A DNA stretch of 43,962 nucleotides, taken from Gaiellales bacterium. GTDB lineage: Bacteria; Actinomycetota; Thermoleophilia; Gaiellales; F1-60-MAGs149. Location: the NCBI GenBank assembly GCA_049433345.1, contig JBMTER010000001.1, positions 1-43,962 on the forward strand, written 5' to 3'. Position 1 is the first letter of the stretch. Each line of letters opens with the position of its first letter. The notes under the pieces are model-generated. The model was not told where the DNA came from. It worked only from the letters and a program-made list of their open reading frames with translations, and did no database searches. Shown piece after piece: positions 1-43,962 of this stretch. The position numbers and the translations under genes were made by a program.

Positions 1-223
1 GGGCCACCGGCGGGGCGCCGGCCGCGGGCAGCTCGGTCAGGCGGACGACGACGCGTGCCGGTTCGCGGCCCACGCCCATCAGGCCGCGCTCCCCCTCGGA
101 CAGGACCTGCACGTCGACCTTGTCCTTGTCGAGACCGGGGTAACGGCGCTCGAGCTCGCGGATCGCGGACCAGCGGGCCTCGCCGACGGTCTCGCCGGTG
201 CCCTCGGCGGACGTGTCGTCCAT
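1..223 (-). CDS. jag: Jag/KhpB-type RNA-binding protein, N-terminal part (3' end lies beyond the window start)
   Basis: The minus-strand ATG at 221-223 overlaps the yidC stop (ATGA). My own translation of the reverse complement gives MDDTSAEGTGETVGEARWSAIRELERRYPGLDKDKVDVQVLSEGERGLMGVGREPARVVVRL. This resembles the N-terminus of Jag proteins that follow yidC. It is absent from the ORF track because it runs off the window. Confidence 0.7.
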   Translation of the reverse strand, partial: MDDTSAEGTGETVGEARWSAIRELERRYPGLDKDKVDVQVLSEGERGLMGVGREPARVVVRLTELPAAGAPPVA

Positions 224-1164
224 CACGTGCCGCCCGTGCCGCCGCCCTTCGGCGGCTTCGCCGGTCGCTTGCGGCGCTGGCCCTTGTCCCTCGGCGCGGG
301 CTTCGCCTCGCTCGGCTCGGCCACCGCATCACCCGCGGCCTCGGCCTTCGCCGCCTTCTCGGCCGCGCGATCCTTCTTCGCCTTGGGCATCGCGTTCGGC
401 GCGGCCGCCCGGCTGAACAGGCCGCCCTTCCTCGCACCCTTCGCCGGATCGGCCTTGGCCGACGGCGGCAACGGCGGGGGGAACCAGACGCGGATGACGG
501 CGGCCTGGCCGCAGGTCCAGAGGTTCGTGGTGATCCAGTAGATCAGGAGTCCGGCGGGGAAGACGGCTGCCCCGAACGGGGGATTGACGATGAAGTACGC
601 GAAGACGATCGGCAGGAACAGGAAGATGTACTTCTGCTTCGGGTCCATCGACGTCGGCATCAGCAGCGTCGAGCCCATCTGCGACACGACGTAGACGAGC
701 ATCAGGGGCCACAGCGTCGTCGCGGGCAGCGCCTCGAGGTTCATCGTGATGTCCGGGATCCAGCCCCCGAACATCGAGAGGTCGTCGCCGGCCACGACCT
801 CGTCGGCGATCTGGCTAAGCAGGACGTAGAGCGCGAAGAAGATCGGCAGCTGGACGAGGAGCGGCAGGCACGACCCGAACGGGTTGACCTTGTTCTCCTT
901 GTAGAACGCCATCATCTCCTCGTTGAGGCGCTGGCGGTCGCCCTTGTACTTCTGCTGGATCTTCTTGATCTCGGGCTGCAGCACCTGCATCGCGCGGAAC
1001 GACTGCTGCTGCTTGACGGTCAGCGGCAGCATCCCGATGCGCACGATCATGGTCAGCACCACGATCGACCAGGCCCAGGAGACGCCGAGCGTCTCGTGAA
1101 TCGCGACCAGCAGCCACTCGAGCGGCAGGACCAGCGGGTCGAGAAGGGAGTAGAGGGAGTCCAT
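223..1164 (-). CDS. yidC: membrane protein insertase YidC (short Gram-positive type)
   Basis: 313-aa ORF with the YidC/Oxa1 core (LPLTVKQQQSFRAMQVLQPEIKKIQQKYKGDRQRLNEEMMAFYKENKVNPFGSCLPLLVQLPIFFALY). It has multiple TM segments and a Lys/Arg-rich C-terminal tail. It occupies the conserved position in the rpmH-rnpA-yidD-yidC-jag cluster. Confidence 0.95.
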   Translation of the reverse strand: MDSLYSLLDPLVLPLEWLLVAIHETLGVSWAWSIVVLTMIVRIGMLPLTVKQQQSFRAMQVLQPEIKKIQQKYKGDRQRLNEEMMAFYKENKVNPFGSCLPLLVQLPIFFALYVLLSQIADEVVAGDDLSMFGGWIPDITMNLEALPATTLWPLMLVYVVSQMGSTLLMPTSMDPKQKYIFLFLPIVFAYFIVNPPFGAAVFPAGLLIYWITTNLWTCGQAAVIRVWFPPPLPPSAKADPAKGARKGGLFSRAAAPNAMPKAKKDRAAEKAAKAEAAGDAVAEPSEAKPAPRDKGQRRKRPAKPPKGGGTGGT

Positions 1165-1394
1165 CAGCGGGTACGTCGCACCGGGTCGACGCCGCCATCA
1201 TTCCACGGGTTGCAGCGGAGCACCCGCCATACGGCCAACACCGGACCGACGAGCGGACCCCGCAGGCGGACCGCGTCGATGGCGTAGCGCGAGCAGGTCG
1301 GCTCGAATCGGCAGTTGCGCGTCGCAGGGGCGCCGCCCGGCCAGAGCGGCCGCATGACGTGCGCGTAGAACCCGTGCAGGAGATCGCCGATCAC
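1164..1394 (-). CDS. yidD: membrane protein insertion efficiency factor YidD
   Basis: Last 76 codons of ORF 1164..1820. GTG at 1392-1394 overlaps the rnpA stop (GTGA), and the stop overlaps the yid[19 protein letters not shown] and RCNPW match the YidD signature. The upstream part of the long ORF is Arg/Ala-rich and overlaps rnpA out of frame. Confidence 0.88.
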
Positions 1395-1750
1395 GCCGCT
1401 GCCTGCGCGCTCTGCCCGACGAGCTCGGCGATCTCGGCGACGAGCCAGTCGAAGCCCTGCTGCTCGACGGCCGCGTCGAGACCCGGTCGGGCCACAAGCA
1501 CGACGTCCATCCCGACGGGCGGCTCCGGGAGCGCGGCGTACGCCTCCCGCAGCTGCCGCTTCAGGCGATTGCGGACGACAGCCCCGCCGACCTTGCGCGA
1601 GACGGCGACGCCGAGACGCGCCTCCTCCGCCTCGTTCGGAAAGGCGTAGGCGACGAGGTGCCGATTCGATGCGGAGCGGCCCCGACGGTAGACGGTGTCG
1701 AACTCCGCGGAGCGCGTCAGCCGGCCACGTCCCTGTGCGCCGCTCGGCAC
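1391..1750 (-). CDS. rnpA: ribonuclease P protein component
   Basis: 119-aa ORF with the basic RNase P protein motif [21 protein letters not shown]. It sits immediately downstream of rpmH. Confidence 0.92.
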
Positions 1751-1758
1751 GGACGTCC

Positions 1759-1893
1759 TCAGGCCGACAGGCGCTTGCGGCCGCGGGCGCGGCGGCGGCG
1801 GATGACGGCCTGCCCCGCACGATTCGACATGCGCTTGCGGAAGCCGTGGGTCTTGGCGCGCTTGCGGACGTTGGGCTGGTAGGTGCGCTTCAT
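1759..1893 (-). CDS. rpmH: 50S ribosomal protein L34
   Basis: ATG at 1891-1893 within ORF 1759..2115. The 44-aa product [44 protein letters not shown] is a canonical L34. Confidence 0.97.
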
Positions 1894-1990
1894 CTCGAAT
1901 CCGGTCCTGCGGGAGCGCGAAGCATACCGGTGGGGCCGCGCCCCGCCAAACCGGAACCGACGCGCGCGGACGATTCCGCCCCGCCCTGCG

Positions 1991-2022
1991 TTATCCACAG
2001 CCGGGGACAAGTCTGGGGACAG
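1991..2022. promoter_or_regulatory. DnaA-box cluster in the rpmH-dnaA divergent intergenic region
   Basis: A perfect consensus DnaA box TTATCCACA lies at 1991-1999. Two box-like 9-mers lie on the opposite strand: 2002-2010 (reverse complement TTGTCCCCG) and 2014-2022 (reverse complement CTGTCCCCA). The cluster is about 100-130 bp upstream of the dnaA ATG. Confidence 0.6.
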
Positions 2023-2120
2023 TGCTGTGGGCGACTCGTTTTTCCCGCAAACAGCGGAATTCCCCAGGTGCGGCGGCCTACCCAGCGGCCGCGTGTCGCT
2101 GCTACCGTCGCGCACTCGAT

Positions 2121-3497
2121 ATGACGCGACCGGCTCCCTCCGCTCCGGCCAGCGATCTCTGGAGTGCGGTCTCGCATGAGCTCCAGCAGACGCTCGCCCC
2201 CTCCACGTACAGCGCCTGGTTCGGACGCGCGGAGCCCGTGCTGCTGGCCGGCGATCGGCTCGAGGTCGCGGTTCCGAACGACTTCGTGCGCGGCTGGATC
2301 TCCGGGCACTTCATGGACCTCGTGGTCGCCGCCGCGACGACGGCGCACGGGGCTCCCGTCGAGGTGGCGCTCGTCCTCGGGGCGGAGGGCCCCGAGGCGG
2401 CGCCCGACGATCCGCCCGCGATGCCGGTCGCGGCACCCGTGGCGGCCGTGGCGGCCGAGCCGGAGCGCCCGGTCAACCTGAACCGCAACGCGACGTTCGA
2501 CTCCTTCGTCATCGGTCCCTCGAATCGCTTCGCGCATGCCGCCGCCCTCGCCGTGGCGGAGGCGCCGAGCCAGGCCTACAACCCGCTCGTCATCCACGGC
2601 GCGACGGGGCTCGGCAAGACGCATCTGCTGCAGGCGATCGCGCACTACGTGACCGTCTCGAACCCGCGCCTGCGGACGTGCTACGCGACCTGCGAGTCGT
2701 TCACCAACGACTTCATCGAGGCTCTCCGCGAGAAGCGCATCGAGCAGTTCAAGAACCGCTATCGCGGGTACGACGTGCTGCTGATCGACGACATCCAGTT
2801 CCTGTCGGGACGCGAGGGCATCCAGGAGGAGTTCTTCCACACCTTCAACGCGCTGCACGAGGGCGGCAGCCAGATCGTGCTCTCCTCGGATCGGCCCCCG
2901 AAGGAGATCGCTCGGCTGGAGGACCGCCTGCGCTCCCGATTCGAATGGGGCCTGATCACGGACGTCCAGACGCCCGACCTGGAGACGCGCATCGCGATCC
3001 TGCGCAAGAAGGTCGCCCGGGACGGCGTGGTGATCGACGACGTGGAGGTGCTCGCGCAGATCGCGATGCGGGTGCAGACCAACATCCGCGAACTCGAGGG
3101 GGCGCTGACCCGCAGCGTCGCCTTCGCCACGCTCAACGACGAGCCGTTGACGGTCGAGCTCGTCCGCGACGTGCTCAGCAGCCAGTATCCGGAGGATGCG
3201 CGTCCGGTCACCGTGGAGGGCGTGCAGCGGGTCGTCGCGGAGTACTTCTCGCTGACGGTCGAGGATCTCCGCTCGGAGCGGCGGACGCAGACGGTGGTCT
3301 TCCCGCGCCAGGTCGCGATGTACCTGTCCCGCGAGCTGACGGATCTGTCGCTTCCCCGTATCGGGCGGATGTTCGGCGGACGCGATCACACGACGATCCA
3401 CTACGGGCACGACAAGATCGCCCGGCGCATGAAGGAGGATCGTTCGTTGTACAACCTGATCCAGGAGTTGACGTCGACGATCAGGCGGCTCGGATGA
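2121..3497 (+). CDS. dnaA: chromosomal replication initiator protein DnaA
   Basis: ORF 2022..3497. I prefer ATG 2121 ([17 protein letters not shown]...) as the start. It has the AAA+ Walker [12 protein letters not shown], Walker B LLIDDIQF, and a C-terminal DNA-binding domain ([37 protein letters not shown]). Confidence 0.95.
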
Positions 3498-3507
3498 GCC
3501 GCTCGGC

Positions 3508-3704
3508 TGGGGATGGCGCGGTGGATCGGGTTGGGGATCAAGGGGCACGACCGTGCTCCGCATCCCCCGCCCGTGGGACGCGCCGATGGCGTCGCCGCGC
3601 AGCCGGGGACGCCATGCCCCGGGATCCCCACGCCATCCCCAGGCGATCCACCCGTCGAGAAGGCTCGTGGAGCCGAAACCCGACATTCGTCCCCGTCCTC
3701 CACA
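3508..3704. promoter_or_regulatory. candidate oriC: dense array of DnaA-box-like 9-mers between dnaA and dnaN
   Basis: Bottom-strand boxes: CCATCCCCA (3508-3516), CGATCCACC (3520-3528), TGATCCCCA (3532-3540). Top-strand boxes: GCATCCCCC (3560-3568), GGATCCCCA (3622-3630), CCATCCCCA (3633-3641), CGATCCACC (3644-3652), TCCTCCACA (3696-3704). The core ATCC(A/C)C(A/C) matches positions 3-9 of TTATCCACA. Actinobacterial oriC is classically located between dnaA and dnaN. Confidence 0.65.
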
Positions 3705-3765
3705 GGCCCTATGGTGATGACTATCTCAAAGAGCCTCTAACCACTTCAACCACCATGGGAATCGC
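3705..3765. other. AT-richer segment, candidate DNA-unwinding element (also the dnaN leader)
   Basis: ggccctatggtgatgactatctcaaagagcctctaaccacttcaaccaccatgggaatcgc. By hand count it is roughly half G+C, in a window that is otherwise far more G+C-rich. It directly follows the last DnaA-box-like site. Confidence 0.4.
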
Positions 3766-4866
3766 ATGAGGATCCGCTGCACCCGAGAGCATCTCGCCGA
3801 GCGCCTGGCGCAGGCGGCGCGTGCCGCGTCGACGCGGGCGAACCTCCAGAGCGCCGCGCACGTCCGCCTTGACGCGAGCTCGGGCGAGGCGCCCGCCCAG
3901 CTCATCGCTACCGATCTCGAGATGACCCTACGCGTTCCCCTCGACGTCGAGGTCGAGGAGCCCGGAAGCGTGCTCCTCCCCGCGAAGATCGCACCCGAGC
4001 TCGTGCGGGCGCTGGCCGGGGAGCAGATCGAGCTCGCCACCGGCGATGGCGGCGTGGTCGTGTCGGCGGGCTCCTCGACGTACACCCTCTTCGGGCTGCC
4101 CGTCGACGAGTTCCCGCAGGTGCCGGAGGTCGATCACGAGCGTGCGTTCGAGACCGATGCCGCGGTCTTCGCGGAGACCGTGGCGCGGATCAAGCGGGCG
4201 GCGAGTCGGGACGAGAGCCGCCCGGTCCTGACCGGTGCCCTCGTGCGCTTCGAGGCGGAGCGCCTTGTCATGGCCGCCACCGACTCCTATCGCCTGGCGG
4301 TCTCCGAGGCCCCCCTGGCGAGCGCGCCGCCCGAACCCCTCGAGGCGATCATCCCCGTACGCGCGCTCGAGGAGGCGGTTCGCATCGCCGCCGACGACGG
4401 TGGCGCGCTGACGGTCTCGATCGGCGAGGGGCTGGTCAGCTTCGGCGCCGGCGGTGTCTGGCTGAGCGCCCGTCGGATCGAGGGGCAGTTCCCGAACTTC
4501 TCGGCCCTGCGCCCCGAGGGGATCGACCATCACGTCACGATCGCCAAGGACGAGCTCCTGGAGAACGTCCGCCGTGTCGGCATCGTCGCCCGGCAGAACA
4601 CCCCGGTGCGGGTCGAGTTGGCGCCCGGGCAGCTGAGCCTCTCCGCCCGCACCGCGGATGTCGCCGAGGGCGCGGAGACGATCCCCGTCGGCTACGACGG
4701 CACGGAGACCGTGGAGATCGGCTTCAACCACGAGTTCCTCCGCGACGGCATCGAGAGCGTGCCCGGCGACGAGGTCCGGCTCGGGCTGATCTCGTCACTG
4801 CGCCCGGCGCTGCTCGAGAGCGTCGACGGCACGTTCTGGTACGTCATCATGCCGATCCGGCTCTAG
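3766..4866 (+). CDS. dnaN: DNA polymerase III beta sliding clamp
   Basis: 366-aa ORF in the conserved position after dnaA. It has clamp-like sequence throughout (ATDLEMTLRVPLDV..., RPVLTGALVRFE..., ATDSYRLAV..., RIEGQFPNF..., FNHEFLRDGIES..., YVIMPIRL at the C-terminus). Confidence 0.95.
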   Translation: MRIRCTREHLAERLAQAARAASTRANLQSAAHVRLDASSGEAPAQLIATDLEMTLRVPLDVEVEEPGSVLLPAKIAPELVRALAGEQIELATGDGGVVVSAGSSTYTLFGLPVDEFPQVPEVDHERAFETDAAVFAETVARIKRAASRDESRPVLTGALVRFEAERLVMAATDSYRLAVSEAPLASAPPEPLEAIIPVRALEEAVRIAADDGGALTVSIGEGLVSFGAGGVWLSARRIEGQFPNFSALRPEGIDHHVTIAKDELLENVRRVGIVARQNTPVRVELAPGQLSLSARTADVAEGAETIPVGYDGTETVEIGFNHEFLRDGIESVPGDEVRLGLISSLRPALLESVDGTFWYVIMPIRL

Positions 4867-4868
4867 CG

Positions 4869-5924
4869 ATGCGCATCGAGCGGTTGCGGCTGGCGGATGT
4901 CCGCTGCCATGCCGCGGCGGAGCTCGCGCCGGCCGGCGGCGTCACCGCGATCGTCGGACCGAATGGATCGGGCAAGACCTCGCTGCTCGAGGCCCTCCAC
5001 CTCGGCCTGCGCGGAACCGGCCTACGGCCCGCCGGCGACGCCCGCATGGTCCGCGACGGCGCCGCGCGCCTCGGCGTCCGCGTCGAGGGCGAGGCGGGTG
5101 GTGCGGCGAGCATCACGCGGATCGACCTCGCACCCGGCGGTCGGCGCATCGAACTCGACGGCGTCGAGGTCGACGCCCGCACGCTGCGCGAACGCTGGGC
5201 GGCGGTCGTCTTCATCCCGGACCTGCTTGACCTCGTCAAGCGCGGGCCCGTGGTGCGCCGGCTGGCGTTGGATCGCGCGATCGAGCTCGCCTGGCCGCGC
5301 TTCGAGGAGCACGAGCGGGCCTATCGGCACGCCGTCGAGCAGCGGAACGCCGTCCTGCGCCGGGTCCGCCGGGGCGGCACTCCCGCCGAGCTCGACCCCT
5401 GGGACGAGCAGGTCGCCGAGCACGGTGCGGTAGTGGTCGAGGCCCGCGATCGCCTCGTCACCCGTCTCGCCCCGCTGTTCGCCGACCGCGCGGCGGCCCT
5501 CGGCGGCGACCGACCCGCCTCCCTCGCGTACCGGGCATCGATCGCCGGCGACCCGGCGGCGCTGAGGTCCGCGCTCGAGGCCGGCCGCGCGCGCGACATC
5601 GAGCGGCAGACCACGGGCTGCGGTCCGCACCTCGACGACCTCGAGGTGGCGCTCGACGGGCGCGACGCCCGCCGCAGCGCCTCCCAGGGCGAGCAGCGGA
5701 CCCTCGTCCTGGCCTTCCTGCTGGCGCAGGCCGCCCTGGTCGGGGAGGCCCGTGATGAGCGTCCCATCCTGCTCCTCGACGACGTCCTCTCGGAACTCGA
5801 CCGCGACCGACGCGCACGCCTCGTCGAGCTGGCACGCACGCATGGGCAGACGCTGCTGACCGCGACCGGCGCGGATGGGGTCGACGCGCTCGCCGATGCG
5901 GTGCACGCGCTGGGGACGGCCTGA
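4869..5924 (+). CDS. recF: DNA replication/repair protein RecF
   Basis: 351-aa ORF with N-terminal Walker A GPNGSGKTSLLEAL, signature-like SQGEQRTLVLAFLLA and Walker B ILLLDDVLSELD. It follows the dnaA-dnaN-recF order. Confidence 0.93.
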   Translation: MRIERLRLADVRCHAAAELAPAGGVTAIVGPNGSGKTSLLEALHLGLRGTGLRPAGDARMVRDGAARLGVRVEGEAGGAASITRIDLAPGGRRIELDGVEVDARTLRERWAAVVFIPDLLDLVKRGPVVRRLALDRAIELAWPRFEEHERAYRHAVEQRNAVLRRVRRGGTPAELDPWDEQVAEHGAVVVEARDRLVTRLAPLFADRAAALGGDRPASLAYRASIAGDPAALRSALEAGRARDIERQTTGCGPHLDDLEVALDGRDARRSASQGEQRTLVLAFLLAQAALVGEARDERPILLLDDVLSELDRDRRARLVELARTHGQTLLTATGADGVDALADAVHALGTA

Positions 5925-6397
5925 TGCGACGCCGCCGACCGGGGGACGCGATGCGGATGCCGCAGCAGCTCGCGGCGGATATCGGGTCCGCGGCCGGTCC
6001 GGACCTCGGGCCGCTGCGTCGGGTGGCGGCCGTCTGGTCGGAGGCGGTCGGCGAGCAGCTGGCCCGCGTCGCCCGGCCCGCGCGGCTGACGCGGAGCGGA
6101 GCGCTGGTGGTGCATGCGGCCGACGCCAGTTGGATGCACGCCATCGCCCTCGAGGAGCGTCGGATCCTGCGTCGCCTCGGAGAGGCCCTCGGGGGGGATG
6201 GGCCGACGTCCCTCATGGTGGAGGTCGGGGACGTTGCGCCCCCGGTGGAGCCGGTCGCCGAAGCCTCCCCGGAGCCCCCGGGGGAGGAGGCCCGGCGGCG
6301 GGCCGTGGAGTTGACCGCGGACGTCGCCGACCCGCGACTGCGAGCGGCGCTCGAGCGGCTTGTCGCGCACTCCCTCCAACGCCGGAAAACGCCGTAG
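5924..6397 (+). CDS. DUF721 / DciA-like protein (recF-gyrB spacer gene)
   Basis: 157-aa ORF. Its ATG overlaps the recF stop by 1 nt (TGATG). The segment VWSEAVGEQLARVARPARLTRSGALVVHAADASWMHAIALEERRILRRL is typical of DUF721 proteins encoded between recF and gyrB in Actinobacteria. The true start may be one of the downstream Met codons. Confidence 0.72.
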   Translation: MRRRRPGDAMRMPQQLAADIGSAAGPDLGPLRRVAAVWSEAVGEQLARVARPARLTRSGALVVHAADASWMHAIALEERRILRRLGEALGGDGPTSLMVEVGDVAPPVEPVAEASPEPPGEEARRRAVELTADVADPRLRAALERLVAHSLQRRKTP

Positions 6398-6400
6398 TAA

Positions 6401-11474
<5,074 letters not shown>

Positions 11475-11506
11475 GCGTCCGGGTGGCGGCCCGGTACCGT
11501 GAGCGC

Positions 11507-11905
11507 ATGACCCGCCTGATCGTCCTCATCCTGCTCCTGCCGCTCTCCCTGGTCGTCGCCGCGTGCGGCGGCACCGAGGAGACCCCGCGAGGCGACGTGC
11601 CGATCTACACGGACGCCGGCACGGAGATCCCCGTCACGTCTGGCGGCCGCTTCGCGATCGAGCTCCAGGCCAACCCGTCGACCGGCTACCGCTGGGAGGT
11701 CCAGCTGCCGGCGGGCGTGGTGCAGGAGTCGGAGGAGACGGTGGAGCCGATGGGCCAGACCGATGAGGCGGTCGGGGTGCCCGTGATGCAGCGCTGGACG
11801 TTCCGCGTCGACGAGGCGCAGGACGGCGTGCTCGTGTTCGCGAACATCCCGCCGGGGTCCGACACCGCCGAGCAGACGCTCGAGTTCGACCTCGTGGCCG
11901 GCTAG
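11507..11905 (+). CDS. chagasin-family (I42) cysteine-peptidase inhibitor, predicted lipoprotein
   Basis: ATG 11507 lies within ORF 11483..11905. It has a signal peptide with lipobox LVVAAC. The hallmark chagasin/ICP motif NPSTGYRW is followed by the WTF motif region (QRWTFRV). Confidence 0.7.
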   Translation: MTRLIVLILLLPLSLVVAACGGTEETPRGDVPIYTDAGTEIPVTSGGRFAIELQANPSTGYRWEVQLPAGVVQESEETVEPMGQTDEAVGVPVMQRWTFRVDEAQDGVLVFANIPPGSDTAEQTLEFDLVAG

Positions 11906-12765
11906 GCGCCGCTGTCGCCGGCGTCGGCGGGCGGCGTCGGCGTCATCACACGCGGCCGCCGCGCGAGCGCGTCGGCGAGGTCGGCCTCGGCCCTGCCCTC
12001 GCGCGCGAGGAAGGCGCCCAGCTCCTGGATGGTGCTCATCAGGGGCGACGGGAAGATCACGGTCGAGTTCTGGTCGACGGAGATCTCCACCAGCGTCTGC
12101 AGGTTGCGCAGCTGCAGCGCGAGGGGATGCTCCAGCATGACGTCGGCCGCGGCCGCGAGCTCGCCGGCGGCGAGGCGCTCGCCCTCGGCGGCGATGATCT
12201 TGGCGCGCTTCTCGCGCTCGGCCTCGGCCTCGCGGGCCATGGCCCGCTTCATCGAGTCCGGCAGCTGGATGTCCTTCAGCTCGACGAGCGTGATCTCGAC
12301 GCCCCAGCCATCCGTCTGCTGGTCGAGGATCACCCGGATGTCGCGGTTCAGGCGGTCCGTCTCCGACAGCGTCTGATCCAGCGAGTGCTTGCCGACGACC
12401 GCGCGCAGGGTGGTCTGCGCGATCTGCTCGATGGCGGCGTTGTAGTCCTCGATCGCGATGATCGCCTTGATGGCGTCCACGACGCGGTAGTAGGCGACGG
12501 CGGAGACGTCGACGGAGACGTTGTCACGGGTGATGATGCCCTGGCCCTGGATCGGTAGGGTCACGATCCGCATCGGCACCTTCACCATCCGGTCGACGAT
12601 CGGGATGATCACGGTCAGCCCCGGCGGGAACTCCTCGTCGCGGACCCGGCCGAGCCGGAAGCGGACGCCGCGCTCGTACTGGTCGATGACCTTGATGGCG
12701 GCGAGGGCGAGGAGCAGCACGACGACGGCGATCGCGGCGACCGTGATGAAGAGGTTCACACTCAT
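11902..12765 (-). CDS. SPFH/Band 7 (stomatin/prohibitin-like) membrane protein
   Basis: 287-aa ORF with an N-terminal TM helix. The SPFH core is IKVIDQYERGVRFRLGR...IITRDNVSVDVSAVAYYRVVD...LKDIQLPDSMKRAMAREAEAEREKRAKIIAAEGE. A strong GGGGGAGG Shine-Dalgarno lies upstream. Confidence 0.9.
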   Translation of the reverse strand: MSVNLFITVAAIAVVVLLLALAAIKVIDQYERGVRFRLGRVRDEEFPPGLTVIIPIVDRMVKVPMRIVTLPIQGQGIITRDNVSVDVSAVAYYRVVDAIKAIIAIEDYNAAIEQIAQTTLRAVVGKHSLDQTLSETDRLNRDIRVILDQQTDGWGVEITLVELKDIQLPDSMKRAMAREAEAEREKRAKIIAAEGERLAAGELAAAADVMLEHPLALQLRNLQTLVEISVDQNSTVIFPSPLMSTIQELGAFLAREGRAEADLADALARRPRVMTPTPPADAGDSGA

Positions 12766-12803
12766 GCCTCCCCCTTCGCGGACGCGGTCCGCGTGGCCCA
12801 GCG

Positions 12804-13547
12804 TCAGTCGATGACGCGCTCCACCTCGCCTGCCGCGTAGGCCGTGTCGCCGATGAGCAGCCGCCCCTCGTCATCGACCCCGCCGGCGACGCCGGACACG
12901 ACGCGATCGCCGAGTCGCAGCTCGAGCGTGCAGCCGCGCAACCGGTCACGGCGATCGAAGCGCGCGCGGAACGGCGCGAAGCCGTCCGCGGCGAAGCCGG
13001 CGAGCGCGTCGTCGAGGGCGACGACCAGCCGCTCGAGCAGCGCCACGCGGTCGACCGGGGCGCCGCCCTCGACGAGCAGCGAGGTGGCGGGAAGGCGATC
13101 GGTGGGCGGCAGCTGGGTGGCGGTCAGGTTGGCGTTGATCCCGACGCCGATGACCGCGAACGGCGGACCCGCCGGCGGGGTCACGAGTTCGACGAGGATG
13201 CCGCCGACCTTGCCGGCGCCGAGCACGAGGTCGTTCGGCCAGCGCAGGCCGACCTCGAGGGGCAGCGCGTCGGCGAGCGCGACGCCGACCACGAGTGGCA
13301 GGGGCCCGAGCGCGGCCGGCGCCAGGGTCGGGCGGGCGAGGTAGGAGAACATCACCGCGGTGCCCGGCGGGTCGGACCATGTGCGTCCTCGCCGCCCGCG
13401 GCCGGCCGTCTGGTGGTCCGTCACGCAGACCGTGCCGGCGGGGGCGCCGGCGAGGCCCTCCTCGCGCACGACGTCCTGTGTCGACGGGCAGGTGGCACGC
13501 GTGATGACGTTGCGGCCCCGGCCGCGTTGCGGGTCCTCCGCGTCCAC
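12804..13547 (-). CDS. birA: biotin--[acetyl-CoA-carboxylase] ligase, class I (no N-terminal HTH)
   Basis: C-terminal 247 codons of the artefactually long ORF 12804..14927, with a putative GTG start at 13545-13547. It has the biotin-binding loop HQTAGRGRRGRTW, then RWPNDL and KVGGILVE. The start position is uncertain. Confidence 0.82.
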   Translation of the reverse strand: MDAEDPQRGRGRNVITRATCPSTQDVVREEGLAGAPAGTVCVTDHQTAGRGRRGRTWSDPPGTAVMFSYLARPTLAPAALGPLPLVVGVALADALPLEVGLRWPNDLVLGAGKVGGILVELVTPPAGPPFAVIGVGINANLTATQLPPTDRLPATSLLVEGGAPVDRVALLERLVVALDDALAGFAADGFAPFRARFDRRDRLRGCTLELRLGDRVVSGVAGGVDDEGRLLIGDTAYAAGEVERVID

Positions 13548-13605
13548 GCGGCTACGATACCCGCGTGGACCGCGAACCCCGCCGTCGCCCGCCTGGGAGG
13601 GCCCG

Positions 13606-14049
13606 ATGACCGCCATGGACCGAGCGGCGATCGAGGCCGTCATCCCGCACCGCGACCCGTTCCTCCTCGTCGACGAGATCGTCGAGCTCGAGCCCGGCGT
13701 GCGCGCCCACGGACGCTGGACGATCACCGGCGACGAGTGGTTCCTGCCCGGGCACTTCCCCGGCAATCCGATCGTGCCGGGCGTGATCATGGTCGAGGCG
13801 ATGGCCCAGACCGCGGCCGTCTGCGCCCTCACGCATCCCGACCACGCGGGCAAGTTCGGGGTCTTCGCGGGGATCGACGGCGTGCGCTTCCGGCGCATCG
13901 TGCGGCCCGGCGACGTGCTCGACATGGTGATCACGGTGGATCGGCTGCGCGGTCGCATCGGGCGGGTCAACGGCGAGGCGACGGTCGGCGGCGAGCCCGC
14001 CGTCGAGGGCGTGCTCACGTTCGGCCTGCTCGAGGAGCCGCCCGCGTGA
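13606..14049 (+). CDS. fabZ: 3-hydroxyacyl-ACP dehydratase FabZ
   Basis: ATG 13606 is preceded by GGGAGG. Motifs: IPHRDPFLLVDEI and HFPGNPIVPGVIMVEAMAQ (hot-dog dehydratase signature). Confidence 0.92.
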   Translation: MTAMDRAAIEAVIPHRDPFLLVDEIVELEPGVRAHGRWTITGDEWFLPGHFPGNPIVPGVIMVEAMAQTAAVCALTHPDHAGKFGVFAGIDGVRFRRIVRPGDVLDMVITVDRLRGRIGRVNGEATVGGEPAVEGVLTFGLLEEPPA

Positions 14050-15038
14050 TCGGCGCCGTCCCGAGCGACATCGCCATCGTCGCGGTCGGCGCGGCGATCC
14101 CGGAGCGCGTGCTCACGAACGACGAGATCTCGACCATGGTCGACACCGATGACGCGTGGATCGTGGAGCGCACCGGGATCCGCGAGCGCCGGATCGCCGC
14201 CGACGACCAGACGGTCACCTCGCTCGCGATCGACGCGGCGCGCCAGGCGCTGGACCGAGCCGACATCGCGCCCGCGGAGATCGACCTCGTGATCACCTCG
14301 ACGGCCTCCCCCGAGCGCTCGTTCCCCTCGATCTCGGCGCTCGTCGCGGACGACATCGGCGCGCACGGCGCCGGCGCGCTGGACGTGCTGGTCGCCTGCG
14401 CGGGCTTCGCGTACGCCCTCTCCCACGGCATCGCGCAGATCCAGGCGGGCTTCGCGAGCACGGTGCTGGTGATCGGTTCGGAGATCCTCTCCCGGATCAC
14501 CGACTGGGAGGATCGGGGCACCTGCATCCTGTTCGGCGACGGCGCGGGTGCCGTCATCCTGCGTCGCGGTGCCGCGCCGACGGTCGAGCCGGTCGCGGTC
14601 GAGCTCGGCGTCGACGGCTCGAAGGGCTTCGACCTGCATGGGGACCTGACGCCGCGCGACGGCAATCCCCTCGACAAGAACATCCGCATGAACGGCAACG
14701 CGGTCTACCGCTTCGCCACCCACGTGATCGTCGACTCCGCCCAGCGCGTGCTCGCGGCGGGCGGGTACGTGCGGGATGACGTCGACCTGCTGGTGCCGCA
14801 CCAGGCGAACCTGCGGATCATCGAGAGCGGCGTGCAGCGGCTCGGCTTTCCGATGGAGCGCACCGTGATCACGCTCGACCGCTATGGCAACACCTCCTCG
14901 GCGTCGATCCCGCTGTGCCTCGACCACGCGTGGACCACGGGGCGCCTGCAGCCCGGCCAGCGGCTGCTCCTGATGGGCCTCGGCGGCGGCCTCGCGTGGG
15001 GCACCTGCCTGATCCGCTGGATGGGGGAACCCGCATGA
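14046..15038 (+). CDS. fabH: beta-ketoacyl-ACP synthase III FabH
   Basis: GTG 14046 overlaps the fabZ stop (GTGA). Motifs: DAWIVERTGIRERR, active-site Cys in VACAGFAYAL, HQANLRII and GNTSSASIPL. Confidence 0.92.
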   Translation: MIGAVPSDIAIVAVGAAIPERVLTNDEISTMVDTDDAWIVERTGIRERRIAADDQTVTSLAIDAARQALDRADIAPAEIDLVITSTASPERSFPSISALVADDIGAHGAGALDVLVACAGFAYALSHGIAQIQAGFASTVLVIGSEILSRITDWEDRGTCILFGDGAGAVILRRGAAPTVEPVAVELGVDGSKGFDLHGDLTPRDGNPLDKNIRMNGNAVYRFATHVIVDSAQRVLAAGGYVRDDVDLLVPHQANLRIIESGVQRLGFPMERTVITLDRYGNTSSASIPLCLDHAWTTGRLQPGQRLLLMGLGGGLAWGTCLIRWMGEPA

Positions 15039-15958
15039 CCATCGCCTTCTGCTTTCCGGGCCAGGGCTCCCAGGCCGTCGGGATGGGCGTCGCCTTCGCG
15101 GACGCCTCGCCGGCTGCCGCGGCCGTTTTCGCCGAGGCCTCCGATGCCTTCGGCGACGATCTGCTCGGGCTCTGCAGGACCGGACCCCAGGAGGGCCTCG
15201 ACCGGACCGAGATCACGCAGCCCGCACTCACGGCGGCCTCCTGCGCGTGCCTGGCCGCCGTCCGCGAGGCCGGCCTCGACGCGGAGGTGGCGATCGGGCA
15301 CTCGGCGGGCGAGTACGCGGCGCTCGTCGCCGCCGGAATCCTGGGCGTCGGCGCCGCCGTGCGCCTGACCCCCCCGCGGGGCGAGGCGACGGCCGCCGCT
15401 GCCGCCCGCACGCCGGGCGCGATGGCCGCCGTGATCGGCCTTGAGGACGCCGAGGTGGAGGGGCTCTGCGACGGCATCGACGGGGTCTGGGTCGCGAACT
15501 ACAACTGCCCGGGCCAGATCGTCGTCTCGGGGGAGGACGCCGCAGTCGACCTGCTCGTCGCGGCCGCCGGCGAGGCCGGCGCGCGGCGGGCGATCAAGCT
15601 GGCCGTGTCGGGCGCGTTCCACTCGCCGTTGACGGCGGCCGCGGCCGACGACCTGCGACCCGCGCTCGAGGCCGTGACGTTCGCGCCGCCCGCGATCGGG
15701 TTCTTCTCGACCGTCACCTGCCGGCGTGAGGACGAGACCGGCCTGGCGGCGATCCTGATGGACCAGCTCGGCGCTCCCGTCCGCTTCACGCAGGCGATCC
15801 GGTCGCTCGCGGCTGACGGCGTCGGCACGTTCGTCGAGGTCGGGCCCGGCAACGTCCTCAGCGGCCTGATCCGCCGGATCGACCGCGACCTGACCGCTCT
15901 CTCGATCAGCGACCCGGAAGGGCTCGCGAAGGCACAGGAGGTGCTGGGCAATGGCTGA
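15035..15958 (+). CDS. fabD: malonyl-CoA:ACP transacylase FabD
   Basis: ATG 15035 overlaps the fabH stop (ATGA). Motifs: FCFPGQGSQAVGMG, active-site GHSAGEYAAL and VSGAFHSPL. Confidence 0.92.
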   Translation: MTIAFCFPGQGSQAVGMGVAFADASPAAAAVFAEASDAFGDDLLGLCRTGPQEGLDRTEITQPALTAASCACLAAVREAGLDAEVAIGHSAGEYAALVAAGILGVGAAVRLTPPRGEATAAAAARTPGAMAAVIGLEDAEVEGLCDGIDGVWVANYNCPGQIVVSGEDAAVDLLVAAAGEAGARRAIKLAVSGAFHSPLTAAAADDLRPALEAVTFAPPAIGFFSTVTCRREDETGLAAILMDQLGAPVRFTQAIRSLAADGVGTFVEVGPGNVLSGLIRRIDRDLTALSISDPEGLAKAQEVLGNG

Positions 15959-16706
15959 CCGACCGCTCGAGGGCCGCGTCACGCTGGTCACGGGGGGATC
16001 GCGTGGCATCGGCGCCGCGATCGCACGTGACCTGGCGGCGCACGGCGCCAAGGTCGCCGTCAACTACGCGGCCAATCGCGACGCGGCCGACGCCGTCGTC
16101 GCCGAGATCGGCGCCGCGGGCGGCACCGCCGTCGCGATCGGCGGCGACGTGGCCGATCCGGAGCAGGCCGCCGCGATGGTCGACCAGGCGGAGGAGGCGC
16201 TCGGCGACGACCTCTGGAACCTCGTCGCGAACGCCGGCATCACCCGCGACAACCTGATCTCGCGGATCACCCCGGAGGACTGGCAGCGCGTGATCGACGT
16301 CAACCTCGGTGGCACCTTCCACGTCTGCCGGGCCGCGTCGCGCAAGCTGCTGCGCAAGAAGCGCGGCGCGATCGTGACGATGTCGAGCGTGGTCGGCCTG
16401 CACGGCAACTTCGGGCAGACGAACTACGCGGCCTCGAAGGGCGGCGTGATCAGCCTGACCAAGGCCCTGGCGAAGGAGGTCGGATCGCGCGGCATCCGCG
16501 TCAACTGCGTCGCCCCGGGCTACATCTCGACGGAGCTGACCGACGTGCTCCCGGACGAGATCCGCGACGCGCTGCTCGCGCAGACCCCGCTCGGTCGCCT
16601 CGGCGAGCCGGAGGACATCGCCGGCACCGTGCGCTTCCTGCTCTCCGATGAGGCCGCGTTCGTCACCGGCGCCGTGCTGTCGGTCGACGGCGGCCTGGGG
16701 ATGTAG
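15951..16706 (+). CDS. fabG: 3-oxoacyl-ACP reductase FabG (SDR)
   Basis: 251-aa ORF overlapping fabD by 8 nt. Motifs: VTGGSRGIGAAIA, NAGI, and the catalytic YAASKGG. Confidence 0.9.
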   Translation: MADRPLEGRVTLVTGGSRGIGAAIARDLAAHGAKVAVNYAANRDAADAVVAEIGAAGGTAVAIGGDVADPEQAAAMVDQAEEALGDDLWNLVANAGITRDNLISRITPEDWQRVIDVNLGGTFHVCRAASRKLLRKKRGAIVTMSSVVGLHGNFGQTNYAASKGGVISLTKALAKEVGSRGIRVNCVAPGYISTELTDVLPDEIRDALLAQTPLGRLGEPEDIAGTVRFLLSDEAAFVTGAVLSVDGGLGM

Positions 16707-16708
16707 CC

Positions 16709-17953
16709 GTGCGTCGCGTCGTCGTCACCGGGATGGGGACCGTGAACCCCATCGCCAACAGCATCCCGGAGTTGGACGTCGCATTGCGCGAGGGCCGCTC
16801 CGGCGGTGCGCTGATCACGTCGTTCGACATCGCGGAGAGCCCGGTCAAGATCGGCTGCGAGGTGAAGGGCTTCGACCCCGAGGCCGTGATGGACCGCAAG
16901 GCGGCGCGGCGCACCAGTCGCTTCATCCACCTTGCGGTGGGGGCGGCCCGCGAGGCGGTCGAGTCGTCCGGCCTCGACATCCCGCCGGAGGGCGAGCGCG
17001 TGGGCGCCTCCATCGCGAGCGGCATCGGCGGCATGGACATGCAGCTCCTCGCCCATGCGCACTACCTGGAGAAGGGCATCGAGCGCTTCTCGCCGTTCTG
17101 GACGCCGGGGATCATCCCCAACATGGGCGCGGGCTACGTGTCGATGGAGTTCGGGACGCGGGGACCGCTCGCCTCGTCGAGCACGGCCTGTGCGGCGTCG
17201 TCGATGGCGATCGGCGACGCGGTCATGTACATCCGGGCCGGCATGGCCGATGCGATGCTCGCGGGCGGGGCCGAGTGCGGCGTCGTGCCGGTCGGCATCG
17301 GCGGCTTCCACGGGATCCGCGCGTGCTCGACCCGCAACGACGACCCGGCGGGCGCGAGCCGGCCCTTCGACGCGACCCGCGACGGCATCGTGCTCGGCGA
17401 GGCCGGCACGGTGCTCGTCCTGGAGGAGCTCGGGCATGCGCAGCGGCGCGGTGCGGAGATCCTCGCCGAGGTGACGGGCTACGGACTGTCGTCGGATGCG
17501 CGCCACGTCACCGAGCCGGATCCGACCGGCGAGAACCCGGCCCGCGCGATCACGAACGCGCTCGCGGACGCGGGCCGCAGCGCCGACGAGGTCGAGTACG
17601 TCAACGCCCACGGCACGTCGACTCCGGTCGGCGACGCCGCGGAGACGCGGGTGCTGAAGCGCGTCTTCGGGGAGCGCGCCCCACGGGTGCCGATCTCGTC
17701 GACGAAGTCGATGACGGGACACCTGCTGGGCGCCACCGGGGCGACGGAGGCGGCGATCTGCGTCCTCGCGATCCGCAACGGGTACGTGCCACCGACGATC
17801 AACCTGCACCATCCGGACCCCGAGTGCGATCTCGACTACGTCCCGAACGCCCTGCGCGAGCAGTCCGTCGGCGTCGCGATCTCGAACGGCTTCGGATTCG
17901 GCGGGCACAATGCGTGCCTGGTGATCGAGCGGTACGAGGAGAAGCGCGCCTGA
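16709..17953 (+). CDS. fabF: beta-ketoacyl-ACP synthase II FabF
   Basis: 414-aa ORF starting at GTG 16709, 2 nt after the fabG stop. Motifs: VVVTGMG, active-site STACAAS, NAHGTSTPVGD, and KSMTGHLLGATG with GFGGHNACL. Confidence 0.93.
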   Translation: MRRVVVTGMGTVNPIANSIPELDVALREGRSGGALITSFDIAESPVKIGCEVKGFDPEAVMDRKAARRTSRFIHLAVGAAREAVESSGLDIPPEGERVGASIASGIGGMDMQLLAHAHYLEKGIERFSPFWTPGIIPNMGAGYVSMEFGTRGPLASSSTACAASSMAIGDAVMYIRAGMADAMLAGGAECGVVPVGIGGFHGIRACSTRNDDPAGASRPFDATRDGIVLGEAGTVLVLEELGHAQRRGAEILAEVTGYGLSSDARHVTEPDPTGENPARAITNALADAGRSADEVEYVNAHGTSTPVGDAAETRVLKRVFGERAPRVPISSTKSMTGHLLGATGATEAAICVLAIRNGYVPPTINLHHPDPECDLDYVPNALREQSVGVAISNGFGFGGHNACLVIERYEEKRA

Positions 17954-18906
17954 TGGCCCCCGTCGAGGTCGACGTCGAACGGCCGGCTGGCGGCGACGAT
18001 CCGGGGCGCCGGCATCCGAACACGTGCCCGTCCTGCCGCTCGCACTACCGCGACGACGAGCTCCGCCACGCGCTCCGGGTCTGCGCGCAATGCGGTCACC
18101 ACTTCGCGGTCGGGGCGCTGGAGCGGATCGACCAGATCACCGACCCGGGCAGCTTCGTGGAGATCGGCGATGAGCTGCGCGCTGCCGACCCGCTGGCCTT
18201 CGTCGACCTGCGTCCCTACACCGACCGGCTGCTCGACGCCGAGCTCGCCACCGGCCTCGGTGACGCGCTCGTCGCGGGCACGGGGCTGATCGTCGGCCGG
18301 CCGGCGGCGCTGGCCGTGATGGACTTCGCCTTCATGGGCGGATCGATGGGCAGCGTGATGGGCGAGCGGTTCTGCCTCGCCGCCGACGCGGCCCTGGAGC
18401 GGGGGATCCCGCTGATCAGCGTCACCGCGTCCGGTGGGGCCCGCATGCAGGAGAACATCCTCGCGCTGATGCAGATGGCGAAGACCGTCGGCGCGGTCGA
18501 CCAGCTGCGCGAGGTCGGGGTCCCCTACATCTCGGTGCTCGCGCATCCGACCACCGGCGGCGTGATCGCCTCCTTCGCCTCCCTCGGGGACATCGTGATC
18601 GCCGAGCCGAACGCGCTCCTGTCGTTCGCCGGCCCGCGGGTCGTCGAGCAGACGACGGGGGAGAAGACCGCTCCCGACTTCGGGCGCGCGGAGTCGAACC
18701 TGCGCCTCGGCCAGCTCGACGCCGTCGTGCCGCGGCGCGAGCTGCGGGGCGAACTGGGTCGGCTGCTGCTCCTGTTCTCGCCGACGGAGGACGAGCCCAC
18801 CGGTGAGCAGGGCCCTCGGCCCCTGCCCGAGGACGTCACCCTCGCGGGCGCGGGACCGGTCGATCGCGTGCTCGGCCGCATCGGACTGGGGCGTCGTCGT
18901 GGTTAG
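17953..18906 (+). CDS. accD: acetyl-CoA carboxylase carboxyltransferase beta subunit AccD
   Basis: ATG 17953 overlaps the fabF stop by 1 nt (TGATG). It has an N-terminal zinc ribbon CPSC...CAQC, then AFMGGSMGSVMGE and SGGARMQE. Confidence 0.9.
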   Translation: MAPVEVDVERPAGGDDPGRRHPNTCPSCRSHYRDDELRHALRVCAQCGHHFAVGALERIDQITDPGSFVEIGDELRAADPLAFVDLRPYTDRLLDAELATGLGDALVAGTGLIVGRPAALAVMDFAFMGGSMGSVMGERFCLAADAALERGIPLISVTASGGARMQENILALMQMAKTVGAVDQLREVGVPYISVLAHPTTGGVIASFASLGDIVIAEPNALLSFAGPRVVEQTTGEKTAPDFGRAESNLRLGQLDAVVPRRELRGELGRLLLLFSPTEDEPTGEQGPRPLPEDVTLAGAGPVDRVLGRIGLGRRRG

Positions 18907-19783
18907 GGTCACCGACGAGGTACGACGCCTGCGCAAGCGCTTCGAGGCGCGGGCCGAGGAGTCGCAGGTCTGGGATGCGGTGCAGCTGGCGCGGCACGCC
19001 GAGCGGCCGTACACGCTCGACTACGCCGAGCGCCTGTTCACGGACGCGTTCGAGCTGCGTGGCGACCGGGCCTTCTCCGACGACGAGGCGCTGATCACGT
19101 TGCTGGCCCGCTACCACGGCCAGACGGTCGTCGCGATCGGCCACCAGAAGGGCCGCGACCTGGCGGAGCGGACGCGGCGAATGTTCGGGATGCCGCATCC
19201 GGAGGGGTACCGCAAGGCGATCCGCGCCGTCGAGCTCGCTGATCGCTTCGGCTATCCCGTCCTGACCTTCGTCGACACGCCCGGTGCGTATCCGGGCGTG
19301 AACGCGGAGGAGCGCGGCCAGGCCGGCATGATCGCCCGCTCGATCCTCGCGTTCTGCCAGGCGTCGGTGCCGATCGTGAGCACCGTGATCGGCGAGGGCG
19401 GCTCGGGTGGCGCGCTCGCCATCGCGGTCGGCGACCGCGTGCTGATGCAGGAGAACGCGATCTACAGCGTGATCTCCCCCGAGGGCTGCGCGGCGATCCT
19501 CTGGAAGGACGCAGGCCAGGCGCGCAAGGCCGCGTACGCCTTCCGGCCGACGGCGGGCGCCTGCCTCGACCTCGGCGTCGTCGATGCGATCGTGGATGAG
19601 CCCCGGGGCGGCGCGCACGAGGACGCCGATGAGGCGGCGCGCCTGCTCGATCAGGCGATCCGCGGCGCGCTCGCCGAGGCTGAGGCGATCTCGCCTGCGG
19701 CCCGCCGTGCCGCGCGCCGGGCGAAGTTCCGGCAGATGGGCGTGTGGGGCGTCGCCGATGAGGCCGGCGGCACGGTCGCCTGA
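18899..19783 (+). CDS. accA: acetyl-CoA carboxylase carboxyltransferase alpha subunit AccA
   Basis: Putative GTG 18899, giving an 8-nt overlap with accD. Motifs: ERPYTLDY, MFGMPHPEGYRKA, FVDTPGAYPGV and IGEGGSGGALA. The exact start is uncertain. Confidence 0.87.
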   Translation: MVRVTDEVRRLRKRFEARAEESQVWDAVQLARHAERPYTLDYAERLFTDAFELRGDRAFSDDEALITLLARYHGQTVVAIGHQKGRDLAERTRRMFGMPHPEGYRKAIRAVELADRFGYPVLTFVDTPGAYPGVNAEERGQAGMIARSILAFCQASVPIVSTVIGEGGSGGALAIAVGDRVLMQENAIYSVISPEGCAAILWKDAGQARKAAYAFRPTAGACLDLGVVDAIVDEPRGGAHEDADEAARLLDQAIRGALAEAEAISPAARRAARRAKFRQMGVWGVADEAGGTVA

Positions 19784-19784
19784 G

Positions 19785-20645
19785 TCACGGCACGAGCGGA
19801 AACGGGCGTCGCGCCAGGCCGATCGCGGCCTGCGCCGATACCCACACCGGGGTGATCGGGACGCCGCGCTGGTACGCGATCGAGCCGTCTGACCGGGCCA
19901 GGCGCCGCAGGTGCGCCTCGGCCGCGGCGTCGCGGCGACCGGCCGCGGCGAGGCCCTGGATCACCCAGGCCGTCGACTGGGCGTCGGACCGCGCACCTCG
20001 GGTCAGGGCATAGCCGCCATCCGCGGTGCGGAAGCGCCTGAGCGCGCGCAGCGCGCGTCGAATGCGGGGGTCGGAGCGCGGTACCCCGGCGGCGACGGCC
20101 GCTGCGATGCCGGATGCGGTGAGGTTCGAATCGCCGTCTCCGCCGGGCGCGACCGGCCAGCTGCCGTCCGGGTTCTGGTCGCGCAGGAGCGTGGCCCGCG
20201 CGGCCGCGGGTACGCGGCGCCCGAGCGCCCGCAGCGCGAGGATCCCGAACTGGTTCGAGGCCACTGTGGGACCGATCCGTCCGCCGCGAAGCTGACGTGT
20301 CAGCAGCGTGGTCAGGTTGCGGCCGCCGGCCCGTCGGGGATCGCGTCCCGCGGCGACCAGGGCGAGGATCGCGATCTGGACGTCGGTCGCCGAGCGCAGC
20401 TCGCCCGAGCGGCTGGCGATGCAGCCCGCCGCGGCGGAGGCGGAGCGGCCGGCGGCGACCAGGCCGAGGGCGGCCCAGGCGGTCAGGTTCGCCGACGGCG
20501 CGCCGCCGGGTTCAGCGGCGCAGCCGCGGGCATCGAGGCTGTTCGTCAGATAGGTCCCGACCCGGACCAACTCGGGGCTGCGTGCGCCTCCCGCGGCCGG
20601 TGCGAGCAGGAGCAGCGCGAGCGCGAGCAGCACCGCGCGCGTCAC
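19785..20645 (-). CDS. secreted prenyltransferase/squalene-oxidase-repeat (alpha/alpha-toroid) protein, last gene of the B12-riboswitch operon
   Basis: GTG 20643-20645 overlaps the upstream stop (GTGA) and is preceded by GGGGGAGG. It has the signal peptide VTRAVLLALALLLLAPAAGGA. Repeats of the prenyltransferase-like type are present: QNPDGSWP, TADGGYAL...AQSTAWVIQGLAAAG, SDGSIAYQ. Confidence 0.7.
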   Translation of the reverse strand: MTRAVLLALALLLLAPAAGGARSPELVRVGTYLTNSLDARGCAAEPGGAPSANLTAWAALGLVAAGRSASAAAGCIASRSGELRSATDVQIAILALVAAGRDPRRAGGRNLTTLLTRQLRGGRIGPTVASNQFGILALRALGRRVPAAARATLLRDQNPDGSWPVAPGGDGDSNLTASGIAAAVAAGVPRSDPRIRRALRALRRFRTADGGYALTRGARSDAQSTAWVIQGLAAAGRRDAAAEAHLRRLARSDGSIAYQRGVPITPVWVSAQAAIGLARRPFPLVP

Positions 20646-21274
20646 GGTCCCGCCTCCCCCGCGGTCGGCGGCGTGGTCCAGCGTCCGCGGACGCGGACGG
20701 CGCTGCGATCGACGAGAGCGATCAGCGAGGGACCGGTGAGGCCGAGGATGGTGGCCGTCGCGACTGCGTGGGCGATGTCGAAGGGAACCGCGCGCACGTG
20801 GATCGCCGCGAATGCGGTCAGGGACAGGGACGGCCCGAACGCGGCCAGTTGCCAGACGTCCATCAGGGCGCCGAACGCCGCGGAGACGACGACGCCGAGA
20901 CCGACGAGCGCCCAGCGCGAACGCCGCAGCGTCGGGGCGAGCAGGCCGCCCGCGAGTCCGGCGGCCCCCCACAGCAGCATCTGCCACGGCGTCCACGGGC
21001 CCTGGCCGAGGAAGGCGTTCGACACGAGGGCGCTACCGGCGCCGACGGCGACGCCGGCACGGGGTCCGAGCGCGACGCCCGCGATGATGGCGATCGCGGT
21101 GATGGGCTGGGCGCCGGGCACGGCGACGAAGAGGACGCGTCCGGCGCTGGCCGCGGCTATCAGCACGGCGACCAGCCCGATCTCTCGCGAGCCGGACCGG
21201 CCGCGCTCGTAGAGGGCGAGCCCGGCGACCAGGAGGACGAGCCCGCCGAGGGCGACCAGCGCTCCCGCGCTCAT
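20642..21274 (-). CDS. ECF-transporter S-component-like integral membrane protein
   Basis: Last 210 codons of ORF 20642..22483. ATG 21272-21274 overlaps the ATPase stop (ATGA). It is a roughly six-TM hydrophobic protein with AQPITAIAIIAGVALGPRAGVAVGAGSALVSNAFLGQGPWTPWQMLLWG, which I recognise as ECF S-component-like. Confidence 0.68.
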   Translation of the reverse strand: MSAGALVALGGLVLLVAGLALYERGRSGSREIGLVAVLIAAASAGRVLFVAVPGAQPITAIAIIAGVALGPRAGVAVGAGSALVSNAFLGQGPWTPWQMLLWGAAGLAGGLLAPTLRRSRWALVGLGVVVSAAFGALMDVWQLAAFGPSLSLTAFAAIHVRAVPFDIAHAVATATILGLTGPSLIALVDRSAVRVRGRWTTPPTAGEAGP

Positions 21275-22671
21275 CGTGCCGCCTCGCGTACCGCCTCGGG
21301 AATGGGCTCGCCGGTCACCAGTCGCCCATCGCCGACGATCCAGAGCGCGTGCGCGGTGGCGCGCACGAAGGCCCGGTCGTGCGTGGCGGTGATCACCGAG
21401 AGGCCTCGGGCGTGACGCTCGCCGAGGATTCGCACGAGAGTCGCCCGGTGCGCGGCGTCCATGCCTCGGGTCGGCTCGTCGAGGAGCAGAATCGTGGGAT
21501 CGACGGCGAGGGCCGCGGCGATCGCGACGCGCTCGCGCTCGCCGACGGAGAGATCGCGCGGATGCCGCTCGAGCAGTTCCGACAGGCCGAGGTCGGCGAT
21601 CGCGCGGTCGGCCGGGCCCGGGGGCATGCCGAGCGCGTCCGCGCCGCGGCGTATCTCCGCCTCCGCCGTCGCCTCGAGCAGCGTGCGCCCGGGATCCTGC
21701 GGCACGAGGCGGATCTCCGGCACTCGCTCGGCGGCGGGAACGCCTGTGAGATCGCGGCGCGCGGTCCGGATCGCGCCCGCGAGCGGGGCGTCGAGGCCCG
21801 CGATCGCGCGCATGAGCGTCGACTTGCCGGCGCCGTTCGGTCCGGTCTGGGCGATCGACGCCCCCGTGGGGCGCGAGGCGCTGGCGCCGCGCAGGACGCG
21901 CCGCCCGCCGCGGTCGAGCTCGACCCCCTCGAGGACGAGCGCCGGCTCGGCCGCGCGCCCGGGGGCGGGCGCCGACCGCGGGTAGGACGGTGCGGCGGGT
22001 GCAGCGCCGATGCGACCGGCGACGATCCCCAGCACCTCGTCTGCCAGGTGCCCGACGCGGTCGGTGCGGTGTTCGGAGATCACGATCGCCAGGCCGCGGT
22101 CCGCGAAGCGGCGCAGGTGGCCGACGAGCTCGCAGGCGGCGTCGTCGTCGAGCTGGGCGGTGGGCTCGTCGAGCAGGAGCAGGGCGGGCTCGGGGGCCAG
22201 CACGGCGGCGAGGGCGACGCGCTGGCGCTCGCCGCTCGAAAGGGCATCGAGGCGCCGGCCGACCAGGTGCTCGCAGCCGACGGCGGCGAGCGCTGCGCGC
22301 GCCGCCGGCAGGATCCGCTCCTGCGCCCAGCCCCGGCACTGCAGTCCGTAGGCGACGTCCCGGAGCGTCTCGCCCATGACACCCTGGGCCTCGGGCTCCT
22401 GGAACAGGAAGCCGATCCGCTGCGCGAGGGCGCTCGGCTGGGCGGTGCGCAGGTCCAGTCCGGCGACGCTGCCGACGCCCCATGCCTCGCCGCCGTGGAA
22501 GGCCGGCGCGAGACCGGCGAGGACGCGAAGCAGGGTGGTCTTGCCGCCGCCGGATGGTCCTTCGAGGATCACGATCCGGCCCGGATCGACGACGAGGTCG
22601 ATGTCTCGCAGGCTCGGCGTGTCGGCACCGGGGTAGCGGTAGCCCACGCCTGCCAGCGCGATCGCGCTCAT
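21271..22671 (-). CDS. ECF transporter ATPase, fused EcfA-EcfA' (two ABC domains)
   Basis: ATG 22669-22671 lies within ORF 21271..23229. Each ABC motif occurs twice: Walker A (GPSGGGKTT; GPNGAGKST), signature (LSSGERQRV; LSVGERERV) and Walker B (LLLLDEPT; ILLLDEPT). Confidence 0.9.
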   Translation of the reverse strand: MSAIALAGVGYRYPGADTPSLRDIDLVVDPGRIVILEGPSGGGKTTLLRVLAGLAPAFHGGEAWGVGSVAGLDLRTAQPSALAQRIGFLFQEPEAQGVMGETLRDVAYGLQCRGWAQERILPAARAALAAVGCEHLVGRRLDALSSGERQRVALAAVLAPEPALLLLDEPTAQLDDDAACELVGHLRRFADRGLAIVISEHRTDRVGHLADEVLGIVAGRIGAAPAAPSYPRSAPAPGRAAEPALVLEGVELDRGGRRVLRGASASRPTGASIAQTGPNGAGKSTLMRAIAGLDAPLAGAIRTARRDLTGVPAAERVPEIRLVPQDPGRTLLEATAEAEIRRGADALGMPPGPADRAIADLGLSELLERHPRDLSVGERERVAIAAALAVDPTILLLDEPTRGMDAAHRATLVRILGERHARGLSVITATHDRAFVRATAHALWIVGDGRLVTGEPIPEAVREAAR

Positions 22672-23507
22672 CGCGGGCCTCGCAGCATCCGTGCCGAGGC
22701 TGCGCCGGCGCCGATCACGGCCGCGGCTCCAGCGAGCGCGGGGAGCGTGGCGATGGGATCGGCCTGCGGGTAGATCGCGTAGGGGAGCGTCCCGACGGCG
22801 AGCGCGATGGCGAGAAGGATCAGCCCGACGCCGACGAGCAGGGCGACCCGGACGGCGCGCGGTGCCGGATCCTCCGGCAGCTCGGTGAACGCGCCACCAC
22901 CGTAGCCGCGAGCCGCCATCGCCTCGGCGATGCCGACACCGCGGTCGAGGCTCGACGCGACGAGGGGCTCGACGAGGGCGGCCGCCTGCCGGGCCCGCGC
23001 GCGCCGTCCCGACTCCGCCCCGGTGCCGCGCAGGACGAGGGCCTCGCGAAGATCGGCTGCGTCGCGACGCAGCGCGGGTACGAGGCGGGCGGAGAGTGCC
23101 ACCGTCAGGGCCGAACGCGGCGCGATCCGCGCGACCAGCCCCTGCAGCCGGTCCGGATCGGCGAGGGCCAGGAACGCGGACGTCGCGATGATCGCCGTCG
23201 CGAGGCGCATGCCGCTGACGGCGCCCCACAGGAGCTCCTCCGCGGTGACCTCGAAGTCGACCAGCGAGAAGCCGGGACCCGACAGCAGCACGCGGTCGCC
23301 GGCGACGGCGAGGAACGGATTGAGCACCAGCAGCAGGAGGCCGGAGGTCGCCGCGAGACGCAGCATCAGACCATGGTCCACCGGTGCCGATCGGTAGAGC
23401 AGCACCGATGCGACGAGGGCAGCCGCCACCAGGGCCGGCTGGTCCGTGGCCAGCGATACGCCGATCAGCCCGGCGCAGACCACGAGGGGCGCACGCGGAT
23501 CGTTCAC
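22668..23507 (-). CDS. ECF transporter T component (CbiQ/EcfT family)
   Basis: 279-aa ORF with a GTG start overlapping the upstream stop (GTGA). It is a polytopic membrane protein. A central Arg-rich coupling-helix-like region (ALSARLVPALRRDAADLREALVLRG) is typical of CbiQ/EcfT. It lies adjacent to the ECF ATPase. Confidence 0.8.
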   Translation of the reverse strand: MNDPRAPLVVCAGLIGVSLATDQPALVAAALVASVLLYRSAPVDHGLMLRLAATSGLLLLVLNPFLAVAGDRVLLSGPGFSLVDFEVTAEELLWGAVSGMRLATAIIATSAFLALADPDRLQGLVARIAPRSALTVALSARLVPALRRDAADLREALVLRGTGAESGRRARARQAAALVEPLVASSLDRGVGIAEAMAARGYGGGAFTELPEDPAPRAVRVALLVGVGLILLAIALAVGTLPYAIYPQADPIATLPALAGAAAVIGAGAASARMLRGPR

Positions 23508-24406
23508 AGGGTCAGTCCCTGCCCGCCGCTGCAGGCGATCAGGCCCTCCTCGTCCAGGCAGATCGCGAAGTGCCGCGGCGGTAGCCGCGGGTTCGCGGCG
23601 AGCGCGGCCGCCGCCGCGGCCGCATCGGCCTCGCTCCGGCCCGCGATCACCACCACGGGCGCGCCGCTCGCCGTGAAGTCCTCAGTCGTGGCCACCACCA
23701 CGGCACGCGCCTTCGGAACGGGAACGGCGGCTCCGGCGGCGGCATCCCAGACGACGATCCGATCATCGTCGAACCAGGCGGTCAGGCCGGCGCGCTGCGG
23801 GTCCCGCAGCGCGGCACGCCACGTCGGATCGCGCTCGGCCAGCGAGGAGCTCGCTCCGCTGATCGCCCTCGGGCCGCTCGTCGCAGCGGGGGTCACGGCC
23901 TCCACGCCGGCTGCCGCGAGGGCGGTGGCGGCGGCGGGATCGGCGGTCACGTCCGCCACCTTCGCGCGCAGGCCCCGAGACAGGGGCGCCGGCCACTGCC
24001 CGATGATCGCCGGCACGTGGATGCGACCGGCCCAGCGGTGGAGATCCCACCAGACCGCATGCTCCGGGCCGACCTCGACCTCGGACGCGCCCACGTCCGC
24101 CTCGATCCCGTTGACCCAGAACAGCCACTCGCGGTCGCCGTCGCCGGCCTCGCCGTCGATCGCGCTGACGTAGCGACCGCCGTAGGTGGTCTCAACGGGG
24201 ACGACGGCCTCGGTGACGGACAGGACGGAGCCGGCGGGACCGCGACCCTCCGCGACCTTCGTGCGGCCCCAGTCGGCGGTGACGATCACGAAGGTCCCGG
24301 AGTCGACCGGCGCAGCGGCCGACTCCGGGGTTCCCTCTGTCTTCGACGTCCCGCATGCGGCCAGCACGAGGACGGCGACGAGCGCGCATGCGAGACGCGG
24401 GTTCAT
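23504..24406 (-). CDS. lipoprotein with DUF4430 (transcobalamin-like C-terminal) domain plus an uncharacterised C-terminal half
   Basis: 300-aa ORF with signal peptide and lipobox LVLAAC. Its DUF4430-type segment is YGGRYVSAIDGEAGDGDREWLFWVNGIEADVGASEVEVGPEHAVWWD. Confidence 0.7.
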   Translation of the reverse strand: MNPRLACALVAVLVLAACGTSKTEGTPESAAAPVDSGTFVIVTADWGRTKVAEGRGPAGSVLSVTEAVVPVETTYGGRYVSAIDGEAGDGDREWLFWVNGIEADVGASEVEVGPEHAVWWDLHRWAGRIHVPAIIGQWPAPLSRGLRAKVADVTADPAAATALAAAGVEAVTPAATSGPRAISGASSSLAERDPTWRAALRDPQRAGLTAWFDDDRIVVWDAAAGAAVPVPKARAVVVATTEDFTASGAPVVVIAGRSEADAAAAAAALAANPRLPPRHFAICLDEEGLIACSGGQGLTL

Positions 24407-24424
24407 GGCCTCAGGACGCTCGGG

Positions 24425-25105
24425 CTACGAGCCCATCGGCGCGAGGACGGCCTGGGAGTCGATCGCGCCCTTCATGGTCGCGACCGCCACGTCCCAGTCG
24501 CTGCCCGGATCGAGGTCGACGCTGAGAACGCCCTTCGCGTCGGTCACGCCGAGCGACACCCCGTCGGCGATCACGGACGCGCCCTTCGCCGCCTTCCAGC
24601 CCTTGCCGGAGGAGGTGCGCACCGTGAACACCGTGGTCCCGGAGGCGGTTACGCGATGGCGCAGATCGAGTACCGACGGGCCCCTTCTCGCGTAATTGCC
24701 GTCGAGGACCCAGAGCGCCCGATCCGACCGCTTCAGGACGAGCGAGCCGGCACCGACCGAGGCGGCCCTGCCGTTGACCCAGAGCATCCACGCGCCTCTG
24801 GCGCCGACGCGGATGGTGCCGATCGACTTCACGTACGGGCCCAGTCCGGCGAATTCGCTGACGACCAGAGGCGTGCCGGCGAAGGAGGTCGCCGCGACCA
24901 GCTGGCCGAGGGCGGTCTTGCGCGGCAGCATCATCGCGGTGCGGGAGTCGTTCACGTACGACCTGGCGCTGCCGGACACCCATTCGCGGTTGCCGAGCAG
25001 GCCACCCTGCTCGGTGGTGACGCGGATCGTCGCGGCCTGCGCGACGGCGGGGATGACCATGGTCGCGAGGGCGACGATGGTCACGAGGATCGTCCTCGTG
25101 GACAT
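24425..25105 (-). CDS. secreted DUF4430 (transcobalamin-like C-terminal) domain protein, first gene of the B12-riboswitch operon
   Basis: ATG 25103-25105 is preceded by GAAGGAG. The 226-aa product is the C-terminal part of ORF 24425..25924. It has the signal peptide MSTRTILVTIVALATMVIPAVAQA. Its DUF4430-type segment is GPYVKSIGTIRVGARGAWMLWVNGRAASVGAGSLVLKRSDRALWVLD. Confidence 0.7.
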   Translation of the reverse strand: MSTRTILVTIVALATMVIPAVAQAATIRVTTEQGGLLGNREWVSGSARSYVNDSRTAMMLPRKTALGQLVAATSFAGTPLVVSEFAGLGPYVKSIGTIRVGARGAWMLWVNGRAASVGAGSLVLKRSDRALWVLDGNYARRGPSVLDLRHRVTASGTTVFTVRTSSGKGWKAAKGASVIADGVSLGVTDAKGVLSVDLDPGSDWDVAVATMKGAIDSQAVLAPMGS

Positions 25106-25144
25106 CTGGAACTCCTTCTCTCGAGGTCCCCGGGCCGTCTGGTC

Positions 25145-25340
25145 CGAGGGGAGGTGGGTGTTCTGACTCGGCGCGCGCTTCCTCGGCTTCCCGAGGCCCC
25201 CGGACCCTGCCTTCCCAGCTCCGAGGAGCCAGTGACCGGTGCGCTGCACCGCGAACGGGGGACGTGCCTTACAGCGGCGGGACCGTGCCGGACTCGCACC
25301 GGACTTCCCCTGCCTCCGAACGCGACGGTAGCACACGCGC
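25145..25340 (-). promoter_or_regulatory. cobalamin (B12) riboswitch
   Basis: The minus-strand RNA reads GGAGGCAGGGGAAGUCCGGUGCGAGUCCGGCACGGUCCCGCCGCUGUAAGG ... GGUCACUGG ... CUGGGAAGGC ... GAGUCAGAACACCCACC. All conserved blocks of the cobalamin aptamer are present in the right order. These include the B12 box (plus-strand ttctgact at 25161-25168). It lies directly upstream of the 25105 start. Confidence 0.88.
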
Positions 25341-25364
25341 CGAGGCCTCCGCCATACTCGCGGA

Positions 25365-26873
25365 ATGCCCGAGCGCCTTCCCCGGCCCCGCATCGAGGGG
25401 CAGCACCTCGCCGTCTCGTGCGGCCACCCGCTCGCCGTCCAGGCCGGACTGCGCGTGGGTGCTGCCGGGGGCAACGCGATCGACGCGGCGGCGGCCGCGG
25501 CAGCCGCGCTGACGGTGATCCTCCCGGACGCCTGCGGGCTCGGAGGCGACCTGCTCTGCATCGTGCGCCGGGCCGACGGCACCGTCACGGCGATCAACGG
25601 CGTCGGTCGCTCGCCCGCCGCCAGCCGGCACCCGCTGCCGGAGGATGGGGCACAGGTGGCGGCGGTGCCGGGCTTCGTCGCCGGCGTCTGCGACCTGATC
25701 GACGCTGGCGGTCGGCTGTCACGGGCCGAGGTGCTCGCGCCGGCCCTCGAGCTGGCGGAGCACGGCGTCGCCGTGACCCGGGACACCGCGGAGGCGCTGG
25801 TCGCCAGTGCGGACCGCCTGACGCGAGGCGGAGCCGACGACTCGCCATGGGTCGCAGCCCGCCCGCGGGGCGCCGGGGCGATCGTGCGCCTGCCGCAGAC
25901 CGCCGCGACGTTGCGGGCCGTCATCGACGGAGGAGCCGAGGCGTTCTACTCGGGCCCGATCGCCGAGGCGATCGTGGCCGCGGTGGCGCGGGAGGGCGGG
26001 GTCATGGCGCTCGCCGACCTCGCCGGCCACGAGAGCGTCATCCGCGACCCCGTCGCCGTCGACTACCGCGGTACGACGGTCCTCGCACAGCCGCCGTCGT
26101 CACAGGCGATGCTGCTCACGATGGCGCTGCGTCGGCTTGCGGTCGAGCCGCGGTCCGATGCCTCGGCGGCGGCCCAGCACCGAGCCATCGAGGCCATCGC
26201 GGGCGCGTTCGCCTATCGCGATCGGATCACCGAGGATGGCGCCGACCGCGGACTGATGGATCTCGCCGACACGATCGCGATCGGGCCGCGGGCGAGTCGC
26301 GCTGATCACGCCCAGGGCTACAACCACACGACGTCGGTGACGGCGGCGGACCGCGAGGGCAACGTCGTGTCGATGCTGATCAGCGTCTTCGACAGCTTCG
26401 GCTGCGCGACGTGGGTCCCGGAGGGCGGCTTCTTCCTCAACGACCGGCTGCTCTCGTTCTCGCGCGACCCCGCCTCCCCGAACGCGGCCGCCGGAGGCAA
26501 GCGCCCCGTGCACACGCTGTCGCCGGCGATGCTCGTCGCGGGCGATCGCATCGTGGGCATCTCGACGCCGAGCGCGGACGGGCAGGTGCAGGCGCTCCTG
26601 CAGGTCGTGCTCGCGCACCTCGACGAGGGGCTGGATCTCGGTGACGCCTGCGACCGGCCACGCTGGCGCGTGGTGGGCGATCGACTGCACGTCGAGCAGG
26701 ATGCCGAGCGGGAGCTCACGGATGCCCTCGCCGCCCTCGGCCACGCGGTCGTAGCGGCGGAGGTCGGGGATAGCCTCTTCGGCAGCGTCTGCGCGGCGGA
26801 GGCGGACCTCGGCTCCGGCCTCGTGTCCTGCTGGGCGGATCCGCGCCGCGAGTCGTGGGCGGGGGCCTGGTAG
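25365..26873 (+). CDS. ggt: gamma-glutamyltransferase family protein (Ntn hydrolase)
   Basis: 502-aa ORF with N-terminal GHPLAVQAGLRVGAAGGNAIDAA. The autoprocessing/nucleophile Thr context is GYNHTTSVTAADREGNVVSMLISV, followed by GFFLNDRL. No obvious signal peptide. Confidence 0.87.
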   Translation: MPERLPRPRIEGQHLAVSCGHPLAVQAGLRVGAAGGNAIDAAAAAAAALTVILPDACGLGGDLLCIVRRADGTVTAINGVGRSPAASRHPLPEDGAQVAAVPGFVAGVCDLIDAGGRLSRAEVLAPALELAEHGVAVTRDTAEALVASADRLTRGGADDSPWVAARPRGAGAIVRLPQTAATLRAVIDGGAEAFYSGPIAEAIVAAVAREGGVMALADLAGHESVIRDPVAVDYRGTTVLAQPPSSQAMLLTMALRRLAVEPRSDASAAAQHRAIEAIAGAFAYRDRITEDGADRGLMDLADTIAIGPRASRADHAQGYNHTTSVTAADREGNVVSMLISVFDSFGCATWVPEGGFFLNDRLLSFSRDPASPNAAAGGKRPVHTLSPAMLVAGDRIVGISTPSADGQVQALLQVVLAHLDEGLDLGDACDRPRWRVVGDRLHVEQDAERELTDALAALGHAVVAAEVGDSLFGSVCAAEADLGSGLVSCWADPRRESWAGAW

Positions 26874-26875
26874 CC

Positions 26876-26898
26876 CCGCGCGGACGACGGTCGCGCGG
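26876..26898. terminator. GC-rich hairpin between convergent ggt and helicase genes (possible bidirectional terminator)
   Basis: CCGCGCG (26876-26882) and CGCGCGG (26892-26898) form a 7-bp stem with a 9-nt loop. There is no U-tract, so this is only a weak call. Confidence 0.3.
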
Positions 26899-26904
26899 CC
26901 TCGC

Positions 26905-29163
26905 CTAGGAGGCGAGCTCGTCGAGCAGGGTGATCGCGCCCGCCTTGTCCAGCGGCTCGTTCAGCCAGGGGCACGAGAAGCTGTGGATGCAGCCGGGACA
27001 GCCGTCGTCGCAGGGGCAGTCGGCGGCGATCGACCGGGCCGTCGCGGCGATCTCGGCGAGGTCGCCGAAGGCGGCGCGGACGATCCCGGCGCCACCGGGG
27101 CGCGACTCGTGCAGCACGATCACGGGCGTTCCGGTGTCGGGGTGCTCATCGGCGGAGAGGCCGAGCAGGTCGCCGGTGTCGCACGGGACGCGCAGCGGCA
27201 GCGCTGCGGAGAGCAGGTGCTCGGCCGCGTGCAGCGCACCCAATCCGGGTTCCTCGTCCGACGGGGGACGTTGCAGCCAGAGCGCCGCCGTCCGGTACTC
27301 GCGCGCCGGCAGGTCGAGCGCGTGCTGGTCGATGACCGACAGGTCGTCGACGCGCCGACGCTGGTAGCCGATCACCTGCGATCGCACGTCGGCCGTGCCG
27401 AGGCAGGCCCGCCACGAGCCGAGCCAACCCTCCTGATCCGAGGTCCCGAGGGCGACGCTGCTGTGCGCGCGGGGTACGGTGAACCAGTCGCCGGAGAACG
27501 GCTCGACGACGGCCTCGCCGCGTGCGAGGTCGAGCTCGCGCACCACGTAGCGCTCGCCCTGGCTGAGGTGCACGGCGCCGGGGTGGACGGCGAGGGGCGC
27601 CCGCTCGTGCTCCACGTCGCCGAGCACGGTGCCCGTCGTGGCGTCGACGATCGCGACGACGCGGGCGTCGGCGCTGCGCAGGGAGACGCGCGACGCGGGA
27701 TCGTCGGGACCCGCCCAGATCAGGCCGGCGCGCGTCACGGCGAAGTCCTCGGGAGCCAGTTCGAGCACCGCCTCGGCGTCGTCGACGATGCTGACGCCGA
27801 GGATGCCGGCGTCGCGCTCCGACACGGCGGCCTCGGCGGCGGCGCAGGCGAGGTGGGCGAGACGGATGTCCGGGTTCGACGGGTCGAGCGCGACGCGCTC
27901 GACCGGGCGCTCCAGCAGGGCCGTCGGGTGGCGCGCGAACCACTGGTCGAGCGCGTCCTCGCCGAGCACGAGGACCCCGAGCCCGCGGCTGCGCCGGCCG
28001 GCTCGTCCCCACTGCTGGCGCAGGGCCGCGACCGAGCCGGGGAAGCCGACGATCACGGCGCAGTCGAGCTCGCCGATGTCGATGCCGAGCTCGAGGGCGC
28101 TCGTCGCGATCACGGCCCGCAGGTCACCGCTGGCGAGGCGCGCCTCGATCGCGCGGCGGGCCTCAGGGGGATAGCCCGCGCGGTACGGCTCGATCCGATC
28201 GGAGAGGGCGGGCGCCCGCCGACCCAGCTCATCGCGGACCCCGCGCAGGATCAGCTCGACCAGCTGTCGTCCCGGGGCGAAGCAGATCACCCGCTGCCCG
28301 TCGACCACGAGCTGGCTGACCAGGCCGACGGCCTCGTGGATCCTCGACGCGCGCCGGCCGCTGGCGGGGTCGAGCAGGGCGGGGTTCCAGAGGGCGATGT
28401 CGCGGCCCGGGGACGACGCCTCGTCCGCATCGACGACCTGCACGTCGCACCCGCTCAGCAGGCTGAACGCCTCGGCCGGGTTGGCGACCGTGGCCGAGGC
28501 GAGCAGGAGCTGCGGCGAGGCGCCGTAGATCGCGGCGAGGCGGCGCAGGCGTCGCAGCACGTGCGCCACGTGGGATCCGAACACGCCGCGGTAGACGTGT
28601 GCCTCGTCGACGATGATCGCGGCGAGCCCGGCCAGCCATTCGTCCCAGCGCTGGTGGTGCGGGCAGATGCCGAGGTGGACCATGTCGGGGTTCGACAGGA
28701 CGAAGTTGGCCTCAGCGCGAGCCCGTCGCCGCGTACCGGCATCCTGGTCGCCGTCGACCAGCGCGACCCGCAGGTCGCGGCCGAGGCCGAGAGCGGCCAG
28801 ACGCCGAGCCTGATCCTGCGCGAGGGCCTTCGTCGGCGACAGGTAGAGCGCGCGGGTGTGCGGCTCGCGCAGGAGCAGATCGAGGACGGGAATCGCGTAG
28901 GCCAGCGTCTTGCCGCTGGCGGTGCCCGACGCGATCCCGACGTGGTCGCCGCGCCGGGCCCGATCGATCGCCTCGGCCTGATGCGACCAGAGCCGCTCCA
29001 CGCCGCTCCGGGCGAGGGCGGCGACGAGACGCGGGTCGAGGCCGGATGGCAGCGGCAGGGATCGGCCGGGGCGGGCTGGTTCGTCGATACGGTGGACGAG
29101 GCGGCCGTCGTCGGGTCCGGCGCCGATCGCCAGGGCCGTGTCCCACGGACGCCGGTCGGTCAC
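26905..29163 (-). CDS. DEXH-box helicase with C-terminal DUF1998 zinc-binding domain (MrfA/YprA-like)
   Basis: GTG 29161-29163 overlaps the pheA stop (GTGA); the ORF track extends to 29304. Motifs: Walker A GTASGKTLAY and DEAH box IIVDEAHVYRG. The helicase C-domain has ATSALELGIDIG and QQWGRAGR. The C-terminal Cys cluster is CPCDDGCPGCIHSFSC. Confidence 0.87.
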   Translation of the reverse strand: MTDRRPWDTALAIGAGPDDGRLVHRIDEPARPGRSLPLPSGLDPRLVAALARSGVERLWSHQAEAIDRARRGDHVGIASGTASGKTLAYAIPVLDLLLREPHTRALYLSPTKALAQDQARRLAALGLGRDLRVALVDGDQDAGTRRRARAEANFVLSNPDMVHLGICPHHQRWDEWLAGLAAIIVDEAHVYRGVFGSHVAHVLRRLRRLAAIYGASPQLLLASATVANPAEAFSLLSGCDVQVVDADEASSPGRDIALWNPALLDPASGRRASRIHEAVGLVSQLVVDGQRVICFAPGRQLVELILRGVRDELGRRAPALSDRIEPYRAGYPPEARRAIEARLASGDLRAVIATSALELGIDIGELDCAVIVGFPGSVAALRQQWGRAGRRSRGLGVLVLGEDALDQWFARHPTALLERPVERVALDPSNPDIRLAHLACAAAEAAVSERDAGILGVSIVDDAEAVLELAPEDFAVTRAGLIWAGPDDPASRVSLRSADARVVAIVDATTGTVLGDVEHERAPLAVHPGAVHLSQGERYVVRELDLARGEAVVEPFSGDWFTVPRAHSSVALGTSDQEGWLGSWRACLGTADVRSQVIGYQRRRVDDLSVIDQHALDLPAREYRTAALWLQRPPSDEEPGLGALHAAEHLLSAALPLRVPCDTGDLLGLSADEHPDTGTPVIVLHESRPGGAGIVRAAFGDLAEIAATARSIAADCPCDDGCPGCIHSFSCPWLNEPLDKAGAITLLDELAS

Positions 29164-30008
29164 GGCTCGGTGGGGCGCTGCGCCGCCGGAAAGGACCCGA
29201 GCACGACGAGCAGCGCCGAGCGGCCGCGCACGTCGTCGAGCGCGCGAGTGACCTGCGGGTCGTCCCGGTGACCCTCGATGTCGATCAGGAACTGGTACCG
29301 CCACGGCTCGCCCGGGATCGGACGCGAGTGCAGGGAGACCATGTTGACCCCGTGGTAGCGGAACGGTTCAATCGCGTCGTGCAGCGCACCCGGCTGGTGC
29401 CCGGTCACGAGGCGCAGCGCCGTCTTCCACGACACCCCGGTGGCGATCGGGAGCCCCTCGCGGGCGATCGCCACGAACCGGGTCATGTTGTCCGGATGGT
29501 CGGAGATGTCGCTCTCGAGGATCTCGAGGCCGAAGCGTCGAGCGGCGGCCGGCGATGCGATGGCGGCCCATGCGGGATCGTTCTGCTCGGCCACGATCCG
29601 CGCCGCATCGGCCGTGGTCGGCGCCCCGATCTCCTCGTACGACCCGTTCAGGAAGGTCCGGCACTGGGCGAGGGCGACGGGATGCGAGTGGATGCGCTGT
29701 ACGCCGGCCGTCGTCGCCCCCGGCACGCCGCACAGGCAGTGCGGGATGTGGATGACGGTCTCGGCGACGATCGGCAGCGCGCCGTCGGCGATCAGGTCGC
29801 AGGTGTCGGCGACGATCCCGGCGAGGGTGTTCTCGATCGGGAGGACGCCGACGTCGACCGTTCCGGCGGCGACGGCGTCACGCACGTCGGCGAAGCTGCC
29901 GGTCGACACCGCGTCGACGTCGGGGTACAGCCGCTCCGCGGCTTCGGAGGTGTACGACCCGGCGCTGCCGGGGTAGGCGACGGTGCGTGGTGCGGTGATG
30001 TTCGTCAT
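29160..30008 (-). CDS. pheA: prephenate dehydratase (PDT + ACT domains)
   Basis: I prefer ATG 30006-30008 (MTNITAPRTVAYPGSAGSYT); the ORF track start at 30038 is the alternative. It has the PDT signature NMTRFVAI and the ACT region GALHDAIEPFRYHGVNMVSLHSRPI...WRYQFLIDIEGH. Confidence 0.87.
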   Translation of the reverse strand: MTNITAPRTVAYPGSAGSYTSEAAERLYPDVDAVSTGSFADVRDAVAAGTVDVGVLPIENTLAGIVADTCDLIADGALPIVAETVIHIPHCLCGVPGATTAGVQRIHSHPVALAQCRTFLNGSYEEIGAPTTADAARIVAEQNDPAWAAIASPAAARRFGLEILESDISDHPDNMTRFVAIAREGLPIATGVSWKTALRLVTGHQPGALHDAIEPFRYHGVNMVSLHSRPIPGEPWRYQFLIDIEGHRDDPQVTRALDDVRGRSALLVVLGSFPAAQRPTEP

Positions 30009-30070
30009 GGCGTCCTGCGGGCCGCGGCAGGGTACCATCGGCCTTGGGCAGTGGACGACGGGACAGACTG

Positions 30071-31045
30071 ATGGAGGTTGGCGGCGGATGGGGCGAGGGC
30101 ACGGCGCATCCCGATGAGGATGCGCTGATCGCGCATCTCGCGACCCTCGTCGACGGCGCGGCCCCCGGGGTGCTGCGCGGGATCGGGGACGATGCCGCCC
30201 TGATCGCCCCCGACCTCGTCTGGACCGTCGACACGCAGGTCGAGGGCTCGCATTTCACCCGCGACTGGTCATCGCCCGCGGATGTGGGCTGGAAGGCGCT
30301 GGCGGTCAACCTCTCGGATCTCGCGGCGATGGGCGCGGAGCCCGTCGCGGCGCTGGTGTCGGCGATCGTCCCGGCGGGGGGCGCTGCCGACCTCGAGCCG
30401 ATCTACGCGGGCCTCGGCGCATGCTCCCGCACGTACGGATGCGCCGTCGTGGGCGGCGACGTCGCCTCCGGGCCCGCGTTGGCTCTCTCCGTCGGCGTCC
30501 TTGGCCGCGCGAGGGTGCCGCCGCCGGGTCGCGACGGCGCCCGCCGCGGGGATGTGATCGCGGTGACGGGATCACTCGGCGAGTCCGCTGCGGGTCTCGC
30601 CGCCGTACGCGAGCCGTCGCTTGCGGACATCGACGGCGTCGCGGCCTGCGTGGAGCGCCTGCGCCGACCCCACCCGCGGCTCGCCGAGGGCGCCGTGCTC
30701 GCCCGGTTCGCGCACGCGATGATGGACGTGTCCGACGGCCTCGCCCGCGACCTGCCGCGGATCGCGCGTCGCAGCGGCGTGGCCATCGAGGCCGATCTCG
30801 ATGCCCTCCCCGTTCATCCGGCGGGGCGTGCCGGCGCCGGGCGGCTGGAGGCCGCGCCGGGCGCCTTCGCCGCCGTGGGCGGCGAGGACTACGAGCTGCT
30901 CGTCGCGATCGATCCGGCGGACGCCGATCGCTGCGGCGTGCCGCTGACGGTGATCGGCGAGGTCGCCGCCGGTGCACCCGGCCTCAGGTGGCGTGGTGCC
31001 GGGTCGGCGGGCGGCCTGTCCGGCTGGGACCACCTCGCCCGCTGA
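30071..31045 (+). CDS. thiL: thiamine-monophosphate kinase
   Basis: ATG 30071 lies within ORF 30044..31045. It has AIR-synthase-like fold motifs GIGDDAALI, VDTQVEGSHF, WKALAVNLSDLAAMGA, VVGGDV, and DVSDGLARDL with GGEDYELL. Confidence 0.84.
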   Translation: MEVGGGWGEGTAHPDEDALIAHLATLVDGAAPGVLRGIGDDAALIAPDLVWTVDTQVEGSHFTRDWSSPADVGWKALAVNLSDLAAMGAEPVAALVSAIVPAGGAADLEPIYAGLGACSRTYGCAVVGGDVASGPALALSVGVLGRARVPPPGRDGARRGDVIAVTGSLGESAAGLAAVREPSLADIDGVAACVERLRRPHPRLAEGAVLARFAHAMMDVSDGLARDLPRIARRSGVAIEADLDALPVHPAGRAGAGRLEAAPGAFAAVGGEDYELLVAIDPADADRCGVPLTVIGEVAAGAPGLRWRGAGSAGGLSGWDHLAR

Positions 31046-31048
31046 GGC

Positions 31049-32536
31049 TCAGTCCCTGAACTCGACGACCATGCCGACGTCGACGCGCTCGTAGAGGTCC
31101 TCGACGTCGGAGATCAGCATCCGGACGCAGCCGTGCGAGGCCTGCGAGCCGATCGACCACGATTGCGGCGTGCCGTGGATCCCGATCAGCGGGGCGGATG
31201 TGCCGATCCAGCGGGTGCCGAGCGGGTTGCTCTCGCCGGGCGGGACGGGCTCGAGGCCTGCAGCCCAGGGCGAGTTCGGCGGAGTCCAGGTCGGGTTCTC
31301 GAGCATCTCCGTGATCACGTACGAGCCGGTCGGCGTCGGGTACGCGGGCATGCCGTGCGCGATCGGATACTGCTTCGCCAGCTTCCCATCGAGCCACAGG
31401 TTGAGCACGAACCTGCTCTTGACCACGATGATCCGTCCGATGGTGCGGTTCAGGAGCGCGGGCCGAGCGATGCCGTCCTCCGGCAAACCGGCCTTGCGCT
31501 GGTAGGCGCGAACGGCGGCCTCGACGCGCTGGTCGTACCGCCAGCTCGGCTTCCCCTTCCAGACCTGCTCGACCTTGAGGCGACGGGTCAGCCGCGCGAC
31601 GTCATCGCCGCGCGCGCCGGGCGCGAGGGTGAGGTCGTTGGTCAGGCGCTCGGTGGAGTCGACCCCGAAGGCCCGGGTGCGCGTCGTCGTCCGGCCCATC
31701 GCGTCGGTGACCTCGAGGCTGATCTCGTTGGTGCCCTGCGGCAGACGGCTGGTCTCGATCACGAAGCCGATCGACATCGGGGTGGTCTTCGCCTCCTGCC
31801 CGTTGACCCGGGCGATGATCCGCGTCGGGCTCGCGTCGTCGACGAAGGCGTAGATGGTCGGACGGTCCGTGTCGGACCACTCCTGGATGCCGCCGAGGCG
31901 GATTCGCGGCCGTTCGCGGTCGACGCGCGCGCTGTGGATGGCCGTCGTCACGTTGCCGGCGCCGTCGACGGCGCGCACGGTGAGCCTCGTCACGCCCTCG
32001 TCCAGTCCGGGCACGATCGCGAAGCGGCCGTCGCCATCGGCGGTCGCGGAGGAGGTTCCGCCGCTCCATTCGACGCGGACCTCCGCACCGGCCTCGGTGA
32101 CACCTCCGACCTGCGCCTCGGTCGTCCAGCCAGCGGCCGGCGCGAGGCGCAGGGGCGGTGCCGTGCGGTCGGTGGTGAACTGCCAGCGGTGCGTGCTCGG
32201 CTGGTCCAGCAGGTCATCGGCCTCGATGTCGATCTCGACCGCGTGCTCGCCGTCGCGGAGGTCGCCGACGGGCAGCTCGAAGCCGTTCGCCGTGCGCGTC
32301 GCGGTGGCGCTGACGTCCCGGCCGTCGATCGAGATCGTGAAACTGCGGACCTTCTCGGGGGAGCGCAGCACGACCCGGATCGGGGTTTCGCCGTTGACGG
32401 TGCTGCCCGCTCCGGGCGAGACGGATTCGACGACCGGTCTGGTCGCGTACGCGCGGGCGGCGACGACGCCGGCGACGGCGACGACGGCCACGAGCGTCGT
32501 GACGACGAGGCCGATCACCGTTCCCGCGCGCATCAT
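31049..32536 (-). CDS. membrane-anchored L,D-transpeptidase (YkuD) with Ig-like repeats and peptidoglycan-binding domain
   Basis: 495-aa ORF with an N-terminal TM anchor and repetitive beta-rich middle region. It has a PG-binding-like segment (GARGDDVARLTRRLK...AVRAYQRKAGLPEDGI). The YkuD catalytic motif is GIHGTPQSWSIGSQASHGCVRM. Confidence 0.87.
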   Translation of the reverse strand: MMRAGTVIGLVVTTLVAVVAVAGVVAARAYATRPVVESVSPGAGSTVNGETPIRVVLRSPEKVRSFTISIDGRDVSATATRTANGFELPVGDLRDGEHAVEIDIEADDLLDQPSTHRWQFTTDRTAPPLRLAPAAGWTTEAQVGGVTEAGAEVRVEWSGGTSSATADGDGRFAIVPGLDEGVTRLTVRAVDGAGNVTTAIHSARVDRERPRIRLGGIQEWSDTDRPTIYAFVDDASPTRIIARVNGQEAKTTPMSIGFVIETSRLPQGTNEISLEVTDAMGRTTTRTRAFGVDSTERLTNDLTLAPGARGDDVARLTRRLKVEQVWKGKPSWRYDQRVEAAVRAYQRKAGLPEDGIARPALLNRTIGRIIVVKSRFVLNLWLDGKLAKQYPIAHGMPAYPTPTGSYVITEMLENPTWTPPNSPWAAGLEPVPPGESNPLGTRWIGTSAPLIGIHGTPQSWSIGSQASHGCVRMLISDVEDLYERVDVGMVVEFRD

Positions 32537-32592
32537 CCGAACGATACGTCAGGTCCGTGGCGCGTCAATGTGGCCGCTCCGCACGCCCGCGC

Positions 32593-33360
32593 TCAGGCGC
32601 CGGGTAGCCGCCCGCGCAGTGCGCGGGCCTTCAGCGATGGCACTCGCCAGGAGGCCTCGACGACGATCCGCCGCGACATCTTCGATCCGCCGGCGACGCG
32701 GTCGGTGAAGGTGATCGGGATCTCGCGGATGCGGAACCCGAGCAGCGCGGCGCGAAAGGTCATCTCGATCTGGAAGGCGTAGCCCTCTGCGGCGACGCCA
32801 TCGAGATCGATCGCCTCGAGGACCTCCCGGCGAAAGCACTTGAAGCCGCCGGTCAGGTCGTTGACCGGGAGGCCCAGCAGCGCCTTCGCGTAGAGGCAGC
32901 CGCCGCGTGAGATCGCGCGGCGGACCGCCGACCAGTCGCGCACGCCGCCGCCGCGGACGTAGCGCGAGCCGATCACGAGGTCGGCGTCGACGCGGGCGGC
33001 GGCGAGGAGGTCGGGGATGCGAGCCGGATCGTGGGAGAAGTCGCAGTCCATCTCGAGGACGTACGCGTAGTCGTGCTCCAGCGCCCAGCGGAACCCGGCG
33101 AGGTAGGCGCGGCCGAGTCCCTCCTTGGCGGTGCGGTGCAGGACGTGGACCCACGGGTGTCGCGTGGCGAGGCCGTCGGCGATCTGCCCGGTGCCGTCCG
33201 GAGACCCGTCGTCGATGACGAGGATGTCGCCCGGGATCGGGCAGCGCCCGCGCGCGGCGTCGATCGCCGCGACCATGCGTTCGAGGTTCTCCCGCTCGTT
33301 GTAGGTCGGCAGGCAGACCAGGAACCGCTCCGGCGCGTCCGTCTCCATCGGTCGGATCAT
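32593..33360 (-). CDS. polyprenol-phosphate mannosyltransferase (GT2, Ppm1/DPM1-like)
   Basis: ATG 33358-33360 (alternative 33346-33348) lies within ORF 32593..33630. Motifs: LPTYNERENL, VIDDGSPDGTG, EMDCDFSHDP, and GSRYV...GGFKCFRREVLE. Confidence 0.84.
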   Translation of the reverse strand: MIRPMETDAPERFLVCLPTYNERENLERMVAAIDAARGRCPIPGDILVIDDGSPDGTGQIADGLATRHPWVHVLHRTAKEGLGRAYLAGFRWALEHDYAYVLEMDCDFSHDPARIPDLLAAARVDADLVIGSRYVRGGGVRDWSAVRRAISRGGCLYAKALLGLPVNDLTGGFKCFRREVLEAIDLDGVAAEGYAFQIEMTFRAALLGFRIREIPITFTDRVAGGSKMSRRIVVEASWRVPSLKARALRGRLPGA

Positions 33361-33433
33361 GCCGCAGGATGAGGCGGATCCGACGCGCCAGGGCTCGCTT
33401 GCGCCCATCCGGCGGCTGTGCCACGGTGCCCCC

Positions 33434-33853
33434 GTGCGCCGCCCCCTCCTGCTCGCAGCCCTCATCCTCGCGGCCGTCGCGGCTCTGCCCGCGGCCTCGG
33501 GGGCTGCGACGAGCCCCGGGCTGGCCGCGTTGCGCGGTCCGTGGGCGGGCACGCTCGACGGCGCATCGCCGGTGATCGCCGTGTCGATTCGGCTGAGCGG
33601 TGGCAAGCGCGGCTCGAAGATCGCGTTCACGGGCGGGCTCGAGTGCAGCGGTGTCCTGCTCTACCTCGGCCGGCGCACGCGGACGTTCGTCTTCTCGGAG
33701 CAGATCCGGCGGTCTGCGACGGACAGCTGCGGTGCGCTCGGCATCGTGGAGATGCGTCTGCGTCTGGATGGGCGGCTCGACTACCGCTGGCGGGCCGTGG
33801 GCGCCGACATCGCCCCCGGCCGCGCGACCCTCGAACGCGTCGTGCTCGGCTGA
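33434..33853 (+). CDS. hypothetical secreted protein
   Basis: GTG 33434 lies within ORF 33359..33853 and gives the signal peptide VRRPLLLAALILAAVAALPAASGA. Third-position G+C is high throughout. No family was recognised. It ends 8 nt before polX. Confidence 0.5.
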   Translation: MRRPLLLAALILAAVAALPAASGAATSPGLAALRGPWAGTLDGASPVIAVSIRLSGGKRGSKIAFTGGLECSGVLLYLGRRTRTFVFSEQIRRSATDSCGALGIVEMRLRLDGRLDYRWRAVGADIAPGRATLERVVLG

Positions 33854-33861
33854 GGCCCGAG

Positions 33862-35607
33862 ATGGGCCTGCGCAACGCCGACGTCGCCGATCTGTTCGAC
33901 CTGCTGGCGAGCCTGTCCGAGCTCGACGGGGCGATCGTGCACAAGGTCATCGCCTACCGACGGGCCGCGGAGCAGTTTCGGACCACGTCCGAATCCGTCG
34001 AGCGGATGGCCGAGGAGGGACGGCTGACCGCGCTGCCCGGTATCGGCAAGACGATCGCCGCCAAGGTCGACGAGATCCGCGCGACCGGCACGATGGAGGC
34101 GCTCGAGCGGCTGCGGGAGCGGTATCCCGACGGCGTCGTGGAGGTCATGCAGGTCCCCGGTGTCGGCCCGAAGACGGCGAAACGGCTCCTGGTCGAGCTC
34201 GACGTGCGCGACGTCGAGCAGTTGCGGGCGGCCTGCGAGGCGGGCCGGCTGCGCGCGCTGAAGGGCCTCGGCGCGAAGAAGGAGGCCGCCATCCTCGAGG
34301 CGCTGCGCGCCGGCGGCGGTCCCCGCAAGCGGGTGATCCTGCTGGATCAGGCACTGGACCGGGCGGAGGCGCTGGTCGCCGCGCTGCGCGCCGAACCGGG
34401 GTGCCGAGGGGCTGAGATCGCGGGTTCGCTACGGCGCCGGAAGGAGCTGATCGGGGATGTCGATCTGGTCGCGGCCGCGGATGATCCGGCACCGCTGCTG
34501 GAGAGCTTCGCGGCGCACTCGGGCGTCCAGGAGGTGGTCGCGCTCGGCGACGCCAAGGCGTCGGTGGTGCTGCACGACGGCCTGCAGGTCGATCTCCGTG
34601 TCGTCGATCCCGCGGAGTGGGGGTCGCTGCTGCAGCACTTCACCGGGTCGAAGGCGCACAACGTCGCCCTGCGGGAGCGTGCGCGCGAGCAGGGGCTGAG
34701 CCTCTCGGAGCACGGGTTCGCGCCGGTCGGCGGCGGCGCGCCCGAGCCGTGCGCGGACGAGGAGACGGTCTATGCGCGGCTTGGTCTCGACTGGATCCCG
34801 CCGGAGCTGCGCGAGGACCAGGGGGAGATCGAGGCCGCCGCCGCGGGGACCCTGCCGACGCTCGTCCGACTGCAGGACCTGAAGGGTGATCTCCATGCGC
34901 ATTCCGATGCCTCCGACGGCAAGGCGACGCCGACGGAGATGGCGCGCGCCGCGCAGGCGTACGGACTCGACTACATCGCCATCACCGACCACTCCCAGGC
35001 GGTGGGGATGGGCATCGGCCTCGATGCCGCCCGGACCGTCGCCAATATGAAGCGGGTGCGCAAGGCCGCGAAGGCCCTCGAGCGGGACGGGTTCCGGCTG
35101 CTGACGGGGATCGAGGTGGACATCCTGCCCGGCGGGCAGCTCGATCTGCCGGACGAGGTGCTGGCGGAGCTGGATTGGGTCGTGGCGTCCGCGCACGGCG
35201 TGCGCGGACAGTCCGGCGCGGAGCTGACGCGCAGCATGGTCGCGGCGATCGAGCATCCGCATGTCGATGTGATCGCACACCCCACCGGACGCCTGCTGGA
35301 CGGCAGAGCCGCCTACGACGTCGATGTGGAGGCGCTGATCGCGGCGTGCGCCGCGACCGGCACGTTCCTCGAGGTGAACGCGAATCCGAAGCGCCTCGAT
35401 CTGCGTGCCGAGCACGTCCGTGCGGCGATCGGCGCGGGGGTACGCATCTGCATCTCCAGCGACGCCCACCGGCCGGGCGGCATCGACGTGCTGCGCTACG
35501 GCGTCGACACCGCGCGGCGCGGCTGGGCCGGCAAGGACCACGTCGTCAATGCGCTGCCGTGGTCCAAGGTCGAGAGGCTCCGCAAGCGCGGAGCCGTGCA
35601 CCGCTAG
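33862..35607 (+). CDS. polX: family X DNA polymerase with C-terminal PHP phosphoesterase domain (PolX)
   Basis: ATG 33862 lies within ORF 33418..35607. It has helix-hairpin-helix motifs (LPGIGKTIAAKV, VPGVGPKTAKRL). The Pol-beta nucleotidyltransferase motif is GSLRRRKELIGDVDLV. PHP motifs are DLHAHSDASDG and ITDHS. Confidence 0.9.
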   Translation: MGLRNADVADLFDLLASLSELDGAIVHKVIAYRRAAEQFRTTSESVERMAEEGRLTALPGIGKTIAAKVDEIRATGTMEALERLRERYPDGVVEVMQVPGVGPKTAKRLLVELDVRDVEQLRAACEAGRLRALKGLGAKKEAAILEALRAGGGPRKRVILLDQALDRAEALVAALRAEPGCRGAEIAGSLRRRKELIGDVDLVAAADDPAPLLESFAAHSGVQEVVALGDAKASVVLHDGLQVDLRVVDPAEWGSLLQHFTGSKAHNVALRERAREQGLSLSEHGFAPVGGGAPEPCADEETVYARLGLDWIPPELREDQGEIEAAAAGTLPTLVRLQDLKGDLHAHSDASDGKATPTEMARAAQAYGLDYIAITDHSQAVGMGIGLDAARTVANMKRVRKAAKALERDGFRLLTGIEVDILPGGQLDLPDEVLAELDWVVASAHGVRGQSGAELTRSMVAAIEHPHVDVIAHPTGRLLDGRAAYDVDVEALIAACAATGTFLEVNANPKRLDLRAEHVRAAIGAGVRICISSDAHRPGGIDVLRYGVDTARRGWAGKDHVVNALPWSKVERLRKRGAVHR

Positions 35608-35645
35608 CCGACGGCTGGACCGGAGGCAACGAGACGGGCGACATG

Positions 35646-35670
35646 TGAATCGATTCAGTAAATCGATTCA
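35646..35670. promoter_or_regulatory. tandem LacI-type palindromic operators
   Basis: TGAATCGATTCA (35646-35657) is a perfect 12-bp palindrome. It is followed after 1 nt by TAAATCGATTCA (35659-35670). Both lie in a local AT-rich island 63-87 bp upstream of the LacI-family gene. Confidence 0.6.
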
Positions 35671-35732
35671 CCACAGTGCTTTAGCGGATCCTCCCCGCCC
35701 ACGCCGGTCCGCCGACCCTGTAGGCTTGCCGC

Positions 35733-36737
35733 ATGGCCCCCGGCGCCAAGCGGCCCACCCTGCGGCAGATCGCCGACGAGACGGGACTGTCTGTCGCCGC
35801 CGTCTCGTACGCGCTGCGCGGCGAGCGCGTCTCGGCCGCGACCATCGATCGGGTCCAGGCCGTCGCGGACGAGATCGGGTACACCGCGGATCCCGTCGCA
35901 CGCGCGCTGCGCGGTGGTCGTACCGGCACGGTCGGCGTGCTGGTCGGCAGCCTCGCCGATTTCTGGCAGCAGACGCTCGCGCACGCGATGCAGCGCGAGC
36001 TGCGTGCGCACGGCATGCAGACCCTCCTCGCAGATGCCGATGGCGACCCGGGCCAGGAACTGGACCTGGCTGGCCGTCTCGTCGACCAGCGCGTCGACGG
36101 CCTGATCGTGGCCCCGGACGGACCGGCCGGGGGGGCGTGGCCGGAGCTCTCGGCACGTATCCCGCTCGTGACGATCGGCGGCCGCCTGCCGGGGGCCGCG
36201 ACCGTCGGCGAGGTCGTCTTCGACCAGACGTCGGGCGTCAACCAGATGCTGCGCCATCTCCACGCCCTCGGGCATCGCCGCATCGCGGTCTTGTCCTGGG
36301 CCTTCGGCATCTCGCCGGACCGCCCAACCGAGGCCGCCGTCCGGGAGCAGGCGGCCGCCCTCGGTCTCGAGTGCGAGATCGTGCCGTGCGCCTACTCGCT
36401 CGACGGATCGCGACCGCTCGCGCTCGAGGTGCTCGCGCGGTCCGACCGCCCGACGGCGATCTTCGCCCTGTCCGACTCGATCGCCTACGGCGCCCTCCAC
36501 GGCTGCCGAGAACTCGCGCTGGACGTTCCGGGCGACGTCTCGGTGTGCGGCTTCGACGACCATCCGCTGTCCCGCCTCGTGGCGCCGGCGCTGACGACGG
36601 TGAGCTGGGACACGGACCGGGTTGCCCGCGCCGCCGTCGGGTTCCTCGTCGCCCACCTCGCCGATCAGCCCGGCGAGCAGCGCACGGTCGTGGAGCCGCG
36701 TCTCGTCGTGCGGGCGTCGACGGGCCCGCTCAGCTGA
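35733..36737 (+). CDS. LacI-family transcriptional regulator
   Basis: 334-aa ORF with the N-terminal HTH TLRQIADETGLSVAAVSYALRG. The rest is a periplasmic-binding-protein-like sugar-binding fold (GVLVGSLADFW..., VDGLIVAP, GHRRIAVL, VCGFDD). Confidence 0.9.
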   Translation: MAPGAKRPTLRQIADETGLSVAAVSYALRGERVSAATIDRVQAVADEIGYTADPVARALRGGRTGTVGVLVGSLADFWQQTLAHAMQRELRAHGMQTLLADADGDPGQELDLAGRLVDQRVDGLIVAPDGPAGGAWPELSARIPLVTIGGRLPGAATVGEVVFDQTSGVNQMLRHLHALGHRRIAVLSWAFGISPDRPTEAAVREQAAALGLECEIVPCAYSLDGSRPLALEVLARSDRPTAIFALSDSIAYGALHGCRELALDVPGDVSVCGFDDHPLSRLVAPALTTVSWDTDRVARAAVGFLVAHLADQPGEQRTVVEPRLVVRASTGPLS

Positions 36738-38625
36738 GGGGCGCGATGTCGATCGGGGAGTACGGACTCTCCCATCCGAACGGCGGCGCCTCCGTGACGC
36801 CGTCGCCCGGCGGGAACGCTCCCGGCCCGACCAGGTAGGTCTCCGCCTCGGGGACGTACATGGACGGGAACGTCTGCTCGGAGACCACCTCGCCGTCCTG
36901 GGTAACGATCCTCGTCACGTCGACGCTGAAGCCGGCTTGCCCGTCCGTGTACTTGATGACCTTGCCGGCCGGCGCATACGGGTCCTCGAGGTAGCGCTTC
37001 TCGGGCTCCTTGATGTCGTAGCGCTCGCTGACGCGCGTCTCGATCGTGCGCCCCGTCGGCGCCGAGTAGAGGTTGACGATCATCGTGCTCGCGTCCGCCG
37101 TGGCGCGGATCAGGACCGGATGCTGCGTGTCGTTCGTGAACCGGAGGTCGGGGCCTCCCCACGAAACGGCGGCATCCATGCCGTCTCCGTAGTGGTAGAT
37201 GTAGAACGAGTGGTTCGTGCGCTCGTTGATCTGGAGCCCGAGGTCGAAGGCCGCGTCGTAGAGCGTCGTGGCGACCTGGCAGACGCCGCCGCCGATCGAC
37301 GGGACCAGCAGGCCGGCCACGATCGAGCGACCCTCCACGAAGCCCCGCTCGGGGGAGCGCGGACCGACCGCCTCGTTGAAGGAGAAGGACTCACCGGGCA
37401 TGACGAGCCGGTTGTCGAGGATGTCGGCCATCAGGGCCACGTTGTGGATGCGGTTCTCCGAGGAGTCGCCCAGTTCGGTCACCGCGCCCGATACGCGCTC
37501 CGTGATGCCGTACGACTCCGCCTCCTCCGTCGTGCGCCCGGGATCGACCTTGACCAGTTCGATGTCGGCCTGGCGCGCGCCGCCGCCGAGGGCCGCGCTG
37601 CGCACCGCGTCCGCGGCCGCGCGCGGGTTGAACGCCTGCCCCTTCTTCGCAGGGATCACCCAGGCGCGTTGGCCGTTCGTGTCCCACATCGCGTTGACGG
37701 GGTCGCGCAGGAGGTCTCCGAGTTGCCTGGCGATCGCCGGCGTCAGCGCCTTCGGCGAGAAGGCGATCGTCGGCTCGCCCTCCTCGTTGCGCACCATCAC
37801 GGCGTTCTCCAGGGTCTCCGTCGAGAGGGCGCCGACGCGCTTCCCGTCGACGTTGAGCGCCACGGGCGCTGAGGCGATCTCGAGCGCGCGATCGGCCGCC
37901 GCGCGCGCCTCCGCGGTCGAGATCGCCGGCTTCGTCCGCTTCGACTCCAGGGTCAGCCGTCGCTGGTCGGCGAGCGCCGCGTTCGCGGCGGCGAGCAGGA
38001 TCGCGCGGGCGGAGATCGAGTGCCCGTCCTTCGCCGGTGAGATGGTCACCTTGCCGTTGTCGATCCGAACCTTGGCGGAGCGGGCCGGCTCGGCGACGAG
38101 GCGCAGGTTGGCCGGTATACGGGGGCGCGGCGGGACGGCGAGGATGGGCTCGACGTCGGCCGAGTAGACGAGCGGCAGGAGCAGGGAGCGCAGGCGACCG
38201 GTTCGCATCGCCTCGTCGACGGTGCGGGTCAGGTCGATTCGCGCGTCGAGCTCGGCCGGCACCATCTCCGCTCGCTGCGCGTCCACCCGGACGTCGACGG
38301 CGCGATCGAGACGCGGGGCGAGCTCGAGCTTCAGCTTCTCCTTGGCCGCCGCGGCCGAGAGGCCGCCGATCGCGACGCCGCCGACCTCCACGCCCGGGGC
38401 GATGTCGCCCCGGTACATCAGGCCGCGAGCGGCGATCAGGACGATCAGGGCCACGATCGCCAGCACGACGACCTGCCGCGTGCGCGCGCTGGTGCGCGGC
38501 GCCTTGCGGGGGCGTCGTTCGCGGGCCGGCGCGGTGCGCGGGGCGGGTCGCGGGCGGCTGCGGGCAGGGGTCGTCTCGGCCATCGTCTCCGGCGGCCCAT
38601 GATACCCCCGAAGCGGCTTCGGCAC
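36730..38625 (-). CDS. VanW-family protein with N-terminal TM anchor and C-terminal G5-like domain
   Basis: 631-aa ORF; an alternative start is ATG 38583. It has a basic cytoplasmic N-terminus and a TM helix (VVVLAIVALIVLIAA). The VanW core is FSFNEAVGPRSPERGFVEGRSIV...GGGVCQVATTLYDAAF...ERTNHSFYI. The C-terminal G5-like segment is KYTDGQAGFSVDVTRIV. Confidence 0.84.
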   Translation of the reverse strand: MPKPLRGYHGPPETMAETTPARSRPRPAPRTAPARERRPRKAPRTSARTRQVVVLAIVALIVLIAARGLMYRGDIAPGVEVGGVAIGGLSAAAAKEKLKLELAPRLDRAVDVRVDAQRAEMVPAELDARIDLTRTVDEAMRTGRLRSLLLPLVYSADVEPILAVPPRPRIPANLRLVAEPARSAKVRIDNGKVTISPAKDGHSISARAILLAAANAALADQRRLTLESKRTKPAISTAEARAAADRALEIASAPVALNVDGKRVGALSTETLENAVMVRNEEGEPTIAFSPKALTPAIARQLGDLLRDPVNAMWDTNGQRAWVIPAKKGQAFNPRAAADAVRSAALGGGARQADIELVKVDPGRTTEEAESYGITERVSGAVTELGDSSENRIHNVALMADILDNRLVMPGESFSFNEAVGPRSPERGFVEGRSIVAGLLVPSIGGGVCQVATTLYDAAFDLGLQINERTNHSFYIYHYGDGMDAAVSWGGPDLRFTNDTQHPVLIRATADASTMIVNLYSAPTGRTIETRVSERYDIKEPEKRYLEDPYAPAGKVIKYTDGQAGFSVDVTRIVTQDGEVVSEQTFPSMYVPEAETYLVGPGAFPPGDGVTEAPPFGWESPYSPIDIAPLS

Positions 38626-38647
38626 TGCGATCCCGCCGACCCGACGG

Positions 38648-40069
38648 GTGTACGATCATCGCATCGTGGAACGGGACCAGCCCGACGAGCCTCGCCGCGA
38701 GGCCGCGTTCACCTGGGTCTCGAGCCAGCGCGGCGTCTCGGCCCGCGCGGGTCGGCGGCACTGGGCCGAGTTGCGCGGGCCGATGCTGGCCGCGGCCGTT
38801 CTCGCGCTGCTCGTGTCCGGCGCCGTCGGCCTCGCGCTCGAGGCCCTCGCGAGCCGCGGCGCAGACCCCATCTGGGCGGTCCCGGTCGTCGCCGTCCTCG
38901 TCTTCGCCCTGGTCGTGGCCCTGACCCTGATCCGCAGTGGCGTCGCCGCGGACGAACTGCTCGGGGGCGGGCGCGCCGCCGGAATCCTCGAGATCGCCGC
39001 GATCACCGCGCCGGTGCTCCATGACGGGCTCACGCCGGTGGCGGCCAGGCTGCTCGCGGGGGAGACCCGGGCGCGGTTCGGCGTGGCCGCCGTCGCCGTG
39101 TCCGACCGCTCGCGCGTCCTCGCCCACGTCGGGCTCGCCGCCGACCATCACGGCGCCGGCACCGACGCGCCACCGGGTGCGCTCCTCGCGATGGACGAGG
39201 CGCGCGTGGCGCGCCTGCCGGTCGGCTGGCGTCACGGCTGCGACTCGGACTGCCCGCTTCGCTCCGCGGTGGTCGGGCCGCTCGTCGTGCGCGGCCGGGT
39301 GCTCGGCGCGATGATCGTGTTCTCCGAGGGCGCCCTCGAGGTGTCGGATCGCGACGTCGCCGCCGTCGAGTCCCTCTGCGGGCTCGTGTCGACGGCGCTG
39401 GCCGCCGGCGAGGTCGAGGTGCATGCGCGGGCCAGCGCGTCGGCGGAACTCGCCGCCCTGCAGGCCCAGATCGAGCCGCACTTCCTGTTCAACGCGCTCA
39501 ACACGATCGCGGCCTTCATCCGCACGCAGCCCGACGAGGCCCGCCGGCTCGTGATCACGTTCGCCGAGTACTGCCGCTCGACGCTGCGTCAGCCGGCCGC
39601 CTTCGTCACGTTCGCGGAGGAGATGGCGCACGTCGAGGCCTACCTCGAGCTCGAACAGGCGCGCTTCGGCTCGGATCTGATCGTCGAGCGGCGCATCGGC
39701 CCGGCCGCTCGCGACGTGATGGTGCCGCCGTTCCTCGTCCAGCCGCTCGTGGAGAACGCCATCAAACACGGCAAGGCGAGCGGGCCGCTGCGGGTCGTGA
39801 TCCGCGCCGACGTGCGCTTCGGGCGCCTGCGCGTCGTCGTGCGCGACAACGGACGCGGGATCTCCCGCGACGACGCCGAGCGCGTCCTGGAGCCGGGCTA
39901 CGGCTCGGGTGCGGGCGGGCTCGGCCTGGCCTCCGTGCATCGGCGCATCCAGGCCCACTACGGCGAGCAGGGGCGTCTGCGGATCGCCTCCTCGCCCCTG
40001 TTCGGGACGTACGTGAGCGTGCTCGTCCCCGAGCAGCCGCCGGTCGACGCGGGCCAGGCCGCCGCATGA
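38648..40069 (+). CDS. LytS/YehU-family sensor histidine kinase (2 TM + GAF-like + His_kinase + HATPase)
   Basis: 473-aa ORF (GTG 38648; the start is uncertain). Motifs: the H-region LQAQIEPHFLFNALNTI, the N-box FLVQPLVENAIKHG, and the G-boxes RDNGRGI and GSGAGGLGL. Confidence 0.85.
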   Translation: MYDHRIVERDQPDEPRREAAFTWVSSQRGVSARAGRRHWAELRGPMLAAAVLALLVSGAVGLALEALASRGADPIWAVPVVAVLVFALVVALTLIRSGVAADELLGGGRAAGILEIAAITAPVLHDGLTPVAARLLAGETRARFGVAAVAVSDRSRVLAHVGLAADHHGAGTDAPPGALLAMDEARVARLPVGWRHGCDSDCPLRSAVVGPLVVRGRVLGAMIVFSEGALEVSDRDVAAVESLCGLVSTALAAGEVEVHARASASAELAALQAQIEPHFLFNALNTIAAFIRTQPDEARRLVITFAEYCRSTLRQPAAFVTFAEEMAHVEAYLELEQARFGSDLIVERRIGPAARDVMVPPFLVQPLVENAIKHGKASGPLRVVIRADVRFGRLRVVVRDNGRGISRDDAERVLEPGYGSGAGGLGLASVHRRIQAHYGEQGRLRIASSPLFGTYVSVLVPEQPPVDAGQAAA

Positions 40070-40797
40070 CCCTGCTGGCGCTGATCGTCGACGACGAGGC
40101 TCCCGCGCGCTCCGAGCTGCGCCACCTGCTCGGCGGCATCGACGGGATCGAGGTGGCCGGCGAGGCCGCGTCTGCGCGCGAGGCGGTGACGCTGGCCGAG
40201 CGGATGGCCTACGACGTCGTCTTCCTCGACATCAACATGCCGGGTGACGCCGGAGGGATCGAGACGGCGCGCCGACTCGGCGACCTGCCGAACGCTCCCA
40301 GCGTCGTGTTCGTGACCGCACACGACGACCGCGCGATCCAGGCCTTCGCGGTCGAGGCGATCGACTACGTCCTCAAGCCGGTGCGGGAGGATCGACTGGT
40401 GACGGCGGTGCGTCGTGTCGCGGCGATCCGCGCCGGAACCGCTCCGGGCGCGGCGCGTGAGGCCCGAGTGCCGGTCGACGCCGGCGAGGGCGCCGTCGAG
40501 CTCGTCGATCCGGCGGCGATCGCGTACGCGGAAGCGGACCGGGATCGCTCCCGGATCGGCCTCGCCGACGGTCGCGTCCTCGACTCGCCGCGCTCCCTGC
40601 GGGCCCTCGAGGACCTGCTGCCGTCGGGCTTCCTGCGCGTGCATCGCTCCCAGATCGTCAACCTCGCGCTCATCGCGCAGGTCGAGCCGCTCGGCGAGGG
40701 TCGCGTCCGCGTGCGGCTGGCCGACCGGGACGGCACGGCCGTCGAGGTCGCGCGTCGCCAGACGCGTGCCCTGCGGCAGGCGCTCGGCCTGCGTTGA
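40066..40797 (+). CDS. LytR/AlgR-family response regulator (receiver + LytTR DNA-binding domain)
   Basis: 243-aa ORF; its ATG overlaps the kinase stop (ATGA). The receiver has LIVDDE and FLDINMPG. The C-terminal LytTR has FLRVHRSQIVNL. Confidence 0.9.
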   Translation: MTLLALIVDDEAPARSELRHLLGGIDGIEVAGEAASAREAVTLAERMAYDVVFLDINMPGDAGGIETARRLGDLPNAPSVVFVTAHDDRAIQAFAVEAIDYVLKPVREDRLVTAVRRVAAIRAGTAPGAAREARVPVDAGEGAVELVDPAAIAYAEADRDRSRIGLADGRVLDSPRSLRALEDLLPSGFLRVHRSQIVNLALIAQVEPLGEGRVRVRLADRDGTAVEVARRQTRALRQALGLR

Positions 40798-41219
40798 GCG
40801 GCCGCGACTACGCTCCGCGCATGGATGGCGCACAGGCGATCGAGGAGGCCCTCGCGGATCTGCCACCGCAGGAGCGGATGCGCGCGGCTGCGGTGGTGCT
40901 GGTCGACCGCGTCGCCGACGCGCTGCAGCTCGACGAGGACGAGCTGAACGCCGCGTCCCGTCGCGGCCTGCTGCTCGCCGCCGCGGAGGGCAACCCGGCG
41001 GAGTCGTCCGGCCTCGGCTCGCGCGCGGCGCTCGAGACGGCGGCGGATCTCGCCACCGATGGCTACGGGCCGCAGCTGGCCGCGGCACTCGTGGCCCTGC
41101 GCGACGGCGTCCCCGCCGACTGCCCGCTGGTGGCCGCCGCGGTCGCCGAGCTCGCCCTCGACGAGCACGTCGCGCTCGAGGCGCTCGCCGTCGTCGTCCT
41201 GCATCGCGCCCTCGGCTGA
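40794..41219 (+). CDS. hypothetical acidic Ala/Leu-rich protein
   Basis: The start is TTG 40794 (TTGA overlap with the regulator stop) or ATG 40821. Third-position G+C is consistently high. No family was recognised. It is sandwiched with minimal gaps between the response regulator and the OCD-like gene. Confidence 0.45.
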   Translation: MSGRDYAPRMDGAQAIEEALADLPPQERMRAAAVVLVDRVADALQLDEDELNAASRRGLLLAAAEGNPAESSGLGSRAALETAADLATDGYGPQLAAALVALRDGVPADCPLVAAAVAELALDEHVALEALAVVVLHRALG

Positions 41220-41220
41220 T

Positions 41221-42105
41221 ATGACCGTGCGCGACCCGGCCAAGGCCATCGCCCGCCTCAAGGACGCGGTGGTGCGCGACCTCGTCGAGGAGGTGCTGTC
41301 GCGTGCCTCCGACCCGTTTGACGATCCGCCTGCGCCGCAGCGCGTGCTGCGCGGCGACGCCTGGACGGGCGTCGTGACCACGGTCGACCCGGACGGCTGG
41401 CGGGCGGTGCTGGTCACCGCCGGCGGCCGGCGCAGCGCCTCCCGCAGCTGCACCCTGATCGATCCGGAGGGCGCGGTGGTCTGCGCGTTCCCGGCGGACG
41501 CCGTCGCGTGTCGCGTGACCGCCGCCGCCGCGGGTCTGGCCGCACCGCGGATCACCCGCCCGGGACCCGTACGCGTCGCGTTGCTGGGTGCCGGACCGGT
41601 GGGGCTGGGCTGCCTCGCCGCGGTCCGCGCGTCCATCGAGGTGGCCGACGTGCGCCTGCATGATCCCGACCCCGCCGTCCTCGAGGCCGCCGCCGGACAG
41701 GGCGAGGCGCGGTCGGACGGGCAGTCCGCCGTCCGCGACGCCGATCTCGTGATCACCGCGACGAGCGCGCGCGATCCGGTCCTGCGGGCCGACTGGGTCG
41801 CCGAGGGTGCGGCCGTGATCGCCGCCGGAGCCGACCGGCCCGGCCGCCGCGAGCTGGACTACCGGCTGATCGCGGAGGCCTCGTTCGTCGCCTGCGACGC
41901 GCCCCGCATCGCGCGCGCGCTCGCCGACGACCTTCGTGACTGCGTCGCCGAGGGGCATCTCGATTGGCAGGAGGTGACGCCGCTCGGGATGGTGCTGCGC
42001 GGCGAGGCCGACGCGCGCGTGGCGGACGATGACCTGATCGTCGTCAAGCTGATCGATCCCGCGCCTGCCGTCCTTGCGGCTGCGCGGCGTGCGATCGCGC
42101 GCTGA
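41221..42105 (+). CDS. ornithine cyclodeaminase/mu-crystallin family NAD(P)-binding protein
   Basis: ATG 41221 lies 1 nt after the preceding stop, within ORF 41059..42105. It has the Rossmann motif LLGAGPVGLG and the OCD-like block DLVITATSARDPVLRADWVAEGAAVIAAGADRPGRRELD. Confidence 0.6.
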   Translation: MTVRDPAKAIARLKDAVVRDLVEEVLSRASDPFDDPPAPQRVLRGDAWTGVVTTVDPDGWRAVLVTAGGRRSASRSCTLIDPEGAVVCAFPADAVACRVTAAAAGLAAPRITRPGPVRVALLGAGPVGLGCLAAVRASIEVADVRLHDPDPAVLEAAAGQGEARSDGQSAVRDADLVITATSARDPVLRADWVAEGAAVIAAGADRPGRRELDYRLIAEASFVACDAPRIARALADDLRDCVAEGHLDWQEVTPLGMVLRGEADARVADDDLIVVKLIDPAPAVLAAARRAIAR

Positions 42106-42130
42106 GACGAGCCGGTTGCCCGTGCGGGGG

Positions 42131-42367
42131 TCAGGCCTCGTCGATCATGCGGCGCATCTCGGCGATGATGTCGTCGCCGACGGCCCGCGTGACCTCCGGA
42201 TGGTCGAGGATGTGGTCGTGCGCCCCGCCCTCGGTGCGGTCGGTGACGTACGAGTCCTGCAGGACGTCGTGCAGGTGACGTCCGGCGTTGACCTCGCGCA
42301 GCACGTGCTGCACGGCCTCCTCCTCACGATGCTGCGGGCTGGGCGGGATGACGTCGTCGTCGCTCAT
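42131..42367 (-). CDS. hypothetical small acidic/His-rich protein (78 aa)
   Basis: ATG 42365-42367 starts the last 78 codons of ORF 42131..43063 (MSDDDVIPPSPQHREEEAVQHVLREV...IIAEMRRMIDEA). Third-position G+C is high. The longer upstream ORF is antisense to the MqnA/D-like gene and looks spurious. Confidence 0.45.
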   Translation of the reverse strand: MSDDDVIPPSPQHREEEAVQHVLREVNAGRHLHDVLQDSYVTDRTEGGAHDHILDHPEVTRAVGDDIIAEMRRMIDEA

Positions 42368-42436
42368 GGGCCGTAGCGTAGCGGCGCCCGAAGGAGGTCG
42401 GTGATACGCTCGCGCGTCCCCTCCCCGAGGAGTCCG

Positions 42437-43264
42437 ATGCAGGTCCGCGTGGGGCACAGCCCCGATCCCGATGACGCCTTCATGGTCTGGGCGATCGCCG
42501 AGCGCGCGTTCGACCTGCGCGGGTTCGAGATCGAGCTCGTGCCGGCCGATATCCAGACCCTCAACGCGTGGGCTGCGGAGGGCCGCCTGGAGGCGACCGC
42601 CATGTCGGTCGGTGCCTATCCCGGCGTGCAGGACCGCTACCGCCTGCTCGGCCACGGCGCATCGCTCGGCGAGGGCTACGGCCCGGTGGTGATCGCCCGC
42701 GAGCCGACCGCTCCGGCCGATCTCGCCGGCTCCCGCGTCGCGGTGCCCGGCCCGCAGACGACGGCGTTCCTGAGCGCGCGCCTCGCCCTGCCGGCGTTCG
42801 AGCCGGTGCAGCTCGACTTCGAGCGCATCATGGAGGCGGTTCGCGCGGGCGAGGTCGCGGCCGGCGTCGTCATCCACGAGGGCCAGTTGACGTGGCAGCA
42901 GGAGGGCTTCAGCCGCGTGCTCGACCTGGGCGCGTGGTGGGAGGGCGAGACGGGTCTGCCGCTGCCCCTCGGCGCGGTGGCGATGCGCCGCGACGTGCCG
43001 GAGGATCGGGCCGCGGACCTCTCCGCCGTGCTCCGCGAGGCCGTTGCCGTCGGCATGGGGCACCGCGAGGAGGCGCTCGCCTACGCGATCGAGTACGGCC
43101 GCGGCATCGCGCCGGAGCTCAACGACCGCTTCGTGGCGATGTACGTCAACGAGCTGACACTCGACTACGGCGAGCGCGGACGCGCGGCCGTGCGCGCGCT
43201 GCTGGAGCGCGGCGAGGCGGCCGGGCTGGTGCCGGGCCCCGTGCGGCTCGACTTCCTGGCCTGA
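42437..43264 (+). CDS. MqnA/MqnD-family (VitK2_biosynth, periplasmic-binding-protein-like fold) menaquinone/futalosine-pathway-type protein
   Basis: ATG 42437 is preceded by GAGGAG, within ORF 42401..43264. The N-terminal VGHSPDPDDAFMVWA and the later DIQTLN...GASLGEGYGPVVIA and VVIHEGQLT blocks match what I recall for this family. This is a family-level call only. Confidence 0.65.
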   Translation: MQVRVGHSPDPDDAFMVWAIAERAFDLRGFEIELVPADIQTLNAWAAEGRLEATAMSVGAYPGVQDRYRLLGHGASLGEGYGPVVIAREPTAPADLAGSRVAVPGPQTTAFLSARLALPAFEPVQLDFERIMEAVRAGEVAAGVVIHEGQLTWQQEGFSRVLDLGAWWEGETGLPLPLGAVAMRRDVPEDRAADLSAVLREAVAVGMGHREEALAYAIEYGRGIAPELNDRFVAMYVNELTLDYGERGRAAVRALLERGEAAGLVPGPVRLDFLA

Positions 43265-43738
43265 TCAGGCCGGGGTGGAGGCCGTCTCGGCCTCGAGGAT
43301 CCGCTTCGTCGCGGCCTGCCGCTCGACGAACGAGCGTTCCATCAGGTGCCGCGCGATCGGCGCGGCGAGCCGGCCGGCCGGGCCGCCGGGAAGCTCCCAC
43401 TCGATGCGGTCGGTGAGGACCGTCCCGCCGCCGGGGGCGGGGGCGAAGCGGTGCTCGTGCCGGAAGCGCGCGAAGGGGCCCTTCAGGAGCTCGTCGACGA
43501 CCAGCACGGGCTCGGCCACCTCGGTGATGCGGACGCGCCAGTTCTGGACGCCGGGCAGCGGCTTCATGCGGACGTTGAGCTCGACCTCGCCGCCCTCCGA
43601 GAGCGGGAACTCGCCGACGATCGACACGAACTCCTGCCCCTTGCTGGCGATGCGGGCGGCGTTGCGGGTGTCGAGGTGGAAGGCGAACACGTCGCCGATG
43701 GGGGCGTGGATCTCGATGGAGCGCTCGAAGACGGGCAT
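43265..43738 (-). CDS. SRPBCC (START/polyketide cyclase-dehydrase-like) family protein
   Basis: 157-aa ORF with typical SRPBCC features: the N-terminus FERSIEIHAPIGDVFAFHLD and the later GPFARFRHEHRF block. Confidence 0.78.
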   Translation of the reverse strand: MPVFERSIEIHAPIGDVFAFHLDTRNAARIASKGQEFVSIVGEFPLSEGGEVELNVRMKPLPGVQNWRVRITEVAEPVLVVDELLKGPFARFRHEHRFAPAPGGGTVLTDRIEWELPGGPAGRLAAPIARHLMERSFVERQAATKRILEAETASTPA

Positions 43739-43758
43739 GGCCTGCCTATCGCGGAGGC

Positions 43759-43962
43759 TCAGGCGACGGCCGACAGGCGCCGCGCCCGCACGAGCACGCG
43801 ATGGGCGCTCGCCCCGGTGTACTCGACGCCGACCCAGCCGTCGTCCGCGTGCGCGGGCAGCGCGGTCTCCGACCAGGCTCGTCGCGCCTCGCCCCGGCTG
43901 AGGTCCCAGCCGGCGGCGGGCAGCGCGCTCGCGGCCTGCGCCGGCCGCTCGCGAGCGGCCGC
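43759..43962 (-). CDS. hypothetical protein, C-terminal fragment (5' end beyond window)
   Basis: My translation of the reverse complement is open to the window edge. It ends ...WDLSRGEARRAWSETALPAHADDGWVGVEYTGASAHRVLVRARRLSAVA with a TGA stop at 43759-43761. Third-position G+C is high. No family was recognised. Confidence 0.3.
   Translation of the reverse strand, partial: AAARERPAQAASALPAAGWDLSRGEARRAWSETALPAHADDGWVGVEYTGASAHRVLVRARRLSAVA

Follow-up and report, generated by a model that had tools for sequence, protein, structure and literature searches.

A cobalamin-riboswitch operon in a Gaiellales bacterium probably encodes an ECF-type corrinoid importer with three cell-surface accessory proteins

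The window analyzed here is a 43,962-nucleotide stretch of a Gaiellales contig (JBMTER010000001.1, assembly GCA_049433345.1). Its minus strand carries six co-directional open reading frames between 19785 and 25105, exactly where the first-pass annotation had placed them. The first gene, g1 (24425-25105, 226 aa), encodes a secreted SLBB/DUF4430 protein with a C-terminal Ig-like (CarboxypepD_reg-like) domain. After a gap of 18 nt follows g2 (23504-24406, 300 aa), a lipoprotein composed of an N-terminal SLBB/DUF4430 domain and a C-terminal domain of about 160 aa without known fold. Next come g3 (22668-23507, 279 aa), an EcfT/CbiQ-type transmembrane coupling subunit resembling CbrV; g4 (21271-22671, 466 aa), a CbrU-like fused EcfA-EcfA′ double ATPase; g5 (20642-21274, 210 aa), an S component of the CbrT family; and g6 (19785-20645, 286 aa), an alpha/alpha-toroid, exported or anchored through its N-terminal signal/anchor. 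The last five genes had been described as chained by 4-nt overlaps, and the g2/g3, g3/g4, g4/g5, and g5/g6 junctions all show such an overlap (GTGA/ATGA).

The 5′ leader of the operon contains a cobalamin riboswitch aptamer on the same strand. The single Rfam match (RF00174 Cobalamin), located on the minus strand at 25157-25309, scored 49.5 bits where the gathering score is 31.5 (E=1.6e-9), and the lineage-specific covariance model R1 widens this core to 25138-25350 (119 bits). The earlier proposal of a six-gene minus-strand operon behind a cobalamin riboswitch is thereby confirmed. The aptamer itself lies just beyond the 19785-25105 interval to which that annotation had confined the operon. 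Between the aptamer and g1 lies a spacer (25106-25137, minus strand) in which sequence inspection located the Shine-Dalgarno sequence GAGAAGGAG (about 25112-25120), 6 nt upstream of the g1 ATG. A search for an intrinsic terminator found none, and in 62 of 63 loci a Shine-Dalgarno-like motif and a start codon occur 20 to 34 nt past the aptamer, in a spacer lacking a T-run. The spacer is likely a translational expression platform.

The gene order is held in about 80 Thermoleophilia species. Specifically, the g1-g2-T-AA′-S-toroid order persists at 40 to 63% toroid identity and across differing genomic neighborhoods; the arrangement, recurring in dozens of species, is far beyond chance. Conservation of the gene set, both together and with the riboswitch, was likewise upheld: the lineage covariance model detected the riboswitch in 64/64 other loci, a count that takes in only loci including the operon 5′ end, and at the Rfam gathering score it was found upstream on the same strand in 8/8 loci. 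Furthermore, the S component and the toroid form one polypeptide in six loci (L024, L058, L060, L062, L068, and L070), and a single-ORF S-toroid fusion is also present in P0074 and P0075. Since the transmembrane segment of the fusion linker is preceded by RFRRRFEVR, the toroid is placed outside the membrane.

The domain assignments of the first-pass annotation (two DUF4430 domains, EcfT, fused EcfA-A′, S component, and toroid) stood, with ECF_trnsprt below its cut-off and Prenyltrans weak. Of the two SLBB proteins, g1 carries a Sec signal (...AVAQA/ATIRV) and g2 a lipobox (LAAC). Both match Pfam DUF4430 (E=2e-6 for g1 and 2e-8 for g2), as do 10 of 12 g1 family members. The only PDB matches of the g1 family profile were to the transcobalamin beta domain, and these were weak (E=0.03-0.2). 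For the AF2 model of g2 (pLDDT 89), Foldseek placed 3u7z on top, then 17 transcobalamin, intrinsic factor, or haptocorrin chains (prob 0.89-1.0), ranks 3-19 being beta domains of these carriers. With only about 95 residues aligning, the SLBB domain reaches no more than modest Foldseek E-values (1e-3 to 0.1). The g1 and g2 domains also align with each other (hhalign 97%, E=5e-11). Thus, g1 and g2 are paralogous, with homologous SLBB/DUF4430 domains of the transcobalamin-beta fold, and because both carry this fold, corrinoid binding by the two exported proteins is plausible. Two Cys residues are conserved in the C-terminal domain of g2.

Among Pfam families, g5 reached the cut-off for ECF-ribofla_trS and scored 27.9 bits for ECF_trnsprt, slightly under the cut-off of 30.7; ECF_trnsprt was matched by 12/12 family members. 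As a single sequence, g5 matched PDB 6fnp_A (ECF-CbrT) with E=6e-8, and its family profile matched CbrT (PDB 6FNP) over residues 6-178 of 182 (E=3.5e-25), the sole PDB match. g5 is therefore a full-length homologue of CbrT and a member of its family. CbrT is a proven S component for cobalamin and cobinamide, carrying Cbl and Cbi at nM affinity (PMC5997447). Pfam gave no CbiM match for g5 or its family members, and Pfam and TIGRFAM-type profiles revealed no CbiM, CbiN, or NikM domain in any of the six proteins; with CbrT homology throughout, the S-like protein is not a CbiM/NikM-type metal component. Of the import of "corrinoid or cobalt" suggested earlier, the corrinoid part holds and the cobalt part does not, as the S component matches only CbrT. 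g3 matches Pfam CbiQ (E=7e-16) and, partially, TIGR02454, and its translation contains the Ala-Arg motifs SARL and AARG. g4 has two ABC_tran domains (E=2e-48), exceeds the TIGR01166 (cbiO subfamily) cut-off, and contains two Walker A motifs (GPSGGGKTT and GPNGAGKST), two signature motifs (LSSGERQR and LSVGERER), and two Walker B motifs. The ECF module, EcfT plus a fused double ATPase, is complete.

The toroid g6 exceeds the Pfam cut-offs for SQHop_cyclase_C/N and matches Prenyltrans weakly. Its AF2 model (pLDDT 94.8) has 13 helices, and the best Foldseek matches were squalene-hopene cyclases and prenyltransferase beta subunits, drimenyl diphosphate synthase also being matched. The transcobalamin alpha domain was absent from the top 50 Foldseek matches and from the profile search of the toroid. 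The central catalytic Asp of the DxDD motif is replaced by Asn in 14 of 17 toroid homologues, and by either Asn or Gly in 16 of them; the homologue P0095 keeps DTDDT. g6 is a terpene-cyclase-like toroid without the catalytic Asp, and this loss of the class II cyclase catalytic acid argues for a binder, not an enzyme.

The three core genes correspond to CbrTUV, with g5 as CbrT, g3 as CbrV, and g4 as CbrU. The CbrTUV prediction reportedly traces back to Rodionov et al. in 2009 and to SEED annotation. In comparative genomics, CbrTUV/CbrUVT is the "predicted cobalamin ECF transporter" (PMC6722938, PMC8123684), a dedicated set of S, T, and duplicated-ATPase genes tied to B12 genes; the name spans these three genes only and leaves the SLBB and toroid genes outside its definition. 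The Lactobacillus delbrueckii ECF-CbrT (PDB 6FNP; Santos et al. 2018, PMC5997447), with cobalamin and cobinamide as its proven cargo, is likewise an ABC importer of the ECF type that pairs EcfT with two ATPase domains, and its S component is homologous to g5 over the full length. However, ECF-CbrT belongs to group II: CbrT shares a general ECF module whose genes lie elsewhere, and it has no exported partners, whereas the operon here unites a dedicated module, fused ATPases, three exported proteins, and a riboswitch.

Parallels that include the accessory proteins have been described. In their passages on SLBB operons, Burroughs, Balaji, Iyer and Aravind (2007, PMC1796856) reported bacterial transcobalamin-like systems with a secreted SLBB protein, a second paralogous SLBB gene, an associated alpha/alpha toroid, a CbiO-like ATPase, and a CbiQ-like membrane protein, and predicted B12 scavenging. 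The SLBB-toroid fusions described there come mostly from low-GC Gram-positives and archaea; in contrast, the toroid here has its own gene or is joined to the S component, not to the SLBB domain, and the lineage is Thermoleophilia (Actinomycetota). Those passages mention neither an S component nor a riboswitch. By its description, Lactobacillus sakei lsa1836-1840 (Verplaetse et al., 2019, bioRxiv 10.1101/864751) is also alike, with S, fused A-A′, and T proteins and two exported proteins, one resembling transcobalamin beta and the other an alpha-like toroid (best template geranylgeranyltransferase), and the same capture-and-hand-over model is drawn. It differs in having one SLBB protein instead of two, another gene order, and heme as the claimed cargo, and the passages on lsa1836-1840 do not mention a riboswitch.

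The three exported proteins resemble the two parts of transcobalamin, the B12 carrier of animals, whose domains sandwich one cobalamin between them, as outlined in PMC1796856. In transcobalamin, intrinsic factor, and haptocorrin, the beta domain has the SLBB/DUF4430 fold and is partnered by an alpha/alpha toroid, as here. Nevertheless, animal transcobalamin is a single chain, whereas here each domain has a polypeptide of its own; the g6 toroid is nearer to terpene cyclases than to the alpha domain; and the animal carriers supply receptor-mediated endocytosis, not a transporter. In Bacteroides, BtuH (PMC8941943) and BtuG, surface-exposed B12-binding lipoproteins that are encoded with the transporter as accessory binders, offer a functional analogy only, having unrelated folds and belonging to diderm TonB-dependent BtuB systems, not ECF.

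Taken together, we consider it likely that the operon encodes a dedicated (group I) ECF corrinoid importer of the CbrT/CbrTUV type, equipped with three cell-surface accessory proteins and switched off through a B12 riboswitch. Its cargo would probably be cobalamin and/or cobinamide-like precursors. At low intracellular B12, the leader would leave the Shine-Dalgarno sequence accessible, and the six genes would then be translated as a coupled chain via the 4-nt overlaps. g1, either free or associated with the wall, and g2, tethered to the membrane, may bind corrinoid on their SLBB domains, and the toroid, beside the S component and covalently fused to it in some lineages, may pass the corrinoid on. 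The S component would then topple while EcfT/EcfAA′ hydrolyse ATP, as in ECF-CbrT. Several observations count against this reading. The local RNA fold of the expression platform was no better than that of shuffled sequence. B12 riboswitches also govern genes other than those for B12 transport. The closest toroid relatives, by structure and sequence, are terpene cyclases and prenyltransferases. In addition, L. sakei lsa1836-1840, the one homologous system studied genetically, is reported to affect the uptake of heme, not of B12 (bioRxiv 10.1101/864751). Furthermore, L. delbrueckii ECF-CbrT functions without accessory proteins (PMC5997447), so such proteins are not mechanistically required for transport.

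In a rather unlikely alternative, corrinoid enters through the ECF core while the exported proteins form no ligand relay. They could instead stabilize or position the S component, help the large ligand across the cell wall, strip it from environmental binders, or process it chemically (for instance by decyanation or remodelling). CbrT needing no helper (PMC5997447), the toroid being nearest to enzymes with DTDDT retained in P0095, and an S-toroid fusion equally consistent with a structural role all fit such functions. The conserved Cys pair in the g2 domain without known fold also recalls BtuM, in whose description a Cys serves as cobalt ligand and catalyses decyanation (PMC6072759). However, SLBB domains of this clade bind B12 directly in transcobalamin, according to the SLBB passages of PMC1796856, the catalytic Asp is missing in nearly all toroid homologues, and two paralogous, differently anchored SLBB proteins suit a relay. 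A reading of g6 as a mere passenger in the operon, a secreted terpenoid-cyclase or prenyl-binding enzyme with no relation to the importer, seems very improbable. The SQHop_cyclase matches and the best structures, squalene-hopene cyclases and drimenyl diphosphate synthase, would suit it; yet a 4-nt overlap couples translation of g6 to that of the S component, several lineages have the two proteins fused, the g6 gene is invariably the last in the riboswitch operon, g6 is one toroid of about 260 aa bearing an export signal, and the DxDD Asp has become Asn or Gly in 16/17 homologues.

Other cargoes are also unlikely. Deletion and complementation in L. sakei altered intracellular heme, and docking found room for heme between the alpha-like protein and its beta-like counterpart, as presented for lsa1836-1840 (bioRxiv 10.1101/864751). 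Import of heme or another tetrapyrrole is nonetheless highly doubtful here, as all 64 loci have a cobalamin riboswitch ahead of the operon, g5 is a CbrT-family S component, hemin is no competitor of Cbl on CbrT (PMC5997447), and no adjacent heme-related genes were found. Import of cobalt (by a CbiMNQO-like system) or of nickel through an ECF transporter controlled by B12 would accommodate the CbiQ match of g3, the cbiO-subfamily match of g4, and the common control of cobalt uptake by B12 riboswitches. However, CbiQ/CbiO labels are generic to ECF T and A subunits, the six proteins lack CbiM, CbiN, and NikM domains, and CbrT is the only S-component match, which makes this the least probable of the explanations.

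A capture layer on an ECF system, put forward in the first-pass annotation as lying outside the canonical ECF model, was anticipated by Burroughs et al. (2007, PMC1796856), whose SLBB passages predicted B12 scavenging for such operons, and by the lsa1836-1840 model (bioRxiv 10.1101/864751). The capture idea is thus already known, and its independent prediction in PMC1796856 by the same logic supports the corrinoid-importer reading. The accessory proteins are best read as a surface capture layer that would act like a split transcobalamin.

The first-pass annotation had described a six-gene, B12-riboswitch-controlled ECF operon on the minus strand of the window (72.9% G+C), and this observation was confirmed by the open reading frames, their overlaps, the domains, the RF00174 match, and recurrence in other loci. 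With ORF starts set from start-codon context, the minus-strand genes begin with g1 (24425-25105, 226 aa), an SLBB/DUF4430 protein that has a Sec-type signal with an AQA end and GAGAAGGAG 6 nt 5′ of its start. It is followed by g2 (23504-24406, 300 aa), a DUF4430 protein with an L-A-A-C lipobox, and by the EcfT gene g3 (22668-23507, 279 aa), the fused EcfA-A′ gene g4 (21271-22671, 466 aa), and the S-component gene g5 (20642-21274, 210 aa), none of the three with an N-terminal feature. The last gene, g6 (19785-20645, 286 aa), encodes an alpha/alpha toroid with an N-terminal hydrophobic signal or anchor. The domain calls of all six genes are each backed by Pfam and NCBIfam. A gap of 18 nt separates g1 from g2, and the previously reported chain of 4-nt overlaps holds from g2 to g6, with GTGA or ATGA at g2/g3, g3/g4, g4/g5, and g5/g6.

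Both flanks of the operon consist of genes unrelated to it. The convergent genes accA and g6 stop at 19783 and 19785, respectively, only 2 nt apart, which leaves no room for a terminator between them. On the other side, a gamma-glutamyltranspeptidase (ggt) gene diverges from the riboswitch, and its ORF starts ~15 nt beyond the riboswitch model on its 5′ side (25332-25365). Thus, either the operon promoter overlaps the ggt start or ggt has been annotated with a start that is too far upstream; sigma-70-like promoters were not detected. Just past ggt, a minus-strand gene for an MrfA-type DEAD-box helicase whose C-terminus carries an MZB zinc-binding domain (26905-29304) is unrelated to the operon. 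A fatty-acid synthesis block (13345-19783; FabA/FabZ-like, FabG-like reductase, FabF-like ketoacyl synthase, and accD/accA carboxyltransferase genes) extends up to the operon. Since yidC (minus strand), dnaA, dnaN, gyrB, and gyrA occupy 223-11474, the window begins in a replication-origin gene cluster, and dnaA lies about 20 kb from the B12 operon.

The Cobalamin riboswitch (RF00174) is the sole Rfam family match in the whole window, lying at 25157-25309 on the minus strand with 49.5 bits versus a gathering threshold of 31.5; a lineage-specific covariance model extends the complete aptamer to 25138-25350. At the Rfam gathering threshold, RF00174 was found upstream and on the same strand in 8/8 homologous loci tested (58.9-105.5 bits). 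A covariance model built from these 8 loci identified the riboswitch in the window and in 64 of the 83 loci searched, the 64 including the apparent same-contig duplicates L002/L026 and L003/L030. Because 18 of the 19 remaining loci are cut or masked at the operon 5′ end and the other, L052, holds a solo toroid, the riboswitch is present at every locus whose DNA includes the operon 5′ end. In one riboswitch-bearing locus (L001), a tRNA-Sec gene adjoining selA/selB (3108-3199) lies just upstream of the riboswitch.

The aptamer is separated by 20 to 34 nt (median 23) from the start of a signal-peptide protein, with an SD-like motif and start codon, in 62/63 loci, and the spacer has no T-run (62/63 loci). 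Transcriptional attenuation was rejected, since no terminator-like site was found in 19300-25900. These features point to translational control of the operon as the predicted mode. This prediction leans on the kept 20-34 nt spacing, as the fold of a ribosome-binding-site-sequestering hairpin in the window did not surpass that of shuffled sequence (z=0.77). The evidence for ligand-dependent control of the downstream gene is positional, comprising the SD/start spacing and the missing terminator.

The gene set is conserved together in about 80 species and, wherever the operon 5′ end is included, with the riboswitch, as expected of the dedicated system proposed in the first-pass annotation. Using the toroid as bait, we recovered three metagenomic contigs (42-50% identity) with the identical six-gene order in unrelated neighbourhoods. 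A scan with each species represented by a single genome yielded at least 515 confirmed relatives, and the best 80 of these are essentially all from Thermoleophilia MAGs (Gaiellales, Thermoleophilaceae, and Solirubrobacteraceae). When 83 loci were searched with the six window proteins, the order g1-g2-T-AA′-S-toroid was found to be kept wherever the DNA suffices. No plasmid-borne annotated toroid homologue was found. Locus L002 additionally holds, downstream, a UvrD-type helicase gene with an intein (13236-16511). The toroid of L052 (623-1477) is a solo paralogue outside any ECF operon, with neither ECF genes nor a riboswitch upstream, and belongs to a DAGDTA-motif subtype like the database proteins P0097 and P0111. 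Divergent from it, a minus-strand ORF (31-507) resembles a Fur-family regulator, a visual judgement based solely on motifs of the HHxH/CxxC type. L052 possibly represents a second use of the toroid under different regulation.

Taken singly, g5 falls at or just under the Pfam cut-offs for ECF S-component families, and ECF_trnsprt matched 12/12 members of its family. Against the PDB, the single g5 sequence retrieved 6fnp_A (E=6e-8), and the 12-member family profile aligned with residues 6-178 of the 182 of 6FNP chain A (E=3.5e-25), with no other PDB chain at E≤1. Given a length of 182 aa, and given that the entry is ECF-CbrT of L. delbrueckii, we infer that chain A is CbrT, the cobalamin/cobinamide S component; g5 can be called CbrT-like on the basis of the homology. 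EcfT (g3) matches Pfam CbiQ (E=7e-16), and its translation contains the Ala-Arg coupling motifs SARL and AARG, only the latter being the canonical Ala-Arg-Gly. The fused ATPase g4 has two ABC_tran domains (Pfam) and exceeds the cut-off of the cbiO subfamily. The operon thus encodes an S component together with EcfT/CbiQ and two ABC ATPase domains, the composition of a group I ECF module. Such S, T, and double-ATPase sets have been named CbrT/CbrV/CbrU (PMC6722938, PMC8123684). The CbrT-like S component, the dedicated T protein, and the fused double ATPase together correspond to the CbrT/CbrV/CbrU of comparative-genomics annotation. This naming is reportedly linked to Rodionov 2009.

DUF4430 is detected above the Pfam cut-off in both g1 and g2 and in 10/12 homologues of g1, and the two proteins have one homologous domain in common (hhalign 97%, E=5e-11). 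The signal peptide of g1 and the lipobox of g2 are surface features. In the PDB, the g1 family profile matched only the beta domain of transcobalamin (TC), weakly (E=0.03-0.2); the C-terminal region of g1 is Ig-like/CarboxypepD_reg-like. The AlphaFold model of g2 (pLDDT 89) shows a beta-grasp domain at the N-terminus. Its top Foldseek match was 3u7z, a DUF4430 structural-genomics entry, followed by 17 chains of TC, intrinsic factor (IF), or haptocorrin (HC) (prob 0.89-1.0), all matched via their beta domains. The link between g2 and transcobalamin comes from Pfam and fold search only, with no direct sequence link obtained from the g2 profile. The C-terminal ~160 residues of g2, confidently modelled, had no PDB match in Foldseek. 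Two cysteines in this portion (residues ~140-300, window 23504-23990), in AICLD and I-x-C-x-GG contexts, are kept in 14/17 homologues. By analogy with the cysteine of BtuM, a cobalt-ligating or redox role of this pair is conceivable. A full-text search of the DUF4430 literature, mostly judged by title and abstract, found no published corrinoid-binding test.

Pfam places g6 in the squalene-hopene-cyclase/prenyltransferase toroid families, and in its model (pLDDT 94.8) 13 helices form an alpha/alpha toroid. By sequence and by fold, its nearest relatives are class II terpene cyclases and prenyltransferase beta subunits. The best 50 Foldseek matches and all profile matches are terpene cyclases, prenyltransferases, or glycosidases, with no transcobalamin in the HMM profile searches of the PDB (E≤10) or among the best 50 Foldseek matches. 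Class II terpene cyclases of the squalene-hopene cyclase type carry a general-acid Asp in a DxDD(TA) motif, whereas the window toroid reads D-S-N-L-T-A at this site, the central general-acid Asp being replaced by Asn. The register was set by alignment to D303 of drimenyl diphosphate synthase SsDMS, with its deposited D303E/D303A variants. Of 17 toroid homologues, 14 have Asn at the central position, 2 have Gly, and a single one has Asp. An exported toroid that lacks the catalytic acid is more likely to be a binding module than an enzyme. Its motif and relatives suggest that the toroid is a terpene-cyclase-type module that has decayed; it is not demonstrably a transcobalamin alpha domain.

In six loci of Thermoleophilaceae and Solirubrobacteraceae (L024, L058, L060, L062, L068, and L070), as well as in the database proteins P0074 and P0075, a single ORF encodes both S component and toroid, and Pfam finds the two domains in one chain. 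What had been the signal peptide of the toroid is here a seventh transmembrane segment that follows a positively charged stretch, RFRRRFEVR, and this arrangement places the toroid outside the membrane. Of the in-silico evidence, this fusion speaks most strongly for a toroid that acts at the S component. In L024 (3347-10155), the fusion locus read in detail, the S-toroid ORF (8329-10152) is ~600 aa long and has a linker transmembrane segment and an additional C-terminal transmembrane segment; three SLBB-type genes, two of them g1-like and the third g2-like, lie between the riboswitch and EcfT.

Our analysis demonstrates in silico that all parts of a dedicated ECF module with a CbrT-family S component lie behind a leader that senses B12, that they are accompanied by two SLBB surface proteins and by an exported toroid lacking the catalytic acid, and that all of these are strictly conserved together. 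The CbrT-family S component, the dedicated module, the riboswitch, and the co-conservation support the interpretation offered by the first-pass annotation, and we consider corrinoid import, with the accessory surface proteins taking part in capture, to be the probable function. Under low B12, the operon would be translated, and corrinoid would be captured by g1, free or wall-associated, and by membrane-tethered g2. The corrinoid might then be enclosed between an SLBB domain and the toroid in the manner of transcobalamin, whose two domains hold one B12 between them (PMC1796856). The toroid, seated at the S component, would deliver the corrinoid, and transport would proceed as in ECF-CbrT. This specific hand-off is plausible but rather less than an even bet. 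We propose equally tentatively that the toroid and an SLBB protein constitute a bacterial ‘split transcobalamin’ docked on a CbrT-type S component, of which it would be covalently part in some lineages.

Alternatively, the accessory proteins might not relay the ligand but stabilise, process, or traffic it, which we regard as unlikely, though the least improbable of the other readings. Heme is a further candidate cargo: Verplaetse et al. claim heme import for L. sakei lsa1836-1840, a system with the same parts and the same capture-and-transfer scheme (bioRxiv 10.1101/864751). The riboswitch and the homology to CbrT speak against it here, making heme import very improbable; ECF-CbrT of L. delbrueckii uses ATP to transport cobalamin and cobinamide, which it binds with nM affinity, and hemin is non-inhibitory (PMC5997447). 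Cobalt or nickel import hardly comes into question. CbiMNQO/NikMNQO transporters have CbiM/NikM, with or without CbiN, as the S component, a metal type also raised for g5 in the first-pass annotation, whereas g5 is of another type and matches CbrT alone. No CbiM or CbiN domain occurs in the six operon proteins or in the 12 S-component homologues, nor was NikM found, and this candidate was rejected. A role of g6 as an active terpene cyclase is likewise unlikely in view of the unconserved catalytic Asp, the export signal, and the S-component fusion in some lineages. Against an unrelated cyclase simply riding in the operon stand the translational coupling, that same fusion, and the motif loss, and we give this reading very little credence.

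The idea of surface capture is not new, and earlier predictions limit the novelty of corrinoid capture as proposed here. Burroughs, Balaji, Iyer, and Aravind defined the SLBB superfamily in 2007. They noted secreted SLBB proteins of the transcobalamin-like kind in bacteria, linked them to alpha/alpha toroids, and described a further, paralogous SLBB gene as well as operons containing genes like CbiO and CbiQ; the predicted role was scavenging of B12 or a precursor (PMC1796856). The surface location, the CbiO/CbiQ operon, and the paralogous SLBB gene of that transcobalamin-like clade are all matched here. The present operon is not a member of the transcobalamin family: TC, IF, and HC are single chains in which an alpha6/alpha6 toroid at the N-terminus is followed by a beta domain at the C-terminus, whereas here the toroid and SLBB domains lie on separate polypeptides, and Pfam Cobalamin_bind has no match in the operon proteins. 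Our study adds the Thermoleophilia lineage, the quantitative riboswitch linkage, the placing of the S component in the CbrT family, the occurrence of S-toroid fusions, and the view of the toroid as a decayed terpene-cyclase-type module.

ECF transporters are defined partly by operating without extracytoplasmic binding proteins. In contrast to this canonical model, three exported or anchored proteins, candidate binders, are kept in the present operon. With its occurrence in about 80 species, its translational coupling, and the S-toroid fusions in some lineages, the operon family offers a clean, riboswitch-tagged counter-example, and the system an exception to the rule that is well defined and open to experiment. 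If true, the split transcobalamin would be a genuine extracytoplasmic substrate receptor of the ECF class, raising affinity or capture rate, and would contradict that defining rule. It would also represent a prokaryotic precursor state, still unfused, of the B12 carriers of animals, for whose two-domain (toroid and SLBB) origin the operon provides a testable prokaryotic model. For B12 ecology, these proteins are concrete candidates for corrinoid capture at very low concentrations by monoderm soil and freshwater Actinomycetota. Annotation stands to gain at once: labels such as ‘squalene cyclase’ and ‘DUF4430’ mislead in these genomes, and the capacity for B12 uptake is probably under-called in Thermoleophilia.

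What the first reader, a model, noticed from the sequence alone, without database searches (positions are those of the whole stretch)
19785..20645. Possible split bacterial transcobalamin: alpha/alpha-toroid protein plus DUF4430 proteins in one operon
Eukaryotic transcobalamin, intrinsic factor and haptocorrin sandwich B12 between two domains. One is an N-terminal alpha6/alpha6 barrel of the same fold class as prenyltransferase/terpenoid-cyclase toroids. The other is a small C-terminal beta domain, which InterPro equates with DUF4430 (transcobalamin-like C-terminal domain).

Here a secreted protein with prenyltransferase-type repeats (QNPDGSWP, ADGGYAL, SDGSIAYQ) is co-transcribed with two DUF4430 proteins (23504-24406 and 24425-25105), all under a B12 riboswitch. 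The two halves of a transcobalamin-like binder therefore appear to be encoded as separate polypeptides. This could illuminate the evolutionary origin of the animal B12 carriers.
Basis: inference. Interest (0 to 1): 0.8.

Follow-up and report, generated by a model that had tools for sequence, protein, structure and literature searches.

The report
B12 importer operon with transcobalamin-like helpers

Summary
On the minus strand, a cobalamin riboswitch (25309..25157) precedes six tightly packed genes. In order they are DUF4430-A, DUF4430-B (a lipoprotein), EcfT/CbiQ, a fused EcfAA' ATPase, a CbrT-like ECF S-component, and the 286-aa exported toroid protein (20645..19785).

AlphaFold2 gives a confident alpha/alpha toroid (pLDDT 95.6). 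The N-domain of DUF4430-B matches the beta domains of transcobalamin, intrinsic factor and haptocorrin.

The whole operon plus riboswitch recurs in 64 of 64 informative Thermoleophilia loci. Close toroid homologues are fused either to the S-component or to DUF4430.

The most likely function is a corrinoid ECF importer with extracytoplasmic capture and hand-off proteins.

The toroid shows no specific affinity to the transcobalamin alpha domain. hhalign gives 1.2% probability. The best sequence and fold matches are terpene cyclases and prenyltransferase beta subunits. The catalytic motifs of those enzymes are absent.

The idea is not new. Burroughs et al. (2007) described bacterial SLBB-toroid proteins in CbiQ/CbiO operons and their transfer to animals. 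Verplaetse et al. (2019) described separate "alpha" and "beta" transcobalamin-like proteins in an ECF operon.

Verdict: a new member of a known, biochemically untested kind.

The parts
25157..25309 (-). Cobalamin (B12) riboswitch aptamer. The expression platform and the ribosome-binding site (GAAGGAG) follow, down to the ATG at 25105.
   Evidence: Rfam RF00174 scores 49.5 bits against a gathering score of 31.5, E=1.6e-9. The sequence was read. A homologous element lies upstream of the operon in L001 and L002 and in 64 loci by nhmmer.
24425..25105 (-). DUF4430-A: a 226-aa secreted protein. It has a Sec signal peptide ending in AQA, an SLBB/transcobalamin-beta-like domain, and a C-terminal beta-rich domain.
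   Evidence: PF14478 scores 28.4 bits against a cut-off of 23.8. GC3 is 0.93. It is a paralogue of DUF4430-B (jackhmmer cross-hit at 2.6e-21). An A-type gene is present in all complete related loci. The fused homologue P0325 shows DUF4430 plus CarboxypepD_reg.
23504..24406 (-). DUF4430-B: a 300-aa predicted lipoprotein (lipobox LAAC at residues 15-18). The N-terminal domain has the transcobalamin-beta-like SLBB fold (residues ~38-125). The C-terminal alpha/beta domain (~150-300) has no confident structural match.
   Evidence: PF14478 scores 35.1 bits. The AlphaFold2 model has pLDDT 90.6. Foldseek hits are 3u7z (a bacterial DUF4430) at 3e-4, then transcobalamin 7qbe and 5no0 (TM-score normalised to the target 0.59), intrinsic factor 3kq4/2pmv and haptocorrin 4kki. 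Cys18 is conserved in at least 90% of sequences.
22668..23507 (-). EcfT (CbiQ-family) transmembrane coupling subunit.
   Evidence: PF02361 at 6.6e-16; TIGR02454 at 6e-10. Its start overlaps the DUF4430-B stop.
21271..22671 (-). Fused EcfA-EcfA' double ABC ATPase (466 aa).
   Evidence: Two ABC_tran domains, 1.9e-48. ECF_ATPase and cbiO families match in NCBIfam. Its ATGA start overlaps the EcfT stop.
20642..21274 (-). ECF S-component (210 aa), CbrT-like. This is the membrane-embedded substrate-binding subunit.
   Evidence: PF12822, PF07155 and DUF6580 match. The best PDB sequence match is 6FNP chain A, the CbrT subunit of the vitamin B12 ECF transporter, at E=6e-8; the next hit is at E=0.067. 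The identity of 6FNP is given in PMC5997447.
19785..20645 (-). Exported alpha/alpha-toroid protein (286 aa) with terpene-cyclase/prenyltransferase-type repeats and no catalytic motifs. This is the finding itself.
   Evidence: Pfam. The AlphaFold2 model has pLDDT 95.6 with 12 helices after the signal segment. Foldseek gives TM about 0.7 to class II terpene cyclases and farnesyltransferase beta. There is no DxDD or DDxxD motif and only one His. Cys42 and Cys75 co-vary, 29 sequences with both and 23 with neither. Its GTGA start overlaps the S-component stop.

Best explanation
The operon encodes a B12-repressed, dedicated (group I) ECF-type importer for cobalamin or related corrinoids. The core transporter is the CbrT-like S-component, EcfT and a fused EcfAA' ATPase.

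Three extracytoplasmic accessory proteins are attached to it:
- a secreted DUF4430/SLBB protein (A);
- a lipid-anchored DUF4430/SLBB protein (B);
- the alpha/alpha-toroid protein, which is non-catalytic and is held at the outer face of the membrane next to the S-component.

Proposed mechanism:
1. The SLBB domains capture scarce corrinoid outside the cell, using the same fold as the transcobalamin beta domain.
2. The toroid provides the second, cavity-bearing surface. It may close over the ligand with an SLBB domain in a transcobalamin-like two-part sandwich.
3. Because the toroid sits beside the S-component, it passes the ligand on to it.
4. The ECF module then moves the loaded S-component to bring the ligand into the cell, using ATP.

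Shown here: the gene set, the folds, riboswitch control, strict co-conservation and the gene fusions.

Inferred: ligand identity (from the riboswitch and the CbrT similarity), ligand binding by the toroid and SLBB proteins, and the hand-off order.
For: - **Regulation.** A cobalamin riboswitch precedes the operon in the window, in L001 and L002, in 64 Thermoleophilia loci, and in two more distant operons, L083 and L085.
- **Transporter identity.** The S-component's best solved relative is CbrT of ECF-CbrT (E=6e-8; PMC5997447). EcfT and EcfAA' are identified.
- **Translational coupling.** Four of the five gene junctions are 4-nt start/stop overlaps.
- **Toroid.** The model is a high-confidence alpha/alpha toroid. 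It lacks catalytic DxDD/DDxxD and Zn-ligand motifs. A co-varying Cys pair and the hydrophobic N-terminus indicate export.
- **DUF4430-B.** Its N-domain is structurally a transcobalamin/intrinsic factor/haptocorrin beta domain.
- **Co-occurrence.** All 64 informative loci carry at least two DUF4430 genes, EcfT, EcfAA', the S-component and the toroid in the same order.
- **S-component-toroid fusions.** The S-component and toroid form one reading frame, joined by a seventh hydrophobic helix, in 7 of 77 loci, in P0074 and P0075 and in about 38 of the best 148 family representatives.
- **DUF4430-toroid fusions.** These occur in 7 of those 148 representatives. P0325 lies in an equivalent riboswitch-ECF operon.
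- **Published predictions.** The same logic appears in PMC1796856 and bioRxiv 10.1101/864751.
Against: - No binding or transport was tested, and no complex prediction was possible.
- The toroid is not detectably closer to the transcobalamin alpha domain than to any other alpha/alpha toroid.
- The DUF4430-B profile finds no transcobalamin by sequence in the PDB. hhalign against transcobalamin is weak (4.9% probability, E=0.008), although it aligns the correct region.
- One related riboswitch-ECF operon (L085) has a triple toroid but no detectable DUF4430. The SLBB-toroid pairing is therefore not obligatory.
- The only experimentally studied operon of this design, in L. sakei, was reported as a heme importer, not a B12 importer.
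Confidence: 0.6

Rival explanations
1. The DUF4430/SLBB proteins alone are the corrinoid binders. The toroid never touches the ligand. It acts as a docking platform or cap fixed to the S-component that recruits loaded DUF4430 carriers, or that stabilises or gates the S-component.
For: S-component-toroid fusions are about five times commoner than DUF4430-toroid fusions among close family representatives (about 38 against 7 of 148; 7 of 77 loci). The toroid shows no specific similarity to the transcobalamin alpha domain. From established knowledge, the isolated beta domain of human transcobalamin binds cobalamin on its own (PDB 5np4, listed).
Against: L085 has a B12 riboswitch, three tandem toroids and an ECF module but no detectable DUF4430. 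A pure docking role for DUF4430 carriers would make no sense there. The nearly invariant polar residues of the family (D88, D172, D221-W227, T265-Q272) fall at the start of predicted helices, spaced like the repeats. That pattern suggests one shared site rather than a flat docking face, but this is an inference, because residue positions in the 3D model could not be inspected.
Confidence: 0.2
2. The transporter's substrate is not a corrinoid. It could be heme or another tetrapyrrole, as claimed for the L. sakei Lsa1836-1840 operon, or cobalt for B12 synthesis.
For: The L. sakei operon has the same parts list (S-component, AA', T, a DUF4430-like protein and a toroid protein) and was reported to mediate heme uptake. 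B12 riboswitches also control cobalt importers (established knowledge).
Against: The cobalamin riboswitch is conserved in front of every informative operon. The S-component is CbrT-like, not CbiM/CbiN-like. There is no heme-related gene or regulator in the operon or its flanks.
Confidence: 0.07
3. The toroid is an enzyme. It could be a class II terpene cyclase or prenyltransferase-like catalyst, or it could modify or remodel corrinoids outside the cell.
For: The best sequence and fold matches are squalene-hopene cyclases, drimenyl diphosphate synthase, MstE and farnesyltransferase beta. One QW-like motif, QNPDGSW, is present.
Against: There is no DxDD or DDxxD motif. The protein has one His and two Cys, and the Cys pair co-varies as a disulfide would, so there is no Zn site. 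It is predicted to be exported and is fused to ECF S-components and DUF4430 domains in relatives. At 286 aa it has only the single toroid domain.
Confidence: 0.04

Closest known systems
Lactobacillus (Latilactobacillus) sakei lsa1836-1840 ECF-like operon (Verplaetse et al., bioRxiv 10.1101/864751, 2019)
   Same: The parts list is the same: an ECF S-component, EcfAA', EcfT, an exported transcobalamin-beta-like (DUF4430-type) protein, and a separate exported toroid protein. The authors call the toroid the transcobalamin "alpha" subunit. By their own HHpred analysis it matched a geranylgeranyltransferase. The idea of a split transcobalamin-like extracellular binder feeding an ECF transporter is stated there explicitly.
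   Different: That system was assigned to heme uptake, and no B12 riboswitch is mentioned in the passages I read. It has one DUF4430-like protein rather than two, a different gene order, and comes from a low-GC Firmicute.
Bacterial transcobalamin-like SLBB proteins fused to alpha/alpha toroids in CbiQ/CbiO operons (Burroughs, Balaji, Iyer, Aravind 2007, PMC1796856)
   Same: These are secreted SLBB (transcobalamin C-terminal-like) domains, often with a second paralogous SLBB protein in the operon. They are combined with an alpha/alpha toroid and with CbiQ/CbiO-type transport genes. They were predicted to scavenge B12 and proposed as the source of the animal carriers. Fused homologues of this window's toroid were found here (P0325, P0237, P0266, P0286 and others).
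   Different: In the window the toroid and the SLBB domains are separate polypeptides. The toroid gene is translationally coupled to the S-component gene rather than to an SLBB gene.
ECF-CbrT vitamin B12 transporter of Lactobacillus delbrueckii (PDB 6FNP; Santos et al. 2018, PMC5997447)
   Same: The S-component is homologous (E=6e-8). Both have the EcfT plus two-ATPase-domain architecture.
   Different: CbrT uses a shared ECF module (group II) and has no known extracytoplasmic accessory proteins. Here the module is dedicated, the ATPases are fused, and three exported accessory proteins are co-encoded.
Animal transcobalamin / intrinsic factor / haptocorrin
   Same: The DUF4430-B N-domain has the beta-domain fold. 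The partner protein belongs to the same general alpha6/alpha6 toroid fold class as the alpha domain.
   Different: The animal carriers are one chain in alpha-then-beta order. The window's toroid shows no PF01122 or profile similarity to them. They are soluble plasma or gut carriers taken up by receptor-mediated endocytosis, not accessories of a membrane transporter.
NCBIfam NF053823, SCO2321 family membrane protein (Streptomyces)
   Same: This is the nearest curated NCBI family for the toroid part. The window protein scores 54.7 bits and relatives reach 104 bits.
   Different: All scores are far below the 300-bit cut-off. The matches cover only about model positions 50-200 of 405.

Membership tests
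Eukaryotic cobalamin carriers (transcobalamin/intrinsic factor/haptocorrin; Pfam PF01122 + PF14478) | An alpha6/alpha6 toroid domain | tested here: met
   The AlphaFold2 model has pLDDT 95.6 with 12 helices after the signal segment. Foldseek gives TM about 0.6-0.7 to alpha/alpha toroids. This is fold-class agreement only.
Eukaryotic cobalamin carriers (transcobalamin/intrinsic factor/haptocorrin; Pfam PF01122 + PF14478) | Sequence or profile homology of the toroid to the transcobalamin alpha domain (PF01122) | tested here: not met
   There is no PF01122 hit at E<=0.1 and no transcobalamin/intrinsic factor/haptocorrin hit in the PDB profile search at E<=1. hhalign against 24 mammalian transcobalamins gives 1.2% probability over 31 columns. 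None of these carriers is in the top 50 Foldseek hits. Caveat: the transcobalamin alignment was shallow (mammals only).
Eukaryotic cobalamin carriers (transcobalamin/intrinsic factor/haptocorrin; Pfam PF01122 + PF14478) | A beta domain of the SLBB/DUF4430 type | tested here: met
   PF14478 is above its gathering score in both proteins. Foldseek of the DUF4430-B model hits the transcobalamin beta domain (5no0, 5np4), intrinsic factor and haptocorrin at probability 0.96-1.0. The same Pfam model also marks mammalian transcobalamin sequences.
Eukaryotic cobalamin carriers (transcobalamin/intrinsic factor/haptocorrin; Pfam PF01122 + PF14478) | Both domains in one polypeptide, in alpha-then-beta order | tested here: not met
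   The domains are encoded by separate genes about 3 kb apart, with the transporter genes in between.
Eukaryotic cobalamin carriers (transcobalamin/intrinsic factor/haptocorrin; Pfam PF01122 + PF14478) | One cobalamin sandwiched between the two domains | not testable with these tools
   This needs multimer or ligand modelling, or biochemistry.
ECF-type ABC importer, B12-specific (CbrT type) | EcfT, two EcfA ATPase domains and a small integral-membrane S-component | tested here: met
   PF02361, two PF00005 domains, and PF12822/PF07155. NCBIfam ECF_T_CbiQ and ECF_ATPase also match.
ECF-type ABC importer, B12-specific (CbrT type) | The S-component is homologous to CbrT | tested here: met
   phmmer against PDB sequences gives 6FNP_A (CbrT) at E=6e-8 over 151 residues; the next S-component hit is at E=0.067.
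ECF-type ABC importer, B12-specific (CbrT type) | Transports cobalamin or cobinamide | not testable with these tools
   There is only regulatory evidence: the cobalamin riboswitch is conserved upstream.
Bacterial SLBB + toroid + CbiQ/CbiO B12-scavenging operons (Burroughs 2007; L. sakei lsa1836-1840 type) | Signal-peptide-bearing SLBB protein(s), an alpha/alpha toroid, and CbiQ/CbiO-type genes in one operon | tested here: met
   The operon is conserved in 64 of 64 loci.
Class II terpene cyclase / protein prenyltransferase beta subunit (enzymes) | An alpha/alpha toroid with QW/PFTB-type repeats | tested here: met
   PF13243 and PF13249 are above their cut-offs. Squalene-hopene cyclase matches at 3.7e-25 by profile. 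Foldseek top hits are 8paj, 8pak, 3sqc and 1ft2_B.
Class II terpene cyclase / protein prenyltransferase beta subunit (enzymes) | Catalytic DxDD (cyclase) or Zn-binding Asp/Cys/His (prenyltransferase) residues | tested here: not met
   There is no DxDD or DDxxD motif. The protein has one His, and its two Cys behave as a co-varying pair.
NCBIfam NF053823 SCO2321 family membrane protein | A score at or above the curated cut-off of 300 bits | tested here: not met
   The window toroid scores 54.7 bits. Fused relatives score 59-104 bits.

The most novel reading that the evidence does not exclude
ECF transporters are textbook examples of ABC importers that work without extracytoplasmic binding proteins. 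This conserved operon, and thousands of relatives, may be an exception. A toroid module, either fused to the S-component or encoded immediately after it, together with mobile SLBB carriers, may form a dedicated extracellular corrinoid capture-and-hand-off relay. The transient SLBB-B12-toroid sandwich in that relay would be the prokaryotic prototype of the transcobalamin two-domain clamp.
Probability: 0.35. Interest if true: 0.6.

Novelty: new member of a known kind. Interest (0 to 1): 0.35.

Why it matters
If the toroid and SLBB proteins do bind corrinoids and feed a CbrT-like S-component, this would be the first biochemically tractable case of an ECF importer with its own extracellular binding proteins. 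It would also be a bacterial model for how the transcobalamin-type two-part B12 clamp arose.

The family is large. There are 16,005 representatives (one per 50%-identity cluster) at E<=1e-3 and 1,122 at E<=1e-30, and at least 590 species-level genomes carry a relative. It also dominates B12 acquisition genes in the soil and freshwater class Thermoleophilia, so it is relevant to B12 cross-feeding in those communities.

The concept is already in the literature, however, so the window adds a clean, riboswitch-anchored example rather than a new idea.

Tried and rejected
1. **Sequence route from DUF4430-B to transcobalamin.** A 45-sequence profile found nothing relevant in PDB sequences. hhalign against transcobalamin was weak. 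Only the fold search made the link.
2. **Sequence route from the toroid to transcobalamin.** Pfam, the PDB profile search and hhalign were all negative. It matched database human TCN2 at 98-100% identity, and only database sequences were used in the alignment.
3. **Multimer prediction of toroid plus DUF4430.** This was not attempted. 
4. **Direct structural superposition on the transcobalamin alpha domain.** This was not possible. Transcobalamin may lie among the 118 hits with E<=1e-3, below rank 50.
5. **Sigma-70 promoter and intrinsic terminator scan of 19400-25800.** Nothing was found. This is uninformative in a 73% GC actinobacterium.
6. **Literature searches.**
   - "cobalamin riboswitch + ECF + prenyltransferase" returned no papers.
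   - "SLBB + cobalamin" returned nothing relevant.
   - "DUF4430" returned incidental mentions only.
   - The journal version of the L. sakei paper (PMC7480364) is not held.
7. **Enzyme reading of the toroid.** Rejected for lack of catalytic motifs, and because of its predicted export and its fusion partners.
8. **Chance co-location.** Rejected by the 64 of 64 conservation.
Full report
**What is in the window**

The window is 73% GC. It carries the chromosomal origin region: yidC, dnaA, dnaN, recF, dciA, gyrB and gyrA at 223-11474. The finding therefore sits in a housekeeping chromosomal context, not on a mobile element.

On the minus strand between 25309 and 19785 lies one compact transcription unit.
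- A cobalamin riboswitch sits at 25157-25309 (RF00174, 49.5 bits against a gathering score of 31.5).
- Six genes follow. They are joined by one 18-nt gap and four 4-nt start/stop overlaps.

The six genes, in order, are as follows.
1. DUF4430-A (25105..24425, 226 aa). It has a Sec signal peptide ending in AQA.
2. DUF4430-B (24406..23504, 300 aa). It has the lipobox LAAC.
3. EcfT/CbiQ (23507..22668).
4. A fused EcfA-EcfA' ATPase (22671..21271).
5. An ECF S-component (21274..20642).
6. The toroid protein of the finding (20645..19785, 286 aa).

The flanks are unrelated to the operon. A gamma-glutamyltranspeptidase gene is transcribed divergently upstream. A fabH/fabD/fabG/fabF-accA cluster converges on the toroid gene's stop codon. 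It did not state the strand and overlooked the three transporter genes in the middle.

**The toroid protein**

With a 52-sequence alignment, AlphaFold2 gives pLDDT 95.6 and pTM 0.90. The model has twelve helices after an N-terminal hydrophobic helix. Foldseek against the PDB returns class II terpene cyclases (8paj, 8pak, squalene-hopene cyclase, drimenyl diphosphate synthase, MstE) and farnesyltransferase or geranylgeranyltransferase beta subunits, with TM of about 0.6-0.7.

A profile search of PDB sequences also finds squalene-hopene cyclase first (3.7e-25) and nothing from transcobalamin, intrinsic factor or haptocorrin at E<=1.

Several features argue against an enzyme and for an exported binding module.
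- There is no DxDD or DDxxD motif and only one histidine.
- Its two cysteines co-vary perfectly across the family, 29 sequences with both and 23 with neither, as expected for a disulfide in an exported protein.
- The nearly invariant polar residues cluster in D88, D172, DAQSTAW at 221-227 and TPVWVTAQ at 265-272. These fall at the starts of the predicted helices H86-98, H173-185, H222-234 and H267-278. I infer that they line one mouth of the barrel. I could not inspect the coordinates to confirm this.

**Is it the "alpha half" of transcobalamin?**

At the level of fold class, yes. At any more specific level, I found no evidence.
- There is no PF01122 match.
- hhalign of the toroid family against 24 mammalian transcobalamins gives 1.2% probability. 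The only aligned piece is a generic toroid repeat (LLRDQNPDGSW against ILKAQTPEGHFGN).
- No cobalamin carrier appears among the 50 Foldseek rows shown.

Two caveats apply. The transcobalamin alignment was shallow. Transcobalamin could also lie among the 118 significant Foldseek hits below rank 50.

**The DUF4430 proteins**

Both pass the Pfam gathering score and are paralogues of each other. A 45-sequence profile of the B type finds nothing in PDB sequences. hhalign against transcobalamin is weak (4.9% probability, E=0.008), but it aligns the right region, transcobalamin residues 350-432.

Structure gives a clearer answer. The DUF4430-B model (pLDDT 90.6) matches:
- first, a bacterial DUF4430 crystal structure (3u7z);
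- then human and rat transcobalamin, including the isolated beta domain 5no0/5np4 (TM-score normalised to the target 0.59);
- then intrinsic factor and haptocorrin, all at probability 0.96-1.0.

The match covers residues ~38-125. The C-terminal alpha/beta domain (~150-300) has no confident match.

**The transporter**

The S-component's best solved relative is chain A of 6FNP (E=6e-8). The next S-component hit is at 0.067. 6FNP is ECF-CbrT, the vitamin B12 ECF transporter of L. delbrueckii (PMC5997447). Together with the riboswitch, this makes a corrinoid the most likely substrate.

**Conservation**

A scan of one genome per species found more than 590 loci encoding relatives of the toroid. The best 80 are all Thermoleophilia (Gaiellales, Solirubrobacterales and relatives) metagenome-assembled genomes.

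In all 64 loci with enough upstream DNA, the same ordered set is present: at least two DUF4430 genes, EcfT, EcfAA', the S-component and the toroid. A cobalamin-riboswitch-like element precedes it in each. Rfam confirmed the riboswitch in L001 and L002. The association is therefore not a chance neighbourhood.

**Gene fusions**

*S-component fused to toroid.*
- In 7 of 77 loci the S-component and the toroid are one open reading frame, joined by an extra hydrophobic helix.
- The same fusion is seen in P0074 and P0075.
- It is also seen in about 38 of the best 148 family representatives, each standing for a 50%-identity cluster.
- ECF S-components have six helices with both ends in the cytoplasm (established knowledge). 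The seventh helix therefore places the toroid outside the cell, right next to the S-component.

*DUF4430 fused to toroid.*
- Seven of those 148 representatives carry DUF4430 and the toroid in one chain, in either order.
- P0325 has DUF4430, then CarboxypepD_reg, then a toroid that is 39% identical to the window's toroid. It lies behind a cobalamin riboswitch and in front of EcfT-EcfAA'-S.
- P0286, from a 37% GC contig, is (toroid-DUF4430) twice over, in the transcobalamin-like order.

*Toroid without DUF4430.*
- L085 has a cobalamin riboswitch, a triple toroid, a PKD protein and an ECF module with a CbrT-like S-component. No DUF4430 is detectable.

The toroid is thus tied to B12-regulated ECF transporters in its own right. 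It is tied to DUF4430 often, but not always.

**Most likely mechanism**

I favour a B12-repressed corrinoid ECF importer (confidence about 0.6). Its SLBB proteins, one free and one lipid-anchored, capture the ligand outside the cell. Its toroid, stationed at the S-component, receives the ligand and passes it on. A transcobalamin-like SLBB-ligand-toroid sandwich is a plausible intermediate; I give that narrower step about 0.4.

The main rival is that the toroid only docks or caps and never touches the ligand (0.2). Heme or cobalt as the substrate (0.07) and an enzymatic toroid (0.04) are less likely, for the reasons given under each rival.

**Comparison with what is known**

Burroughs, Balaji, Iyer and Aravind (2007, PMC1796856) had already done the following.
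- They defined the transcobalamin-like SLBB clade.
- They noted bacterial fusions to alpha/alpha toroids in either order, paralogous SLBB proteins in the same operons, and linkage to CbiQ/CbiO.
- They predicted B12 scavenging.
- They proposed lateral transfer of a toroid-SLBB protein to animals.

Verplaetse et al. (bioRxiv 10.1101/864751) described the L. sakei lsa1836-1840 operon. It encodes an S-component, AA', T, and two separate exported proteins that the authors call the beta and alpha subunits of a transcobalamin-like binder. They modelled these as a heterodimer feeding the ECF transporter, although they assigned it to heme.

The "split bacterial transcobalamin" reading is therefore published. 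Relative to those reports, this window and its relatives add four points:
- a clean, universally riboswitch-anchored corrinoid context;
- a CbrT-like S-component;
- the two-paralogue SLBB arrangement with one lipoprotein;
- the prevalence of S-component-toroid fusions.

I found no paper reporting biochemical proof of corrinoid binding by any bacterial member.

**Verdict**

The operon is a new member of a known, computationally predicted and experimentally open kind. I score its interest as moderate to low (0.35).

Noticed in passing
L025, L056, L060, L062, L064, L070, L072 (S-component/toroid ORFs); P0074, P0075: In Thermoleophilaceae/Solirubrobacteraceae-type genomes the ECF S-component and the toroid are one reading frame, joined by an extra hydrophobic helix. 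About 38 of the best 148 family representatives have the same S-component-toroid architecture.
   Followed up: yes
L085:197-8845: A cobalamin riboswitch (38 bits) precedes a 930-aa protein made of three tandem toroids. A PKD-domain protein, EcfT, EcfAA' and a CbrT-like S-component follow. My HMMs found no DUF4430 domain, so the toroid can be linked to a B12-regulated ECF module without an SLBB partner.
   Followed up: partly
L083:1381-7241 (P0325) and L084:344-3592 (P0286): Two natural single-chain fusions were found. In L083, a B12 riboswitch precedes a DUF4430 + CarboxypepD_reg + toroid protein in an ECF operon on a 72% GC contig. In L084, a 37% GC contig encodes a 1082-aa protein with the unit toroid-DUF4430 repeated twice, in the transcobalamin-like alpha-then-beta order.
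   Followed up: partly
window 23504-23960 (-), residues ~150-300 of DUF4430-B: This is a well-predicted alpha/beta C-terminal domain with nearly invariant cysteines (C283, C292). It has no confident match in the PDB. It is about 80 residues shorter in most Gaiellaceae homologues.
   Followed up: no
L025, L062 and other Thermoleophilaceae-type loci: Seven of 65 loci carry three or four DUF4430 paralogues instead of two. In L025, L056, L062 and L070 the riboswitch lies 1-2 kb further upstream.
   Followed up: no
window 25157-25340 (-): The Rfam match of the window's riboswitch covers only model positions 46-168 of 189. Alignment with L001 and L002 shows that the 5' part is present but shortened. 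A CACCTCCCCTC stretch just 3' of the aptamer could pair with the GAGAAGGAG ribosome-binding site, which would give translational control. This was not tested.
   Followed up: partly
window 223-11474: This is the chromosomal replication-origin gene set: yidC (-), dnaA, dnaN, recF, a DciA-family gene, gyrB and gyrA. The B12 operon therefore lies about 10 kb from the origin-region genes.
   Followed up: no
window 24696-25166 (+): A 156-aa ORF with GC3 of 0.92 lies antisense to DUF4430-A. It shares the third codon position with the real gene (GC3 0.93) and is a mirror artefact typical of high-GC DNA.
   Followed up: yes
window 40365-41756 (-): A 463-aa ORF with high GC3 (0.89) and unusually high second-position GC (0.73). 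It has no Pfam match at E<=1e-6.
   Followed up: no
L001:1-3200: In the 50%-identity relative L001, selA, selB and a tRNA-Sec gene lie immediately upstream of the riboswitch operon.
   Followed up: no
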